A stretch of 63,793 nt of DNA, counting the filler, from Dugesia japonica (lineage: Eukaryota): the NCBI GenBank assembly GCA_001938525.1. It is 5 parts of 5 records of this genome, joined end to end, with 100 filler letters (N's around TTAATTAATTAA, not from the genome) between each part and the next. Parts side by side here need not be neighbours in the genome. Positions count along the whole stretch, not along the records: positions 29,756 to 45,441 come from MQRL01615748.1; 4 more parts are not named here. One strand, written 5' to 3'. Below the pieces are notes generated by a model. It saw nothing but the letters and a program-made list of their open reading frames with translations, did not search any database and was not told where the DNA came from. The position numbers were made by a program, and so were the translations under genes. Numbering within the stretch: position 1 is the stretch's first letter; each line of letters begins with the position of its first letter. Positions 1 through 63,793 of the stretch are shown one piece after another.

Positions 1-256
1 TTCAAAAAATCGGCAATTACTTTCTTGCCAACCAATAGTATTTTAATATAATTTTATATGAATAGTTATTAATAAGATAGTTATATAGTTATATATAGTT
101 ATATTCGAAGTTTTTTTATTATTTCAGAGAAGCTAAAATAAAAATATCAATCTTCATTTATCAACAAATGTTCTTCGAGATTTCTTGCATTTTTTTACAA
201 AATTAACATTTAACTCTTCTAAATGTTATTATTTTCGATTTATTTATTCGTATCAG

Positions 257-602
257 GAATTTGCAAGTACCAGGTTATGAAAAAGGAAACTTTATTGGAC
301 CAACAATTCTCACTAATGTTAATCCGGAGATGGAATGTTATCGAGAAGAGATATTTGGACCTGTATTGATCTGTTTAGAAGTTGAAACACTAGACGATGC
401 GATTAAATTAATTAATAATAATCCATATGGCAATGGTACAGCTATATTCACAAACAGTGGTGCTACTGCAAGAAAGTTTACTCAGAAAATTCATGTTGGT
501 CAAGTTGGAGTTAATGTGCCTATTCCAGTTCCTCTTCCAATGTTTAGTTTCACTGGATCACGTGGTTCATTCCTTGGAGATACTAATTTCTATGGGAAAC
601 AA
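257..602 (+). CDS. ALDH6A1: Methylmalonate-semialdehyde dehydrogenase (ALDH6A1/MMSDH), penultimate exon
   Basis: Translation has GNFIGPTI, the ALDH motif [18 protein letters not shown] and the MMSDH-type [33 protein letters not shown]. Acceptor CAG at 254-256; donor GT at 603 after the CAA codon. The ORF-track tail [11 protein letters not shown] is intronic. Confidence 0.95.
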
Positions 603-834
603 GTAGAATTTTATATTTTGAGTTTTGCAAAAATTTAATGATTCATTTTTATTTTGATGAGATTGAAAATACAATTTCCTTTTCAGATATTTTTATTATA
701 ATAATAATAATAATAATTATAATAATAATAATATTGTTATCATAATTAAAATTATATTTAGTAATTCAATTAATAAATGTTAACTTTGCGTATCAAATCT
801 TTAATTTTCTTGTTATTGTTGTACATGTCATAAC

Positions 835-1355
835 CAATGTTCCCTCTAAGCTGCGCGCAAATTTCGAAAAACTTACGCTCAAAACCAAATATTTGCCGCG
901 CACAGAATACAGTATGATAAAAATGTAATTTTAACTCATTTTACTATATTATTGAAGTTTTATTTTTTCTAAAAAAACATTTGCCAATTAAAATTAGTCT
1001 TATAAATTATTACTATCAAAAATAGTACCGATCGGTAGTAGCGACGGGTGGTGAGTACAAATGGCAGGGACGTAATCAGTGCAAGCTAGTGACCAACTAT
1101 TTCTAGTAAGGTATACTCGTTGCTACTGCCATTGTAGCGCGCGTGCAGCACCGGACAATAAAGGGCTTCACAGACCTGTTATTGCTATTTTTCATTTAGC
1201 TACAATTACAATAATCAAAAACATAATAATTATCATATTGTATGGTTTATATTAAAGTTCTTTGGTTTGAATAAAGTTATTCTATTGTTTGGTCTATATA
1301 TAATGTCAATAAATAGAAAATTATGAGCGTCCAAATTTTCTCAAACTTTAAAAAC
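835..1355. mobile_element. hAT-like non-autonomous element (partial copy) carrying an 18S rRNA fragment
   Basis: Starts CAATGTTCCCTCTAAGCTGCGCG. The body aligns in reverse complement with the complete copy at 29180-29597. The second TIR is not found before the N gap. Confidence 0.8.
1030..1186 (-). pseudogene. Degenerate, internally deleted 18S rRNA 3'-region fragment
   Basis: Plus strand reads ATCGGTAGTAGCGACGGGTGGTGAGTACAAATGGCAGGGACGTAATC ... CATTGTAGCGCGCGTGCAGCACCGGACA...AAGGGCTTCACAGACCTGTTATTGCT. These are the reverse complements of universally conserved eukaryotic SSU rRNA segments, with substitutions and a shortened middle. Confidence 0.9.
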
Positions 1356-3109
1356 ATGCTAAAATTTTCATTTCTTCTGAAATAATAAGAATTAATCAAT
1401 GTGCTATGAAACATAACATTGTAAAGTGTTATCTTTTAATTTTTTGACTTCAAAAATATGGACAAATGAGAATAGCACACTCGATTATTTTTATCTGAGA
1501 AAACTATTTTTGTATTTGTCAATGCTCATATTAGGTTNNNNNNNNNNNNNNNNNNNNNNNNNNNNNNNNNNNNNNNNNNNNNNNNNNNNNNNNNNNNNNN
1601 NNNNNNNNNNNNNNNNNNNNNNNNNNNNNNNNNNNNNNNNNNNNNNNNNNNNNNNNNNNNNNNNNNNNNNNNNNNNNNNNNNNNNNNNNNNNNNNNNNNN
1701 NNNNNNNNNNNNNNNNNNNNNNNNNNNNNNNNNNNNNNNNNNNNNNNNNNNNNNNNNNNNNNNNNNNNNNNNNNNNNNNNNNNTGTTACATATTATTCAT
1801 TAGACAACTGGTCGGCACTGCCCTTCTAAATCATTTGATTCAGCATATGAGTTTCTCCGGTTTACACTAATAAAAATTGGCATATTTATCGTGGCGAATT
1901 GATACATATTGTTCCTTGTTAAAAATAGTCAGAATGCAAGTTTTAATTGAGAATATAGTAAGCATTTCTTGAATTTCATGATTTGTTTTTAAAAAAAATG
2001 ATCAATTAAATGGAAGGGAAAATTTGATATTTCAAAATTAGTAGTAAATAAACATTGAAAACATGCACTTCGGTGTTAATTTATTTTCCGTTGATTTTAT
2101 CCACTCGTCAATCTTCATTAGTTTTTTTTAATTTCGATGAAATTTTAATCCATATTCACGAATTTTGTGCTTTTGTAATATAGTCTTTGGTATAAAAGTT
2201 TTGAAAATGAGTTAAATATTATCTTGAATTGGAGAACAATTTTTATTTTAACAACCAAAGAAATAATAATAGAGAAATAAATGAAATTGTAATAGTTTCT
2301 TNNNNNNNNNNNTTTTAAAATTAAAATATAAAAGATTTTATTGCATTAAACTTATAAAAAGAATGTAATTAAAGAGACATGAAATACATTTAAAGAAAGG
2401 AAATCAAATAAATTTCATAATAAATTCAAATTTTAATATAATTAATGGACTCTCATTTTAAAATGGTTTTTGTTTCTTTATACCTGTTGGAAATAATACG
2501 AAAACTAACTAGAATTCTTTTATTAATTTGGTTAGTGTTTGTTCACATATGGATGGTATGATTGTTAAAATACTATATGTTCATACTATTGTGACTATTT
2601 TCTTTCAGTTTTTTAAAGAAGTGGTCGTAATTTGTAGTTTATATCGCGGTCATTAAAATCAGCACATAATCCATGCAGTGTTAGATTTTTGTTATCAAAC
2701 ATACTTTCGGTTTTGATAATATGTACAAAGCATTTTCAGTATACTATAGCTAAATAAGAACTCAATTAAAACAATTTTTTATTTATCTAATTTAGGAATG
2801 AATTTTAAATTACTAGTTTAATATTTAATATCCAGCAAACTTTAATGATACATTTAGGATTTCGGTGTTTAGTTGGTTTATTAATGTCCTTTTGAGTGAA
2901 ACTATTGATTGGTTTTGTAAAAAAGTAACTATTGCATATCATAAATTATTGAAATTGATCAATTATTATTTTCATTTAATTGNNNGATAGCTATTGATTC
3001 CTCACTATTTTATTTTTTCTAGCTTATGAAAATTTTGAATTTTGAAAATATTGAAATTGAATTTTCAAATTCTTATCAAAATTCATTTTAAAATCCTTAA
3101 ATATTATTC

Positions 3110-3720
3110 CTGTACATAAAACCTCTTGTGATGCACCAATCTATCTACATTTAGAGTCATCAAGAGTGTGCAAATACGTACACGGATCATGGGAACTATC
3201 ATTGAGTTCCGCCAGCTTGTATGACTTCGCCCGTATTTCCGACTTATGTGAAGGTTGAAACCACTTTGGTCAATAAATATTCACATTCTGTCTTTCAGTT
3301 CGGAACGCAAAAATCTAGAAGTATATTCTCGACGTAGATTAATTCTCTCAATATCGGTTATTCGGTCTAGAACTGTAGTTTTCCTTTCCATAGATTATTT
3401 TAAGATTTTGAAACTTTATCAATAACGTTTTTACTGATCACGCAATTGATTGCGTTTAAAGTTACTGTTGAATTCCTTTCAATTATTTTTCCAATAAATA
3501 ATTCGATTTCTGGGGTTATTTTGTGAGGTTCGTGTGCTCAATGTTGCAAGCGATCTACACGACCAGTTTTTTTTTGAAGTCGTACAACAGTCCGCACTGT
3601 AATCGCTTTCAAGTTCAGGTTTCGTACAATCTCTGTTGCTGTTTCCACATTTTTCATGATTCAGTTGACAATTAGTCTTCGTTGCTGACCTGTGGTTTGA
3701 TGGTTAGTCTTTAATGAATT
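3110..3720 (-). pseudogene. Tc1/mariner-IS630-like DDE transposase relic
   Basis: Minus-strand translation gives an HTH-like stretch QRRLIVN*IMKNVETATEIVRNLNLKAITVRTVVRLQKKTGRV...KITPEIELFI and the first catalytic-D motif IFIDQSGFNLHISRKYGRS (FxDESGFNL type). Stops and frameshifts are present. Confidence 0.75.
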
Positions 3721-6700
3721 ATAAATTATCTTGCCGCCATAAAAATTATCTTTTCCGCCACTTGTTTATAAAAGGAAAGTTTTATTTAAATAATATATTG
3801 GAATATAAAAACGTATATAGTAATAAGTAATATATTTATCATAAAACATCCGATTTTGAATATTTTAGAACATATATGTGCATAAACATGAATAATACAT
3901 GAGTAAATTGTTTGATGAAAAAACGTATGTTTTTAAAGTGGAAATTGATTTTAAAATAAAAGTGTTGTATTTATAGTGGAAATACCATAATAAAATATTT
4001 ATCATTTAAAATCAATGTTCGGAGTAAATTTCCATAGTTATTTGATGTTTATTTTTTGTTTTTCTATTTTAGATTATTTGTTAATTAATTAATGTAATAC
4101 TTTGTGACTACTAATAATAGATTTCAGATTGATTATTATTTCTGTTAAATATAATTGAATAAGAATTTTCGCACATTCTTTTGGATTCAAACGTATTGGT
4201 AAATCTTTTTAAAATTTCAAGTTTTTCTAAAATTTTAGGTACATTTTAATACATTTGGAATTTCAAAAATTTTAAATATTTAAAAAGTATTTTTTTTATT
4301 TTAAAAATTGTAAAAATGATTTTAAAAAATTTTTCTCCAATAAATTTATTCTAATAAAATTTTTTCAATAAAGAATTATGATTATAGCCATTTGATATTC
4401 AGTATAATTGTTTGAATCTTTGTTTGAATAATCTCATATTTTTCATTTTTGTCTGGTGGTGTCGGTTAAATATATAATTTTATTTTAAATGGCGTTATTT
4501 ATTTTTTACTAAAAATACATCTTTTTTCTATTGGTGCTAGAATCTCTTGACATGAAACTATGCTGTGAAAAAGAAACTATTAAAAAATATTGAAATAATA
4601 TTCTTTATAACAGTTGAAGATTCTAACATTAGTTAATATATATTTCTAGTTATTTTATATTAAAAATTAAAGAAACTAAATGTTTAATATACGTTAAAAT
4701 TAAAACCGAAATTCGATGCTTGAACTTAATTTTCTTAAGATTATGTACTTTCTAATGCTAATTTATTTAATATACTAGATTTAATTCGTCTCATTGACAT
4801 TTTATTTAGACTTTGAACTGTATAACTTCATATTGGATATGGCTTTATTTACGTACACTGAATAATAGCGACGAAAATTTTAATAAGTTTTAAAATGAAG
4901 ATCTTGTTATGTATTTCAAAAATAGTTTTTTGGTTTTAAAGATTTCATAAGAAAAATTCTTGTTATATATTCACAAAAATGGTAACTCATTAATTTACAG
5001 AGATATTATGTTCCGGTTTTCTACTCACGATGAAAGGAATTCATTTTTCAGCAGACATTAATAATTTGTTGATTTGAATTGTAAACTTATTAAGAATAAG
5101 AAAAACACGTTTTTGAAAAACTTTTAAATATATAATTATTTAAAATTTACATTAAAATTTTTTATAAAAATTATCATAAAATAAACAGAAAAACTAACGG
5201 CTATGATAGATAGCATCATCAAGAGCATAAACAGAAACATTGTAATAGGTAGTATAATTATTCTGATATAAATAATTTTAATAACTATTAAATAATATTA
5301 AATTTACTTTAATTAAATTCTTCCTCTTTATTCCCCTAGGTAGTTTTGAACCGTACAGGACAAAAACATTTAAAAATTTCGAATTTTAAGAGAATAGATA
5401 CACTTTTTATTATCAAATTTGGCATCTTTGGATTCGGAGTGAGATGGTGAACATGATTAATGTATATTCAATCAATTAAAAATTTTAAAAACATTGTACA
5501 GTCACGAGTTTTTAACGTGTTGACTTTAAACCCATACCAATGGATAGGAAATTAAAAACCACGTACATTGTCATTAAAATTAAATTAATTTTCGTCCCCC
5601 ATGTAACAGTTGAAGTCCAGATAATCTCGATGGAAGGTTTAATACCAAGTGTAGGAACTTCGTCCTTGGTTTGTGATATTTGAAAATTGCTTAAATCTGC
5701 ATGAATCATAGTAAAGAATTTTCAGAATAATTCAGAAGCTTGATTAAGACATGATTGTTATCTAATATACCGCTTCTGACACCAATGTTTTGTTAATAAT
5801 TAACCAAGAAAATCAACAAAGAAATGTTTTGAATAAATGTAAATGTCGTAGTTTTTATATCAACCAGTTAATTAAAACAAATTATTTTAATGACGCAACA
5901 ATGATAAATAATTATAGTTTTGTTTACTTACTTTATTTATTTTTTTAAATTTATTTGTGGAAATAAGCATATTTTTGAAATTTTTTCAAGTATAATTTAA
6001 GTATTTTATAATTATAATTATTGCGAGAATAATTACTGGATATAACCATTGATCGCATTTGAGATTTCATTAAAATAAAGAAAAGGCTTCGATCAAAATA
6101 AAATGTATTTTTTATAGAAATTCAAATTTTTGACACTTGTCTTCTTCATGAATGATGACTTTTTAATAGATACAAAACGATAATAGATCTTTGTTATAAA
6201 ATTCTTTATATTTTTTCAAAATGTTATTGGTCTAAATTTTTTTTAAATTAAATATCAAAAAATCTTTTTTAATTAAATTGAATTAAAAATCTCTCAAATG
6301 TTTAAAAAAATAACAAACATTAAAATATTAAAATTAAATTATTTTTCTACCAACTTTTAATAAACATTCAAAACCTTCTCCCAATTCATATCATAAAATA
6401 AATTATCAATATTATTTCGTTTTTTACTAAAAGATTTTTAAATTTAATCTATTGATACTGATACTAATTAATTTTTTTTTTAAATTTTAATTATTGTAAT
6501 TATTCAAAATCACATTAATCTTACGTTTATCTTCTTTAATTAATATCTGTTGATGTTTTTTCCTGTGAAGTGTGGAAATTTATCCTGTTCCTAATGTTTA
6601 AAAGTATTAATTATGTTATTAAGTAGTAATTTAACTATAAAAATCAATTCGCTCATGATGAAGATTATTTCAAGATGTTGACCAATCTAGTTATTAGTAA

Positions 6701-6832
6701 AAATGAACAATTTATATTTTAAAAGAAATTTTAGAAAAAATCGTTTTTGAAGCTTGATTTAAATGTGTAAAATAATTCTATTTGTTATTTTATTTTTTAA
6801 AGTTATTTTTGAATTTGTTAACTAAATTATGT

Positions 6833-7041
6833 CAGTGATGTAATTAGTGGTGAACCGGGCATTTGATCCTGGCATCAGACTGATCGTTTCATAAATTTTA
6901 TTTCATCAAAATTTTCATTTTTTTAAATTAAAGTTAAGTATGTAAAAAATTGTAAAAGTTAAAATAAAATATATGTTAAGAAAGAGTGAGATGGGCTAAA
7001 TTTTTACACTTTGCTCCGGACGCTGAAAACTGTATCCACTG
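6833..7041. mobile_element. hAT-type MITE
   Basis: CAGTG...CACTG ends; 8-bp flanks AATTATGT and AATTATAT (7/8 TSD match). Confidence 0.65.
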
Positions 7042-7590
7042 AATTATATATGAATCTTATAGTGTTCTTTGTTAATGAAAATAAATTGTCTTCGGACTAC
7101 TTTCCTAACACTAGTAAAATATGGAAAAACAATCATGGTATTCATATTTTGAAAATAATATTTGATAAATAACTGACCTCTGATTAGCAAGTAAAACAAT
7201 TAGAATTTTAATATTGAGATAATGGAAAATAATAATTAACGATATCTAAATATTTGATTTTCTTTAAATTTGAAACTTTTAAACATGTTTATTTCCATTC
7301 AATGTAATTCTTTGTTTTTCTAATGTTTCCTAGTATACTAATACCATCGAAATTTTTAACACATTTTAAACAATTTTATTCAACCAAGGAATATTCATAA
7401 ATCTCTGAAAATTTCTGAAGCTTATGATAAGTCAAATCCCATTCTAAGTAAATAAAATTACGAATATAATCGACGACAAAAGTCTTCTTTTGAATGGTGT
7501 TTGGTAATAGTTACTTTTTAATTCTAATTGTGAAAAATACTTGCACTGCAATAAAATCAATATTTTATTCTGAGTATGAAATATAAAATA

Positions 7591-8732
7591 CACCCATACC
7601 TCGCTATACGGCCTCTCTTTATACAGCTTTTTGCTTTAACGGTCTACATTAACCCTTAAATATATGATGTAGCATATACTATACACGTATATTAAACATT
7701 ATATATACTACATCATGTGATGGGTTTTTAATAGTTTGATAATTAATTTATTTTTAATCTGACTCCAAGATAGTGTTCGAGAATAGATAAGACCCAACAA
7801 TATATATATATATATATATATGTTCAAATAATCACAGCATAAGTTTTCAATAATAATTCCAACGATAAAGAATACACTAATTGATTAGTCTCAGTTGAGT
7901 CAATGGGCTTGATTTGACGGTGTAATGATTGAATAGAACTCTAGCTTTACTATTTCAATAATTCCAACTTGATTGCTTTAATTTCCTTTTTATTTCGCTT
8001 CTTTAATTTCCAAAGCAAACTTCCGATTCTTTAATTTCTCTTTGATTTTCTTTTTTTACACTCTTGAAACAATTTTTATAATTCTTGAAAGTGTCTTAAG
8101 TTTTATTACGTTCCTCTTTTTTGATCTATTAAGGTTTTAAGTCTTTTCTATTAAGTTCTGATTTTTGCTTTCATCTGCTTGCTTATATAGCTTCATTCTG
8201 GCGCTGTGATTCTCATTTCGCTTTCCTTGTCAAGTTTTTGAAAACTTTCAATAATCTCATTTTCACATCTTCTGTAACATAATTCTGATGTTTATTCCGA
8301 TCTCCCACGTTTTTATCTTGTTCTAATTGCAGCTGTCACTTTCTAATTAAACTCTTGAATTTTTGTTATTCTCCATCTCTTTTTTTATTATATTCTTTTT
8401 CTTTCATCTTTCCGCTTATTAATAATATAATATATTAATTAATTGATAAAATATTTTATTTATTTAGATTTGCTCCATTTTAACGTCCCATATAGTTCTC
8501 AAACATACACATGCATACGCATACTTGTAATTACATTTATAATACATATTTACATTAGAATGACACAAATTATTATCATTATTCCTTTATTTTACAAGTG
8601 TCAATTAATTTCGTATTTTATTGGAATGTAAATTTACTCAATTTATTATATTAACACATGCATTTAAGGGTTAAAGTAGGCCGTTAAAGCGAAAAGCTGT
8701 ATAAAAAGAGGCCGTATAGCGAGGTATGGGTG
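7591..8732. mobile_element. Element with ~75-bp terminal inverted repeats (pogo/Tigger-like outer ends, piggyBac-like inner ends at 7653-8670)
   Basis: CACCCATACCTCGCTATACGGCCTCTCTTTATACAGCTTTTTGCTTTAACGG.. at 7591 is mirrored by ..CCGTTAAAGCGAAAAGCTGTATAAAAAGAGGCCGTATAGCGAGGTATGGGTG ending at 8732. Inner ends read TTAA|CCCT...AGGG|TTAA. Confidence 0.8.
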
Positions 8733-8892
8733 TTTAGTTTTTCCGCACTATATTTAGTTTTCAGTGTTTTTTCGAATAGAGACAAAACCACGGGATCTGC
8801 TTAAAATTATTTATGAGTATTCTAAATAAATTTACTAATGTTAAATATTTTGAAAACGTAAACTAAGTATTTGTAATCTTTATATTTTTTAG

Positions 8893-8997
8893 GGGATTAA
8901 TTTTTATACCCAATTAAAAACAGTGACACAATTGTGGCGCGAAGAAGATGCAGAACATGATCTTAAGCAATCAGCAACAAATTTTCCAACAATGTAA
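8893..8997 (+). CDS. ALDH6A1: ALDH6A1 terminal exon (GINFYTQLKTVTQLWREEDAEHDLKQSATNFPTM*)
   Basis: Follows a TTTTTTAG acceptor at 8885-8892. In phase 0 it gives FYGKQ|GINFYTQLKTVTQLW...PTM*, the conserved MMSDH C-terminus. This implies an ~8.3-kb intron (603-8892), which contains N gaps. Confidence 0.9.
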   Translation, partial: GINFYTQLKTVTQLWREEDAEHDLKQSATNFPTM

Positions 8998-10559
8998 TAT
9001 TTTGCAACTAAATCGTTGAGTCACTGCGAGAATCTTGNNNNNNNNNNNNNNNNNNNNNNNNNNNNNNNNNNNNNNNNNNNNNNNNNNNNNNNNNNNNNNN
9101 NNNNNNNNNNNNNNNNNNNNNNNNNNNNNNNNNNNNNNNNNNNNNNNNNNNNNNNNNNNNNNNNNNNNNNNNNNNNNNNNNNNNNNNNNNNNNNNNNNNN
9201 NNNNNNNNNNNNNNNNNNNNNNNNNNNNNNNNNNNNNNNNNNNNNNNNNNNNNNNNNNNNNNNNNNNNNNNNNNNNNNNNNNNNNNNNNNNNNNNNNNNN
9301 NNNNNCTTTCTCGATATAATGTGTGCTGAATTACCATAAAACGTCTCTTTTACACTCATATTGTACATGTACTTCCATTTTCAGTGGATTTTACATTACC
9401 CACATTCATTATTTTTATATTTATGATTGTAATTGTTCCTTATAATATCTTTACTTTTGGCATTTTCTATTGATCTTTATACACGCCTCTTTTGGTTCTC
9501 TTATTACCTTTACACANNNNNNNNNNNNNNNNNNNNNNNNNNNNNNNNNNNNNNNNNNNNNNNNNNNNNNNNNNCGTGAGTTACGCGTAAAATTGTTTAT
9601 AGTTGTTACATAAATATTTCCTTTAAAATTTGATGACCTTAATGAGCTGGTGGTTTTTTTCATGTTTAATTTTTTATTGAGATAATTACAGATTGGTTAT
9701 AATCAGCGACATAGATAACCAAAGAATTAAGTTAAGATATATGCAATCACAAATTTTCGAAATGATTATTAATAGAAATAAAAAGCAATTCCTTAAATAT
9801 AAATTTTTTAGTATAAATCTTTTAGGGTTTTTTTTTTGGAATCACCCTGTAATAACATTTCATTGTCAATTTACTTTAAATTAAAAAACTCGGGTGATAT
9901 TGCAACAAAGACTACTAATTGATGCGTACAATAAAATGTATTTCAGTGAATCTCTACCTACTCCTTTTCAATTTCAAATATTCATGTACATGCATCAAGC
10001 TTGTTACTATGCATTAATCTAATTTTTCAAGCGTAAAGTCTAATATTTATTATATAATGAATTCTTTAATAGTGCATAATTAAGTGCTTGCCTTATCAAC
10101 CTAGTATTAGATTTGTTTATCTCGTTTTACGATGATGTCATAAATTGTCATAGTTGTTGAACAATAAACACAGTGTTAATATTCCACAGCACATTCGATT
10201 ATTTTATACAAATGGAAAGTTGTAAATTTATCGTTATATTCATATTATGTCTATTATATATCCCATCATAAATTTTACCTTACTATGAATTTTCTACCAA
10301 TCATGAATAATGATAACATCTTTGTTGGTATCTTAAAAGCTGGAATAGAGAGTGATAATAANNNNNNNNNNNNNNNNNNNNNNNNNNNNNNNNNNNNNNN
10401 NNNNNNNNNNNNNNNNNNNNNNNNNNNNNNNNNNNNNNNNNNNNNNNNNNNNNNNNNNNNNNNNNCCTTAATTAATAATTACTGTATTGGAATTGCGTAC
10501 ATATTTTAAGAAAGCTTTGTTCGAAGAATCACAATGTCAATCACGTTTTTTTTAATATT

Positions 10560-10935
10560 TAAAGACAAATTTTAACTGTATCGATGAAGCAGTGAAAAGA
10601 TATGTAGAAACAAATTCAGTAAATTTTAATAAGTTTTAACAAAACAACGGGTTGGAAGCATTTACTAAAAAACAAGTTGGGATATCCTATATTATTAAAA
10701 TATTGAAAATTAAATTAAAAAAATAAAAGAATATAAGAAGAGTAAGAAAGTGTAAAGATTTTAAAAGAAAGAGAAGTTGGAAGAGAATATAGAAATAGGT
10801 CGAATGATTGAATTAAGATAGATGGTAGACATTTCGTTTAACAAACTACAAGAAAAGCTTAGTGATAGTAACGACAAATATTGAAAATCTCAAATGTCTT
10901 TTGAACATTGGAGCACAATTTTTTTTTATGTTGGG
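10560..10935 (+). mobile_element. Decayed LTR-retrotransposon gag/protease fragment
   Basis: ENLKCLLNIGAQF resembles a mutated aspartic protease LLDTGA motif; it is preceded by an A-rich, Lys/Glu-rich decayed frame. Confidence 0.4.
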
Positions 10936-11080
10936 ATTCAGTTATCACAAAGATACACAATATAAACACACAAATACGTGTAAGCAAAATAAAGCATGCA
11001 CAAATATACATTCAGAAATAATCCAAAATAATCCAATTCAGTATCAGATAATGTAAAACAATCCAAGTATCAGTATTCGA

Positions 11081-11180
11081 NNNNNNNNNNNNNNNNNNNN
11101 NNNNNNNNNNNNNNNNNNNNNNNNTTAATTAATTAANNNNNNNNNNNNNNNNNNNNNNNNNNNNNNNNNNNNNNNNNNNN
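11081..11180. other. Artificial scaffolding linker N44-TTAATTAATTAA-N44
   Basis: The same 100-bp construct (stops in all six frames) occurs four times in the window. Confidence 0.9.
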
Positions 11181-11712
11181 AATCTGTGTCTAGTATTGGC
11201 TTGTTCGTACGTGAACATCGTACCATTTCTGATCTCTATCTTACACTGAATTATAATTCCGGCATTTACTGACGGAATTTTCTGGACACCAACCAGTTGG
11301 GTAACGTCATTTATGGAAAGCCTTTATATTTAGATATTACGATATAAATTCAAATCTTTGTATTTTTAAATCTAAAATTGGGATGTGCCATAATTTTGTC
11401 CCCAACTGTATTAATTAGATCATTATAGGACTGCTTATATCGAAAAATTAGCATTTCAAATAGATAAACTATAGAAGTCATTGAAATATTATAATAAAAG
11501 TTATAATAATTATAATTATTATAATTATTATTATAAGAAATTATAATAAAAAGTGGATTGCAAATAGTTGTAACTTNNNNNNNNNNNNNNNNNNNNNNNN
11601 NNNNNNNNNNNNNNNNNNNNNNNNNNTTAAGAAAATCAACAGATGCAGATCTGTCAATCGTATAATTTGATAAAAACCAAAATATTAAATCATAAATAGA
11701 GCTTTACAATTT

Positions 11713-11892
11713 CAATTATTGCGAGAATAATTGTTGAACATAACCATTGATCGTTTTATAGAATTCATTTAAAATAAAAGCTCAGTAAAAGTCAATTCCT
11801 GAAGAAGACTAAGCGGAAATATCAAATTGTTANCAAATATATATAANAATAAAAACAAAAAACTTTGATCGAANCTTTTATTTTAAATGAAT
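11713..11892 (+). mobile_element. Penelope-like element terminal fragment with degenerate hammerhead core
   Basis: CAATTATTGCGAGAATAATTG..ATAACCATTGATCG..TTCATTTAAAATAAAAG is shared with ~6015-6160, ~25600 and (inverted) ~49920-49970. It contains AATTCCTGAAGAAGACTAAGCGGAAAT and an inverted copy of its own end. Confidence 0.6.
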
Positions 11893-12421
11893 AAATAGAG
11901 CTGACTATAAATATTCCATTATGTAAACAATGTAACGAAGTTATTTAGGTTTGGTATTGTATGTCAATCATTTTGCAAAATATTTTCAGGTAACTGGTAT
12001 AGTTATTATGATATTATTTATTATATATTGTATTTGTTTGACTTGGACTCACTTTAACCTGATAAAATCGAAACTAAAAATAGCAAATGTTAAAAGCAAA
12101 TTATAAATGAATTAATAAATAAATTAGCTCTATAGTATGTTATATGAATCATTATTCTAGTGTTTTATTATTTCTATTTATTTATTTTATTATTATTATT
12201 ATTTGTTTTATTATTATCATTATTATTATAATTATTATTATTATTATCATTATTATTATTATTTATTTTAAAATTAATTATAGATTAAATTAAAGAAATC
12301 ATTTCTAATTATATTTTAACTTCAATTGGTCAAATGTTTTATCCAATAGAAAATAAAAATTTTAATAGTTAAGATTTTAATACAGCTTAATGCAAATCGT
12401 TAGTTTTTTGAATTATTTAAA

Positions 12422-13678
12422 ATGTCTAGTAGTAATATTTGTAACAATGTAGACAGTGAGAGTGCCAATGCCGCAATATTTTTATTAAGTCTTAACGATA
12501 GTTTACTGTTACCATATGTGTCATCTGCATCAAATCTATCTATAATAGAGTTTCGAATTATTTTAAAAGAAACATTAATGAAAGAGATTCCTGGTAAACT
12601 TTTATATTCCTGTAGATTATATCATATTTTCTGGACTATAATTCCACCAATAATATTACTCATTGGATCAATTGGAAATGTTTTAGCATGTATTGTTCTT
12701 TGTTGTTATCTCATCAATAAATGTTCCTCCTACATATATTTAGCTGTTATGGTAATTGTCGATGAAATAATTCTNNNNNNNNNNNNNNNNNNNNNNNNNN
12801 NNNNNNNNNNNNNNNNNNNNNNNNNNNNNNNNNNNNNNNNNNNNNNNNNNNNNNNNNNNNNNNNNNNNGGTGTTTCTAGTAGTTTAATTTCAGTATGGTT
12901 GATTGTTGTAATGACTATTGAAAGAGTTATTATTATTTATTTACCACTTAGAGCAAAACAAATAACTCAGAAGAAAATCGCCAGAGGAGTTATAAGTTCA
13001 ACGATATTTTTCAGCTCAATAGTAGCAAGTCATTTTTTCTTCACAGTTGATACTCATTTTACTAAGCAACAGTTGAATAAAACAAATCAAATCCATTCGG
13101 CAGAATGTACAGTAAAATCCCAATTTCACAATTTCTATAGAATATGGACAATTTTAGATGCATCATTGTATAGTTTCATTCCTTTTGGAGTTTTAATTTC
13201 TCTAAATGTGCTTATTGTACGAGAGATTTTACGAACGAAAAACAATCGAACATTTCTTGTAAGTAATTACAATCAAACATGTAGTAAAAGTATGAAAAAA
13301 GTTTCCACAGACACTCATCATCTATCTGTCACCTTAATATTAGTTTCAATAATGTTTCTAATAACAACAACTCCGTTGGTTGTTCTCAAGTTGTTTATTT
13401 ATTTTCGTGATAAAGAAGAAGTCTATCAAAGTGGTATTGTACAATTATTGGACGTTGTATTTGAAATGTTAATGTATACAAATCATTCCATTAATTTTCT
13501 CTTGTACTGTGCAACTGGAAACAGATTTCGACAAAATGTGATTTCTTTATTATTATGCCGGAATCTGTCATTAAATCGACCAAATGAAAACACAAAATAT
13601 GGCAGATCAACAATACAAATGTCGGAAATGGATGCAATGTTGCGTGGAAAACGTTATACGGTTTTCCAAGAAGAATAA
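12422..13678 (+). CDS. Class A (rhodopsin-like) peptide GPCR, FMRFamide/sex-peptide-receptor-like, apparently intronless
   Basis: 418-aa ORF with an in-frame N gap. Motifs: TM1 GSIGNVL, TM2 YIYLAVMVIVD, TM3 MTIERV (DRY equivalent), TM5 IPFGVLISLN, TM6 FLITTTP, TM7 NHSINFLLY (NPxxY variant), helix 8 RFR. Confidence 0.9.
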   Translation: MSSSNICNNVDSESANAAIFLLSLNDSLLLPYVSSASNLSIIEFRIILKETLMKEIPGKLLYSCRLYHIFWTIIPPIILLIGSIGNVLACIVLCCYLINKCSSYIYLAVMVIVDEIIXXXXXXXXXXXXXXXXXXXXXXXXXXXXXXXXGVSSSLISVWLIVVMTIERVIIIYLPLRAKQITQKKIARGVISSTIFFSSIVASHFFFTVDTHFTKQQLNKTNQIHSAECTVKSQFHNFYRIWTILDASLYSFIPFGVLISLNVLIVREILRTKNNRTFLVSNYNQTCSKSMKKVSTDTHHLSVTLILVSIMFLITTTPLVVLKLFIYFRDKEEVYQSGIVQLLDVVFEMLMYTNHSINFLLYCATGNRFRQNVISLLLCRNLSLNRPNENTKYGRSTIQMSEMDAMLRGKRYTVFQEE

Positions 13679-15639
13679 ATCGAATTTCAAACATTAACAT
13701 TGCCAATTAGTTAATATTTACAAGCTCGTTTTTATTTATTCAATAACATAAACAACTAAAAATAACAAACAATCTGTCAGAATGACAAAAAACGAGTGTT
13801 AACTTTGACTTTGGTTATCTCAAAGCAGTTTATCAAAAAACAATCAAATAAAAAAAAAACTAAAACAACACAAAATTAATAAAAAAAATGATTTTTTTCG
13901 TTGTGTAAAAAAAATTTCAAATATTGACTTATGAAATAGATTATTAAAAATAAATGTTTAAGTGTTACTTATTTGTGCGTGTTTGAAATTAGATTGAAAA
14001 ATTTGGTTTCATTTAAAACAAACAACAATTTACATTATAACAAAAACTAATTAATATCAGTCACATTAGAATCTAAAATAATTTCCGATTTTATTTATAA
14101 AAAAAATTAACTTTCTTTAATTATTCCTTTTCTTATAAATTTATTTTTAATTACTGATTATTTGTAGATGAAAGTAATTAATAATCTCTTATCAATTTAC
14201 AAAAAATATCAACATTCTAGTTGAAACATGTTGCAGTTTTTTTTTACTTTCATTATTTTCGTAAAATAGTTTTACAAAATTAAAAAAAATAAACAATTTT
14301 TTGTTTAAATTTATCAAAAGTAAATAATATTTAAACCAATTAATTTTAATTAATTTTTAAAAATTTATTCAATTTAAAAAATAAGTAAATTTGTTTAAAT
14401 TAAATACTTTTTTAAAATTTAAATAATAATCTTTATTTATTGATTTTTTTGATTTGAATAAATTTTCAAAATTTTTTTCATTGAATGTTTTAATTTTATT
14501 ATAAAAATTAAATTAGACTCAAAATAGTAGATAAGTTGAACCTATAGTGAAAATGCATGGTTGAGCAAATAATAATTATATGAAAAATTCAGTGGTGTAT
14601 GTTTATTTGTTTATTTGCATGTAGGCTTGTTTGTTTGTAAGTATGCTTGTTTGTTTGTACGTGATGCTCAATATAATTCCACAAATTTCAAAATTATTAA
14701 CATTAATATGAGTCCCCTGGCAATGGTTTTTGCCAACATTAATATTAAAATATTTCCATTAAATTTTTGTTTAAATTAAGTAAAATGAAGGATTTTCTGT
14801 GTTTCTTCGTGGAAAATTGGTTGAAAAGCCTGATTTTGTTTAAATTAACTACAATATTTAAATTTTAGATAAGTAACCTAACTTTCCTTGAGTGACTTAA
14901 AATATTAGATATTCCAAAATTTAAATTAATAGCTTTGAAATATGTGCTTATATAAACACAGTACTAAATTATCAATTTTTTAAATTGATCAATTTAAAAA
15001 TGATGCTATGTATCAAATTTTTGGTCCTAATGGTAATGAGATAACTCGGTTTGTAAGTTAAATTTTATAAATCAAAATTTAATAAAATATACTGGCAGAT
15101 GAAGAACACGGATTGACTCAATCAGACTTTAGACTAAAAATGGAAATTATAAATGGATTTGATGATAATTGGAGCAATAGATTGAAACCTGGTGATGTGA
15201 TTGTTGTTCATGATTTATACTTTGAAGCAAACCAGGAAAAGTATTTTAAAAATTTATTCACAAAATATGAAAAAAATTTAATGTGACTGATTTTCATTAC
15301 TTAAAATCTATTTCACCATGAAGGGGGTCATATAACACGTATTTTAAATGTAAAATTCTTGGTTCTGTTTAAAAATTCAAGATATAAACAGTGGTTGCCG
15401 GGCAGTTCATAGTTGAACATTCAGTGCGGACAATTCGTGGTGAAATATCTTCCTACGATCAACGGCAAAAATTAAATATTTATATTTTTATTTCAAATTT
15501 TGTAAGTTATGTTGAGACAACATAATTACTGACAAATTTTAATTATCAATAATGTTTTTTGCTAATATTGTATAAATATAAAATACGATATATCGTTATA
15601 GAGAAAAATGTAATTGCTAATAAAAATAAAAATGAGAAA

Positions 15640-16420
15640 TAGATCAGGTCGATTCTGGTTGGCTTATTCTGGTCTATTTTTGTACAATTCTGGTGATATT
15701 GGTAAGAATTTCCTCGAAATGTTCCATTTTAGATGGTTTTGGTTGATAATTTCTCCAGTATGGTCAATCTTTGGACAACTTTGGTAAGAGATTTGCACAA
15801 CATTGTCATTTTTGGTCGAATTTAGGTTATTTTGTTTAAATTCTGAGGTTTCTAAATTTACAGGAATTCGTCGGAAAAGTCCATTTTGTTCGAATATTTA
15901 AAATATTTTAAAAACAATTAAATTTTTTATGGGAATTCGGGTAATCCAACCCAATTTTCAAATTTTTCTAAAGATTTTTTATCAAACTTTTTACATTAGT
16001 TGACGCAGAATTTGATGGGAATCATTTTTCAAAACGATTTTTCGAAAAGGTTTTTCTACTTAAAATTTAAAATTATCATGTATATTCGATAGAGGATTTT
16101 TTGCTGAATAATATAATCATAACTTAAATCGCCAAACATTATCCTGAATGAAATAAATGACATTTTGTCTCAAAAAATTTTAAATTTCGAATTTTGACGC
16201 TCAAGTTTCTTGGCTTACATAACTTGTATGGCTTCAAATTTATTATCCTTTTACTCAAAATTAAAAACTGACTGATAGCGTTAAATCTTCGTCTTTGGAA
16301 AAATGTGTCCTAACAAAGATAGACAACTATCCTTCGGGATTTGGAAACTTTTTTCAAAAAACAAAAAAAATTCTTCTTTTACCTTTTTCAGACTCTAAAA
16401 ATTTTAGAACATGATCTACT
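15640..16420 (+). repeat. Dispersed non-autonomous repeat, copy 1 (copy 2 at ~59400-60320)
   Basis: Shares TTTTGGTCGAATTT-rich subrepeats and the blocks GA(C/T)GCAGAATT...ATCATTTTTCAAAA, TATTCGATA.A.GAT.TTTTGCTGA and AAAAACTGACTGA with copy 2. Confidence 0.65.
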
Positions 16421-17039
16421 GAATACACGTTAATTAAATATGTTTTAAAACTAAATTTACTTCTATAAAACAGAAAACGATTTTAAAAAATCCTTCAAAA
16501 TAAATTTATATTATTCATAATTATTTTCAGAAAATTTAAAATTTTTAAACATTATAATTAATTTTTATGTACATAATAATGAGTTCAAACCTTAATTTTA
16601 AAAACGATTTAAAATTATCTATTAAAATCCATATAGGAAAATTTATCAAAATCAATTTAATTGGTATATAATTACTGTTAAAATATTAAAATATTAAAAT
16701 ATTTAAATATGTATTGTCCGCGACGAATTTTCCAGTAACAAAAACAGGGGTTTATTTTTTTTTGGCAAGACAACTTTTTATGGATTCATTCAAGTTCTGC
16801 AAAAATAAATACACATTTTATAATTATTATAAATACACATGTTTATATTTTTCTTGAGTTTATACAACATTGTCATCAATCATCCTAGAACCTGGGCGGT
16901 ATCAGGACAATATCTACCCAGGACGATTTCCCCANNNNNNNNNNNNNNNNNNNNAATGGTTCTAGGGAATATTTTCCAGTGGGATATTGTCCAGGTGGAA
17001 ATTTTCCAGGGAGATATAAATGTAAAAATAAATTTATAA

Positions 17040-18130
17040 AGCGTTGTGAATTGTATTCGGAAGCTAAAAACATTACCTGCATGAAACAACAGGATAGATT
17101 AGTTTCTTGTTTGCTAGATGATGATTTGTTAGAAGAATATGTGAAGGCACTTAAAAGGATTGATGGGTTTAAAGATCCTTTATGGTTAGAATTTGAGAAA
17201 AAGTAAGATATTATCAAAGATTTTCAAAATTTAATTGACTACGGACATTCAAGTTTGTTTTAAGAATATAAAAGATTTAGTGAAAATATTATTTAGAAAA
17301 AAAGATTTTACAGAGAAAAAATTGTAGCAAAGATCCTAGTATAATGGTCAGATAACAAAAATGTTTAAGAAGAAGTGACTTTGCGGAAACGACAGAATAT
17401 AGAAGAAATTTAAGAAACAATGACGTTAGTAAATCAAATAGAAAAAACAGATATCAAATTGATGCAATTAGAACTTATGCCAGAGATAAGTTGAAATTAT
17501 CCAGATGAAGCTATCCAGAACATTTTTGAGAATAATATTATTTAGAAATGCAACTCTCCATGGTATACCTCCCACTTATTTGTGTTTAGAAAATCAAACA
17601 AAAGAACATAAAAATATGTTTGGATTTAAGCCAATTGATCGGACTAAAAAAGGACATCTTTTCCCGAGGCCTAACGCTAATGAAATGCTGGACAAGTAGG
17701 ATAGAGCAAATATTTTCGGTTCAATTTTGTTAAGAAATTTGGACTATCAGATTGAGCTCGAAGATGAGTCTCAAGAAAATACGGCGTTTTCAATGAAGCA
17801 CGGGCGATATTAATTTAATAGAATGACATTTGGGATTGTAGTGGCACTGGGAACATTTAAGAATATGACGACAAAAGTGGTAGGCGGAATAAAAAGAGCC
17901 ATGGCTTATCTTAATGACATTCTGATATTTAAGAACAATAAAAATCAACACTATGAAGTAATTGACAGAGCATTGATAGAAATAACGAATGCTTGTTTAA
18001 GAATTATTCGAGAAAAGTTTCAGCTTCTTCAGAGCAAAATCAAATTTCGTGGATGTATAATTAACTGGGATAATGTAAGAACTGGTTCATCTAAAAAAGA
18101 AGTAATACGAATCATAAAGAAAATATGATT
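17040..18130 (+). mobile_element. Decayed Ty3/Gypsy reverse transcriptase fragment, copy 1
   Basis: FPRPNANEMLDK*DRANIF...YQIELEDESQENTAF...Y*FNRMTFG...AYLNDILIF...KIKFRGCII are the Gypsy RT motifs, with YxDD mutated to YLND. Confidence 0.85.
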
Positions 18131-21100
18131 GTTGGAAAGTCATATGAGAAAGAGTTACAAGTTATTCCACTATCTATAGTATTTAGAATATTATAGATTA
18201 TCAGATCAAAAGAAATTGGAAAATATCAACAATTATATGTAATGTGGCATGTAAATGAAAAACCATGTTGAATAAAAGAGTCACAATTAGTTAACAAATG
18301 AACACATAAAATAATTTCTATACTCTTTTACCAAGTAATCGCTGTCCACGTATAATAAAGACAGTAGTTTCAATGTTGAATTTCAAAATCCAATGTAATT
18401 AGATAGTTAATGTGAAATAGCCTTGATTGACTTTACCTTCAAATATTCAGTCTTCAAATTATTTTACAAATCATAAATCAAATATGTTACAGATGATGAT
18501 AATGAGAGGATTGTAGAAATTATAATCAATAACAAAAAAAATTGATGGTTGACTTTCATGTTGATTTTGATATTATTTTTTAAAAGGCTCTTATAAGTCA
18601 CTTTAAAATTCTATTATTGTCCTAAAATTTAGAAGTTGCCAAAAGATTTGGATTTAATACTCTAAAGATTGAAATAGGTACAGATTTTGTTATTCAATAT
18701 CAAGACTTTAAAAACAATGATTCGATAGAAACTAATAAATTCGTATCTTTTCAAAACGAATATTACATATCAAATTTGTATGAATTTAGTCGTTTCATTA
18801 CAAAAAATATGCAAAAATATGTATGTATTCAAAACACTTATTATAAAAATGAGGAATTATTCTGATTTTCGTTGTTAGAAAGTGTTAAAAAAGTTACATT
18901 TGAAAATCTCTTGGTAAAATCATTAGGATTAAACAAACAAATATATACTCATTGTTAGATGAGTTTTGAGAACTCATCAGATTATCAATATCAAAATTCA
19001 ACCACATAAAATTTATTTCAAAATAAAACTATAACATCATTTTAATCCAAACAAATTTAAAAATTCATATTTAAAAGCGGAAAATACTTAATATTTAAAT
19101 TCTTATATTTTATTGATATCTAATTTTAAAACACTAAAATAAACATTTTTCATTCATTTAATTGTATATTTTATTATATTTGAAATATATTTTGATTGTT
19201 AAGTTTTATTAATATTAAATTTTAAAACACTAAAAGATTTTTCATTCATTTAATTTTATTTAAGATTCTTTAAATTTAGTAATTTATTTTATAAATTATT
19301 TTCTTGATACAAATATACTTTTGATTTTAATAAATTCCGTTTTAAAAATAAAAAATTTAAATCTGTTTTTTAATAAAACTATCTTATACTTTTGATTAAA
19401 GAAATGTAGTCCATACTGAATTCATTGGTATTAAAAATATTCAAAATTAATCGCCAATCCACATCGAAATTTCACCTATAGTAATATTGTTGAACCTAAA
19501 ATTGTTGGCGATGTTAATATTTCTTTGTTGAAATTTGTACGGTTGGAAAGTTATGCAGATGATTAAATCATAAAGTCAATACCTTTAACAACAAAGGAGT
19601 TTAACGATAATAGAATAGTTACATTAAATGAGATTTTACCATAAATTTACTTGCATTTAGGCGTGCAAGAAACAAGCATTTATATTGTAGCGAGAATTAA
19701 GCATATTTAGAGAAAAGTAAAATTATATTGCTATAGANNNNNNNNNNNNNNNNNNNNNNNNNNNNNNNNNNNNNNNNNNNNNNNNNNNNNNNNNNNNNNN
19801 NNNNNNNNNNNNNNNNNNNNNNNNNNNNNNNNNNNNNNNNNNNNNNNNNNNNNNNNNNNNNNNNNAATATCAACTCCTAAATCATATTTTTTTACTATAG
19901 GTCCCTTACACCAGTGTTCCCAAATCTTTTGTGTCCATCGACCCAAAAAGTAAAGAGAAAGTTATAAGCGACCCAAGTGTTTTGAAATAATAATTTTAGA
20001 CAATGTATAGGTAACTAACAAAATCCAAGTATTCTAATGCGCTGCTACCTCTCCCATCAAAGGTCGAGCATGTTTTAAAAATGTAACATTATATTTCAAT
20101 AAAGAATAAAATTCTCCGCCCAACCATACCAAATTTAAAACCATACAAAAAAATTTCAACGAAAAAATTACAAACCAAAATTTGAATTTTTGAACTTCCC
20201 GAGACGATATTCAACCAATAAAATTCGAAATCCAAAAACTTTTTACGTAATCTTAACGACCACTTAAAATGCTCAAACTTTCAAAACACTGTCCGATTTG
20301 ATATTATCTATCTACTTACTGCAAAGGATTGATTCACAAAGTTCCCAAATGGTACATTCCACCTTCTAGATACTAACCAATCCTGTCGACTATCAAAGCT
20401 CGATGAGGACAATTCTTTTGTTCTCATAAAAGAGGGTAGATATCAAACCTCCAAACGATGAGCAAAAATTCATGGACAATTTAATTAGACTGATCAAACT
20501 TAAATTATTGTAAAAAGAATTGTTCTAAACAAATATTTTAAATTATTATTAAAACATTATTTGATTTTCATTAAAGTATCGTGTTTTCGTATTTTAATAG
20601 AGAAGATTATTTGTAAGAAGTATTGTCTGAAAGAAAAATTTATAAATTATTGAAAATTATATTGTACATTTGTTCATTTATTAATTAATATAATAAAATA
20701 ATAAAATATTAAATATAATAATATTAGTTAATATTATTGAATTTTAAATAATTTTCTCTTCAAAAATTAGCTTTCAATAAATAAATTAATGTTTTTGATT
20801 GACTAAGTTTCTCTTTTAGAAACAAACTATAAAAAAATTATCTCTTGGTATTCTACTCGATAGTAAACGTCGTTAAGGAGTCAGGAAATGATTGAAGAAA
20901 ATAAACAAATAAATAAAGAAATGCATTCCAAATGAACAAAGCATAATAATCAAAATATCAATTGAAATGATATAAAGCATATAACTTATAATAAAAAAAT
21001 AATGAATCCTGACAAAAAATTATTAAGTATAATTAAATTAATTAAATTCTTAATTTTTATTGCTGCTAACAAAAAATAATTAATTAAATAGTAAATTCAA

Positions 21101-22974
21101 TTTACATAAATTGCTAACAAATAATCTACTTCACAAAATTTCATCAAAAAATCGTCAACTTAATATTTAATTATATATCATTATATTTTCACTAGTTATC
21201 CGTATTTAATAACAAAAATAATTTCAAAACGCGTATTAGATTGTTAAATATTTCAACGAGGTCTTCATGAGGAACGATTGATCAATTCATTCTGGCCGCA
21301 AATTCCTAATAACAATCCAATTCAAAGTAGTTTTATTAAAATCCATTCTCATTGGTTTAATCCATTTAAAATGTTTTCGTTTAATTTACGCAAGTATTAA
21401 AATAAATATTTTAACTTGTTAACCATTGATTTATATTCATAAAATGTTTTTAAAATGATTTATATAATACTGGTGGTCTGCTTTTNGGCCTTTTTGTTTG
21501 TTTTGTTGCTGATTAAGAATACCGAATAAACTATGCAGCTTCTCCCAATATTCAGAATGTAACTTATTTTATCTGTTCTAGCGATTTTTTTATCCATATG
21601 TGATATAATAATCGGCTTTTTCATTTGACAAGCAGAAATTCATTCTTTTTTACCCGTCTCTATTTCATTGTACAAAATATATTTTTAAGTTTCTTTTTAT
21701 TTTATTTAACATTCTTGTTTCCATTTGTTGATTTATCGAATCATCGTTTCTCATATGTCATTTCATAAGCATTTCACATTTCAACCTTCTTAACATACTC
21801 ACTTTAATATACAATATCTATTCTTGCCATAGAATACGAGCCATTTGCAATGACTTTTTTCTTCATTTTATTGTCTTTCTGTGATAAAATTTCTCCAATG
21901 GTTTTGAAACCAACTTTGCTATACAAAATAAAATCTTTATTCAAATACGGAAATCCATAATTCGGAGTTCTTGACAAGTTTATCTTTAGTCCTTCAAAAA
22001 TTGTATCGAGTTCTTCTGTTCAAACCGATTTTTCATTATTTAGACAACTACAAAATTATTTCTATTTCCATGCCTTGCTCGCATATCCTTTTATAAACTA
22101 CTTGCATTTGCATACGCATTTCGATTTTCCGAATATTTTGGTAGCATCTATTTGTGCTGGATATCAATTATAATATGCATCACTCTGATCAATTTTCTTG
22201 AAAGGTCACCATTCAAAGCGGTATTCTATTTCAAAAAATTACTTAGTTAAAAATTCAGTCTTTTCCTGTGACTTTTCATAAACTTCCACTTAATAATTTA
22301 TATTCTTTGAGCCGATCTTACTAGAATAAACAAATAAACTAGTGGTAAGATAATAAAAACAATAACTATGATTTCCTAGCCAATCCCTACTTTATTTTAA
22401 ATTTCAATATTTTTTTTATTTAAACACATTACTTAAAAATACAATTTATTGCATTTTTTTCATTTGAAAAGGGTTAAGTAATTCATAATCAAATCAAAAG
22501 CAGTTTTAAATTATTTACAATGTTTATTATCTGATATTATTAAGTAAACAGTAGAGTCTTATAAGAAAACATTTGATAATTAAAATCCGTGATTATATTT
22601 GGACGTTTAAAGTTGTGAATTATACTCAAATCAATTATCCTAAATACTTGGAGAACCGTTGGTTTTATTTACTGAAATAATATTGTTTTACTAGTAACAA
22701 TTATTAATATTATTATTTTAATAATTGTAATTATTATTAATAANNNNNNNNNNNNNNNNNNNNNNNNNNNNNNNNNNNNNNNNNNNNNNNNNNNNNNNNN
22801 NNNNNNNNNNNNNNNNNNNNNNNNNNNNNNNNNNNNNNNNNNNNNNNNNNNNTATTATTATTATTATTATTATTATCATTATTATTATAAAGGAAAAAAT
22901 AAAAAATAATTAAAATAATTGCAACCCATAGAAATTGTTGAAATTAAGTAAAAATAATTATTTAGTTTCTTTTT

Positions 22975-23970
22975 CAGATAAGTTTTTAATGAAGCTATTC
23001 AGAACATTTATTATTTAGAAATGCAACTCTCCATGGTATACCTCCCACTTATTTGTGTTTAGAAAATGAAACAAAAGGACATAAAAATACGTTTGGATTT
23101 CAGGAAATTGTTCGGACTAAACAAAGACATCTTTTTTCAATGCCTAACGCTGATGAAATGCTGGACAAGTTAGATAGAGCAAAAAATTTCTGTTCCATTT
23201 ATTTGGGAAATTTGGATTATTATATTGAGCTCGAAGATGAGTCTCAAGAAAAACGGCGTTTTCAATGAAGCACGGGTGATATTGATTTAATAGAATGACA
23301 TTTAGAATTGTAGTGGCACCGGGAACGTTTTAGAATATGACGACAAAAGTTGTAGGCAGAATAAATAGAGCCGTTGTTTATCTTAATGACATTCTGATAT
23401 TTAAGAACAATAAAGATCAACCCTATGAAGTTATTGACATAGCATTATCAACAGCAAGTAAAAAGAAGATAAAGACATTAGAAGCTACCAATTTATTTAA
23501 AGTGATATTCACAGATATATGTGGGCCAATGCGGGAAACAAGTGGACGAAAAAATAGATGCTTAGAATAATAGACCAGTTTAGTAAATATCTGGTTTTTA
23601 AAGCACTGCCTAGACAAGACGAAAAAACAATACGAAAAACTATTTTTGAGCAGTGGATTTTGAGATTTGAATGTCCTAGAGAAATAAGACTAGGTTGTAA
23701 ATCTCTCTAGGATATAAATCCAGAGTTATGGGAGAGTTGGCACAGAAGTTAGACATTACACTTTAGTTTTTGAGTTCCTATCATCACAATGTAAAGAGAA
23801 AAAATTCAGAGACAGTTTCGAACCATTCGAGATTTAATGCAACACTTCAGGAAAGAAAGACAATAGATTGAGTAGATATTTTACCGGAAATTGAATTTAA
23901 AATGAACCCAACAAAGAAAAAGACGACTGGAAAGAGTCCGGCTTAGATAGTATTTGGAAAGAAATTTAGA
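22975..23970 (+). mobile_element. Decayed Ty3/Gypsy RT (copy 2) joined by deletion to an integrase core
   Basis: Close to 17500-17970 at the DNA level (also YLND). It continues into FKVIFTDICGPM...DQFSKY...EQWILRFECPREI, the integrase core region. Confidence 0.85.
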
Positions 23971-24469
23971 AGATTTTATTTATTTATTATTATAAATTTG
24001 TTTATTTATATTTATTTATTAATTAATTATAACCATCTTCATATTTTCTTTGTATTTAAAGTTTCATTAAATTTTATGTAATTTCTTTAGAAATTGATCT
24101 ACTCAATAATGAGTTAAAAGAACGGGATATGAAAAACTATTAACCATCAACAGACATATGTAACTGTAAAATACATTCTCTTTTTCAAAATCAAAATCAA
24201 CACATAATACATTTGGGAATATCATTGGAGATCTATAGTAGACTTAGAGAATTATTATAATGTGTTTGATTTGATTGTGCAATGGTTGCAAGCTAGTAAA
24301 AGTTGTTGCTTTTCTTAGGTGTATTTTATTTATAAATAATAACAATTTTTAAAATAAAAATATACTGTGTCGTTAAATAACCAATAAGCAACTGGCTTAT
24401 TTCATAAATACAAAGAAGATTAAATAAAATAAGGATACCGACAGAGTTAAACATAATCGATTATCAAAA

Positions 24470-24780
24470 GCAAGTTTTCATCCAATAAAAAGATGAAAAA
24501 ATGGTAGAGTTACTATGGAAGCAAGAAATACAGAAGCAGTGAAAAAAAAGTCAAAAAATTGAACTAATGTTTCTTAGAGCAAGTCTATGGGGTTTGTCTA
24601 TTAAATAGATTTTCCTATACCTTTATATCTAATAGATATAAAGTGAAAATTCGTAAATTCATGTCTGTTGTAAAAACCGCAATGTAGCCAAATAAATATG
24701 ATAATGAAACGAAATAATGGCACCTCTAGAATTTAAATCAATTTGGGTTCCTCTCATTAGGAAAGCAAATTAGATATGTA
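24470..24780 (+). mobile_element. Possible 3' fragment of an RTE-like non-LTR retrotransposon
   Basis: Decayed translation with QKIELMFLRAS and IWVPLIRK resembles the C-terminal region of RTE-clade ORFs. The similarity is weak. Confidence 0.3.
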
Positions 24781-27700
24781 AATAATTAAATTAAAAACAA
24801 GAGGAGAAAAGATCTTACTGAAGCAGTTCTTACTAAGAACTTTCGACTGAACCAATTAACTACTGAGATGTATTTCCAGAGAAAAAAGGTAAATATTTCA
24901 AATGTTAAGTGTAACAAGTGCAAAAGATATCTATATTTTACATCATCTGAAAATTGATTTTTGAAATGCAATACAAATTAGTAATTAAATGAAACAAATG
25001 TCTTCTTACTGTTTTTGAATATCTCATCGTTAACTGAAATCAACAAACCCCAGCCAACACATCGCATTGATAACAAAAACTTTATTAACGCCTAAATATT
25101 TTTTAAACTGTGATATGATATAATAATTTCATAAAGGATATAATTTAATTTACAAATTTTTTAACTTTAATTTAAAAACATTGAGCCATTGAGAGTTAAA
25201 TTAGTTATGTAATTATAAAAATGGTTTGCAAATCATTATTAAATTCCTTCTCAACAAAAAATATGTTAAATAAAAAAATAAAATAAAAAAATATGTTAAC
25301 AGAAATAAATAAATAATCAGCTCTTAAAAAATGTTATATTTTGATTAAGAAATAAATAATAATCAAAATTATCCAATCAAAAGTAATCAGAGAACCGTAA
25401 CCGATTGAATTTTTGTAACGCTCCACTTATGAATAACTTATAATCCTTAATTAATTATTAACTGATTTTAAATTAACTAACTGAGTTTGCGAAAACATTG
25501 AAATCGAATTTTTTAATAAAAAATAATGTATTTTTAAAAATTAATCATTAATTAATTATAAAACAATTAATTTGTAATTTTTTTAATATTTTACAATTAC
25601 AATTATTGTGAGAATAATTTTTGGACTTTACTTATAGATAGTATTTGATATTTAATTTTAATTTAAGCAATTACATGTTAACGCAAAAACCCAAAAAATA
25701 TTGTTATCGATGAAATTCTTTCCTAATTTTTTATTGTTTTAATTGTTTATTTGTTGGTATTTCTACACAACAAAATAATTTTATGGTTCGTTGGTTTTGA
25801 ACTATTGAATGATACTATGTGCATTAGTTTACGGATATTGATTTTTCCCTTGATGTGTTGATGCACTATTATATACTAGATATTTTAATCAAAACGTATA
25901 AATATGCTAATATAGTGTGATCGCTTTCCTATATAAATAAACAAACAATAACCTTTTAATATTTATTTTTGGTGTATATAAATATAAGTCTTTCAGCTAT
26001 AATTCCTATACGCAGAAATTTAATTTAACAGAGGACTACTGCCCGAAGAGGTTAGAGTCTCTGCAAATAATAATTTAATAAGAATTTTTTTAAATTTTAA
26101 TATTCATTAATTTTATTTTATCTTTTTCACAAATATTATTCAGAATAATTCTATTTTCATCTACATTCATACATTCATACATATTGTAAGAAATATTACT
26201 ATTATACATTCTAATATTGCAAATTGTAATACATAACCGATATTTATTTTTTTATCTAAAATTATTATTGTCTACGGAAAATAGTAAATCAAAATTAAAA
26301 ATCAAATTAAAATATTGAATGCAAGACAAAAAATGCAATTTCGCAGACTAGAAAATAATAATTTCAAAAAAACCAAATGCAATGAATAAAATAATGAAAT
26401 TGGTTATGGAAATCGATAAAATTGCTTAGAGATTATAGAGAAATCTAATTAAAATCGAGCATTATTTTATTCTCAATTTTATTTTAGGGGGTAACATGGT
26501 GCTTGAGCGCCAGTTATGCTCGCTACGCCACAGATTTTAATATCATTAACTTCAAAAATCATCAATACTAACTAAATTACCTAGAATTTTTAAAGCACAT
26601 TTTTATTGTTAGACGATAAATTACTAATTAACTCAGAATTCATATTTAAAATATTTATTCAATAAACTAAAAATTTCTTCAACTTGATAAAATTGATCAT
26701 TTTGACAGTTTCTTTTGTTTTCAAACGTTTAATACTTTTGTCTATTTATCAATTAACGTTTCACTAGTGAGTAATATGAATATGAATAATTTATTTAATC
26801 AGAAGAACTCAATTGAACAACAAAAGCAAATGAATGGTAATAATTGTAAACCACTAATCTGTGAGTACATTGTAAACATCTCCAATAGTAAAATATCAAG
26901 GAACATCAGGAACATTTCACGAACTTTCTAAGGAAAGTATCTACTCTAAATTATGATGAATATTTAAACAAATTTTGCGTCAAAAGATAAGAATAAAATG
27001 AAGACATTACAAATTAACATTATTCTTGCATTAACGTAATGAAACTATAAAATGATTTAGATGTAAATATTAATTGAGCAACATAATTATTTGTGCTCTA
27101 CGAATCAATAAAAAAGGTTTAAACATAATAAAATAATGCTAATAATGCTAGGAATTGAGTTCACAAGCAGTTTTAATATATAGTAAATATATTCTACTTT
27201 TGATAATCACTTGAAAAGAAGAAATATCAAAAATATCGTCTAAAAGTTGGTGAAAAAGGTTTATTGGCACACCATGATAATTTTCATTCACAAAAGCTTC
27301 AGTTCCTGCCGAATATTTGAAAAGTATAGTAGTTGAGTTATTTCCACATCCCCCTGTAAAATCCACACTTATCTATCATGTGACTTTTATCTTTTCAAAA
27401 ATTTGTATAAGCATTTATGGGGTAAAAAATTTGAGACTGAAGAATAGTTAGATAAAGCTGTTCTTTTCTTAGAATTGGCGTCAACCATATAATACATGAA
27501 AGGATATAGTGAGCAGTGTATTAGAGGTTTGGAAGATTACTTTTTGAAATTTTCTGAAAATTTTGTCTAAACATTGTAAGAATTAATTAGTGTTTTGTCT
27601 TATTTTTACGCTAAAGACCGTGCAATTATACTAATACTTGATGATTAGAATTTTCTTAGAAACAAAATAGTTTCTGTAAGATTTTCTATNNNNNNNNNNN

Positions 27701-29179
27701 NNNNNNNNNNNNNNNNNNNNNNNNNNNNNNNNNAATTTTTGTATAATAACTTACGTAGAAGAAAGAAATGTCCTAGGCGGGACTACTTTTTAAAATGCCA
27801 TTTCAAAAAATGTTGGAATATTAATCGGTTTCTAATTTGGAATCATCGTGGTTTTACCACCTTCGACTCATACTCAATTTACTCAAAACCATATTTTATT
27901 TATTAAATATTATGGATTATTAATTATTAGTAATTAATAATTAATTATTANAGATGCAATTTTTATCAGTTTTATTTAATCAAAAAACATTTAAATAGGC
28001 GGTTAACAATAAAAAAAGAATTACCGATCATTAATCAAAAATAATATTTTTGATATATTTATCTCAATAATTTATAATAATGTAAATCTGAAAATTATAA
28101 TAAGAAAAAAAGAAAAGTATTTTTTAATTAAAAAAGATATTAATTCATTACTTAAATTGAGATCAAGAAAGAAATTTAAAAAACAAAATTAGAATTTATA
28201 AGATAAATTTAATAAATAATAAATAAATAATAATTTAATAATAAAGAATAAAAAAAAATATTTTAAAAATTGTTTTAATTGAGTTTTTTATTTACATTTT
28301 ACGTATTAAAAATCTCTTTCCTTTTTTATTTGTCTTGAACTTATTTATTAAATAAATTATAATGGGATATTAATCAATTCAATTATAAATTTAATATTTT
28401 CTTGGGTATTCTTTGATGTCAAAGTACACAATTCTCAGAGTGATATTTACTTTGAACTATTTAAGTTTTATTAGAACTTATTCAACTATACTCCACTTAA
28501 TAAAATTAATAAATCTAGTTAATTATTTCAAATAAAATTTATTTTCACTTATTAACAAATATTGAAACCAGAAAATTTTTCATTTTCCAATATTCTCAGT
28601 AAGAAATTAATTTCCAAATTTACCAATTTGGTTACCATATATTTCGACAAAGGAAAATGAAAATAAAATTATATTAAAACTCAAAAAGAAAAATTACTTT
28701 AAATAAATAATTAAATAATTAAATTAAAAATAAAATAGAATTATCCTATTTCCGTGCGGAAAATCACATCAATGTGGCTTGTATTCTGATGAGACCAATA
28801 TGCTTCAATTCTGTCAAGTAAAAAACATAAAATTGATCTCTTTAATTTTTACAAATATGTGGGTTTCAATATGAAATTGTATAATGCTCTGTCATTTGCC
28901 TTTAAAAATTATCAAAATATAACGTTTATTTAAAACATACAACCCAATGGAGTTTATTTGACATCAAATATAAAATCAATTTCAAAGATCACTTATCATA
29001 AATTTTCGAATGGTTTGAGAAATGCTTTTGAAGAAGATAAGATTGACAAATTCGTGTTGATTGAAAACACGTTTATGATTAAAGTTTCATCTGAGTTGAC
29101 CTCTTTAGAAGAAGAAAATTTTTCTGATTAATCTTTAAACCGTATATTATAGACAAAATTTAGCAGCATGGGACATAAT

Positions 29180-29597
29180 CAATGTTCCCTCTAAGTTTTT
29201 ATGTCAGTGCGCGGAAAAGTGTTACTTGGGCAACTTTTTTAAAGCTAGCAAAAGTTTGAGCGCTCATAATTTTCTATTTATTGACATTATATATAGACCA
29301 AACACTAGAACAACTTTATTCAATCAATGAACTTTAATATAAAGCATAGACTATCATTATTATGTTTTTATACATGTTTTATGGCTGGTAACTTACTATT
29401 TTTGATAATTATAATTATCAGACTAATTTTTATTGAGAAATGTTTTTTTATATAAAAAAACNTAAATAATATAGTAAAATGAGTTAAAATTACATTTATA
29501 TCATACTGTAATCTCTGTGCGTCAGACAGTGTTTTTTGAGAGGAAATGTTCCAAAATTTGCGCGGCCGCGTGTTCGCGCAGCTTAGAGGGGACATAG
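29180..29597. mobile_element. hAT-type MITE, complete empty copy
   Basis: TIRs CAATGTTCCCTCTAAG and CTTAGAGGGGACATAG; 8-bp TSD GACATAAT (29172-29179) and AACATAAT (29598-29605). It interrupts a decayed reading frame (..KFSSMGHN|EIQISGKDEQFLLRNN). Confidence 0.85.
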
Positions 29598-29655
29598 AAC
29601 ATAATGAAATTCAAATATCAGGAAAAGACGAACAGTTCCTGCTCAGGAATAATGA

Positions 29656-29755
29656 NNNNNNNNNNNNNNNNNNNNNNNNNNNNNNNNNNNNNNNNNNNNT
29701 TAATTAATTAANNNNNNNNNNNNNNNNNNNNNNNNNNNNNNNNNNNNNNNNNNNN
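29656..29755. other. Artificial scaffolding linker (left boundary of the island block)
   Basis: N44-TTAATTAATTAA-N44. Confidence 0.9.
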
Positions 29756-30532
29756 TGATATTATGAGAGATAAATATTGTTAGTATGAGTGAGATAAATT
29801 GGTAAAGAATATCAACGAATTAGCAACATATGAGATTGAGCATGAATATATGAAATAGATGTTTCACAGGTAATAAGTGGTGGTTGAATTTCCTCTAATG
29901 TAAAGTTTTATGACTATAGTATGAGTATATGAGAAATATTTACTGTTTTCAATAAAAATATCAAGTTGAGTTAATTAGTTGTTCAATAAATGATTAAATC
30001 ATGCCCTTTTAATATCATAATTATTTATATTTTGTTTTGATTATTCATGATTATTATTGTTTTATATATTATAACTTTTTAATTGATAATAAATTCTCAT
30101 TAACATTATTTTAGATATTATGGTTAACATTAACTGTTTATTCGGTAGAAAAGATACCATGTGAGATAGACGGAAAACGGCAGAAGGATCATTCATGATA
30201 GCGAACGAACATAGAGTGAATAAGAGTGATTAAATAAAACTGACAATTAACGATTTCGCTTCTCGATATCAAATTGTTAAATTGAAAATACGGTCATGTA
30301 CTCTCGGTTCGGTCAAGTATGATGAGTGATCCTGTACCTGCTCAAGAATTAGTAAGGATTTTTTGTAACNNNNNNNNNNNNNNNNNNNNNNNNNNNNNNN
30401 NNNNNNNNNNNNNNNNNNNGTTGAAAACTATAATTCACTAATTTCATAATCATGATTGAAATTTTGTTATGCAGATGTCACGCCCGATCAAGCCAAAAGA
30501 AGCCAAAGCGAGTTCAAATCCCGTAAAAGGAA

Positions 30533-30775
30533 ATGGCTCGTCACAAAAAACAACATTTCGAGAAATCAAATCGATTAGAGGAACAAATTAGGAAACAAGA
30601 GCAACAGTACAAACATCAAATAACCAAAGTCATCATGAATCAGGAGGAGAGAGAAAAAAGACTAGTACGACTGCTGACAGATACTTTCGGGCTAAATAAC
30701 CAGCAACATAGATTGATTGCCACAATGAGGGCCACACAGTTGGAGGTGGAAGAGTTTACAAAGCAAACAATTTGA
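30533..30775 (+). CDS. Short coiled-coil protein of the island family, probably spliced and possibly decayed
   Basis: Q/E/K-rich heptads. LIATMR is shared with 31165 (LIATVR) and ARHKK with 34494. An upstream mini-exon MMSDPVPAQEL|GTAAG lies at ~30319-30351 with an acceptor TGCAG at ~30474. Confidence 0.45.
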   Translation: MARHKKQHFEKSNRLEEQIRKQEQQYKHQITKVIMNQEEREKRLVRLLTDTFGLNNQQHRLIATMRATQLEVEEFTKQTI

Positions 30776-31164
30776 CTAGCTAAAGGGATTGAGACCAAAC
30801 TCAGCTCCATATTGATGCCGTTAGAAGAGAGTGATTATATTGAAAATCAAGATTTGTGTCAGTATTAATAAAGCTTTCCATTTTGATTCATTTATTCATT
30901 TCAATGTAATTTAAAAGAAAATGTTTGTTTTAAGTATTGGCTAAAACTGTCAGTAGTATACTAACGTCAAATAAAAAAACTTATGATTTTCACAGTAGAT
31001 AACTCCATCTTTATTGAAAAAAAATTTCTTTATTACTTAACTTATTTGACTTCTATATTTCATTCAGTGCCAAATATAAGAAAATTAACATTGGGCACTT
31101 CAAGAACAGATCTTTAGAAAAGTGATGCTCAATGTACAAAATGTTGTAGAGCGAGAACACAGTT

Positions 31165-31365
31165 TTGCAACAGAAAAACTATCAATTAAGAGATCAGAAC
31201 GCGAAGTTAAGAGAAAAAGATTTGGGGTTGTCTCAAACAGGTCACTCAATGGCCGACATGATAAAATATTATGCTGATCTGGAAAGGGTACTAATTGCCA
31301 CCGTCCGTACCCTTAGTCAGGTGTCGAAAGTAGACAAGGAAGTTGAGCAAGTGGCTGTCGAGTAA
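31165..31365 (+). CDS. Short coiled-coil protein, paralog of 43638-43832
   Basis: EKDLGLSQTGHSMADMIKYYADLERVLIATVRTL aligns without gaps to EKELALQQANWLMAEIIKINATREAVVFNNLRAL. Confidence 0.55.
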   Translation: MQQKNYQLRDQNAKLREKDLGLSQTGHSMADMIKYYADLERVLIATVRTLSQVSKVDKEVEQVAVE

Positions 31366-32289
31366 GTGATCAATTTGAATGGTTAAATGTCATGAACTAA
31401 TAATAAATATTTTCTTTATCACACATCTTACAAATTGTTATTCAAGAAATATGTTCAAAGGAATTAAATTGAGTGAAACCAAAGTAAGATTGAAAACACA
31501 AGACGGGATACTGCATGGACTCGGGGTGGATGTAACAACACAGGGAGTTTTGCCAAATTTCTGCCGGCTCTGGGGTATCTGACCCTAAAAGATAATGAAA
31601 TAAAAAGAATGTCAAGAATTAAGTACCAAGAATCACAAGAGAGGAAATAAAACATCAAAACCTCGGAACTCAACAATTATATAATTATTATATTATATAA
31701 TATTATTATATTATATTATTATTCTAAATTATTTTAGAAGTATTGGAAAATGGTTCTGAGTTTCCAGGAAGTCTTTGAAATTTACATAGAATTTTAGAGA
31801 TCTGTGAGAAAATTATCCAAAATTTTACAGAACTCATGTAAATCTATCCAAAATTTTCAAGTAGTGTGAAAAATTAATTAAAATTTCACAGAAGTCATAA
31901 TTAGTTATACGTTAATAAAATATTTGATACTCTATTCACCTATATCCAAAGACCTTTACTGTAATCATTCACTTGTTTTCCTTAAGATTATTAAAAGTNG
32001 TTACACATATTTGTTTAATGGGTACAAGCCATTGATTCTTCACAATATAGTACTTAAAACTTGAATTTAATTAATTCCTATTTCCAAATAATGACTACTA
32101 TTAATTAAAAAAAATTTTTTAATAATAATTTTTTAAATATATATTTTTAAAATTCATTGTTTGCATTAAATGTAATCTTTTCAAATTTCTAAAATGTAAT
32201 ATTCAAATTTATAAGCCAAATCTTTTAGCAAGTGTTTAATATTATAAAGGAAAATGTTTCAACATATGTATATCTTCTATCTTAACCAA

Positions 32290-32950
32290 TACAAGTCAGT
32301 AAACCCTATACATTAATTAACCCAATACAATCAATGAACCCGATACATTTATTAAACCTATACATTCAATTTATTTACGTATTTGAGTTATGTATTGTAT
32401 TCAATGCTTTCATTTATATTAATCTAATCGTTCAAGTTAATCAATACAGCCACTTAATCAATTGAATATACTTATTTGTTCCATTAGACATAAATTTATA
32501 AGCAATAATCACTATTTTCATTAAATAAACACTAAGTTGATTCTAATGTTCACTGAGGGTTAACATGATTTATAGTTAAAATCCAATTCATTTTACAACT
32601 AATGATACAGGAAATCGAATTACATAGTTATTAAGTTATATAAAATTTTCTTCAAGATAAATACAGTAAATTAATCCCTTAATCAATGAACACAGTAAAG
32701 TCTATATGTGTATATATTTGCAAAGCTAATGAATAGAGTAAGCAAATAAGTAAAGTATCACAATGTGATAGAGTGGAACCAATGAATAGAGTAAGCAAAT
32801 GAGTATTATAAACCAATGTAATGCAGTCAACCAATATTTTACAGTGAACTAATGTGTAACAGTGAAACCGATGGTCACAGTAAAGCCCATGTGTTACAGT
32901 AAAACCAGTGTAATATATTAAAGTCAATGAATACCACATATAGTACTCGA
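32290..32950 (+). repeat. Degenerate minisatellite-like region
   Basis: Recurring short motifs (AACC(C)TATACATT, CAGT(A/G)AA(A)CC) and a duplicated AATGAATAGAGTAAGCAAAT at ~32728 and ~32781. Confidence 0.5.
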
Positions 32951-34493
32951 TCAAATCAAATTTTTAAATTTTTAAATCATTTTACAAAAAATTGATTTTA
33001 ATGTAAAATAATAAAATAAATAAATAAACAAATATTTACTCTGTGGTAGTTGTCGATAAAATGTTCTGGAAGCTTCTGTAAAAATGGTTTCGATGGCTTA
33101 AAATTTCAAATAATTTTCATAAAATGCTTTTAAGACAAAATTTTTAAATTCTTCTCCTCATTTTTTCCAAGTAATCTAGTTTTATTCATTTTATCGACAC
33201 CACGACTGGAGAGCTTTCACTACTCGCCAAATCGTCGATTCGCATTTCAGAATCTCGTCCGCTCATTGGTTCCTGGAGTCAGATTTACTCGAATCTTTGC
33301 TTGCCTGCATGCGCGATTGATTGACAACGAATTTGGAAAACCAAATTCGTGTCGTCGGGTGGATGCTCTAGTTGATANNNNNNNNNNNNNNNNNNNNNNN
33401 NNNNNNNNNNNNNNNNNNNNNNNNNNNNNNNNNNNNNNNNNNNNNNNNNNNNNNNNNNNNNNNNNNNNNNNNNNNNNNNNNNNNNNNNNNNNNNNNNNNN
33501 NNNNNNNNNNNNNNNNNNNNNNNNNNNNNNNAGTATTTTATATTATTTTTATTATTTGTCTTATTATTTCCTACTCGTACATCCAAATGTCATCGTTGTA
33601 TCTCCAAATTTGGGTCCTCTACGTCAAATTTTCATTTTTTTCCCGTTTCAATAATAATCGTATAATAATTATAATAATAATAATAACATAATAATAATGA
33701 TACTACAAGGCAAAATATCTGGTCCAGCACCTATATTTTACTTAATTTTCCGCTTGTTCTCTGTTAATTTTCGTATTATCTGGGGATGATTTGTTAGCTC
33801 TTTTCCACTAAAATTATTTGTTCTAGCCCAACAAATTACTGGGGGTCCTCAAAAGATTCCGCCCCGGAATTTCTCTCGAAAATTTCTTTTAGTATCATTC
33901 CCTTCGGAACCTCGTAACTTTATTCATCATAACCCGACTTCTAATCTTATCTAGGCTTTGTCAAATTTAAACCGGTCAAAAGGTCCCTCAAGCAAGAGTC
34001 TAATAGGTCATAAAATTAAGTAAAGTAACGAAAACAAGATGAAGAAACAAAAATACATTATTTCATTAAAATATCAATACACATGCATAATTAACCATCA
34101 TAATATAATCATAAATAAATAAACACACTGTCTACACAATTATTGATCAAATACTAGTCACTCAACATTTTAAATTCGCCGATCAAAAAGATTTTTTGTC
34201 ACTATATCAAAGGATAACTGTATAACCGTATAGTTTATTTACTCAGTTTCTTTAGTGCCAACAGAACCGACTTGGGAGATAACTTCAGCTTGGAGATGAA
34301 TAAACGGATTTGGAGACAACTTTGCAGCATAGAACCGCAAGATACACGAAAATGACCAAATTGACAGTAATGGACTGTCAGAGAACATTTGGATATGGAG
34401 ATTGTCATAGATACACATAGAAATAGTTTTACATATAATCATGCTAGTATGTAAATTGTTACACGCAGCACCGCACTGCTCGGAAAGAAGGAC

Positions 34494-34868
34494 TCACCAA
34501 CCCCAGAACAGATCCTCCTCAGACGCTGAATATGGCCATTGAGATAATTGTGTTGAATTGGGAAAACTACTGGAAGGTTGGGAATTGGATTGGTCGGTTT
34601 TCTGCTCTGCGTATTGATCCAACAAACTGACTTGGAGCGCTACTGCCCGCCCATTCGTTTTATAAATATAGAACGTTTGCTCTACCTTCGTCAGATTGAC
34701 CTGTCGAGGGGGAATTACTGCTCGGATAGGAACTTTCTTGTGACGCGCATTTTCATCATGAAGAAGTTTCATTGCATTTTCTAAATTCTGTATGTCGATC
34801 GTGTTTTGTTCTTTATCTAATTTCCATATTATGCTTTCTCTTACCAATCGTTCATTATCTTTTTGCAT
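34494..34868 (-). CDS. Coiled-coil protein exon of the island family
   Basis: N-terminal heptads and ARHKK. A TTACAG acceptor lies just upstream (~34902) and a GTGAGT donor overlaps the stop. Confidence 0.4.
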   Translation of the reverse strand: MQKDNERLVRESIIWKLDKEQNTIDIQNLENAMKLLHDENARHKKVPIRAVIPPRQVNLTKVEQTFYIYKTNGRAVALQVSLLDQYAEQKTDQSNSQPSSSFPNSTQLSQWPYSASEEDLFWGW

Positions 34869-35506
34869 CTAACTCAGTTTCTCTTGTTGTAACCGTTGAC
34901 CTGTAATACGAGCTTTGTTGTTGTTTTATTTTGAATATTTACTCATTAAGATATTGCAAGAGCTGATTATAAAAATTACGGATTAATCGAATTTTATTTG
35001 ATACTGATATTTAAAAATGGTTTTAATAATGTTTTATTTGTTGCCTTGACTGTATTGTATCCTGATTCCATTTTAATTTACAATTTACCGGGTATCACTT
35101 TCACAGATACACCACATGCCACTCCACACTGGGCCATTTACACACTAAATTTGACTTCTCCGACATTAGCGTCTCCCCAACACAGCTCTACAATATTCAA
35201 AAATCTTCAGACACTCTATATACAAATTGGCATTATTCGGATTACGCACTGATTAAATAACTATAATTGGCACTCTACTTATACTATACTTTTACTGTTT
35301 TTTGATTTTTTTGGAATACAAGTTTTTTTTACATAGTAATACATTTACTATTTAATACATATAATCTACAGTACTCTACCTCTCGACATCCATCGTCATA
35401 CATTACTATCTTCTCCGTACCACATCCTCTCACTAGTCTCGATAGTGTTTAAGATTTTGGATACGCTCGGTAATCGGTTAATTTGGGATAAGATAAGCTC
35501 TGCATT

Positions 35507-35737
35507 TTAAGTCTGTAACTCCTCTACTTGGTGTCTCAGATCCTCTACGATTTTGTTAGTTCCGCTCAAGGTTTGTAGGTAAAGATTTTGATTCTCGGTA
35601 ATCTGTCGTCTCTGGTTCTCTACTATTTTATTCAATTGGCGTATCTGCATCACATAAAAATTTTGATTCTCCACAAGGGTTGCGTTTAATTGTCGGGTCT
35701 GTTGTAACTGTTCGTTTAATACATCGGAATTCCTCAT
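35507..35737 (-). CDS. Short coiled-coil protein with an internal 25-aa tandem duplication
   Basis: ENQNFYVMQIRQLNKIVENQRRQIT / ENQNLYLQTLSGTNKIVEDLRHQVE. An upstream TTTATAG acceptor at ~35760 suggests this is a spliced exon. Confidence 0.5.
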   Translation of the reverse strand: MRNSDVLNEQLQQTRQLNATLVENQNFYVMQIRQLNKIVENQRRQITENQNLYLQTLSGTNKIVEDLRHQVEELQT

Positions 35738-36107
35738 TACGCTCCGACAGTGTTCGTCCTATAAATTCTACATTGCAAAATAAGGATTTAAAGGCTTATT
35801 AAGCACTTGGGGTATAAGTTTGCGCCGGTTTCTCCATAATTGTTCTGCCGACGTCGTCTAGCTCCATATTTACTGTTAACCGTCCATTCATTGTTATCTG
35901 TTTCTGTTCCATTTTACTAAAAAAAATACTACGGTAAAAAATACTACAGTGATCCTTTCTAAATCAAGTTTACAAATTACTCCATATTTTAATTTAAATT
36001 TATTCAGCTATGCTTTACTTTACATTTCGAGCTACTCAAAAACTACATTGTGTACCTTACTGTTACATTTAGGTAATTTATTTACAACTTTGTTTCCACT
36101 AATCTCC

Positions 36108-37054
36108 TCAATAACTCCACAACGACTCAGTTCCTCCCTCAAGGACTCCCATACGCACCAACTCTCTTGGCGGGTGTAAATATTTTGCTGTCAACTCTCT
36201 TAATTCCAGATCTAAACGCAGTCTCAGATACTGCCCTCGTTTTGCTTTACAGACTAATATTGTTTTAATCGTCATCATAATTATCGTAATGACGCCCGCT
36301 ACTCCACCACTGAATCCTGCTGGCCAATTCTTTTCATTTTCCAATTTGCTTTGCATCGTTGAGGCCTCGTGCCTCAACCTAGCTTTTACCTAGCTCAACC
36401 TTCGTGAACCGGTCTTTACCAACTCTTTCATCCATTTTCAATAAAATTGTCTTGTTGTCCATTTAAAATATTCGATGGCTTTCTCGTTGATTCACTTCCA
36501 GTTGTCGTTTTCACATACCTCGTCATTGCATGGTTTCTCTTTTTGCTTCGTACACTGGTTTCTCCCGTACCTTTCTTCATGAAAATTGTTGTTTTCGCCG
36601 TCGTGGTCGTTTTCGGATACACCATCGTCGTCAACTTCTGTGTTGTTGACTTGACCGTTGTCGTCTTTAAGTAAGTCTTCGCTTTTGTTCTCTCTTGTGT
36701 CGTCGGTTTGTTGCCCTGGAGCGTCTCGTCTACCAATATATATTCTAATTCTAACCACTCCCCGTTTTTTCGATTAAGTTTCATTACCATTTCATTTTGA
36801 TTGCAACCCCATCTATATTCTTGTATCATCCCATCTTGCGCCCAATATGTTAAAGATTGATATTGCTTAATTCGAAACAACCATTCTTTCCTACACGATA
36901 CTTGGAACGTACCTTCTGCATCTTGGGGTGTCCTTTGATTCTCTTTGTCTACTATACTCATTTTTATATCGATCATAGGCCACTCTCCTCTTCGAAAGGC
37001 GGCATGCTGTCCCCATATACCTGATGGAAACTGGTTCCATTGAATTCCTGTCAC
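36108..37054 (-). pseudogene. Decayed membrane-anchored protein: aromatic/Cys region, Thr-rich stalk, TM helix, basic tail
   Basis: The 208-aa ORF with KTTTVKSTTQKLTTMVYPKTTTTAKTT joins, through a frameshift near 36430 and one stop, to ..WPAGFSGGVAGVITIIMMTIKTILVCKAKRG. Confidence 0.55.
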
Positions 37055-37087
37055 ACCCCGTATTTCGCTCTTCTAGACTTTCGAGAT

Positions 37088-38547
37088 TTATCCCGCCCGT
37101 TTTTTCCGACATTTGTCTCTGAATTCGAGCCAGGCTGGCTCATATCGGTCACGCGTAAAATATAACACATGAATATAGTGGTTGTAATTAAAACTCCACT
37201 CTTGGTTGGCTTCGAATAATCCTGAATTATGGTTGATGGTAAGAAGTATGTCCTCATCCCTCACAACACCCCACGGTTCTTGGTTGTATTGGAAAATTTG
37301 AACTTGCTGTTTCTTATTACCTTTGATCTTGATGTCTAGAGACCAGGCGAATCTATAAATATCCAATCTATTTTCTTGAATTGCTCTAATCTCCTGCATT
37401 AACTCAGGTGTGAACGGCATTTCAAACAGGACATTGCCCTTGAGGTCCATCATTCCAATTACTACTATCTCGTCCTCGACTTTGTCATTATCTTTTGTGC
37501 CGCCCTCAAGAATCCCACAAAAGTTCAACGTTTCTGCTTCCTTTAGCGTTTTAGTTTTCGTTTCTGGTTCCGTAATTACATCCCTTTTTTTCAATTGTTT
37601 GCTTCGTTCTTCTTTCCACATCTCCACTTGACTTCGGCGCTTGCTCAAATTCTGTTCTTGTCCTTGTTTTGCTCATTGCCGCAGCGCTTGTAGGTACAAG
37701 TTTTTCATCGCTTCACTCTCTTCTACCAATAATGGTTGTGGATAAACATCTGCTATTCTCTGGTACTCGATTACCATATCTTCACTTCTTCTTAATCGTT
37801 CTTCGCACACTTGTTCGGTAAGTGATTTTTCTTCGTAAGATTCCTCCAGTTTTAGATATTCCTCTAGCTTTTTGTAGAGCGCACCATATTCTCTTTTATA
37901 TTCTCGTTCATGATACTTTTGGAGTTCTAGATCTGTGGGCCATTTCTCCATTCTATCCCCATTTCGTATCATGGATAACTTTTCTCCTGGACGTTCTGCA
38001 CCCCATTTGGGTTTTTTCCCTTGATAATACGCTTGCATTTCCAAATTTTTCTCTTTAGGTAGGTTCGTTCCACGACTCAATACTGTTTCTACTGTTAATA
38101 ATATGACCGTTTCTATTTCCTTATTTTTCTCCTTTCTTTTTTGCTCCTCTTCTGACGTTGGCCACTCTTAGGATTTCTTTTTCTCGATCGTTACTGGTAT
38201 TTCCGTCTTTCTTTCCTCTTTATGTTCCTCGATCCATTTTGATAACATCTTTCTCCGTACGCTTTAATCTTTTCTAGTATGGCTGTTTGCATCTCCACTT
38301 TATCTATAAAATACGCTCTCATCATAGTTATTGTCTCTGCAATAAATTGTACCGTCTCTGCCATCCTTTTGGCTTGCTCTGCTTTATATTCCGCATCATT
38401 TAGTTGTTCTTCATACTTTTCTTGACGCTTACTGTGGGCTTCCCACATAGTTTTTAATTTTTGTTTATTCTCCTCGGAGATAGTAAATTGAAAGTTTTGT
38501 CTCTTTAAATCGCAGTATGTTCTATTGCTCTCTCGCATCTCTTTCAT
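37088..38547 (-). pseudogene. Decayed large coiled-coil/charged protein (ORFs 38191-38547, 37673-38080 and 37088-37648 joined)
   Basis: The 37673 and 37648 ORFs are in frame and separated by one TGA (ALRQ*AKQGQEQNLSKRR). A frameshift near 38230 restores KWIEEHKEERKTEIPVTIEKKKS*EWPTSEEEQK, which echoes EKWPTDLELQK. Confidence 0.55.
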
Positions 38548-38629
38548 TATTTGTTTTTTTCAATAAATTTTTTGTGAATTCTCCGTATACGCTCATTGAA
38601 CAACAACTCAGGCCAATCACTCCCCCCGT

Positions 38630-39662
38630 TTAAAAATCGACGGCTTCGTCGATGCTTTGCATCTGAATGTTAGTTCCACTGCACCGTTCTTTTGGTGCTA
38701 TTGGTGTCAACGATTCTCCTTTAACTGGTATGGTTTGGCCTAGCTTTAACCATTTCTTGGCCTCATATAACACATTCATTGCCTCTTGCAATTGACCGCG
38801 CATATCGATTGCGCATTCCAAACACAATTCTTTGTATACCGTTTCTAGTATTGGCAACTCCAGTTGGACTTCTTCAAACATTGTGGCTGGTAGTATTATT
38901 TCGTTCGCCATTTCATCCAATCTAACTGATATACCATCGTCTTCCTGATCCAAATCCACTTCTTTGGTTTCAGTGGTATTTCCGACTCTGACGTTGTCGC
39001 TGGTTCCATTTAGGTGATCTCAATTTCTTCATCACTCAAACGATCTTCAAGATTCCAAATCTGCTCGATAATCTCATCCTCGGTGGTATTGTATGTTGTT
39101 GACTCCTTGATTGATGATTTTCTCGTCCGTCTTCTTGATTTGGCAACTACTTCACTCATGTTACCTAGTGTCATTGGTTGTACAAATGATTTTATCGATG
39201 TCTGACTTGATTCTAGTCCGGATTGCAATTTATTTTTAATTTCATCGGCTGATAATTTTCGTCTGATCAATCGTTTACTACCTTCCGGTTTGATATACAT
39301 TTTATTTTCTACCTTTTGTCAGATATTCAACGTTCCGATGATATCGTTATTTATTAATCCCGATTATTCAATAGTAGTACATATGGCGGCTTGAATGGAA
39401 TTTTGGATTTCATCTGCTCTACTGTCCCGTAAGCCAAATCCGAGATTCTCGATTCATGACCATCTGGTTCTACGATTCTGAAGCTAAATCTAAGTGGTAA
39501 TACTTCATCTTATTCGCATTTTCTCCATCTTGATATCAGCAGTTTAAATTGTTTCGGTCTCCATTTGCATTCCTCTTTACATCTGGATATTTCATAGGTC
39601 AATGATCTCAACTCCTCGATGGACAAATCACTCTGCAATAATTGATCCGCTATATGCTCCAT
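38630..39662 (-). pseudogene. Decayed protein with a ubiquitin-like domain followed by basic and acidic regions
   Basis: From ATG 39662: MEHIADQLL...CE*DEVLPLRFSFRIVEPDGHESRISDLAYGTVEQMKSKIPFKPPYVLLLNNR/LINNDIIGTLNI*QKVENKMYIKP runs into ORF 39010-39300. A frameshift near 39020 leads to DHLNGTSDNV...VDLDQEDD (ORF 38630-38959). Confidence 0.55.
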
Positions 39663-39673
39663 GCTTGTTTTGT

Positions 39674-41002
39674 TTATACTTTTTCTTGAATTTTGGATAT
39701 AAATTGATCTACCAGATCGGCGGAATCTCCACTACACTTTTTTGATTTACCGGACATTACGGCTACCATTTCTTGTGATCGACTAAACTCTTGATTTGAT
39801 TTGTATTGTCGATGTAATCTCGGTCTCTGCTGTATTACTGCTACCGTTTCTCGATTTGCTAATTCAATTTCCTCATGATGTAGTTTCAATCCCCATGGCA
39901 ACTTGGAATTGATATTATCGACATAATATTGTATTGTCTTTCTACACAAATTCTCACTAATTGACTTTAACATATACGGGTTTCTCTCATTTTCTCTACT
40001 TGCGATAATATAAACATTCATCATATGGCCTGGCCATATACCTGATCTCTTTACGGGATATTCATCGTGACTCTCAGTGATCTCTCCTCCACAATAAACT
40101 ACAATATCCTCTCGTTTGGTTATTGGTGTACTCTCTTTTCCTTTCACCGTTTGTTTATTCAAATGTTGGATAATTTTCTTTATTAATTTATCCCAACTTG
40201 TCGTCGTTTTAATATCGAAATCTTTACTTGATTCATCCGGAAAATCTACGGTTCTCTGCACATCTTGTTTTGATATGCTATCTGCATGAGTTATCGTTAA
40301 CGTATGTATAAGCGTGTACAACGTTTTCCCTCCTATCATACACAATTGATTCAATCTGTTTTTTATCTCTTGAATATTCAATTCTGTCATTTGATTGTAA
40401 TTCTCGTAAATTGTTAACGCCATCTTTGCCGTAGTCGGTTTCAAACTCTTCCATGGTTCACTCTCATTTTCCGCTTCTGCAATCCGCTCGATCTTCTCGT
40501 CAGTGACGATTCTCAAATATTCCATTTTATCTATTTCGTCTACATACACATTTCTCATTTTTGTTCTAATTTGACTAATTGACTGTAATTCAAACTTTTT
40601 CGGTTTTCCGTCATCTAATTCCAACGTTAATTCAGTAATCTCTCCTGGTCTCAATTGAAACTCAATCACATGTTGATCCCCTTTATTCAACTTATCCCTT
40701 TGTATAATAATATATACACACATAATTCGATACTTCTCAAATGTTTTCTCTAAAGGTAATTTACTCAATATTGCTCGCAACTCACCCACTCTGGTGGTTT
40801 GAAGTTTCTCAACTATTTTCGTCTGCATGGTCATGCAAAAATTATCATCCATCGTAGAATAATGGATTTTTACCCAAAAATCCGATCCTACTGTTGTTAT
40901 TACTATCATCTCCTGATACTCTTTAATTAATTCAGACCAATTCCTCCGTTGTTCCCATAGTATATCATAATGATAGTGTGCATCCCAGACTAAATTCAGC
41001 AT
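39674..41002 (-). CDS. 442-aa protein with at least two putative ubiquitin-like (beta-grasp) domains
   Basis: Intact ORF. Residues ~65-128 (TTRVGELRAILSKLPLEKTFEKYRIMC...DQHVIEFQLRPGEITELTL) are paralogous to the Ubl-like units at 41445 and 42250. Residues ~250-325 (TVDFPDESSKDFDIKTTTSWDKLIKKI...DIVVYCGGEITESHDEYPVKRSGIWPGHMMNVYII) follow ubiquitin spacing. Confidence 0.65.
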   Translation of the reverse strand: MLNLVWDAHYHYDILWEQRRNWSELIKEYQEMIVITTVGSDFWVKIHYSTMDDNFCMTMQTKIVEKLQTTRVGELRAILSKLPLEKTFEKYRIMCVYIIIQRDKLNKGDQHVIEFQLRPGEITELTLELDDGKPKKFELQSISQIRTKMRNVYVDEIDKMEYLRIVTDEKIERIAEAENESEPWKSLKPTTAKMALTIYENYNQMTELNIQEIKNRLNQLCMIGGKTLYTLIHTLTITHADSISKQDVQRTVDFPDESSKDFDIKTTTSWDKLIKKIIQHLNKQTVKGKESTPITKREDIVVYCGGEITESHDEYPVKRSGIWPGHMMNVYIIASRENERNPYMLKSISENLCRKTIQYYVDNINSKLPWGLKLHHEEIELANRETVAVIQQRPRLHRQYKSNQEFSRSQEMVAVMSGKSKKCSGDSADLVDQFISKIQEKV

Positions 41003-41008
41003 TCTTCA

Positions 41009-42057
41009 TTACGTTTGTTTCTGAATTAATTCCTTTCTCTCCAATGTGATACCCATGTATTTGTTTATTGCAGCTAAGTTATGATAGAAGTCCTCATTAC
41101 TGTCCTCGTTGTCAGTAGCTGATGTTTCACTCGGCTTATTCACACTTCGTTCTCCAACATTATTTGATTGTTTACCACTCTTTTTACCTCTATTTATTAT
41201 TTTACTCGAAAATGATCTCGAAAACTTTTCATCATTAACTTCTTTAGTAGATTTAATAACAACGCTCGGTATTTCAACTTTTGGTAATTCACTTGACTGG
41301 ATTTCCAGTGGTGCCCTCTTCTCTGATATCGGCGCGAGATATTTGATTTGGCATTTATTCAACGAAATCATTATATTTTTAGTTGTTCTAAAGTAGAAAT
41401 AGGCCAAATTAGTTCGTTATATAAACGCATTCTCCGACTCTCCAACAACGTAATTACCAAAGTAGTTCCAGATTTTAGACCATATTCATAAATATGGGCA
41501 CTTACATCATTGATGCTAACTACTGACACCGGTGTACAAACAATATAATCGCCTATGGGTTTTGCCCACTCAACCTCCTCCAACGCATTGAGTAAATCTT
41601 TTACAATCGTTCCTTTCAGTTTTAACACTCATGGGATTTTTTACTTGGTCGCCATTGGTACTTTCTTCAAAACCTGATCCATCGTAATGTATGCAGTTCT
41701 ATCTTCATCCGGTCTCCAGGCTTCCATTGCTTTGAATTTAAAATCCTCCACGGTTGTATTTTCTATAAACGTTTTCTCATACTCAAGAATTATTGGTCTC
41801 CACCTTTGATTGATCATCGTACCCATATGTCCTGGCTCCGCTAATTCAACCAAATGATACATTAATTTCCAATAAACCTTTCTGGTTAATTCATCTTTCA
41901 ATAATTTAGCATCCATTATGACTGTTTCTACATAAATATACACTCTTGTTTTGTATCTAATCGGTGCATTTGATCGCGCTGGATTTCTTTTGGTTATCAT
42001 ACTGATTTGAGCCATGGTATTTTCTGTTTTCGATGCTCCTCTTGTTTGTAGAGTCAT
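41009..42057 (-). pseudogene. Ubl-domain gene A2 (three ORF-track pieces joined)
   Basis: 41641-42057 and 41371-41628 are in frame via ATK*KIP*VLKLK; a frameshift near 41410 leads to AYFYFRTTKNIM. Ubl-like core: TIVKDLLNALEEVEWAKPIGDYIVC...AHIYEYGLKSGTTLVI. Confidence 0.65.
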
Positions 42058-42761
42058 TAACTGTCTGATCTCTCCAGAAATCCTTGCTGTAATTTACTTA
42101 TTCCTTTGGTTGTAGTTTTTGACTCCGTTCGTACTAACACCATTTATTTGTGATATTTCTTATCAAATGATTTTACTATTTGCTCGGTTGTTCTGAAATC
42201 AAAATAATACTACAATGGTCGTTTAATACGATGCATTTTTACTAAATCTATTAACTTTATTGTTGTTTTACCTGACCAGACTCCATATTCCGATATATGT
42301 GCTTTAGCATCATCTTTTTCTATCACTTTGGTTCGAGAACACAACACATACTCTTCGATAGGCTTTGGCCATGCCAGTTCATTTACTGCTTGTAATAATC
42401 CACCCACAGTAGTATCCTTTAACAAAATTTTCCTAGGTATCTCTTGATCTTTCAATTCAGTTGAATCTTCATGTGTGACTGGCTTAATCATACTATAATC
42501 ATCGGGTTTCATGTGACTTCGAATTTCCGATTCATATTCTTGCGCCTGAGGAAACCACACTTGACTGGTGTACACATCTAATTCACCTGACTCCATTAAC
42601 TCCAACACATGGTTCATCAGTGCCTAGTATGCTTCTCAGTAGACCACTGCCTTGAATGTTTGAATCATTGTAACTTTATCCTCCACTTGCCTCGTTATCA
42701 CTGCTCTTTTTGCTGTTAGTTTTGCCGGTAGTTCTACCTCCATTGGCTGAGCTCTCATCAT
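42057..42761 (-). pseudogene. Ubl-domain gene A1, tandem paralog of A2
   Basis: One frame from ATG 42761: MMRAQPMEVELPAK...VY*EAY*ALMNHVLELMESG...DTTVGGLLQAVNELAWPKPIEEYVLC...AHISEYGVWSGKTTIKLI...RPL*YYFDFRTTEQIV...SDS*. The final TAA overlaps the A2 start codon (TAATG). Confidence 0.65.
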
Positions 42762-43637
42762 ATTTTATTGTCCTTGATTATTTTCTCGCTTTTGTATTCT
42801 CTCTCTAGCCACATGCTGCTCCTCCAATTGTAATTGTAAATATTCTTGCTCTTGTTTCAACTTGTCAAAAACTCGCTGTTCTGTTTCTTTATCACATTCT
42901 ACTACAATTTTATCGATTTTCAAAATTTCAATTTTTTCAAATAATTATTTATTTCGTAAATCCTATTCAATTCCGACATCATTTCATCAATTAGCCAAAT
43001 TTCTGACTTTTAAATAATCATTTATTTTCATGATTGCTATTTCACACTAATTTAAAGAAACAATTTTATATTTTATCTTTCTCGATTCATTGATCAGCTT
43101 CTTTCCATCATAACCATTGTTTCATTATTTTATTTCATATTCATTTGCTGATTGTGGACTATTAATCCATTTGATACAGATTTTATTTGGAATGATTAGT
43201 AAAATTCCCAGCTGAGCCTCCAAAATAATTGTTGGGTTTTTAGGATTTTAAATAGTTTGAATTTAACATCTGCATTTGTCGACATCGATTATTTTCCTCG
43301 ATATATAAGTCGATTTATTTAGTCTAGGGGCATACCTGAAAACCACAAGCATTTGAGTCACCTCTGTGACATGCCCCTCTTCTCAAGTGTTCAGTGCGAC
43401 TTTGCGGTATCGCGTCTTACGTTTTCTTTTCATGGACCCACATCTCAATCACACTTAATTGCTCAGTATTGATTTTACATAATCAGGTTTGATAAAATTT
43501 AACTGGTCATACATAACCGCGAATAAACATAATAAGAATCAATGACGTTAAGAACTATTTATTCGCCTCTATTCACATGCATCTAACTCCACCAACTTCC
43601 CTTCGCGCGGCTCATCCGTTGGGTTTCGGTACAACAA

Positions 43638-43832
43638 TTACAGTGCCCTCAAATTGTTGAACACCACGGCCTCTCTTGTTGCATTAATTTTGATAATTTC
43701 GGCCATCAACCAGTTGGCTTGCTGCAATGCCAACTCTTTCTCTTTTTGTTGTTGATATTTGCTACTATGCTTGGTAGCCTGGCTTTTCAGATGCAGCACT
43801 TCATTTCTTAGCGCACGACGCTCCTTTTCCAT
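43638..43832 (-). CDS. Short coiled-coil protein, paralog of 31165-31365
   Basis: See 31165. An upstream TTTCAG acceptor at ~43891 suggests a spliced exon. Confidence 0.55.
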   Translation of the reverse strand: MEKERRALRNEVLHLKSQATKHSSKYQQQKEKELALQQANWLMAEIIKINATREAVVFNNLRAL

Positions 43833-44484
43833 TTCTTCTGTAGGGCTATCATTTCTTTTACTGGAGTCTTATTATCTTTTATCGAATTCACTGAAATAAT
43901 CATAATAAATTATTTTAGCATTAATTATTAAACTAAGTAATAGTTGAATTATAAATCAAGAAATTTTTAAATTATTTCAATTATTTACAGCGTTAAATCT
44001 TAAACTATGAAATCGCTTCTTATTAATGCTAATCTGAGAATAAAAGTCGATTGTATACCACAGCATTATTCAAATAAAATTTATTTCACAACCCCGACTC
44101 AATGATGTTTTATCGATTTGATATAAAAAAAGTTGTCCGGTGGTTACCCCGTCTCTTCGTAAATAATCATAAACACAGAGGACTCGTTATATTCCAATAT
44201 GCTCTAATTTACGCATGCATTTCTCATCTTCATTCTTATTTTGGTTTATTTAATTAACGAAAAAGTTCTATTTATCTAACAATTAAAATTAAAATTATTC
44301 AAAGATTGCCTCTGCAATCACCGTGACATACATATCACTTTAATCTTTCAAACTAAAATGCAAACAAAACAAATCAACAAAACAACTCTCGTTTGACAAC
44401 GCTACACATTTTATTTACTGTAGTAGGCAGATATGAGCGCACCAAACCAGGGCCCCCCAAGAGGGTACCCCCACCCCCTTTTTA

Positions 44485-45312
44485 GACTCCACCCCTTTTT
44501 ATCTTTTGGACTCCGCCCCTTTTTATCTTTTTCTCCGCCCACTTTTTTTGACCACGCCCACTTTTAATCTTTTTTGCCTCCCACCTTTTTAACCACGCCA
44601 TTTTTATGTTTTTCTCCGCCCACTTTTTTGGCCACGCCCCTTATTATCTTTTTCTCCGCCCACCTTTTTGACCACGCCCCTTTTATCCTTTTCTCTGCCC
44701 ACTTTTTTGACCACGCCTCTTTTTATCTTTTTCTCCGCCTACTTTTTTAGCCACGCCCCTTTTTATCTTTTTCTCCGCCCACTTTTTTATCTTTTTCGCC
44801 GCCCACTTTTTTTGGCCACGCCCCTTATTATCTTTTTCTCCGCCAACCTTTTTGATCACGCCCCTTTTTATCCTTTTCTCCGCCCACTTTTTTGACCACG
44901 CCCCTTTTTATCTTTTCTCCGCCCACTTTTTTAGCCACGCCCCTTTTTATCTTTTCGCCGCCCACCTTTTTTGGCCACGCCCCTTATTATCTTTTTCTCC
45001 GCCCACCTTTTTGACCACGCCCCTTTTATCCTTTTCTATGCCCACTTTTTTGACCACGCCCCTTTTTATCTTTTTCTCCGCCTACTTTTTTAGCCACGCC
45101 CCTTTTTTATCTTTTTCTCCGCCCACTTTTTTATCTTTTTCGCCGCCCACTTTTTTTGGCCACGCCCCTTATTATCTTTTTCTCCGCCAACCTTTTTGAC
45201 CACGCCACTTTTTATCCTTTTCTCCGCCCACTTTTTAGCCACGCCCCTTTTTATCTTTTCTCTGCCTACTTTTTTTGGCCACGCCCACTTTTTTTTACTC
45301 GCCTACTTTTTG
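44485..45312. repeat. Tandem array of ~40-bp units (CCACGCCCCTTTTTATCTTTTTCTCCGCCCACTTTTTT[GA/GG/AG]) with ~343-bp higher-order periodicity
   Basis: About 20 units are visible. The variant order starting GCCACGCCCCTTATTATC at 44631 recurs at 44974. Confidence 0.95.
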
Positions 45313-45441
45313 ATGACTCATAATTTTTTTCAAAAAATTTTCTATGTCAGAACAAAGTTACTTTGTGTTATTTACATAGTAACGCTGTATAATACGTATT
45401 ATAAGGATTATGAGTGTAATATTTACATAGTAACTCTGTAT

Positions 45442-45541
45442 NNNNNNNNNNNNNNNNNNNNNNNNNNNNNNNNNNNNNNNNNNNNTTAATTAATTAANNN
45501 NNNNNNNNNNNNNNNNNNNNNNNNNNNNNNNNNNNNNNNNN
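45442..45541. other. Artificial scaffolding linker (right boundary of the island block)
   Basis: N44-TTAATTAATTAA-N44. Confidence 0.9.
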
Positions 45542-47494
45542 TTGATCCGTCGAAATATATAACAATAAAATTTTATTTTAAATGGCATTATTTATTTTTT
45601 TATAAAACATTTCCCATCGTTTATTACATATTTATTGTATTTTAGTTATCATAGCATAGTAACATTTTACTTTGCTTTTATTGATAATCTTTTAATTTCT
45701 ATCCGACATCTCAAATTATTATTTATCAGCTATTAGATTTCTTCCATTTTATCGACGATTGATATTGATAGTAATTTTCAATTAAAAAATTTATACTGAA
45801 ATTTCCAATTTTTATTTCCAATATCTGTTTTGAGGATTTTAATCGCAAAAAATAGCGTTTAGAACTATTTAAAGAACTATTAAAGAACGGTTTAATTACA
45901 AATTTCATTAAAGAAATTATAATTATTGTTATGAATACAACCGGAATTTCGCGGTCGCATTTACAAAAACCATTAAACTTGTTAAGATTTATGGGAAAAT
46001 CCGATATATTCTATTGTTATTTTTCCATATAAAATGTTGAATACTACTTATTATAATTGTAAATCCAAGAAGAAATGGTATTTCAAGCAAATATATAGTA
46101 TAAAATTATCAAAATATCTATATTATATTTTAAATATAATTTATTAAATTCTATTTCAAACAATGTCCGATTATCAATAATTTACGTACAACTATTGACA
46201 ATTAAAAATTCATTTCTTAAATTTAAAATAAAATTCCATCTCTTAATAAATTTCTTTTAATAAATGGAGTCCTACAGTTACATCCACAAAGAGCAACGAT
46301 CTTACATTTTAAAATTTGTTGATGCTATTTTTGAATTTAGAGTAAAACTATTTCTCTTAGAATTATGAAATATTCATTTATTTCGTCTTAACTTTAGAAA
46401 TCTTTTTTATTATTTATTAATACATGCTTCTAAGTTTAGAAAATAATTTGAAAATATTAAACTAATTCATAAAATTTGTTTGATAAATTGCCTGTAATCA
46501 GCTTTGTTTTTTTATTGTATTTCAGATATTGTTTGTTTAATATTGAATTAACAGCAATTTTTTACAAACACAAACTGTACTTGGTAATAGCTTTTTTTCA
46601 CGTAAAAAAATTTCGACTTCAATTGAATTTTTAAATTTCTAAAATCTTTTTGTTTAAGAAAAAATCGTTTTTCTTGTAGAATAAAGGATATTTAAAATTT
46701 ATATATAAAACAATTCTATTGAAATTCAAGTCAAGGTAAAATTTGAGGCTTCATTTTTGTAGTCTACGTAATAGGACAAATATTTTATACTAAAGATGCT
46801 GATTTTCATCATTTTTTTCATATTTAATAGGAACATAATATGTGTAAAAATTGATTAATCAACAGTGAAAAATAACAATTTAATGATAATATAAATCAAT
46901 GAAAGTAATAATATTACTCACATATTGACGACAAATTATGGATGAATTTGTTTTTAATTTATAATCACATAAATTCGTAAACTAAAATTTACTAAGTGAT
47001 AACATTTCATGTTCCTTTAAAGGTGCAACGTACAAAATTATCAGCAAAATTTATTCACGTTTAAAGGAAAAATACTAATTATGAGAATCAAATAATAACA
47101 GTTTTGTAAAATATATTGATATTACAGCAGGAATATTTATATGTCATTAAATATTTACAAGAATCATGTTAAACCTTTTCTATATATTCATTTTTTATTC
47201 ATACATTTTTTATATTAATCAGTATTGTACTTTTTGGCTTAAATTATGTAAAACACAATTTAACAAAAACTATATTTAATGTATTTATTAATTAATTTTC
47301 TGTAAGCGAAAAATTGCAAAACGTCAAATCGATAGTCTTGGTAGTTCTAGTTTAATTAATTTAATAAATTTAAAAAAATAATTTACTGAAATATAGTTGT
47401 GCAAATTTTACGCTTGTAAAAATAATGAATAAACAAAACAATTCAATTTACGATTAAAACATTTAATTAAAATTCATTTTAGTTTTATCTACAT

Positions 47495-48002
47495 CAGGGG
47501 TGTGCAACCCTTTGGTTATTGACGATCGCACAACATTTTTTTATAACGGCCACACGACAACAAATTTTTGTCAAATATAAATACCAAACTTCTCGATATC
47601 TTAAAAAATTATTTATAATACTATTTAATAAAAATTTAAATACAAATAATCAAATTTTATTATATTTTTTTTATTTAAGCTCAGCACAAAAATCAATGGC
47701 TGCCTTGGTTTAGAAAATCTGATGGAAAACTTGAAAAATTTGGAAGTTCATTAGTAACACCAAGTCGCATTGCAGATTGCAGACTATCATTTTTCATTTG
47801 AGATCTATAACTATTTTTTATTATTATTCAGTTAAAATATTATTTTCAAATGAATTTAATCAGTTACGACTATTTGACCAAACTATATTTTATTGATAAT
47901 AAACTAAATTAAAAACTTTGTATAGCTTGTGACTATAGATTTATGACTATAGATTTAAGCACAACATCGAAAGTTTCCACGGCCGCAGGTTGCGCACCCC
48001 TG
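47495..48002. mobile_element. hAT (Charlie-like) MITE
   Basis: TIRs CAGGGGTGTGCAACC and GGTTGCGCACCCCTG; 8-bp TSD ATCTACAT and ATTTACAT. Confidence 0.85.
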
Positions 48003-48989
48003 ATTTACATAATAAAAGAAAATGTATTTGGTCATTGATTGTTGATTTAGTTTAAGTGAATTTAATAATTTTTTTATTTTTTTTTCTCAATTAATAAATA
48101 AATTAAAATTTTTATTTTAAAGCATTGATTGATTCAAATGACATATTAACGATGAAGGTTGAATGTTTTTTTTTAAAAAACATGGATCGCATAAATAAAT
48201 CTTTCTAATAATAATTAATAATAATTAGTTCAAGCACTTAATTATTAAAATTAGTTCCTATTTTATACACATAACCTATATATTTATAAATACCTTCAGA
48301 ACATAGGCTTTTTATCTGAACTCCTTGATAATATAAATTTAAAAGAAATTATTTAGTTATTATTATTAAATTATCAAAGAAATTACTTAAATGTTAAGAT
48401 AACGCGTATATAGTAGACTTTACACTTCTTATATATTAGCTAAAAGTTCCTGTGCACTTCATTTTTCTATTAATGTGCTCTTTTGTATAGCCGGTGCGTT
48501 ATCAATTGGAAAATAAGTTAATTTCTTATTTCTACGAAAATTAACTCCTNTAGTTTTAATTAATGTATTTAAAATAGTATTCTGAGAATGAAGTTCGTGC
48601 CTTCACTTTACAAAAAAGTATAAATATATTGCTTCAAAATATTGTAACTAAAATTCAGAAAATGTAAAAAAAAGTTTAAATTATAAATGCTGACTAAACT
48701 TAGCAAAAATCTTTTTTTTCAAAAAAAAAATTTTATTAGTACAAAAATTAATTTAATAAAAGTGGATGCTATTTTTAGTAGTTTAATGGTTAAATCAAAA
48801 ATGATCAATTGTATAATTATTTCTATAATTATTTGACTTAACCATTGATGTTTAATTCAAGTATTTCAATAAAAACTGCAGATCAAATTTCTTCATTTTG
48901 TATTTTATTGATTTAATTTTTCCAATTTTCTTAATAATCTGCGTCAGGAAAATTTTTTTCTGAAACATTAGAGGTCATTATAATTAATA

Positions 48990-49086
48990 CACTCAAACCT
49001 GTTTTTTGGCGACTTTACTTTGCGGACCATCACAATATTATACATTTTGATGAACTATAAAAAATCGCACAAAACAGGTTCGAGTG
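48990..49086. mobile_element. Small pogo/Tc1-type palindromic MITE
   Basis: TA|CACTCAAACCTGTTTT...AAAACAGGTTCGAGTG|TA. Confidence 0.75.
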
Positions 49087-49855
49087 TATTATTTTTTTCC
49101 CAGCAATTTAAATTCTCCATATAACTTGAAATACACTCTCAACTTCGAGTGTTTTAAGCCCACATATTTCATCGTCATTATCAGTATTGAATAATTTAAT
49201 GGATATGCTTCGAATCCAAGTAATTTTTGGTTAATTAATGATAAATCAGATTTATTGAAAATAAAACTCAAAGATTATTTAGAATCAGAACACTAACTTC
49301 CACTAGAATGACAAAAAGCAAATGTTATTGAAATGTGATAGTTTTTCTAAAACAAATGAAAGATAAATCCATTCTGTGAATACAGTGAAAACTGTATAAT
49401 TCGAACATATCAATATGAAATACAAAGAACATAGTCCGAAAAATCTATCGGTGAAATCTAACTTAGAAGAAATATTTTTCTATTGTTGACAAAGATCATT
49501 TTCCCAACATGTCTGCATTACACATTTATTACTGTATTCAATTTTTTAAACTACATATGAATTAAGTAAATGATTTTAGAATGATAGAAATTAAAACATC
49601 ATTCATGTTTTATTTCTCGAAAACTTTCCATTTCTTTTTTAAATTATTGCACTTTCTTTACTTGTATATGAAAATAATTATCAAATAATTTAATTCTAAC
49701 ATTATTAGTAAACATTTCAAGCCAAGTATTAAATATATGCTAATAATAAATTCTTTGAATAACGAAAAATTTGTAACAACTGTTTCAGTTGTCTAATAAA
49801 TGTAAACTTTACTACAAAACACAGAAACTTTGAACAAATTATTACTAAAAAAGTC

Positions 49856-49890
49856 AATTCCTGACGAAGACAAAGTCGAAAATTAGAATT
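49856..49890 (+). ncRNA. Minimal type I hammerhead ribozyme motif at a Penelope-like terminus
   Basis: AATTC-CTGACGA-A-GAC-AAA-GTC-GAAA-ATTA-GAATT: stem I AATTC/GAATT, CUGANGA core, stem II GAC/GTC, GAAA, and a palindromic AATT in place of stem III. Confidence 0.7.
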
Positions 49891-50426
49891 ATTATCAAAA
49901 CAAAAAAAAATTTCAAACCTTTTATTTTAATGAATTTCTAAAAATGATCAATGGTTACGTCCAACAATTATTATATTATATTNNNNNNNNNNNNNNNNNN
50001 NNNNNNNNNNNNNNNNNNNNNNNNNNNNNNNNNNNNNNNNNNNNNNNNNNNNNNNNNNNNNNNNNNNNNNNNNNNNNNNNNNNNNNNNNNNNNNNNNNNN
50101 NNNNNNNNNNNNNNNNNNNNNNNNNNNNNNNNNNNNNNNNNNNNNNNNNTTCATTGTTATTTTTAATTTGTAAAAAATGTATTATTATTACATAAATTGA
50201 AATTTGACATATTAAATATAAGTATACATAAATGCAATATTTTATTTGTAAATTTATCTTGAAAATAAAAGTCCAAATAATGAAGAGTAAATGTAAAGTA
50301 ATTTAATTTAGAAATTGAAATATAAATTTTAAAAATATCATTTTTACTAACATTAATTTTTTAAATCCTTTTTAATATTTTAATTGTACATTTACAGTTA
50401 TAGTTAAAAACTAAAAATTAATTGAC

Positions 50427-51361
50427 CTGTAATTCTTCTTCAATGTCTGAAATAGTTGCCTTATTTCTTTGAAGGCGTTCGAATTGTTCCAAATATCTTT
50501 GATAAATACTTCTTAATGCGACACATGCGTTGGCACATTTAGGTGGAATTTTGAGATCTTTCATTACGCCTTCCCAAGATAATTCCGTAACCATCTGAAT
50601 GGAAATAATTTTTAATTGCTTTAACTTAGACAACTATAACAATCCAATGTTTTTGTAGTATTTTCACGGTTTACTGAACCAATCATGGGTGGATTATTAT
50701 TATAGTACAATCTATACTCGCTGTTTATTTGACATGCCAACTTCAACAATGATTTCAAGTATCTATCTCAGGCACACCCAGCAATACATATTTATACATA
50801 CAGACACTGTCAGGCATACATACAAGTCACTAAAAATAGAAACATGCAGGTATCGGAACAAGACGTAATGGCGTAAATTGTTCGATCTACTTTCTGATCA
50901 TCAATGTCATCTAATGGCACTGTGTTGTCATCAATCACGCTGTTAATAATAATGTAGAAAAATTCATTGGAATCTCTTGTTACTAATTCTAGCACCAATT
51001 AAAATTGATTTTCAAAATCTAACTCCTATTTTATTGTACAATCCAATTATAAAATCTCATTCAACTACAGTATTATAATTTGTTTTACTTACCTTCTTTA
51101 ATCCACCTCTTTGTGCCACTGCATTGTACATAGCTAGTAAATCGATTCTACGCCCGAATAAAGTAGGAACATGATTTATCGGTGTACTATGAAAATTTTA
51201 AATTAAAAAGATTACAATCATAATATTTACTATTGACTCTCTTGAATTTTGATTACATCTTGAAGGAATTGATCAGAAGTACGATCTGTAATTTGGGGTA
51301 AAAAACTAAATCCCCCATTTAAACCTGATATGTTTTTTCTATTTTGTCTATTATTACTCAT
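50427..51361 (-). CDS. ARID2: ARID2/BAF200-like gene, ARID-domain exons (51231-51361, 51093-51186, 50427-50594)
   Basis: Spliced translation: MSNNRQ...SDQFLQDVIKIQESQYTPINHVPTLFGRRIDLLAMYNAVAQRGGLKK|MVTELSWEGVMKDLKIPPKCANACVALRSIYQRYLEQFER. This is an N-terminal ARID with the ARID2-type CxNAxxAL..Y.RYLE motif. Introns are GT-AG with consistent phases. Downstream exons were not identified. Confidence 0.8.
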
Positions 51362-53726
51362 TACTAAATTGAAAGATTTTCATAAAATTAAATATTAAAA
51401 AAATGTTTTATTAAATTCATGACAATCAATAATTACTTACGGAAACTGTTAAAATTCCATCAACACTTGGATTTCCAATGTCGGTGTTAAATCTATGAAT
51501 AAAAATATCCGTAATATTGAGTTTTAGATAGTTGATTATTATTGATAGTAAAATTCACAATATTTTGATAAAGATACCAGTAAAAATTAATAGCATTGTA
51601 TTGGCTTTAATTCAACATGCATAACCAACAAATCGTGACTAGATTAACTGGCACATCAGAACTAATATTTAACTGAATATTTGAACGCAAAGAAAAGTAG
51701 TAAGAAATTATAGCATGAAGAAAAGCCAATTTGAAAAAGCAACCAACAGTTGATCATTAAACAAGTAAAAAAAAAACTTACTTTGATTCAATGTTCTCTT
51801 CTCTTGATTAGAAATTGTCTATCTGATTTTTCACTGTGTGCTCTCTAAAATTATTCACCACACAAATTTTTACGTAAATTAATAATCGCGCTGCTTTACT
51901 TTGTAAGAACACAAGAAATGTAGATAGAGTGGGATAGAAAATTTCAAGTTAACAACTTAAACACAGAAAATATAAATACGACAGAGCTTTGGTGTTAGTT
52001 GTTTTGCAGGGCTGTTCAATTCATTTTCGATGTCTCATCTTTGTCATTGTCGTCGATCTGGAATTGAAGATTAGTTGATTGCATTTGGACAGTCAATACA
52101 TACAAACTCTGACGCACACTGAAAGATAGTAAGTGAGAAAGCTTCTTGAAATGTGCTTTAACAATTTAACTAATCTTAATACAATCCTACTATGTGTGCT
52201 ATTTAATGTAAATGGATATAAAATTAGAGTGTGTGCGTTGTAATTTTCTACTCCAATGCATTCATTAAGACATTTTATCATGATCGGTGAACACACAAAC
52301 ACAGATTCTAACTCACCAAACTACAAGCCGGTCAGATTTCTCTCTCGTTTAAATTGTGTGCTTGTTTACTGTATTAACTATATATATATATCGGGCTGTA
52401 ACCTAGTCACTAAATTATTGATTAATTATTTTCTCTATGTCATTTGTTTTGTATATACCAATGCATACAATCACGTATGTCGATATTATTACAAGCCGAA
52501 TTTCTCACCCCTGTTATAAATGCAGCGCAATGTTTAATAGATATTTTTTGTTGTGAAAAAAAATCATATGCAGGTAGTTATGGCAGTATAGTCTTTTACA
52601 ACTGAAATACGCATACTAAGATGCGTTACTTTGGGTCACATGAAAAATCAACGGTTCTTACTGATTGATATTACTAATTTACTTTGTTTAAATTTTCTAA
52701 TAATTATAATTTCATTTGAATTTGTCTTTTTAAATTCACTCTTTTCGTCTATTTTCTATGACATGTTAATTTAATTTTTTAAACAGCAATTGTATATTTT
52801 ATTAAAAGCATATGGTTATAAAGTAAAAATATTTATATCGTAAGATTAAATTTAATTATCCAATTACACTGAATGTGATTATGTAGAGATACAAAAGTAA
52901 TGTTGTGGTCAGTCAGAAAATCAAACAACCATACTTTAAGTTACACATTTAAATATTAAATAGATTTTAAGAAAAATTCAAAAATTAAATATTTGTTCAT
53001 TGGGATAATTATATTAATTGAGTAACATTAAGTTATTAATATTTTAATAAATTAATATAGAAAATCTTATTAATAAGAAACATAGTAAACAATAACAGCC
53101 ATTGATTACATTTGGTCGACGTTAATTCTTATGAATTTAGGCTAAGAATGGAACATCAGTTTTTCCTATGTTAAATTGAGCTTAAGCTTACTTAGTAATC
53201 CAAATTATATTGATTATGCAAACATCAAAACAAATTTTGATTGGCTAAATTGGAACTATAATAAATGATGACATGATTTTATTAGTAACGTTTTCTAAGT
53301 GTTCTGTTTAATTTACATCTCACTTTCTATTTAAAAAAATGTTAATATTTAGTATGTTATTGTGTAATTTGAATTTTATGTCCAATCTACGAATTGTCTT
53401 ATATTGCAACTACTCGCTGCAATATTTATAATATTCAAAGGAATACTTGTTACATCATCTATAACTTGGTAAACTTTTTACTAAGATAACTTGCAGGAAT
53501 TTAATCATAATTTTAATAGACTTCTTCTACCGATAAATCGGCTAATTAAGAAATAAATATATTTATAATTTATCTGTTAAATAGAAAGTGTTAATATACT
53601 TTCACGTAAACAAACAATTAGATTAAAGAGAATTAATTTTTACATGATTGCGTGCACATGAAATTAACTCTCATAATTCTCTGTAAATTAAAAATTCCAA
53701 AGTTTCAAGAAACTTATCGTTTTGAC

Positions 53727-54379
53727 CAATGTTGTCCAAACCGTGTGCTGTGGCAAGTGCCAAGGTGTTCCGCGAAATTTTTCAAATAAAGTCAAAAATA
53801 CCTTGTTTTTTTGATAACTTAATTTAAAGGAAGTTGAANNNNNNNNNNNNNNNNNNNNNNNNNNNNNNNNNNNNNNNNNNNNNNNNNNNNNNNNNAAATT
53901 TATTTGCTTGCAGTAATATTTTAAACCTTTAATAAAAGTGCAATGAGAAATTTCCATTGAATCAAAAAATTAGTGTGCTGTGAAAATTTTTAATTCAGAC
54001 AAATGTGACGTGGCTCAAAAAAGTGTTGGGGTTTCACCTGAGTTGGAAAATGGTGACTGGGGAAAAACAGTCCTCAGGGGAACCCTTTCAAGAATTTAAA
54101 CCCTACCGTCCCTATGGTAGGTTTTCAGTTTATTGCGGTTGACCTTACCCATGATGGAAGGTGGTCGCCAATAAACCTTTCGTTCGGGTTCTATATTTTT
54201 CCCTGGTATTGTTTAGGCGATTTAGACCATATTTTTTAGTTAAAACCTTTTTTATTATTAAGAGAATTAAATCATTTCTATTAATTAAACATTTATTATT
54301 AATCCACATCTACATCAGGTTCAAGGCGTCAGGATCTAACCACTGATCTGGGGAGGTGACGACAAAGTTGAAAGCAGCA
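53727..54379. mobile_element. hAT-type MITE interrupted near its right end by a solo LTR
   Basis: Left end CAATGTTGTCCAAACCGTGTG; the right end ..GCTCAAAAAAG|TTGAAAGCAG is split by the LTR. Confidence 0.5.
54024..54364. mobile_element. Solo LTR (341 bp)
   Basis: TGTTG...CGACA inverted termini, GC-elevated body, internal AATAAA, and AAG duplicated at both flanks. Confidence 0.6.
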
Positions 54380-54479
54380 NNNNNNNNNNNNNNNNNNNNN
54401 NNNNNNNNNNNNNNNNNNNNNNNTTAATTAATTAANNNNNNNNNNNNNNNNNNNNNNNNNNNNNNNNNNNNNNNNNNNN
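54380..54479. other. Artificial scaffolding linker
   Basis: N44-TTAATTAATTAA-N44. Confidence 0.9.

Positions 54480-54542
<63 letters not shown>
54480..54542. repeat. (ATT)n microsatellite
   Basis: About 20 perfect units; similar degenerate tracts at ~700-735, 12180-12265 and 22853-22890. Confidence 0.95.
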
Positions 54543-54545
<3 letters not shown>

Positions 54546-54589
54546 TTAATTTTTATTATGATTATAAATATAAAAATAAACACTGAATA

Positions 54590-57500
54590 CGGAAAACTTA
54601 ATATTGGCGTTGTACATAAAGCTTGTTTGATCTCATTAAAGCTTTTTTTGCACTCTTCAGTCCATTGAATTTCTTGTTTATGGCCTCCCATTGCAGCATA
54701 TAATGGTTTAGCAAGTAACGAAAATTTTTTAACAAGCTTCCTGTAATAGATTGACTAAAAAAGAACGTAATTGTTTAGTGCATTTTGGTATTTTTGCTTT
54801 TGCAATTTCGAAGACTTTCTGAATTCAGACTCAATCCGTCTTTGCTAACTGTATGGCCTAAAAATAACAATTCACTTTGACATAATTTACATTTATTTAA
54901 ATTGATTTTGAGATCAGAAAGAATTTTGAATTCTTTGAAATACATTGACAAGTATCATGTTCTGATCGACTTTTTGCAAATTTTAAAATATCGTCAATAT
55001 ATACAACTACATCTTTAAATAAAATCCCATCCAAAATTGCATGAATTTCTGAAAAGTAGCTGGAGCAGTTGATAACCCAAATGTCTTACGATTGTAGTAA
55101 GATTGTCCCTTCTTTGTTGAAAATGCCGTTTTAATCTTATCTTCTTCGTTTAATTCTAATTGATAATAAGGTTGTCCCACATCCAACGTTTAAAATATTG
55201 TACAACCACAAAGGTGATCAAACAAGGTTGGTGGATTTGACATTGGGAATGAAACTTCTTTGTAGAATTATTCAACATTCTTAAGTCTTGGCACATTCTG
55301 ATCGCGCTATTCTTTTTACCAACAATTAGCATCGAAAAATTCCAAGCACTTCTGCATTCTTTGAAAATATCACTTTCTGATACTCTTCCTGTGTCAAATG
55401 AGATGGTTATAAAATATAAAAATATGAACATATGTTAGAATTATTTATTTTTATTAATGATTAATTCCTAAAATAAATTTTAAAATTTTTAATAAAGAAA
55501 TATTTTCAAATACGAATTGATTCGAATTTTTAAATTATTTAATGTGGAAAAGTTGTAAATAATTTCTATAATAAATAAATGTTTGCTTTCAAAATAATTA
55601 AATTTGTTAAAAAATTTTGTTATAACAGAACCTTGGTTCTTACCTGGGCCACTCTAACCACGGGGCTAAATTGGCTATAGTCCCAGGTGGCAAGACTTTT
55701 GGGCGGCAATTTTTATTTGCTATACATATTCAAATTTTTGTTATTATTAGTTATTTAGTTATTAGTTTTAGAAAAATTCATTTTTCATTTTATTAGTTTT
55801 CACGTATTTTTAAATTAAAACAATTTCTTAAAATATTTAACTGATTTTTATATTCAAATGTGCTGGAATGACAAACGATATTACAATAATTTATGATGTC
55901 ATCAACTTCGATAGACGACTTAAATGTAAGCAGAACACCTATGCATACTCACCGCCAGGGTGTATTTCTTTATCTAAACGTAATTTATATTATTTTAATA
56001 ATCCTACTCAAAGATAGGAACAGGTTACTGATACTTACCTGAATAAAAACTATACGACAAAAATTAATTTTATATAATTTTAGTATTTTTGTCCGGAAAT
56101 GTTTTTTAATTTTATTTAATTCAATTTTGTGTTTTTAGTATTTAGGTAATAAATTAATTTTTTCCAGTTCTGACACTTTTGTATAACTTTGCTAGAGACC
56201 CCACTCCCGTTTGCTATTCTGTGAACTATCTTACAAAGAGGGGTGCATTATTTTTAGTAGTCCATAGGCGCCGTATTTCTAAAAAGATGGTCTAGGTTGT
56301 TAATACGAGCAAATAAGAATCTCAACAATATACTGAGATTAGTTTAACTATATTGTCTGAAGGCAATTATTACAATAAAAATAGGCTTAAATGAAAAGTA
56401 TATATTAACGATTATGTGGATGAATACTCTTCAACTGATTCTTTGCTTCATGTACATACATACGTACATACAAATTGTTCATATATATATATACAACTCA
56501 ATTACACTCCATGAAAACCAATCGAATTATCAAAAAATATAAAGTATTCAAGATGATTTTTACACTTTTAACGAATTCTGGAAAAAATCAATGGTTAAGT
56601 CCTATCATTATTCTCGCAATACTTGTATTGGTTGACGTCAAGGTTGTTGTAGAATATGGTCACCAACTGTTGGAATAAAATGTTTTACAACATGTGTTTT
56701 TCCAAGATTAAAAGTATCTGCCATAAATATATTTGAAAACTTTAGAAGCATTTCTTTTAAATTATTTTCTTTCGGTTTTTAATGCTGCTAAGGCTGTCTT
56801 ACAACGATCATTATCAGTGAATTTGTTGTAAATGTTCTCTGAGTCCAAAATATTAAGCATTTTTAATTGAATATTAAATGCATTAAACATATCAATTCCA
56901 CCAATAAATTCTGGATTTATTCCATCAACAATCACAATGTAAACAATTTTCTTCACATTTTCAAATTCTATTTCAACTTTTCCAATTCCTGAACAGTTCA
57001 CTGCTTCTTGAAAATGCACCACTCAATTTAATATTGCATTTATCCAATGGAAAAGATCCACTGTCTCTCCATAACTTTGTATGCATCACTAATATTAAAG
57101 CACCTGTATCCCACAACATTTCGACCATTTTAATTCTAACTTTGACAATACTCTGTTTTACCACAAATTAGACAACATGATTTCAGAGGGCAGTTATTAA
57201 GTAAAAGACCTATCAGACCCCAGCAAAAATATGAGCCTTTTTTAATTGTTCCTCTTTTGGGGGAGGAAGTCCTTTTGATCTATTGTACAATTTCCTTGCA
57301 ATAAACTTCATGGAAACTGTTGGCATATTTCTAAATTAACCTTCTCTACTGTTTTTGGAATCATTAAATTTTTCAGCAATTGGAATTGCCTTTTCAATTT
57401 CATTATTCCTAGGTTTATAATAATTAGAACCTTTTAAATCAATTTTCTTAATTCTCAGATTGTAACTTGCAGCTGCCACTTCTCAGTAAGTCAACTTATT

Positions 57501-58150
57501 TATCTGTGACCCACTAAAATTTTCATCGTTCTTCTCAAAATTTTCAGCCAACTTTCTCATTTAATCCGGCTTAAATTATGGTTTAAGAGCAAATGATTTT
57601 CTTAGCTCTTCGGAACCAACTCTTTTCTTGATTATTTGCTGAGCAATTTCCTCCACAGTCAATCCTGATTCAAATATTTCTTTGACTGATCCTAATACTC
57701 TTAATTCAAAGTTTTCGAAACGTTCATTTTCTTTTTGTCGGATTCCACTACGTTCTTCAATGATTCGGAGAAATGACTTTTCTTTTATAAATTTTCCTTT
57801 AAACCATTCGCTAGCCGTTTTATCGTTCACATTCTGTTGGCTTTTAAATACTTGCCTCAGGTCTTTTGCATCACCGTCTAATAAAAAAATCAGAAGTTGA
57901 TAATAAATCAAAACTGTTTGATTCTGAAAAAACTGAAATTTCATTTAACCATTTTGCTGGGTCTTCGTCATAGTTCCTTGAGAATTTCGTAATTTTAGGG
58001 GTTAAAAATTCCCTCGACTCTTTAGGCAAAGCTTCGTAGATTCTTTTGGCTTTGGTTTCGTGGTTTCGAGTAATTGGGTTCAGCTGGACTGGATCGCCAG
58101 TTAAATCAAGAGTCTTAATTTCCATAACAGCTTTATTTACTAAGTTCAAA
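54590..58150 (-). mobile_element. Decayed Ty3/Gypsy element: gag (57300-58149), protease (~56760-57165), RT/connection (54590-55400)
   Basis: VEMLWDTGA; SAWNFSMLIVGKKNSAIRMCQDLRMLN; GLSTAPATFQK; DVVVYIDDI; WTEECKKSFNEIKQALCTTPILSFP. Multiple frameshifts, and an unrelated insert at ~55400-56600. Confidence 0.9.
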
Positions 58151-58549
58151 TATATAACTGAATCTTAAAAAACAATATTTAAACAAATATTCAGTTTTTT
58201 TAAATATTCAACTATTATTTTTATTATTTCATTAAAATAAGATAAAGCTAATTTTTTTGTAAAAAAGTTCAAATTTTCGACAATAGACTTCTTCAGGAAC
58301 ATGTTGGCTTCTTGAGATATTCAATACAATAGATTTTTGTTACTAAATTCTTTAAATTTTATCAAAATTTTATTGGTTAATTTTTTTTTAAATCAACTCA
58401 AAAAATTGCTAAAATAAATCTTCATTGTGATCAAATATTAATTATTGATTATTTAGTGTACTTTTTAATATAATACTTCATATTATTTTTAGTTGACTTT
58501 CATAAGCACAAGTAACATTAATATATTCACTTTTAAATTTAAAAATATT

Positions 58550-59175
58550 GCATGGTCAAATCACATTAATCTTAGCGCCAGTATCAAGTAAACAATTAAC
58601 ATTTAATTCATTATTTAATTTTAACTTTAAACAAGGTCTTCCTGAAATTTTATGATACACAATTTTATCTTCATAATTATTTATTATATTTACATTATTT
58701 AAATTTTTATTTAAAACTGAAATATCATTAGAAATTAAAATGTTATCTATAAAATATTCATTTTTTTATTCTAAAGTTTTATTAAATAAATCATCAATCA
58801 ACAAATATTTATATTCATTTAAGCAAACTTAATCATTCAATTTTTTATAATTTTCATTATATACGTCAAACAAGCATTCATATCACATACATTAGTGCTC
58901 AAAACATTATTATCTAACCTAGATTTATAGCTTCAACTGCATCCTCCCTCATCAGAGCTTTGGTATTTCCCGAATTATTTCCTTGATCTACTTCATCACT
59001 GGAACAGTATCATCATAATCATCATTATCATAGGCATTCATTTGAAATCTTCGTGGCTTGTTGTACATTTGTCTTCTTTCTGCTCTTAAAGGAGTAATTT
59101 CATGGCATTGAAATCTGATATGTCCTGGATTCTTACAATGCGAACATTTAACATTAGGACATTGTGAGCGTAAGA
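58550..59175 (-). mobile_element. Second LTR-retrotransposon gag zinc-knuckle and protease fragment
   Basis: CSHCKNPGHIRFQC (CX2CX4HX4C) at ~59105-59146 and GRPCLKLKLNNELNVNCLLDTGAKINVI at ~58560-58643. Confidence 0.85.
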
Positions 59176-59399
59176 AGATTAACTAATTCCTATGTATTTA
59201 GTTGGAAATAATTTTTACGTATTGATTATATAATCGGATTAAATGACTTAATCCAATTACGTAAAAAGTTTCCTAACTAAAAAACCTGAAAACCAAAGTG
59301 ACTCCGAAGTATTTATACAGTGATTTTGATTTTCCATACAATTTTTACGTAATCAGTCAAACTTTTCATCGGGAGTTTCGATTTAGGTTGATTTGTCAG

Positions 59400-63793: not shown

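Follow-up and report, generated by a model that had tools for sequence, protein, structure and literature searches.

Among known architectures resembling the locus reported here is that of the Burro elements: one giant polyprotein, encoded by an ORF of 4,873–5,140 codons, in which Ubi2/SUMO-like domains are followed by BCL2 and an Smc coiled coil (PMC6431247). Burro accessory ORFs are either separate or fused, copies number in the thousands, and decayed fragments bearing stops and frameshifts occur in a related species (PMC6431247). In their accessory ORFs the Terminons of rotifers, which are giant Penelope-like elements, encode coiled coils and transmembrane segments (PMC6431247). Platyhelminthes have GAG-ENV-POL errantiviruses of the HSV/gB type, for two of which 45 and 215 copies are listed (PMC13524379), and for Maverick/Polinton elements the end motif is given as (AGT)2 (PMC8097293). 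A search of the literature returned no description of a pol-free planarian element of the kind detailed below; it may already be catalogued in Repbase or in the primary Burro paper.

The window is a 63,793-nucleotide stretch of Dugesia japonica DNA (GCA_001938525.1), filler included. Within it the segment 29,756–45,441 is bordered on each side (29656–29755 and 45442–45541) by a join of the form N44-TTAATTAATTAA-N44, a pattern that occurs four times in the window. Because the supposed linkers are scaffold joins, the flanks are unrelated scaffolds; and because the segment is a scaffold in its own right, its contrast with them is partly an artefact. Of the sharply bounded island described in an earlier note there remain the higher GC (0.374 at 36,108–42,990, 0.247–0.257 in the four other scaffolds of the window) and the coding signal at 36.1–42.9 kb. 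The note had also taken the entire 15.7 kb as one cassette, whereas the depth profile reveals a mosaic of at least four repeats: treating the segment, array included, as a single island is probably wrong. Details are given in Table 1.

Table 1. Features of the scaffold, in window coordinates (X1 is a DNA sequencing run).
Position	Strand	Feature	Evidence
29756–45441	.	Separate scaffold, mosaic of repeats	Assembly joins on both sides; depth profile
29756–31690	+	Lower-copy repeat with small coiled-coil frames (30527–30772, 31150–31362), opposite orientation	Depth 1,800–4,200 in X1
32121–32980	.	Unrelated very high-copy repeat with short internal repeats	Depth 13,600–83,000 in X1; repeat families D5, D7
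34498–34900	-	Exon-like frame in lower-copy repeat	AG acceptor, GTGAGT donor; depth 2,400–5,300 in X1
35290–35356	-	ATTAAA, then A-rich runs; end of high-copy core	Sequence; X1 depth 33,703, then 9,615, then 4,812
35510–35758	-	Small coiled-coil exon-like frame within high-copy core	Behind AG acceptor; depth 32,000–34,000 in X1
36108–42944	-	Decayed long ORF, ~2,280 codons, likely one polyprotein	Hand-chosen path: 20 in-frame stops, 8 frame changes
36249–36305	-	Single predicted transmembrane helix, then basic tail to stop at 36108	Kyte-Doolittle 2.12 over 19 aa
36431–36715	-	Thr-rich stalk-like stretch	24 T and 6 S in 95 aa
37097–37108	-	RKKR, possible furin-type site in strand-rich orphan region (by eye)	Regex; one of many six-frame matches; weak
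37826–38424	-	Charged, predicted coiled-coil region	By a simple own heptad score, 38424 and 37909 rank highest among 12 frames
39280–39509	-	Fifth ubiquitin-like candidate, broken by frame change and stop	hhalign
39510–39970	-	Helical region, BH3-like motif LKSISENL at start; Bcl-2-like by eye	
39974–40249	-	SUMO-like pattern candidate	By eye
40622–41044	-	Probable repeat unit 3	phmmer iE 0.006–0.06 to units 1 and 2; alignment
41386–42036	-	Repeat unit 2	phmmer match to unit 1; alignment
42183–42797	-	Repeat unit 1, helical part and Ubl-like pattern by eye	phmmer iE 2e-20 to unit 2, ~205 aa; alignment
43322–43420	.	99-bp motif, copy number far above core	Joined to core in several contigs
43641–43890	-	Small coiled-coil exon-like frame upstream of long ORF, lower-copy segment	Acceptor; point depth 379 at 43677
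44422–45441	+	Probably the end of another element, Maverick-like	AGTAG end, then ~40-bp GC-box/GATA array, cut by scaffold end

The core of the scaffold is a dispersed repeat, present in roughly hundreds to a few thousand copies, and is neither a host cluster nor a contaminant. Diverged copies of it occur at high depth in DNA runs of the organism that stem from four studies (2014, 2015 and 2025). Median summed contig depth across 21 bins (35,357–43,021) is 40,196 in run X1 and 10,615 in run X3; contigs covering near-unique DNA at 34,063–34,530 have 15.5 and 8.9, and the resulting ratios of ~2,600 and ~1,200 are order-of-magnitude estimates, as summed contig depth does not equal copy number. 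In X1, 16,719 contigs were placed, 10,800 of them less than 95% alike. Depth is greater in the 5′ half of the long ORF (37,600–68,900) than in the 3′ half (14,400–41,900), and LTR-like extra depth is not seen on either side of it. The 99-bp motif reaches a point depth of 283,122 (at 43355 in X1); contigs join 43248 to 43322, RNA loose ends lie at both of its edges, and it gave no Rfam match and fold z values of -1.0 and -1.5. The small frame beyond it has a paralogue, on the opposite strand, in the lower-copy repeat at the other end of the scaffold (31150–31362; phmmer iE 5e-5). Run X8, from organism B, was considered as a second species: its 487-base contig has the same placement and difference count as a contig of X3, from the same study, at ~1/15 of the depth, and for this reason it was not counted.

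Raw RNA records place sparsely: 508 of 13.6 million from run X12 on 33,532–44,470 and 36 of 11.6 million from X15 on 29,756–36,200 (a quarter of the run in each case), mostly less than 95% alike and on both strands. A run search for the sequence listed no RNA run. The RNA data thus give no sign of a strong ORF transcript, which is not proof of silence.

The earlier note's description of near-gapless, same-strand coding at 36.1–42.9 kb holds well. The sense (minus) strand of 36,108–42,990 is 39.7% A, and stop-free frames of at least 80 aa cover 86% of it; the corresponding cover is 19% on the antisense strand, and 200 first-order shuffles averaged 5% and reached 19% at most. The same note saw here separate genes abutting within 0–12 nt; the gaps prove to be mostly in-frame stops and frame changes of one reading path, which was picked by hand. 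Among the 40 of 1,411 differences to other copies that were listed, 7 of 35 lie in six of the 20 stops (0.3 expected; P = 2e-8), the other 14 stops being outside the reach of this test. Two of the eight frame changes coincide with indels listed for other copies, the match between units 1 and 2 (205 aa) spans stops in both, and many junctions between pieces keep frame. Most likely, then, the 'abutting genes' are pieces of a single ORF of ~2,280 codons, broken in this copy, which is dead.

Internally the ORF contains diverged repeat units. The earlier note held most of the proteins to be paralogs; among 16 segments phmmer supports only units 1 and 2, weakly unit 3, and one small coiled-coil pair. 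The units have drifted apart to ~30% identity without loss of the open frame in the parent, which suggests long selection on the protein. The labels of ubiquitin-like (Ubl), SUMO and Bcl-2 domains reflect patterns recognised by eye, and the Ubl labels of the earlier note find no support in Pfam, PDB sequence search, ubiquitin profile or AlphaFold, with one marginal exception. This is the fifth candidate, for which hhalign against 98 viral ubiquitins gave E 0.04 with none of 40 shuffles scoring as high, one of five tested; the other four did no better than shuffles. HMMER with a ubiquitin HMM returned at most 0.6 bits along the path (null mean 2.0), and hhalign of the unit alignments gave probabilities of 0.08–0.21%; the profile is narrow (98 viral ubiquitins) and the negative therefore weak. 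What we take by eye to be a SUMO-like pattern (39974–40249, minus strand) drew no support from the PDB sequence search, and 19 of 40 shuffles do as well as it does against the ubiquitin profile. LKSISENL is the sole BH3 regex match in six frames, and the helical region that it opens has no Bcl-2 match among PDB sequences or in Pfam. Both AlphaFold models were unusable (pLDDT 35 and 43); Foldseek on the first returned nothing at E 0.001, a result without meaning at that model's confidence. Towards the C-terminus the Thr-rich stretch of the proposed membrane protein is borne out by its composition, and one hydrophobic segment stands clear of the next best (2.12 versus 1.29, Kyte-Doolittle, 16 segments). 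The candidate Env region (36,428–38,236) has no Pfam, PDB or protein-library match.

Searches for replication genes and homologues were blank. As the earlier note had observed, there is no RT, pPolB, Rep/Hel, integrase or capsid motif: the six-frame search found no CCHC knuckle, retropepsin, YxDD, HHCC or polB, and none of 22 plus 4 proteins passed the curated cut-off in Pfam (best E 8e-4, below cut-off). No match was returned by protein searches with the 442-aa ORF, the unit 2 frame (against longer proteins) or the three-unit alignment, by the 603-aa C-terminal frame against 1.84 billion representatives, by PHROGs (11 proteins, best E 0.003), or by the PDB sequence searches; one Atlas search was blank and the other gave a single 0.76 match. 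Scans of the locus against viral, metagenome and prokaryote genomes were blank, and in the protein, viral, metagenome and prokaryote collections searched there was no sequence link to any retroelement. Neither an LTR pair nor a TIR pair lies within the 15.7-kb scaffold, which is too short for a total of >30 kb. There is no convincing polypurine tract; a GGGGGGAG-TG run near 38,625 was dropped because it lies inside the coding path and coincides with no depth step. The view of this DNA as mobile, coding for orphan proteins and free of a replicase is upheld.

We suggest that the core at 35.3–43.4 kb is a decayed copy of a repeat that likely encoded one polyprotein of ~2,280 residues, of a Burro/errantivirus-type gypsy lineage, its enzymes acting in trans or lying outside the scaffold; we give this reading a probability of about 0.5. 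Four other explanations bear on the same data. The least credible by far makes the locus a contaminant contig or a normal cluster of host genes. Its higher GC and its status as a separate scaffold would fit this, but depth is very high and copies are diverged across the runs of the four studies, the locus joins near-unique DNA at 34,063–34,530, no prokaryote or viral relative turned up, and the RNA reads are few and mostly diverged; the comparison of read depth that the earlier note had suggested contradicts a single-copy host cluster, and depth in the four studies contradicts a contaminant. A true cassette of at least seven short abutting genes, as first proposed, is distinctly improbable: several pieces do begin with Met, and small, spliced-looking frames flank the ORF, but six stops coincide with sites where other copies differ, paralogous units align across stops, and many junctions are in frame. 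The compact cassette of separate genes is thus probably wrong; since 14 of the 20 stops lie outside the 40 listed differences, true gene boundaries may remain.

An improbable alternative is that a large DNA element, be it Maverick/Polinton-like, a Helitron or an endogenous DNA virus, carried the locus as cargo and used the array as its terminal enhancer. The ~40-bp tandem array noted at one end is indeed present (44,480–45,311), 1.5 kb from the start of the ORF, and with its AGTAG end motif and the intronless, A-rich coding it lends such cargo some appeal; the end at 44,422 faces away from the ORF, however, so that the element it starts extends to higher coordinates and leaves the ORF outside; neither a second end nor a TSD is in the scaffold. 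Depth between ORF and array is 1,934 in X1, ~5% of the core, and the array probably belongs to another element. The reading path contains no pPolB, HUH-helicase or integrase motif, and there are no viral relatives. Pfam, PHROGs and motif searches found no Maverick/Polinton pPolB, integrase, ATPase, protease or capsid gene; no Helitron Rep (HUH)/helicase ORF was found, three HUH-like regex matches all being on the plus strand outside the path, and the single Walker A match is out of frame with it. The Maverick or Helitron kinship entertained in the earlier note draws no support from the ORF. Quite unlikely, finally, is a non-LTR retroposed unit, or an accessory reading frame within a giant Penelope-like element of Terminon type, that uses a host-genome RT and ends in a poly(A)-like tail. 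ATTAAA and A-runs exactly at the depth drop, the missing LTR pair, and the coiled-coil and transmembrane accessory ORFs of Terminons (PMC6431247) speak for it. Six frames hold no motif of a PLE reverse transcriptase, though, Rfam gave no hammerhead at E up to 5 (the sole regex match is inside the ORF), none of 58 TRF rows is a telomeric array, and depth is greater in the 5′ half, the opposite of 5′ truncation.

Under the Burro/errantivirus-type reading, a single RNA would be transcribed from the 43.4-kb side and end near the A-rich tract at 35.3 kb. Cleavage might then release modules into the cytoplasm, resembling ubiquitin/SUMO and Bcl-2 by eye, which would interfere with protein turnover and cell death in the host, together with a C-terminal membrane-anchored protein borne on its Thr-rich stalk at the surface of cell or particle. 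As the protein has no copying enzyme, the element was likely helper-dependent, the helper probably being one of the giant retrovirus-like transposons of planarians: Gag, Env and RT/integrase could come from such a helper or from a stretch of this element lying 5′ to the Maverick-like insertion. In a bolder form, which we think possible but unlikely, it would be a cargo-only satellite of an enveloped retroelement, with some thousand or more copies, no capsid or polymerase, a selected 2,280-residue polyprotein of host-modulating modules plus surface protein, and a life cycle split with a replicase element. The accessory cassette of an uncharacterised large element claimed earlier survives as mobile, orphan and replicase-free DNA, and probably falls as a cassette of separate genes and as a 15.7-kb unit.

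Pipelines that seek RT or transposase would file such an element, very abundant but lacking a replicase and coding for an orphan protein in a 6.8-kb ORF, as an 'unknown repeat'. If related to Burro, it would isolate host-modulating cargo from replication genes, and a review's open proposal of meddling with apoptosis and ubiquitination could be tested on a separate unit. There are also two cautions: in a fragmented assembly, what look like abutting 'genes' can be one decayed ORF, and the linkers at joins can give the false impression of an island.

Among known systems, Maverick/Polinton elements resemble the locus in the AGTAG start at 44,422, which recalls the (AGT)2 end motif (PMC8097293); the end here reads AGTAGG rather than AGTAGT, one end is seen, and no Maverick gene is present in the scaffold. 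The likeness concerns the array and not the ORF. Terminons are alike in the coiled-coil and transmembrane features of their accessory ORFs (PMC6431247) and differ in that the scaffold is without RT, hammerhead or telomeric repeat. LARDs share with the proposed element non-autonomy, mobilisation in trans and a size under ~10 kb; two LTRs enclose their interior of captured DNA, which need not be coding (PMC6431247). The interior seen here is pol-free and holds a long ORF whose internal units have diverged; neither an LTR pair nor a PPT was found in the 15.7-kb scaffold. GAG-ENV-POL errantiviruses come from the same host group and are enveloped gypsy elements with a single ORF; they are defined by Gag, gB-type Env and Pol, none of which was detected here, and their Env carries conserved cysteine bridges, as against 1.1% Cys along our path (PMC13524379). 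Burro/GYPSM1 differs in several respects. Regex (six frames) and Pfam found no Gag with CCHC knuckles at the start of the ORF; no PR, RT, RH or IN motif (retropepsin, YxDD, HHCC) was found, and these could lie outside the scaffold; and there is no recognisable Env, which Burro has between BCL2 and PR, the locus showing only a TM helix, the Thr-rich stalk and RKKR. The ORF has ~2,280 codons versus 4,873–5,140, no LTR pair was found in the 15.7-kb scaffold where Burro has a long pair and a total of >30 kb, and there are three to five Ubl-like candidates versus one, compared by description and not by sequence. The kinship with Burro is nonetheless plausible, its one basis being the order of domains read by eye: Ubl-like units, SUMO-like, BH3-like, coiled coil and membrane protein, which recalls the Ubl/SUMO-like then Bcl-2-like order and the coiled coil of Burro. 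Other shared features are a high copy number (ratios of ~1,200–2,600), a very long ORF in a group where accessory ORFs are known, and decay by stops and frameshifts.

Spacers of the form N44-TTAATTAATTAA-N44 at 11,081, 29,656, 45,442 and 54,380 show the window to consist of five joined scaffolds. Because the block (29,756-45,441) coincides exactly with one of them, its flanks are unrelated DNA: the higher GC claimed for it stands (0.374 in the coding block against ~25% in the remaining scaffolds), while the picture of an island set in contrasting flanks partly reflects the joins. By eye the other scaffolds contain animal-type exons of the usual kind and gypsy-like debris; no connection of the gypsy-like fragments to the block was found.

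Features of the window, with depth in DNA run X1
Position	Strand	Feature	X1 depth
207-638	+	Aldehyde (methylmalonate-semialdehyde) dehydrogenase-like exon, by eye	
12,404-13,678	+	Frame of 424 codons with N gap; seven-helix receptor-like, by eye an ordinary host gene	
17,505-17,974; 22,989-23,446		Two RT-like pieces by eye, 88% identical; decayed gypsy-like	
29,756-32,120		Scaffold segment	1,800-4,200
30,470-31,365	+	Small coiled-coil exon-like frames in a lower-copy repeat	
32,121-32,980		Very high-copy repeat, short internal units variable; parts skipped or repeated in many contigs	up to 83,000
34,271-34,485		Scaffold segment	295
34,486-35,345		Scaffold segment	2,400-9,600
35,346-43,021		Scaffold segment	>14,000
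36,108-42,944	-	ORF	
40,622-41,044	-	Unit 3 (probable)	
41,386-42,036	-	Unit 2	
42,183-42,797	-	Unit 1	
43,322-43,420		99-bp motif; inverted arms AGGGGCAT/ATGCCCCT; AG/GTATG donor-like end (minus strand)	283,122 (point depth)
43,641-43,890	-	Small coiled-coil exon-like frame in a second, distinct lower-copy repeat	
43,752-44,116		Scaffold segment	1,934
44,480-45,311		Array of ~40-bp units; on the minus strand GGCGTGG 17x (none elsewhere in window), AGATAA 15x; TGAGTCA site at distal edge	
54,428-55,434; 56,762-58,164	-	Gag-, protease-, RT- and RNase H-like pieces by eye; decayed gypsy-like	
61,534-61,779	+	81-codon frame, signal-peptide-like start, evenly spaced cysteines; from sequence, possibly a small secreted peptide	

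The near-gapless same-strand coding on an A-rich sense strand is real. Over the ORF the minus strand is 39.7% A, and stop-free frames of at least 80 aa cover 86% of it; the opposite strand reaches 19%, and none of 200 shuffles exceeded that figure. The compact, abutting genes of the earlier note are likely a single broken ORF. Across the three minus frames a single path of ~2,280 codons can be traced, interrupted by 20 in-frame stops and shifting frame eight times. Among the 40 differences to other copies that were listed, from a total of 1,411, 35 fall in the ORF, and seven of these lie in six of the 20 stop codons, where 0.3 would be expected (binomial P 2e-8, two hits in one codon being counted separately). 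Other copies have indels listed at two of the eight frame changes, and a match of ~205 aa between units 1 and 2 runs through stops in both. Most apparent gene ends are therefore likely breaks of this copy, and the ORF is likely one polyprotein frame rather than a cassette of genes; with 14 of the 20 stops outside the listed differences, there may be two or three long ORFs instead.

Part of the stretch is present in 10 runs from four studies, each holding at most 28% of its words. Contigs placed on 33,532-44,470 at 80% likeness number 16,719 in X1 and 9,531 in X3 (a second DNA run), most of them less than 95% alike. Median summed contig depth in 21 bins of 35,357-43,021 is 40,196 (X1) and 10,615 (X3), versus 15.5 and 8.9 on a near-unique stretch (34,063-34,530); the ratios, ~2,600 (range 930-4,400) and ~1,200 (380-2,300), are of summed depth, which is not copy number. 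The ORF core is a high-copy dispersed repeat, probably of hundreds to a few thousand copies. In X5, from a third study, the depth profile on 29,756-36,200 is the same as in the other DNA runs. Two RNA runs (X12, X15) gave few reads on the block, diverged and from both strands.

The scaffold is a mosaic of segments of differing depth, and less of an island than the single 15.7-kb unit reported. Steps in the profile place the core between ~35.3 and 43.0-43.4 kb. Two X1 contigs join 43,378 to 44,322, so some copies of the element, at least, include the segment upstream of the ORF. The 99-bp motif, far above the ORF core in depth, probably inflates its two bins; its flanks vary among RNA reads, it had no match in Rfam, and its predicted fold is no better than shuffles. 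We take it to include an AP-1-like site and a p53-like half-site. Small coiled-coil exon-like frames with splice-like signals lie on both sides of the ORF; one pair shares 40% identity over 35 aa, and blastn of the DNA gave no match. The array units contain what are presumably GC-box/KLF-like and GATA-like candidate sites. On the plus strand, the sequence at 44,422 starts AGTAGGCAG and runs into the array; vertebrate Mavericks begin with (AGT)2 or (AG)3, according to the available text of PMC8097293. An element with this AGTAG end would extend away from the ORF, and the array, earlier counted as part of the island, thus probably comes from another, Maverick-like, element of which one end is seen.

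At its N-terminus the ORF encodes a short coiled coil, followed by the repeat units, of which unit 3 is a weaker match than units 1 and 2. Next come a pattern resembling SUMO, a helical region that begins with a BH3-like motif, and a fifth Ubl-like pattern. The rest consists of regions that are charged or coiled-coil, an orphan region containing RKKR and, towards the C-terminus, a Thr-rich stretch, one hydrophobic helix and a tail of basic residues. Ubl, SUMO and Bcl-2 are labels given to these patterns by eye. The aligned units are ~30% identical (unit 1 versus unit 2, iE 2e-20; unit 3, iE 0.006-0.06). For the proposed Ubl genes there is one marginal case: by hhalign the fifth candidate, one of five tried, scored above 40/40 shuffles (E 0.04); for the remaining four, 8, 19, 27 and 29 of 40 shuffles scored as high. 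On the path, no score of a profile built from 98 viral ubiquitins rose above its null. AlphaFold gave pLDDT of 35 and 43 on two pieces. The proteins are orphans as claimed, with no homologues in protein collections, Pfam, PDB sequences, PHROGs, Atlas, or viral, metagenome and prokaryote-genome searches. Nor does the block contain Gag, protease, RT, integrase or pPolB motifs, in agreement with the earlier note on RT, pPolB and integrase.

What is observed is that the element is amplified, that its long frame is an orphan with diverged duplicates inside it, and that this piece has no replicase. At a probability of about 0.5, we consider the parent element to carry a Burro/errantivirus-type cargo polyprotein, copied by giant gypsy enzymes in trans or from a lost part. 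Such an element would make one polyprotein, with cytoplasmic modules that would target the ubiquitin and death pathways of the host and a C-terminal part that would be a membrane protein; Gag, RT and integrase would be supplied in trans by a giant gypsy element or, alternatively, by a part of the element lost beyond the Maverick-like insertion.

The core has ATTAAA and A-runs at its 3′ edge, and no LTR or TIR pair lies within the scaffold; a non-LTR or Penelope-type unit is the foremost alternative, and improbable. Cargo of a DNA element or virus, to be set beside the neighbouring Maverick-like end and the absence of pPolB, ranks after it. A true multi-gene cassette, to which the 14 stops outside the listed differences and the differences at the other six both bear, is more doubtful again. 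A host gene cluster is rejected by depth ratios in the thousands and diverged, dispersed copies in several studies, and a contaminant contig on the same depth evidence; read depth contradicts both of these outcomes, named beforehand as fatal to the island, and their chance is negligible.

The giant gypsy class is favored because the published Burro layout resembles, by eye, that of the block. In the available text of PMC6431247, Burro has one huge ORF with Ubi2/SUMO-like, then BCL2 and Smc coiled-coil regions, accessory ORFs separate or fused, and copies in the thousands. Flatworm errantiviruses are GAG-ENV-POL elements with a single ORF (PMC13524379, available text); BURRO1 is enriched in the intestine and de-repressed by smedwi-2 knock-down (PMC8532177, likewise); what is available of PMC11410931 mentions Burro once, without detail. 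The literature searched, as available, holds no pol-free planarian element of this kind; the primary genome paper, its supplements and Repbase lay outside the search and may describe one. What was called the accessory cassette of an uncharacterised large element is real: an abundant element of unproven class, whose long ORF is an orphan and likely not a set of separate genes. Gag and Pol belong to Burro but are absent from the block within the scaffold, and for this reason we do not file it as Burro; by analogy, it may work like the cargo half of one.

What the first reader, a model, noticed from the sequence alone, without database searches (positions are those of the whole stretch)
39290..42761. 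Array of at least five divergent ubiquitin-like domains across four adjacent genes
Seen: units at ~42250-42440 (TTVGGLLQAV..KPIEEYVLC..AHISEYGVWSGKTTIKLI), ~41445-41630 (TIVKDLLNAL..KPIGDYIVC..AHIYEYGLKSGTTLVI) and ~40620-40810 (TRVGELRAIL..KTFEKYRIMC..QHVIEFQLRPGEITEL) align with each other. Units at ~40005-40255 and ~39290-39490 (FRIVEPDG...GTVEQMKSKI..YVLLLNNR.LINNDIIGTLNI) follow the same spacing. Established: ubiquitin has the pattern TI..VK.KI......P..QRLIF.GK.L.D..TL.DY.I....TL.L. Inference: these are integral Ubl (beta-grasp) domains without a C-terminal GG, so they are not conjugatable. They could be decoys or adaptors for host proteasome/p97/DUB machinery. An expanded Ubl family is not a cargo I know for any named transposon family.
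Basis: partly seen in the sequence, partly recalled or inferred. Interest (0 to 1): 0.85.

Follow-up and report, generated by a model that had tools for sequence, protein, structure and literature searches.

The report
Ubiquitin-like repeats in abundant mobile element
This is a decayed copy of a very abundant repeat in an animal genome, likely a giant planarian-type retrotransposon, in which what is likely one long broken gene carries three duplicated protein modules and two further segments that likely fold like ubiquitin; one such domain is already described for that kind of element, so the news would mainly be their number.

Summary
They are not four genes. They lie along one 1,217-codon reading path with 11 stops and 4 frame changes; 6 of the 11 stops are absent from at least 99% of the laid contig depth, the other five were not among the rows shown. 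The block is a very high-copy repeat (20,062 contigs laid from one DNA run). The ubiquitin fold is supported at lead level for unit 4 (language-model neighbours 0.88-0.90), weakly for unit 5, and only by eye for units 1-3: Pfam, PDB, a ubiquitin HMM and two low-confidence AlphaFold models gave no significant match. No gag, RT, integrase or LTR lies in the fragment, so the class is inferred. Ubl cargo is not new: Burro elements carry a SUMO-like domain (PMC6431247), and this scan noted two to four tandem Ubls in such elements on other DNA. Verdict: real tandem array in a dead mobile-element copy, Ubl call plausible but unproven.

The parts
35128..43067 (.). High-copy repeat block, GC 35-40% against about 22% in the flanks, strongly strand-skewed
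   Evidence: Composition; summed contig word depth 13,753-75,841 per bin in run X1 against 1,586-6,239 in 33540-35127 and 43465-44258
36108..42944 (-). Decayed long coding region, likely one ORF of about 2,280 codons (continuity examined for 42944-39286, inferred further downstream)
   Evidence: 88% covered by stop-free stretches of 60 or more codons on - against 17% mean, 37% max in 200 Markov controls; stops not shared by laid contigs
42213..42761 (-). Module 1: about 90-residue N-terminal part plus candidate Ubl unit U1 (about 42240-42500); stops at 42636-38 and 42624-26
41401..41988 (-). Module 2 with candidate Ubl unit U2 (41431-41751); stops at 41641-43 and 41629-31
   Evidence: Paralogue of module 1, E 4e-19; Pfam DUF2604 only at E 0.11-0.22
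40592..41080 (-). Module 3 with candidate Ubl unit U3 (40610-40891); stops at 41009-11 and 41006-08
   Evidence: M2-M3 z 9.2 (0 of 2000), M1-M3 z 3.8 (13 of 2000)
39995..40270 (-). Unit U4, best-supported Ubl-like segment, unrelated in sequence to U1-U3
   Evidence: ESM Atlas neighbours 0.88-0.90 include ubiquitin-like, PF11976, PF00240, PF10790 clusters; ubiquitin HMM 125 of 1000 shuffles
39286..39509 (-). Unit U5, split by a frame change near 39357 and a stop at 39319-21
   Evidence: Ubiquitin HMM 17 and 40 of 1000 shuffles for the halves; similarity to module 2 at 1 of 2000
38633..39019 (-). Helical-looking segment after the array; a BH3/Bcl-2-like look by eye (recalled motif) was not confirmed
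   Evidence: No Bcl-2 hit in Pfam, PDB or NCBIfam
36470..36710 (-). Thr/Lys-rich low-complexity stalk
   Evidence: Sequence
36249..36305 (-). Predicted single transmembrane helix near the end of the coding region
   Evidence: Kyte-Doolittle 19-residue maximum 2.12; at most 1.25 in the other 11 ORF pieces scanned

Best explanation
The stretch is a decayed copy of a very abundant repeat, likely part of a giant Burro-type LTR retroelement of a planarian-like animal, and its pieces likely formed one long protein with tandem modules whose ubiquitin-like parts would act as built-in, non-conjugatable docking domains for the host ubiquitin-proteasome machinery. Shown: high copy number signal, coding bias on one strand, paralogy of modules 1-3, private stops in this copy, no terminal GG. 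Inferred: the array grew by internal duplication of a roughly 170-residue module (spacing about 810 bases), with U4 and U5 older or separately acquired; the protein ended in a Thr-rich stalk and one membrane helix; the Ubl-like domains bind ubiquitin/SUMO receptors and so tune turnover or host response, as proposed in general terms for Burro cargo. This copy itself cannot make the protein.
For: 20,062 contigs of X1 and 11,864 of X2 lay on 11.9 kb, most 90-99% alike. 88% coding cover on -. 6 of 11 stops on the path absent from at least 99% of depth in both DNA runs; length differences or loose ends at 3 of the 4 frame changes. Module paralogy. U4 neighbours are Ubl clusters including PF11976, the family reported in Burro. 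In a loop-tolerant ubiquitin threading U1-U4 scored 43-52, above all 7 in-frame controls (8-31). Burro elements are present in thousands of copies, have very long ORFs, accessory ORFs and ubiquitination-related cargo (PMC6431247 section 7).
Against: No gag, protease, RT, RNase H, integrase or env hit in any of the block's ORF pieces scanned and no LTR pair in the window; no sequence comparison with Burro was possible. No Pfam ubiquitin-family hit for any unit, no Ubl among PDB hits at E up to 10. U1-U3 at shuffle level against the ubiquitin HMM; threading z only 0.8-1.8 against own shuffles. The U1 ORF's nearest Atlas cluster was unrelated, 0.76. U4's Atlas scores are at or under 0.90 with 133-146 of 256 shared features, a level that 4-10 in 100 shuffled proteins reach. 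Binding to any host factor is untested.
Confidence: 0.5

Rival explanations
1. Only U4 (and perhaps U5) are ubiquitin-like; modules 1-3 are a tandem repeat of some other, unknown alpha/beta domain in the same mobile-element protein.
For: U1-U3 share no measurable similarity with U4 or with ubiquitin; the AlphaFold model of U1 (pLDDT 50) was not beta-grasp; Atlas gave an unrelated cluster for the U1 ORF.
Against: The order strand-helix-strand-strand-short helix-strand and the closing 'EYG' motif fit ubiquitin by eye (recalled pattern); U2 matches U5 in register at the first strand; the low-confidence model rests on 3 sequences and cannot exclude a fold.
Confidence: 0.25
2. The block belongs to another high-copy element, such as a Maverick/Polinton-like DNA element, an endogenous virus or an undescribed class, and not to a Burro-type LTR element.
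For: No retroelement enzyme or LTR in the fragment; no homologue among 1.84 billion representatives, in three word-index searches, in viral or metagenome contigs; the coding region appears to end in a membrane helix, not in pol.
Against: No polymerase, integrase or capsid hit either. The AGTAG-starting GC-box array at 44422-45311 is separated from the block by a low-depth stretch and, if it is an element end, faces away. Long ORF, strand skew and Ubl cargo match the published Burro description.
Confidence: 0.2
3. An expanded host gene family or pseudogene, or chance peptide patterns in repeat DNA.
For: No mobility gene seen.
Against: Thousands of divergent contigs over an intron-free 7-kb coding block with composition unlike the host flanks; module paralogy far beyond chance.
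Confidence: 0.05

Closest known systems
Burro1-4 / GYPSM1 giant gypsy-like LTR elements of planarians (PMC6431247, section 7 read whole; figure not seen)
   Same: Very high copy number, very long ORF, accessory coding capacity, a Ubi2/SUMO-like (PF11976) domain without its own gene.
   Different: One Ubl is described there, between MATH and BCL-2 inside the gag-env-pol polyprotein; here up to five candidates, three inside duplicated 170-residue modules, no gag, MATH, BIR, BCL-2, env or pol detected, and a Thr-rich stalk plus membrane helix at the end.
Integral (type II) ubiquitin-like domains, e.g. Rad23/Ddi1 UBL and the tandem SUMO-like domains of Rad60/NIP45 (names recalled; PF11976 and PF00240)
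   Same: Predicted beta-grasp unit inside a larger protein, no terminal GG.
   Different: No significant profile match; long first loop in U1 and U2; no UBA or protease domain detected beside them.
Platyhelminth GAG-ENV-POL errantiviruses (PMC13524379, passages)
   Same: Env-bearing Ty3/gypsy elements of flatworms, the wider group to which Burro-like elements may belong.
   Different: The main text has no occurrence of 'ubiquitin', 'SUMO' or 'Burro'; no gB-type env detected in this fragment.

Membership tests
Ubiquitin-like (beta-grasp) domain | Beta-grasp fold | tested here: inconclusive
   AlphaFold pLDDT 35 (442-aa ORF, single sequence) and 50 (U1, 3 rows); fold searches on such models are uninformative
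Ubiquitin-like (beta-grasp) domain | Profile match to a curated Ubl family | tested here: not met
   No PF00240 or PF11976 hit for 5 of 5 units; ubiquitin HMM from 96 fetched sequences: U1-U4 125-837 of 1000 shuffles, U5 halves 17 and 40. The units are therefore not filed as proven members.
Ubiquitin-like (beta-grasp) domain | Language-model features nearest to Ubl clusters | tested here: inconclusive
Conjugatable (type I) Ubl modifier | C-terminal diglycine | tested here: not met
   No GG at the end of any unit in this copy
Burro / GYPSM1 | Thousands of dispersed copies in a planarian genome | tested here: inconclusive
   Very high repeat signal, but summed depth is no copy number, no single-copy control was laid, and the organism is coded; 'planarian' is inferred from composition and from unchecked scan notes on this genome
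Burro / GYPSM1 | Long terminal repeats | tested here: inconclusive
   No repeat pair flanking the block; the block lies between assembly gaps at 33378-33531 and 45442-45541
Burro / GYPSM1 | gag, PR, RT, RNase H, IN, env, MATH, BIR, BCL-2 in the polyprotein | tested here: inconclusive
   None found in the fragment; an accessory region would lack them
Burro / GYPSM1 | Sequence similarity to Burro library entries | not testable with these tools
   No genome held, no repeat library; the original paper is not held
Maverick/Polinton | Protein-primed polymerase, integrase, capsid genes between terminal inverted repeats (recalled) | tested here: inconclusive
   No such Pfam hit in the fragment; no inverted repeat pair around the block among the 25 of 54 pairs shown

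The most novel reading that the evidence does not exclude
A thousands-copy element of no described class encodes a roughly 2,300-residue membrane-anchored protein whose five tandem ubiquitin-like domains work together as a non-conjugatable polyubiquitin-chain mimic that ties up host ubiquitin receptors.
Probability: 0.12. Interest if true: 0.72.

Novelty: new variant of a known kind. Interest (0 to 1): 0.35.

Why it matters
If the fold is confirmed, a transposon-encoded array of up to five integral Ubl domains would give a concrete handle on the open suggestion that giant planarian retroelements meddle with host ubiquitination, since single 80-100 residue domains from natural copies can be expressed and tested for binding. 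As it stands it extends a published feature in number and arrangement, from a dead copy, without a proven fold or class.

Tried and rejected
Homologue searches found nothing: word-index searches (730 candidates, 4 candidates,716 candidates; none significant), phmmer of the 442-aa ORF against 1.84 billion representatives (0 at E 0.001), viral and metagenome contigs. These collections may simply lack this animal's repeat proteins. PADLOC and NCBIfam gave nothing relevant. A blind ubiquitin-profile scan of the six frames did not rank the units at the top of 1,092 peaks. hhalign of units against the ubiquitin alignment gave probabilities of 1.2% or less; that alignment is shallow (mean identity 88%). 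A five-unit MAFFT alignment mis-registered U4 and U5 and was not used. Fold searches with low-confidence models listed no Ubl near the top; that is no evidence against the fold. In one search, 3 of 10 controls were out of frame and were dropped. The U1-3 profile hit the Thr/Lys-rich stalk at E 0.005; rejected as likely compositional. The NASP hit to 38633-39019 (E 0.011) rests on an acidic stretch; rejected. Expression: no RNA holder listed; X12 laid 680 reads on 11.9 kb, depth at most about 4 per direction in the block, most under 95% alike and 80% running on unlike; X11 and X15 laid 0 reads on 41340-42800 from about 6% and 25% of the runs; none of this is taken as evidence either way. Rfam and ARAGORN found nothing. 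The places where this copy differs from 85% or more of depth fell 15/17/7 on codon positions 1/2/3 (39 of 76 rows); too partial to use. No complex prediction was run because no host partner was available. The label of DUF2604 as a bacterial Ubl is recalled; a paper search for it returned 0, though it co-occurs with PF00240 in one Atlas cluster.

Full report
Setting. The window is an AT-rich (about 22% GC) gapped scaffold with a GPCR ORF, an ARID piece and gypsy fragments, so an animal. No genome is held. 'Planarian' is an inference from composition and from unchecked scan notes on the same genome. Between gaps at 33378-33531 and 45442-45541 lies a block of 35-40% GC with strong skew; its - strand is 40% A and 14% C, and 88% of 36108-42944 is covered by stop-free stretches of 60 or more codons, against 17% mean and 37% maximum in 200 Markov controls and 7-11% in two host-like regions.

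Observation. The quoted peptides are present. U1-U3 are paralogues: local-alignment z 23.6, 6.8 and 5.5 with 0, 0 and 1 of 2000 shuffles reaching the score. The repeat is longer than the proposed Ubl: modules 1 and 2 align over about 170 residues (E 4e-19), with about 90 residues upstream of the unit and a short shared tail; the units recur about every 810 bases. U4 matches none of the others. U5's first half matches module 2 (1 of 2000, in register at the first predicted strand) but not U1, U3 or U4, and a U1-3 profile ranks it only 14th in the window, E 31. No unit ends in GG.

One gene, not four. From 42944 to 39286 a single path of 1,217 codons carries 11 stops (first bases 42767, 42638, 42626, 42212, 42146, 41643, 41631, 41011, 41008, 39512, 39321) and changes frame four times (near 42074, 41400, 39700, 39357). 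In both DNA runs at least 99% of the laid depth lacks the stop at 6 of these 11 codons (42767, 42626, 42212, 41631, 41008, 39321); the other 5 were not among the rows shown (40 rows shown in each call, 1,388 and 36 hidden). Length differences are listed at 41400 and 39357 (31-63% of depth), and loose ends and joints cluster at 42074; nothing was shown for the change near 39700. The simplest reading is one long ORF, dead in this copy. Further downstream the pieces continue through helical, charged segments, a globular-looking region, a Thr-rich stalk and one predicted membrane helix (36249-36305); only one stop there (37088-90) was seen to be private, so continuity to 36108 is inferred.

Copy number. 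20,062 contigs of X1 and 11,864 of X2 lay on 11.9 kb; in X1 2,417 are at least 99% alike, 5,354 95-99%, 8,278 90-95% and 4,013 under 90%. Summed depth is 13,753-75,841 over 35128-43067, while the eight long contigs listed for X1 have depth 4.5-27. The tool warns that this is no copy number and I laid no single-copy control, so 'hundreds to thousands of copies' is an inference.

Is it ubiquitin-like? For: U4's nearest ESM Atlas clusters score 0.88-0.90 and 4 of the 6 listed are named ubiquitin-like or carry PF11976, PF00240 or PF10790; U2 touches PF10790 at E 0.11-0.22; the halves of U5 reach 17 and 40 of 1000 shuffles against an HMM of 96 fetched ubiquitins; in a loop-tolerant threading designed after seeing the data, U1-U4 scored 43-52 against 8-31 for 7 in-frame controls (3 out-of-frame controls dropped). 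Against: no curated Ubl profile hit for 5 of 5 units; no Ubl in PDB sequence searches at E up to 10; U1-U3 at 535, 473 and 837 of 1000 shuffles and U4 at 125; threading z only 0.8-1.8 against own shuffles; the U1 ORF's Atlas neighbour was unrelated (0.76); a blind six-frame scan did not pick the units. AlphaFold gave pLDDT 35 and 50, too low to decide, and the fold searches were noise. My odds: U4 0.7, U5 0.6, U1-U3 0.5.

What element? Nothing in the fragment identifies it: no mobility gene, no flanking repeat pair, no homologue in any collection, no look-alike among earlier scan findings. The closest description is Burro/GYPSM1: thousands of copies, a polyprotein of nearly 5,000 residues, accessory ORFs, a Ubi2/SUMO-like PF11976 domain, and the authors' suggestion that the cargo meddles with apoptosis and ubiquitination (PMC6431247, passages and section 7 read whole, figure not seen). 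A BH3/Bcl-2-like look at 38633-39019, which would match the Burro order, is by eye from a recalled motif and found no support. The GC-box array at 44422-45311 likely belongs to a neighbouring element.

Mechanism. Shown: duplication of modules, lack of GG, decay of this copy. Inferred: integral beta-grasp domains that cannot be conjugated and would serve as docking surfaces for ubiquitin or SUMO receptors, their tandem arrangement adding avidity; a membrane anchor at the far end. Untested: any binding, expression or effect on the host.

Novelty. For arrays, my searches (listings only, apart from the papers named) showed no paper describing tandem Ubls in a transposon; the library lacks most subscription papers, the original Burro paper is not held, and no supplement was opened. 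PMC13524379 (passages) covers flatworm GAG-ENV-POL elements without mentioning ubiquitin in the main text; PMC8532177 and PMC11410931 (passages) mention Burro without domains. Searches were seen as listings only. Unchecked scan notes report two, and three to four, tandem Ubls in Burro-like elements of other genomes and a helical-plus-UBL module; they are leads, not support.

Verdict. A real tandem array in a dead copy of a very abundant, unclassified, likely Burro-type element; partly supported as ubiquitin-like; new variant of a known kind; interest 0.35.

Noticed in passing
window 44422-45311: A stretch starting AGTAG on + runs into an array of 40-base units with GC-box-like motifs; high depth, set off from the Ubl block by a low-depth stretch. 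Likely the end of a separate element; an unchecked scan note calls such ends Maverick-like.
   Followed up: partly
window 43248-43420 and about 33825-33900: Short, very high-depth repeats with many loose ends in DNA and RNA; by eye like the Penelope-type stumps noted elsewhere in this genome; no Rfam hit.
   Followed up: no
window 43638-43868, 35507-35758, 34494-34868 (-), 30527-30775 (+): Small ORFs, three of them coiled-coil-like, with no significant Pfam hit; they may be small genes of a long terminal repeat, as unchecked notes suggest for other repeats of this genome.
   Followed up: no
window 54500-59182 (-): Decayed gypsy-like fragments: zinc knuckle, two aspartic-protease pieces, RT, RNase H-like linker; separated from the Ubl block by gaps and host-like DNA.
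   Followed up: partly
window 50421-50633 (-): ARID domain piece, E 4e-5, likely an exon of a host gene.
   Followed up: no
window 12422-13678 (+): Intron-free rhodopsin-family GPCR ORF (7tm_1 E 6e-13, Srw E 3e-13), with an N run inside.
   Followed up: no
window 33540-45430: Relative to the laid contigs this copy has more C-to-T and G-to-A type differences than the reverse (235 and 147 against 153 and 74 places in X1), as expected for AT-biased decay.
   Followed up: no
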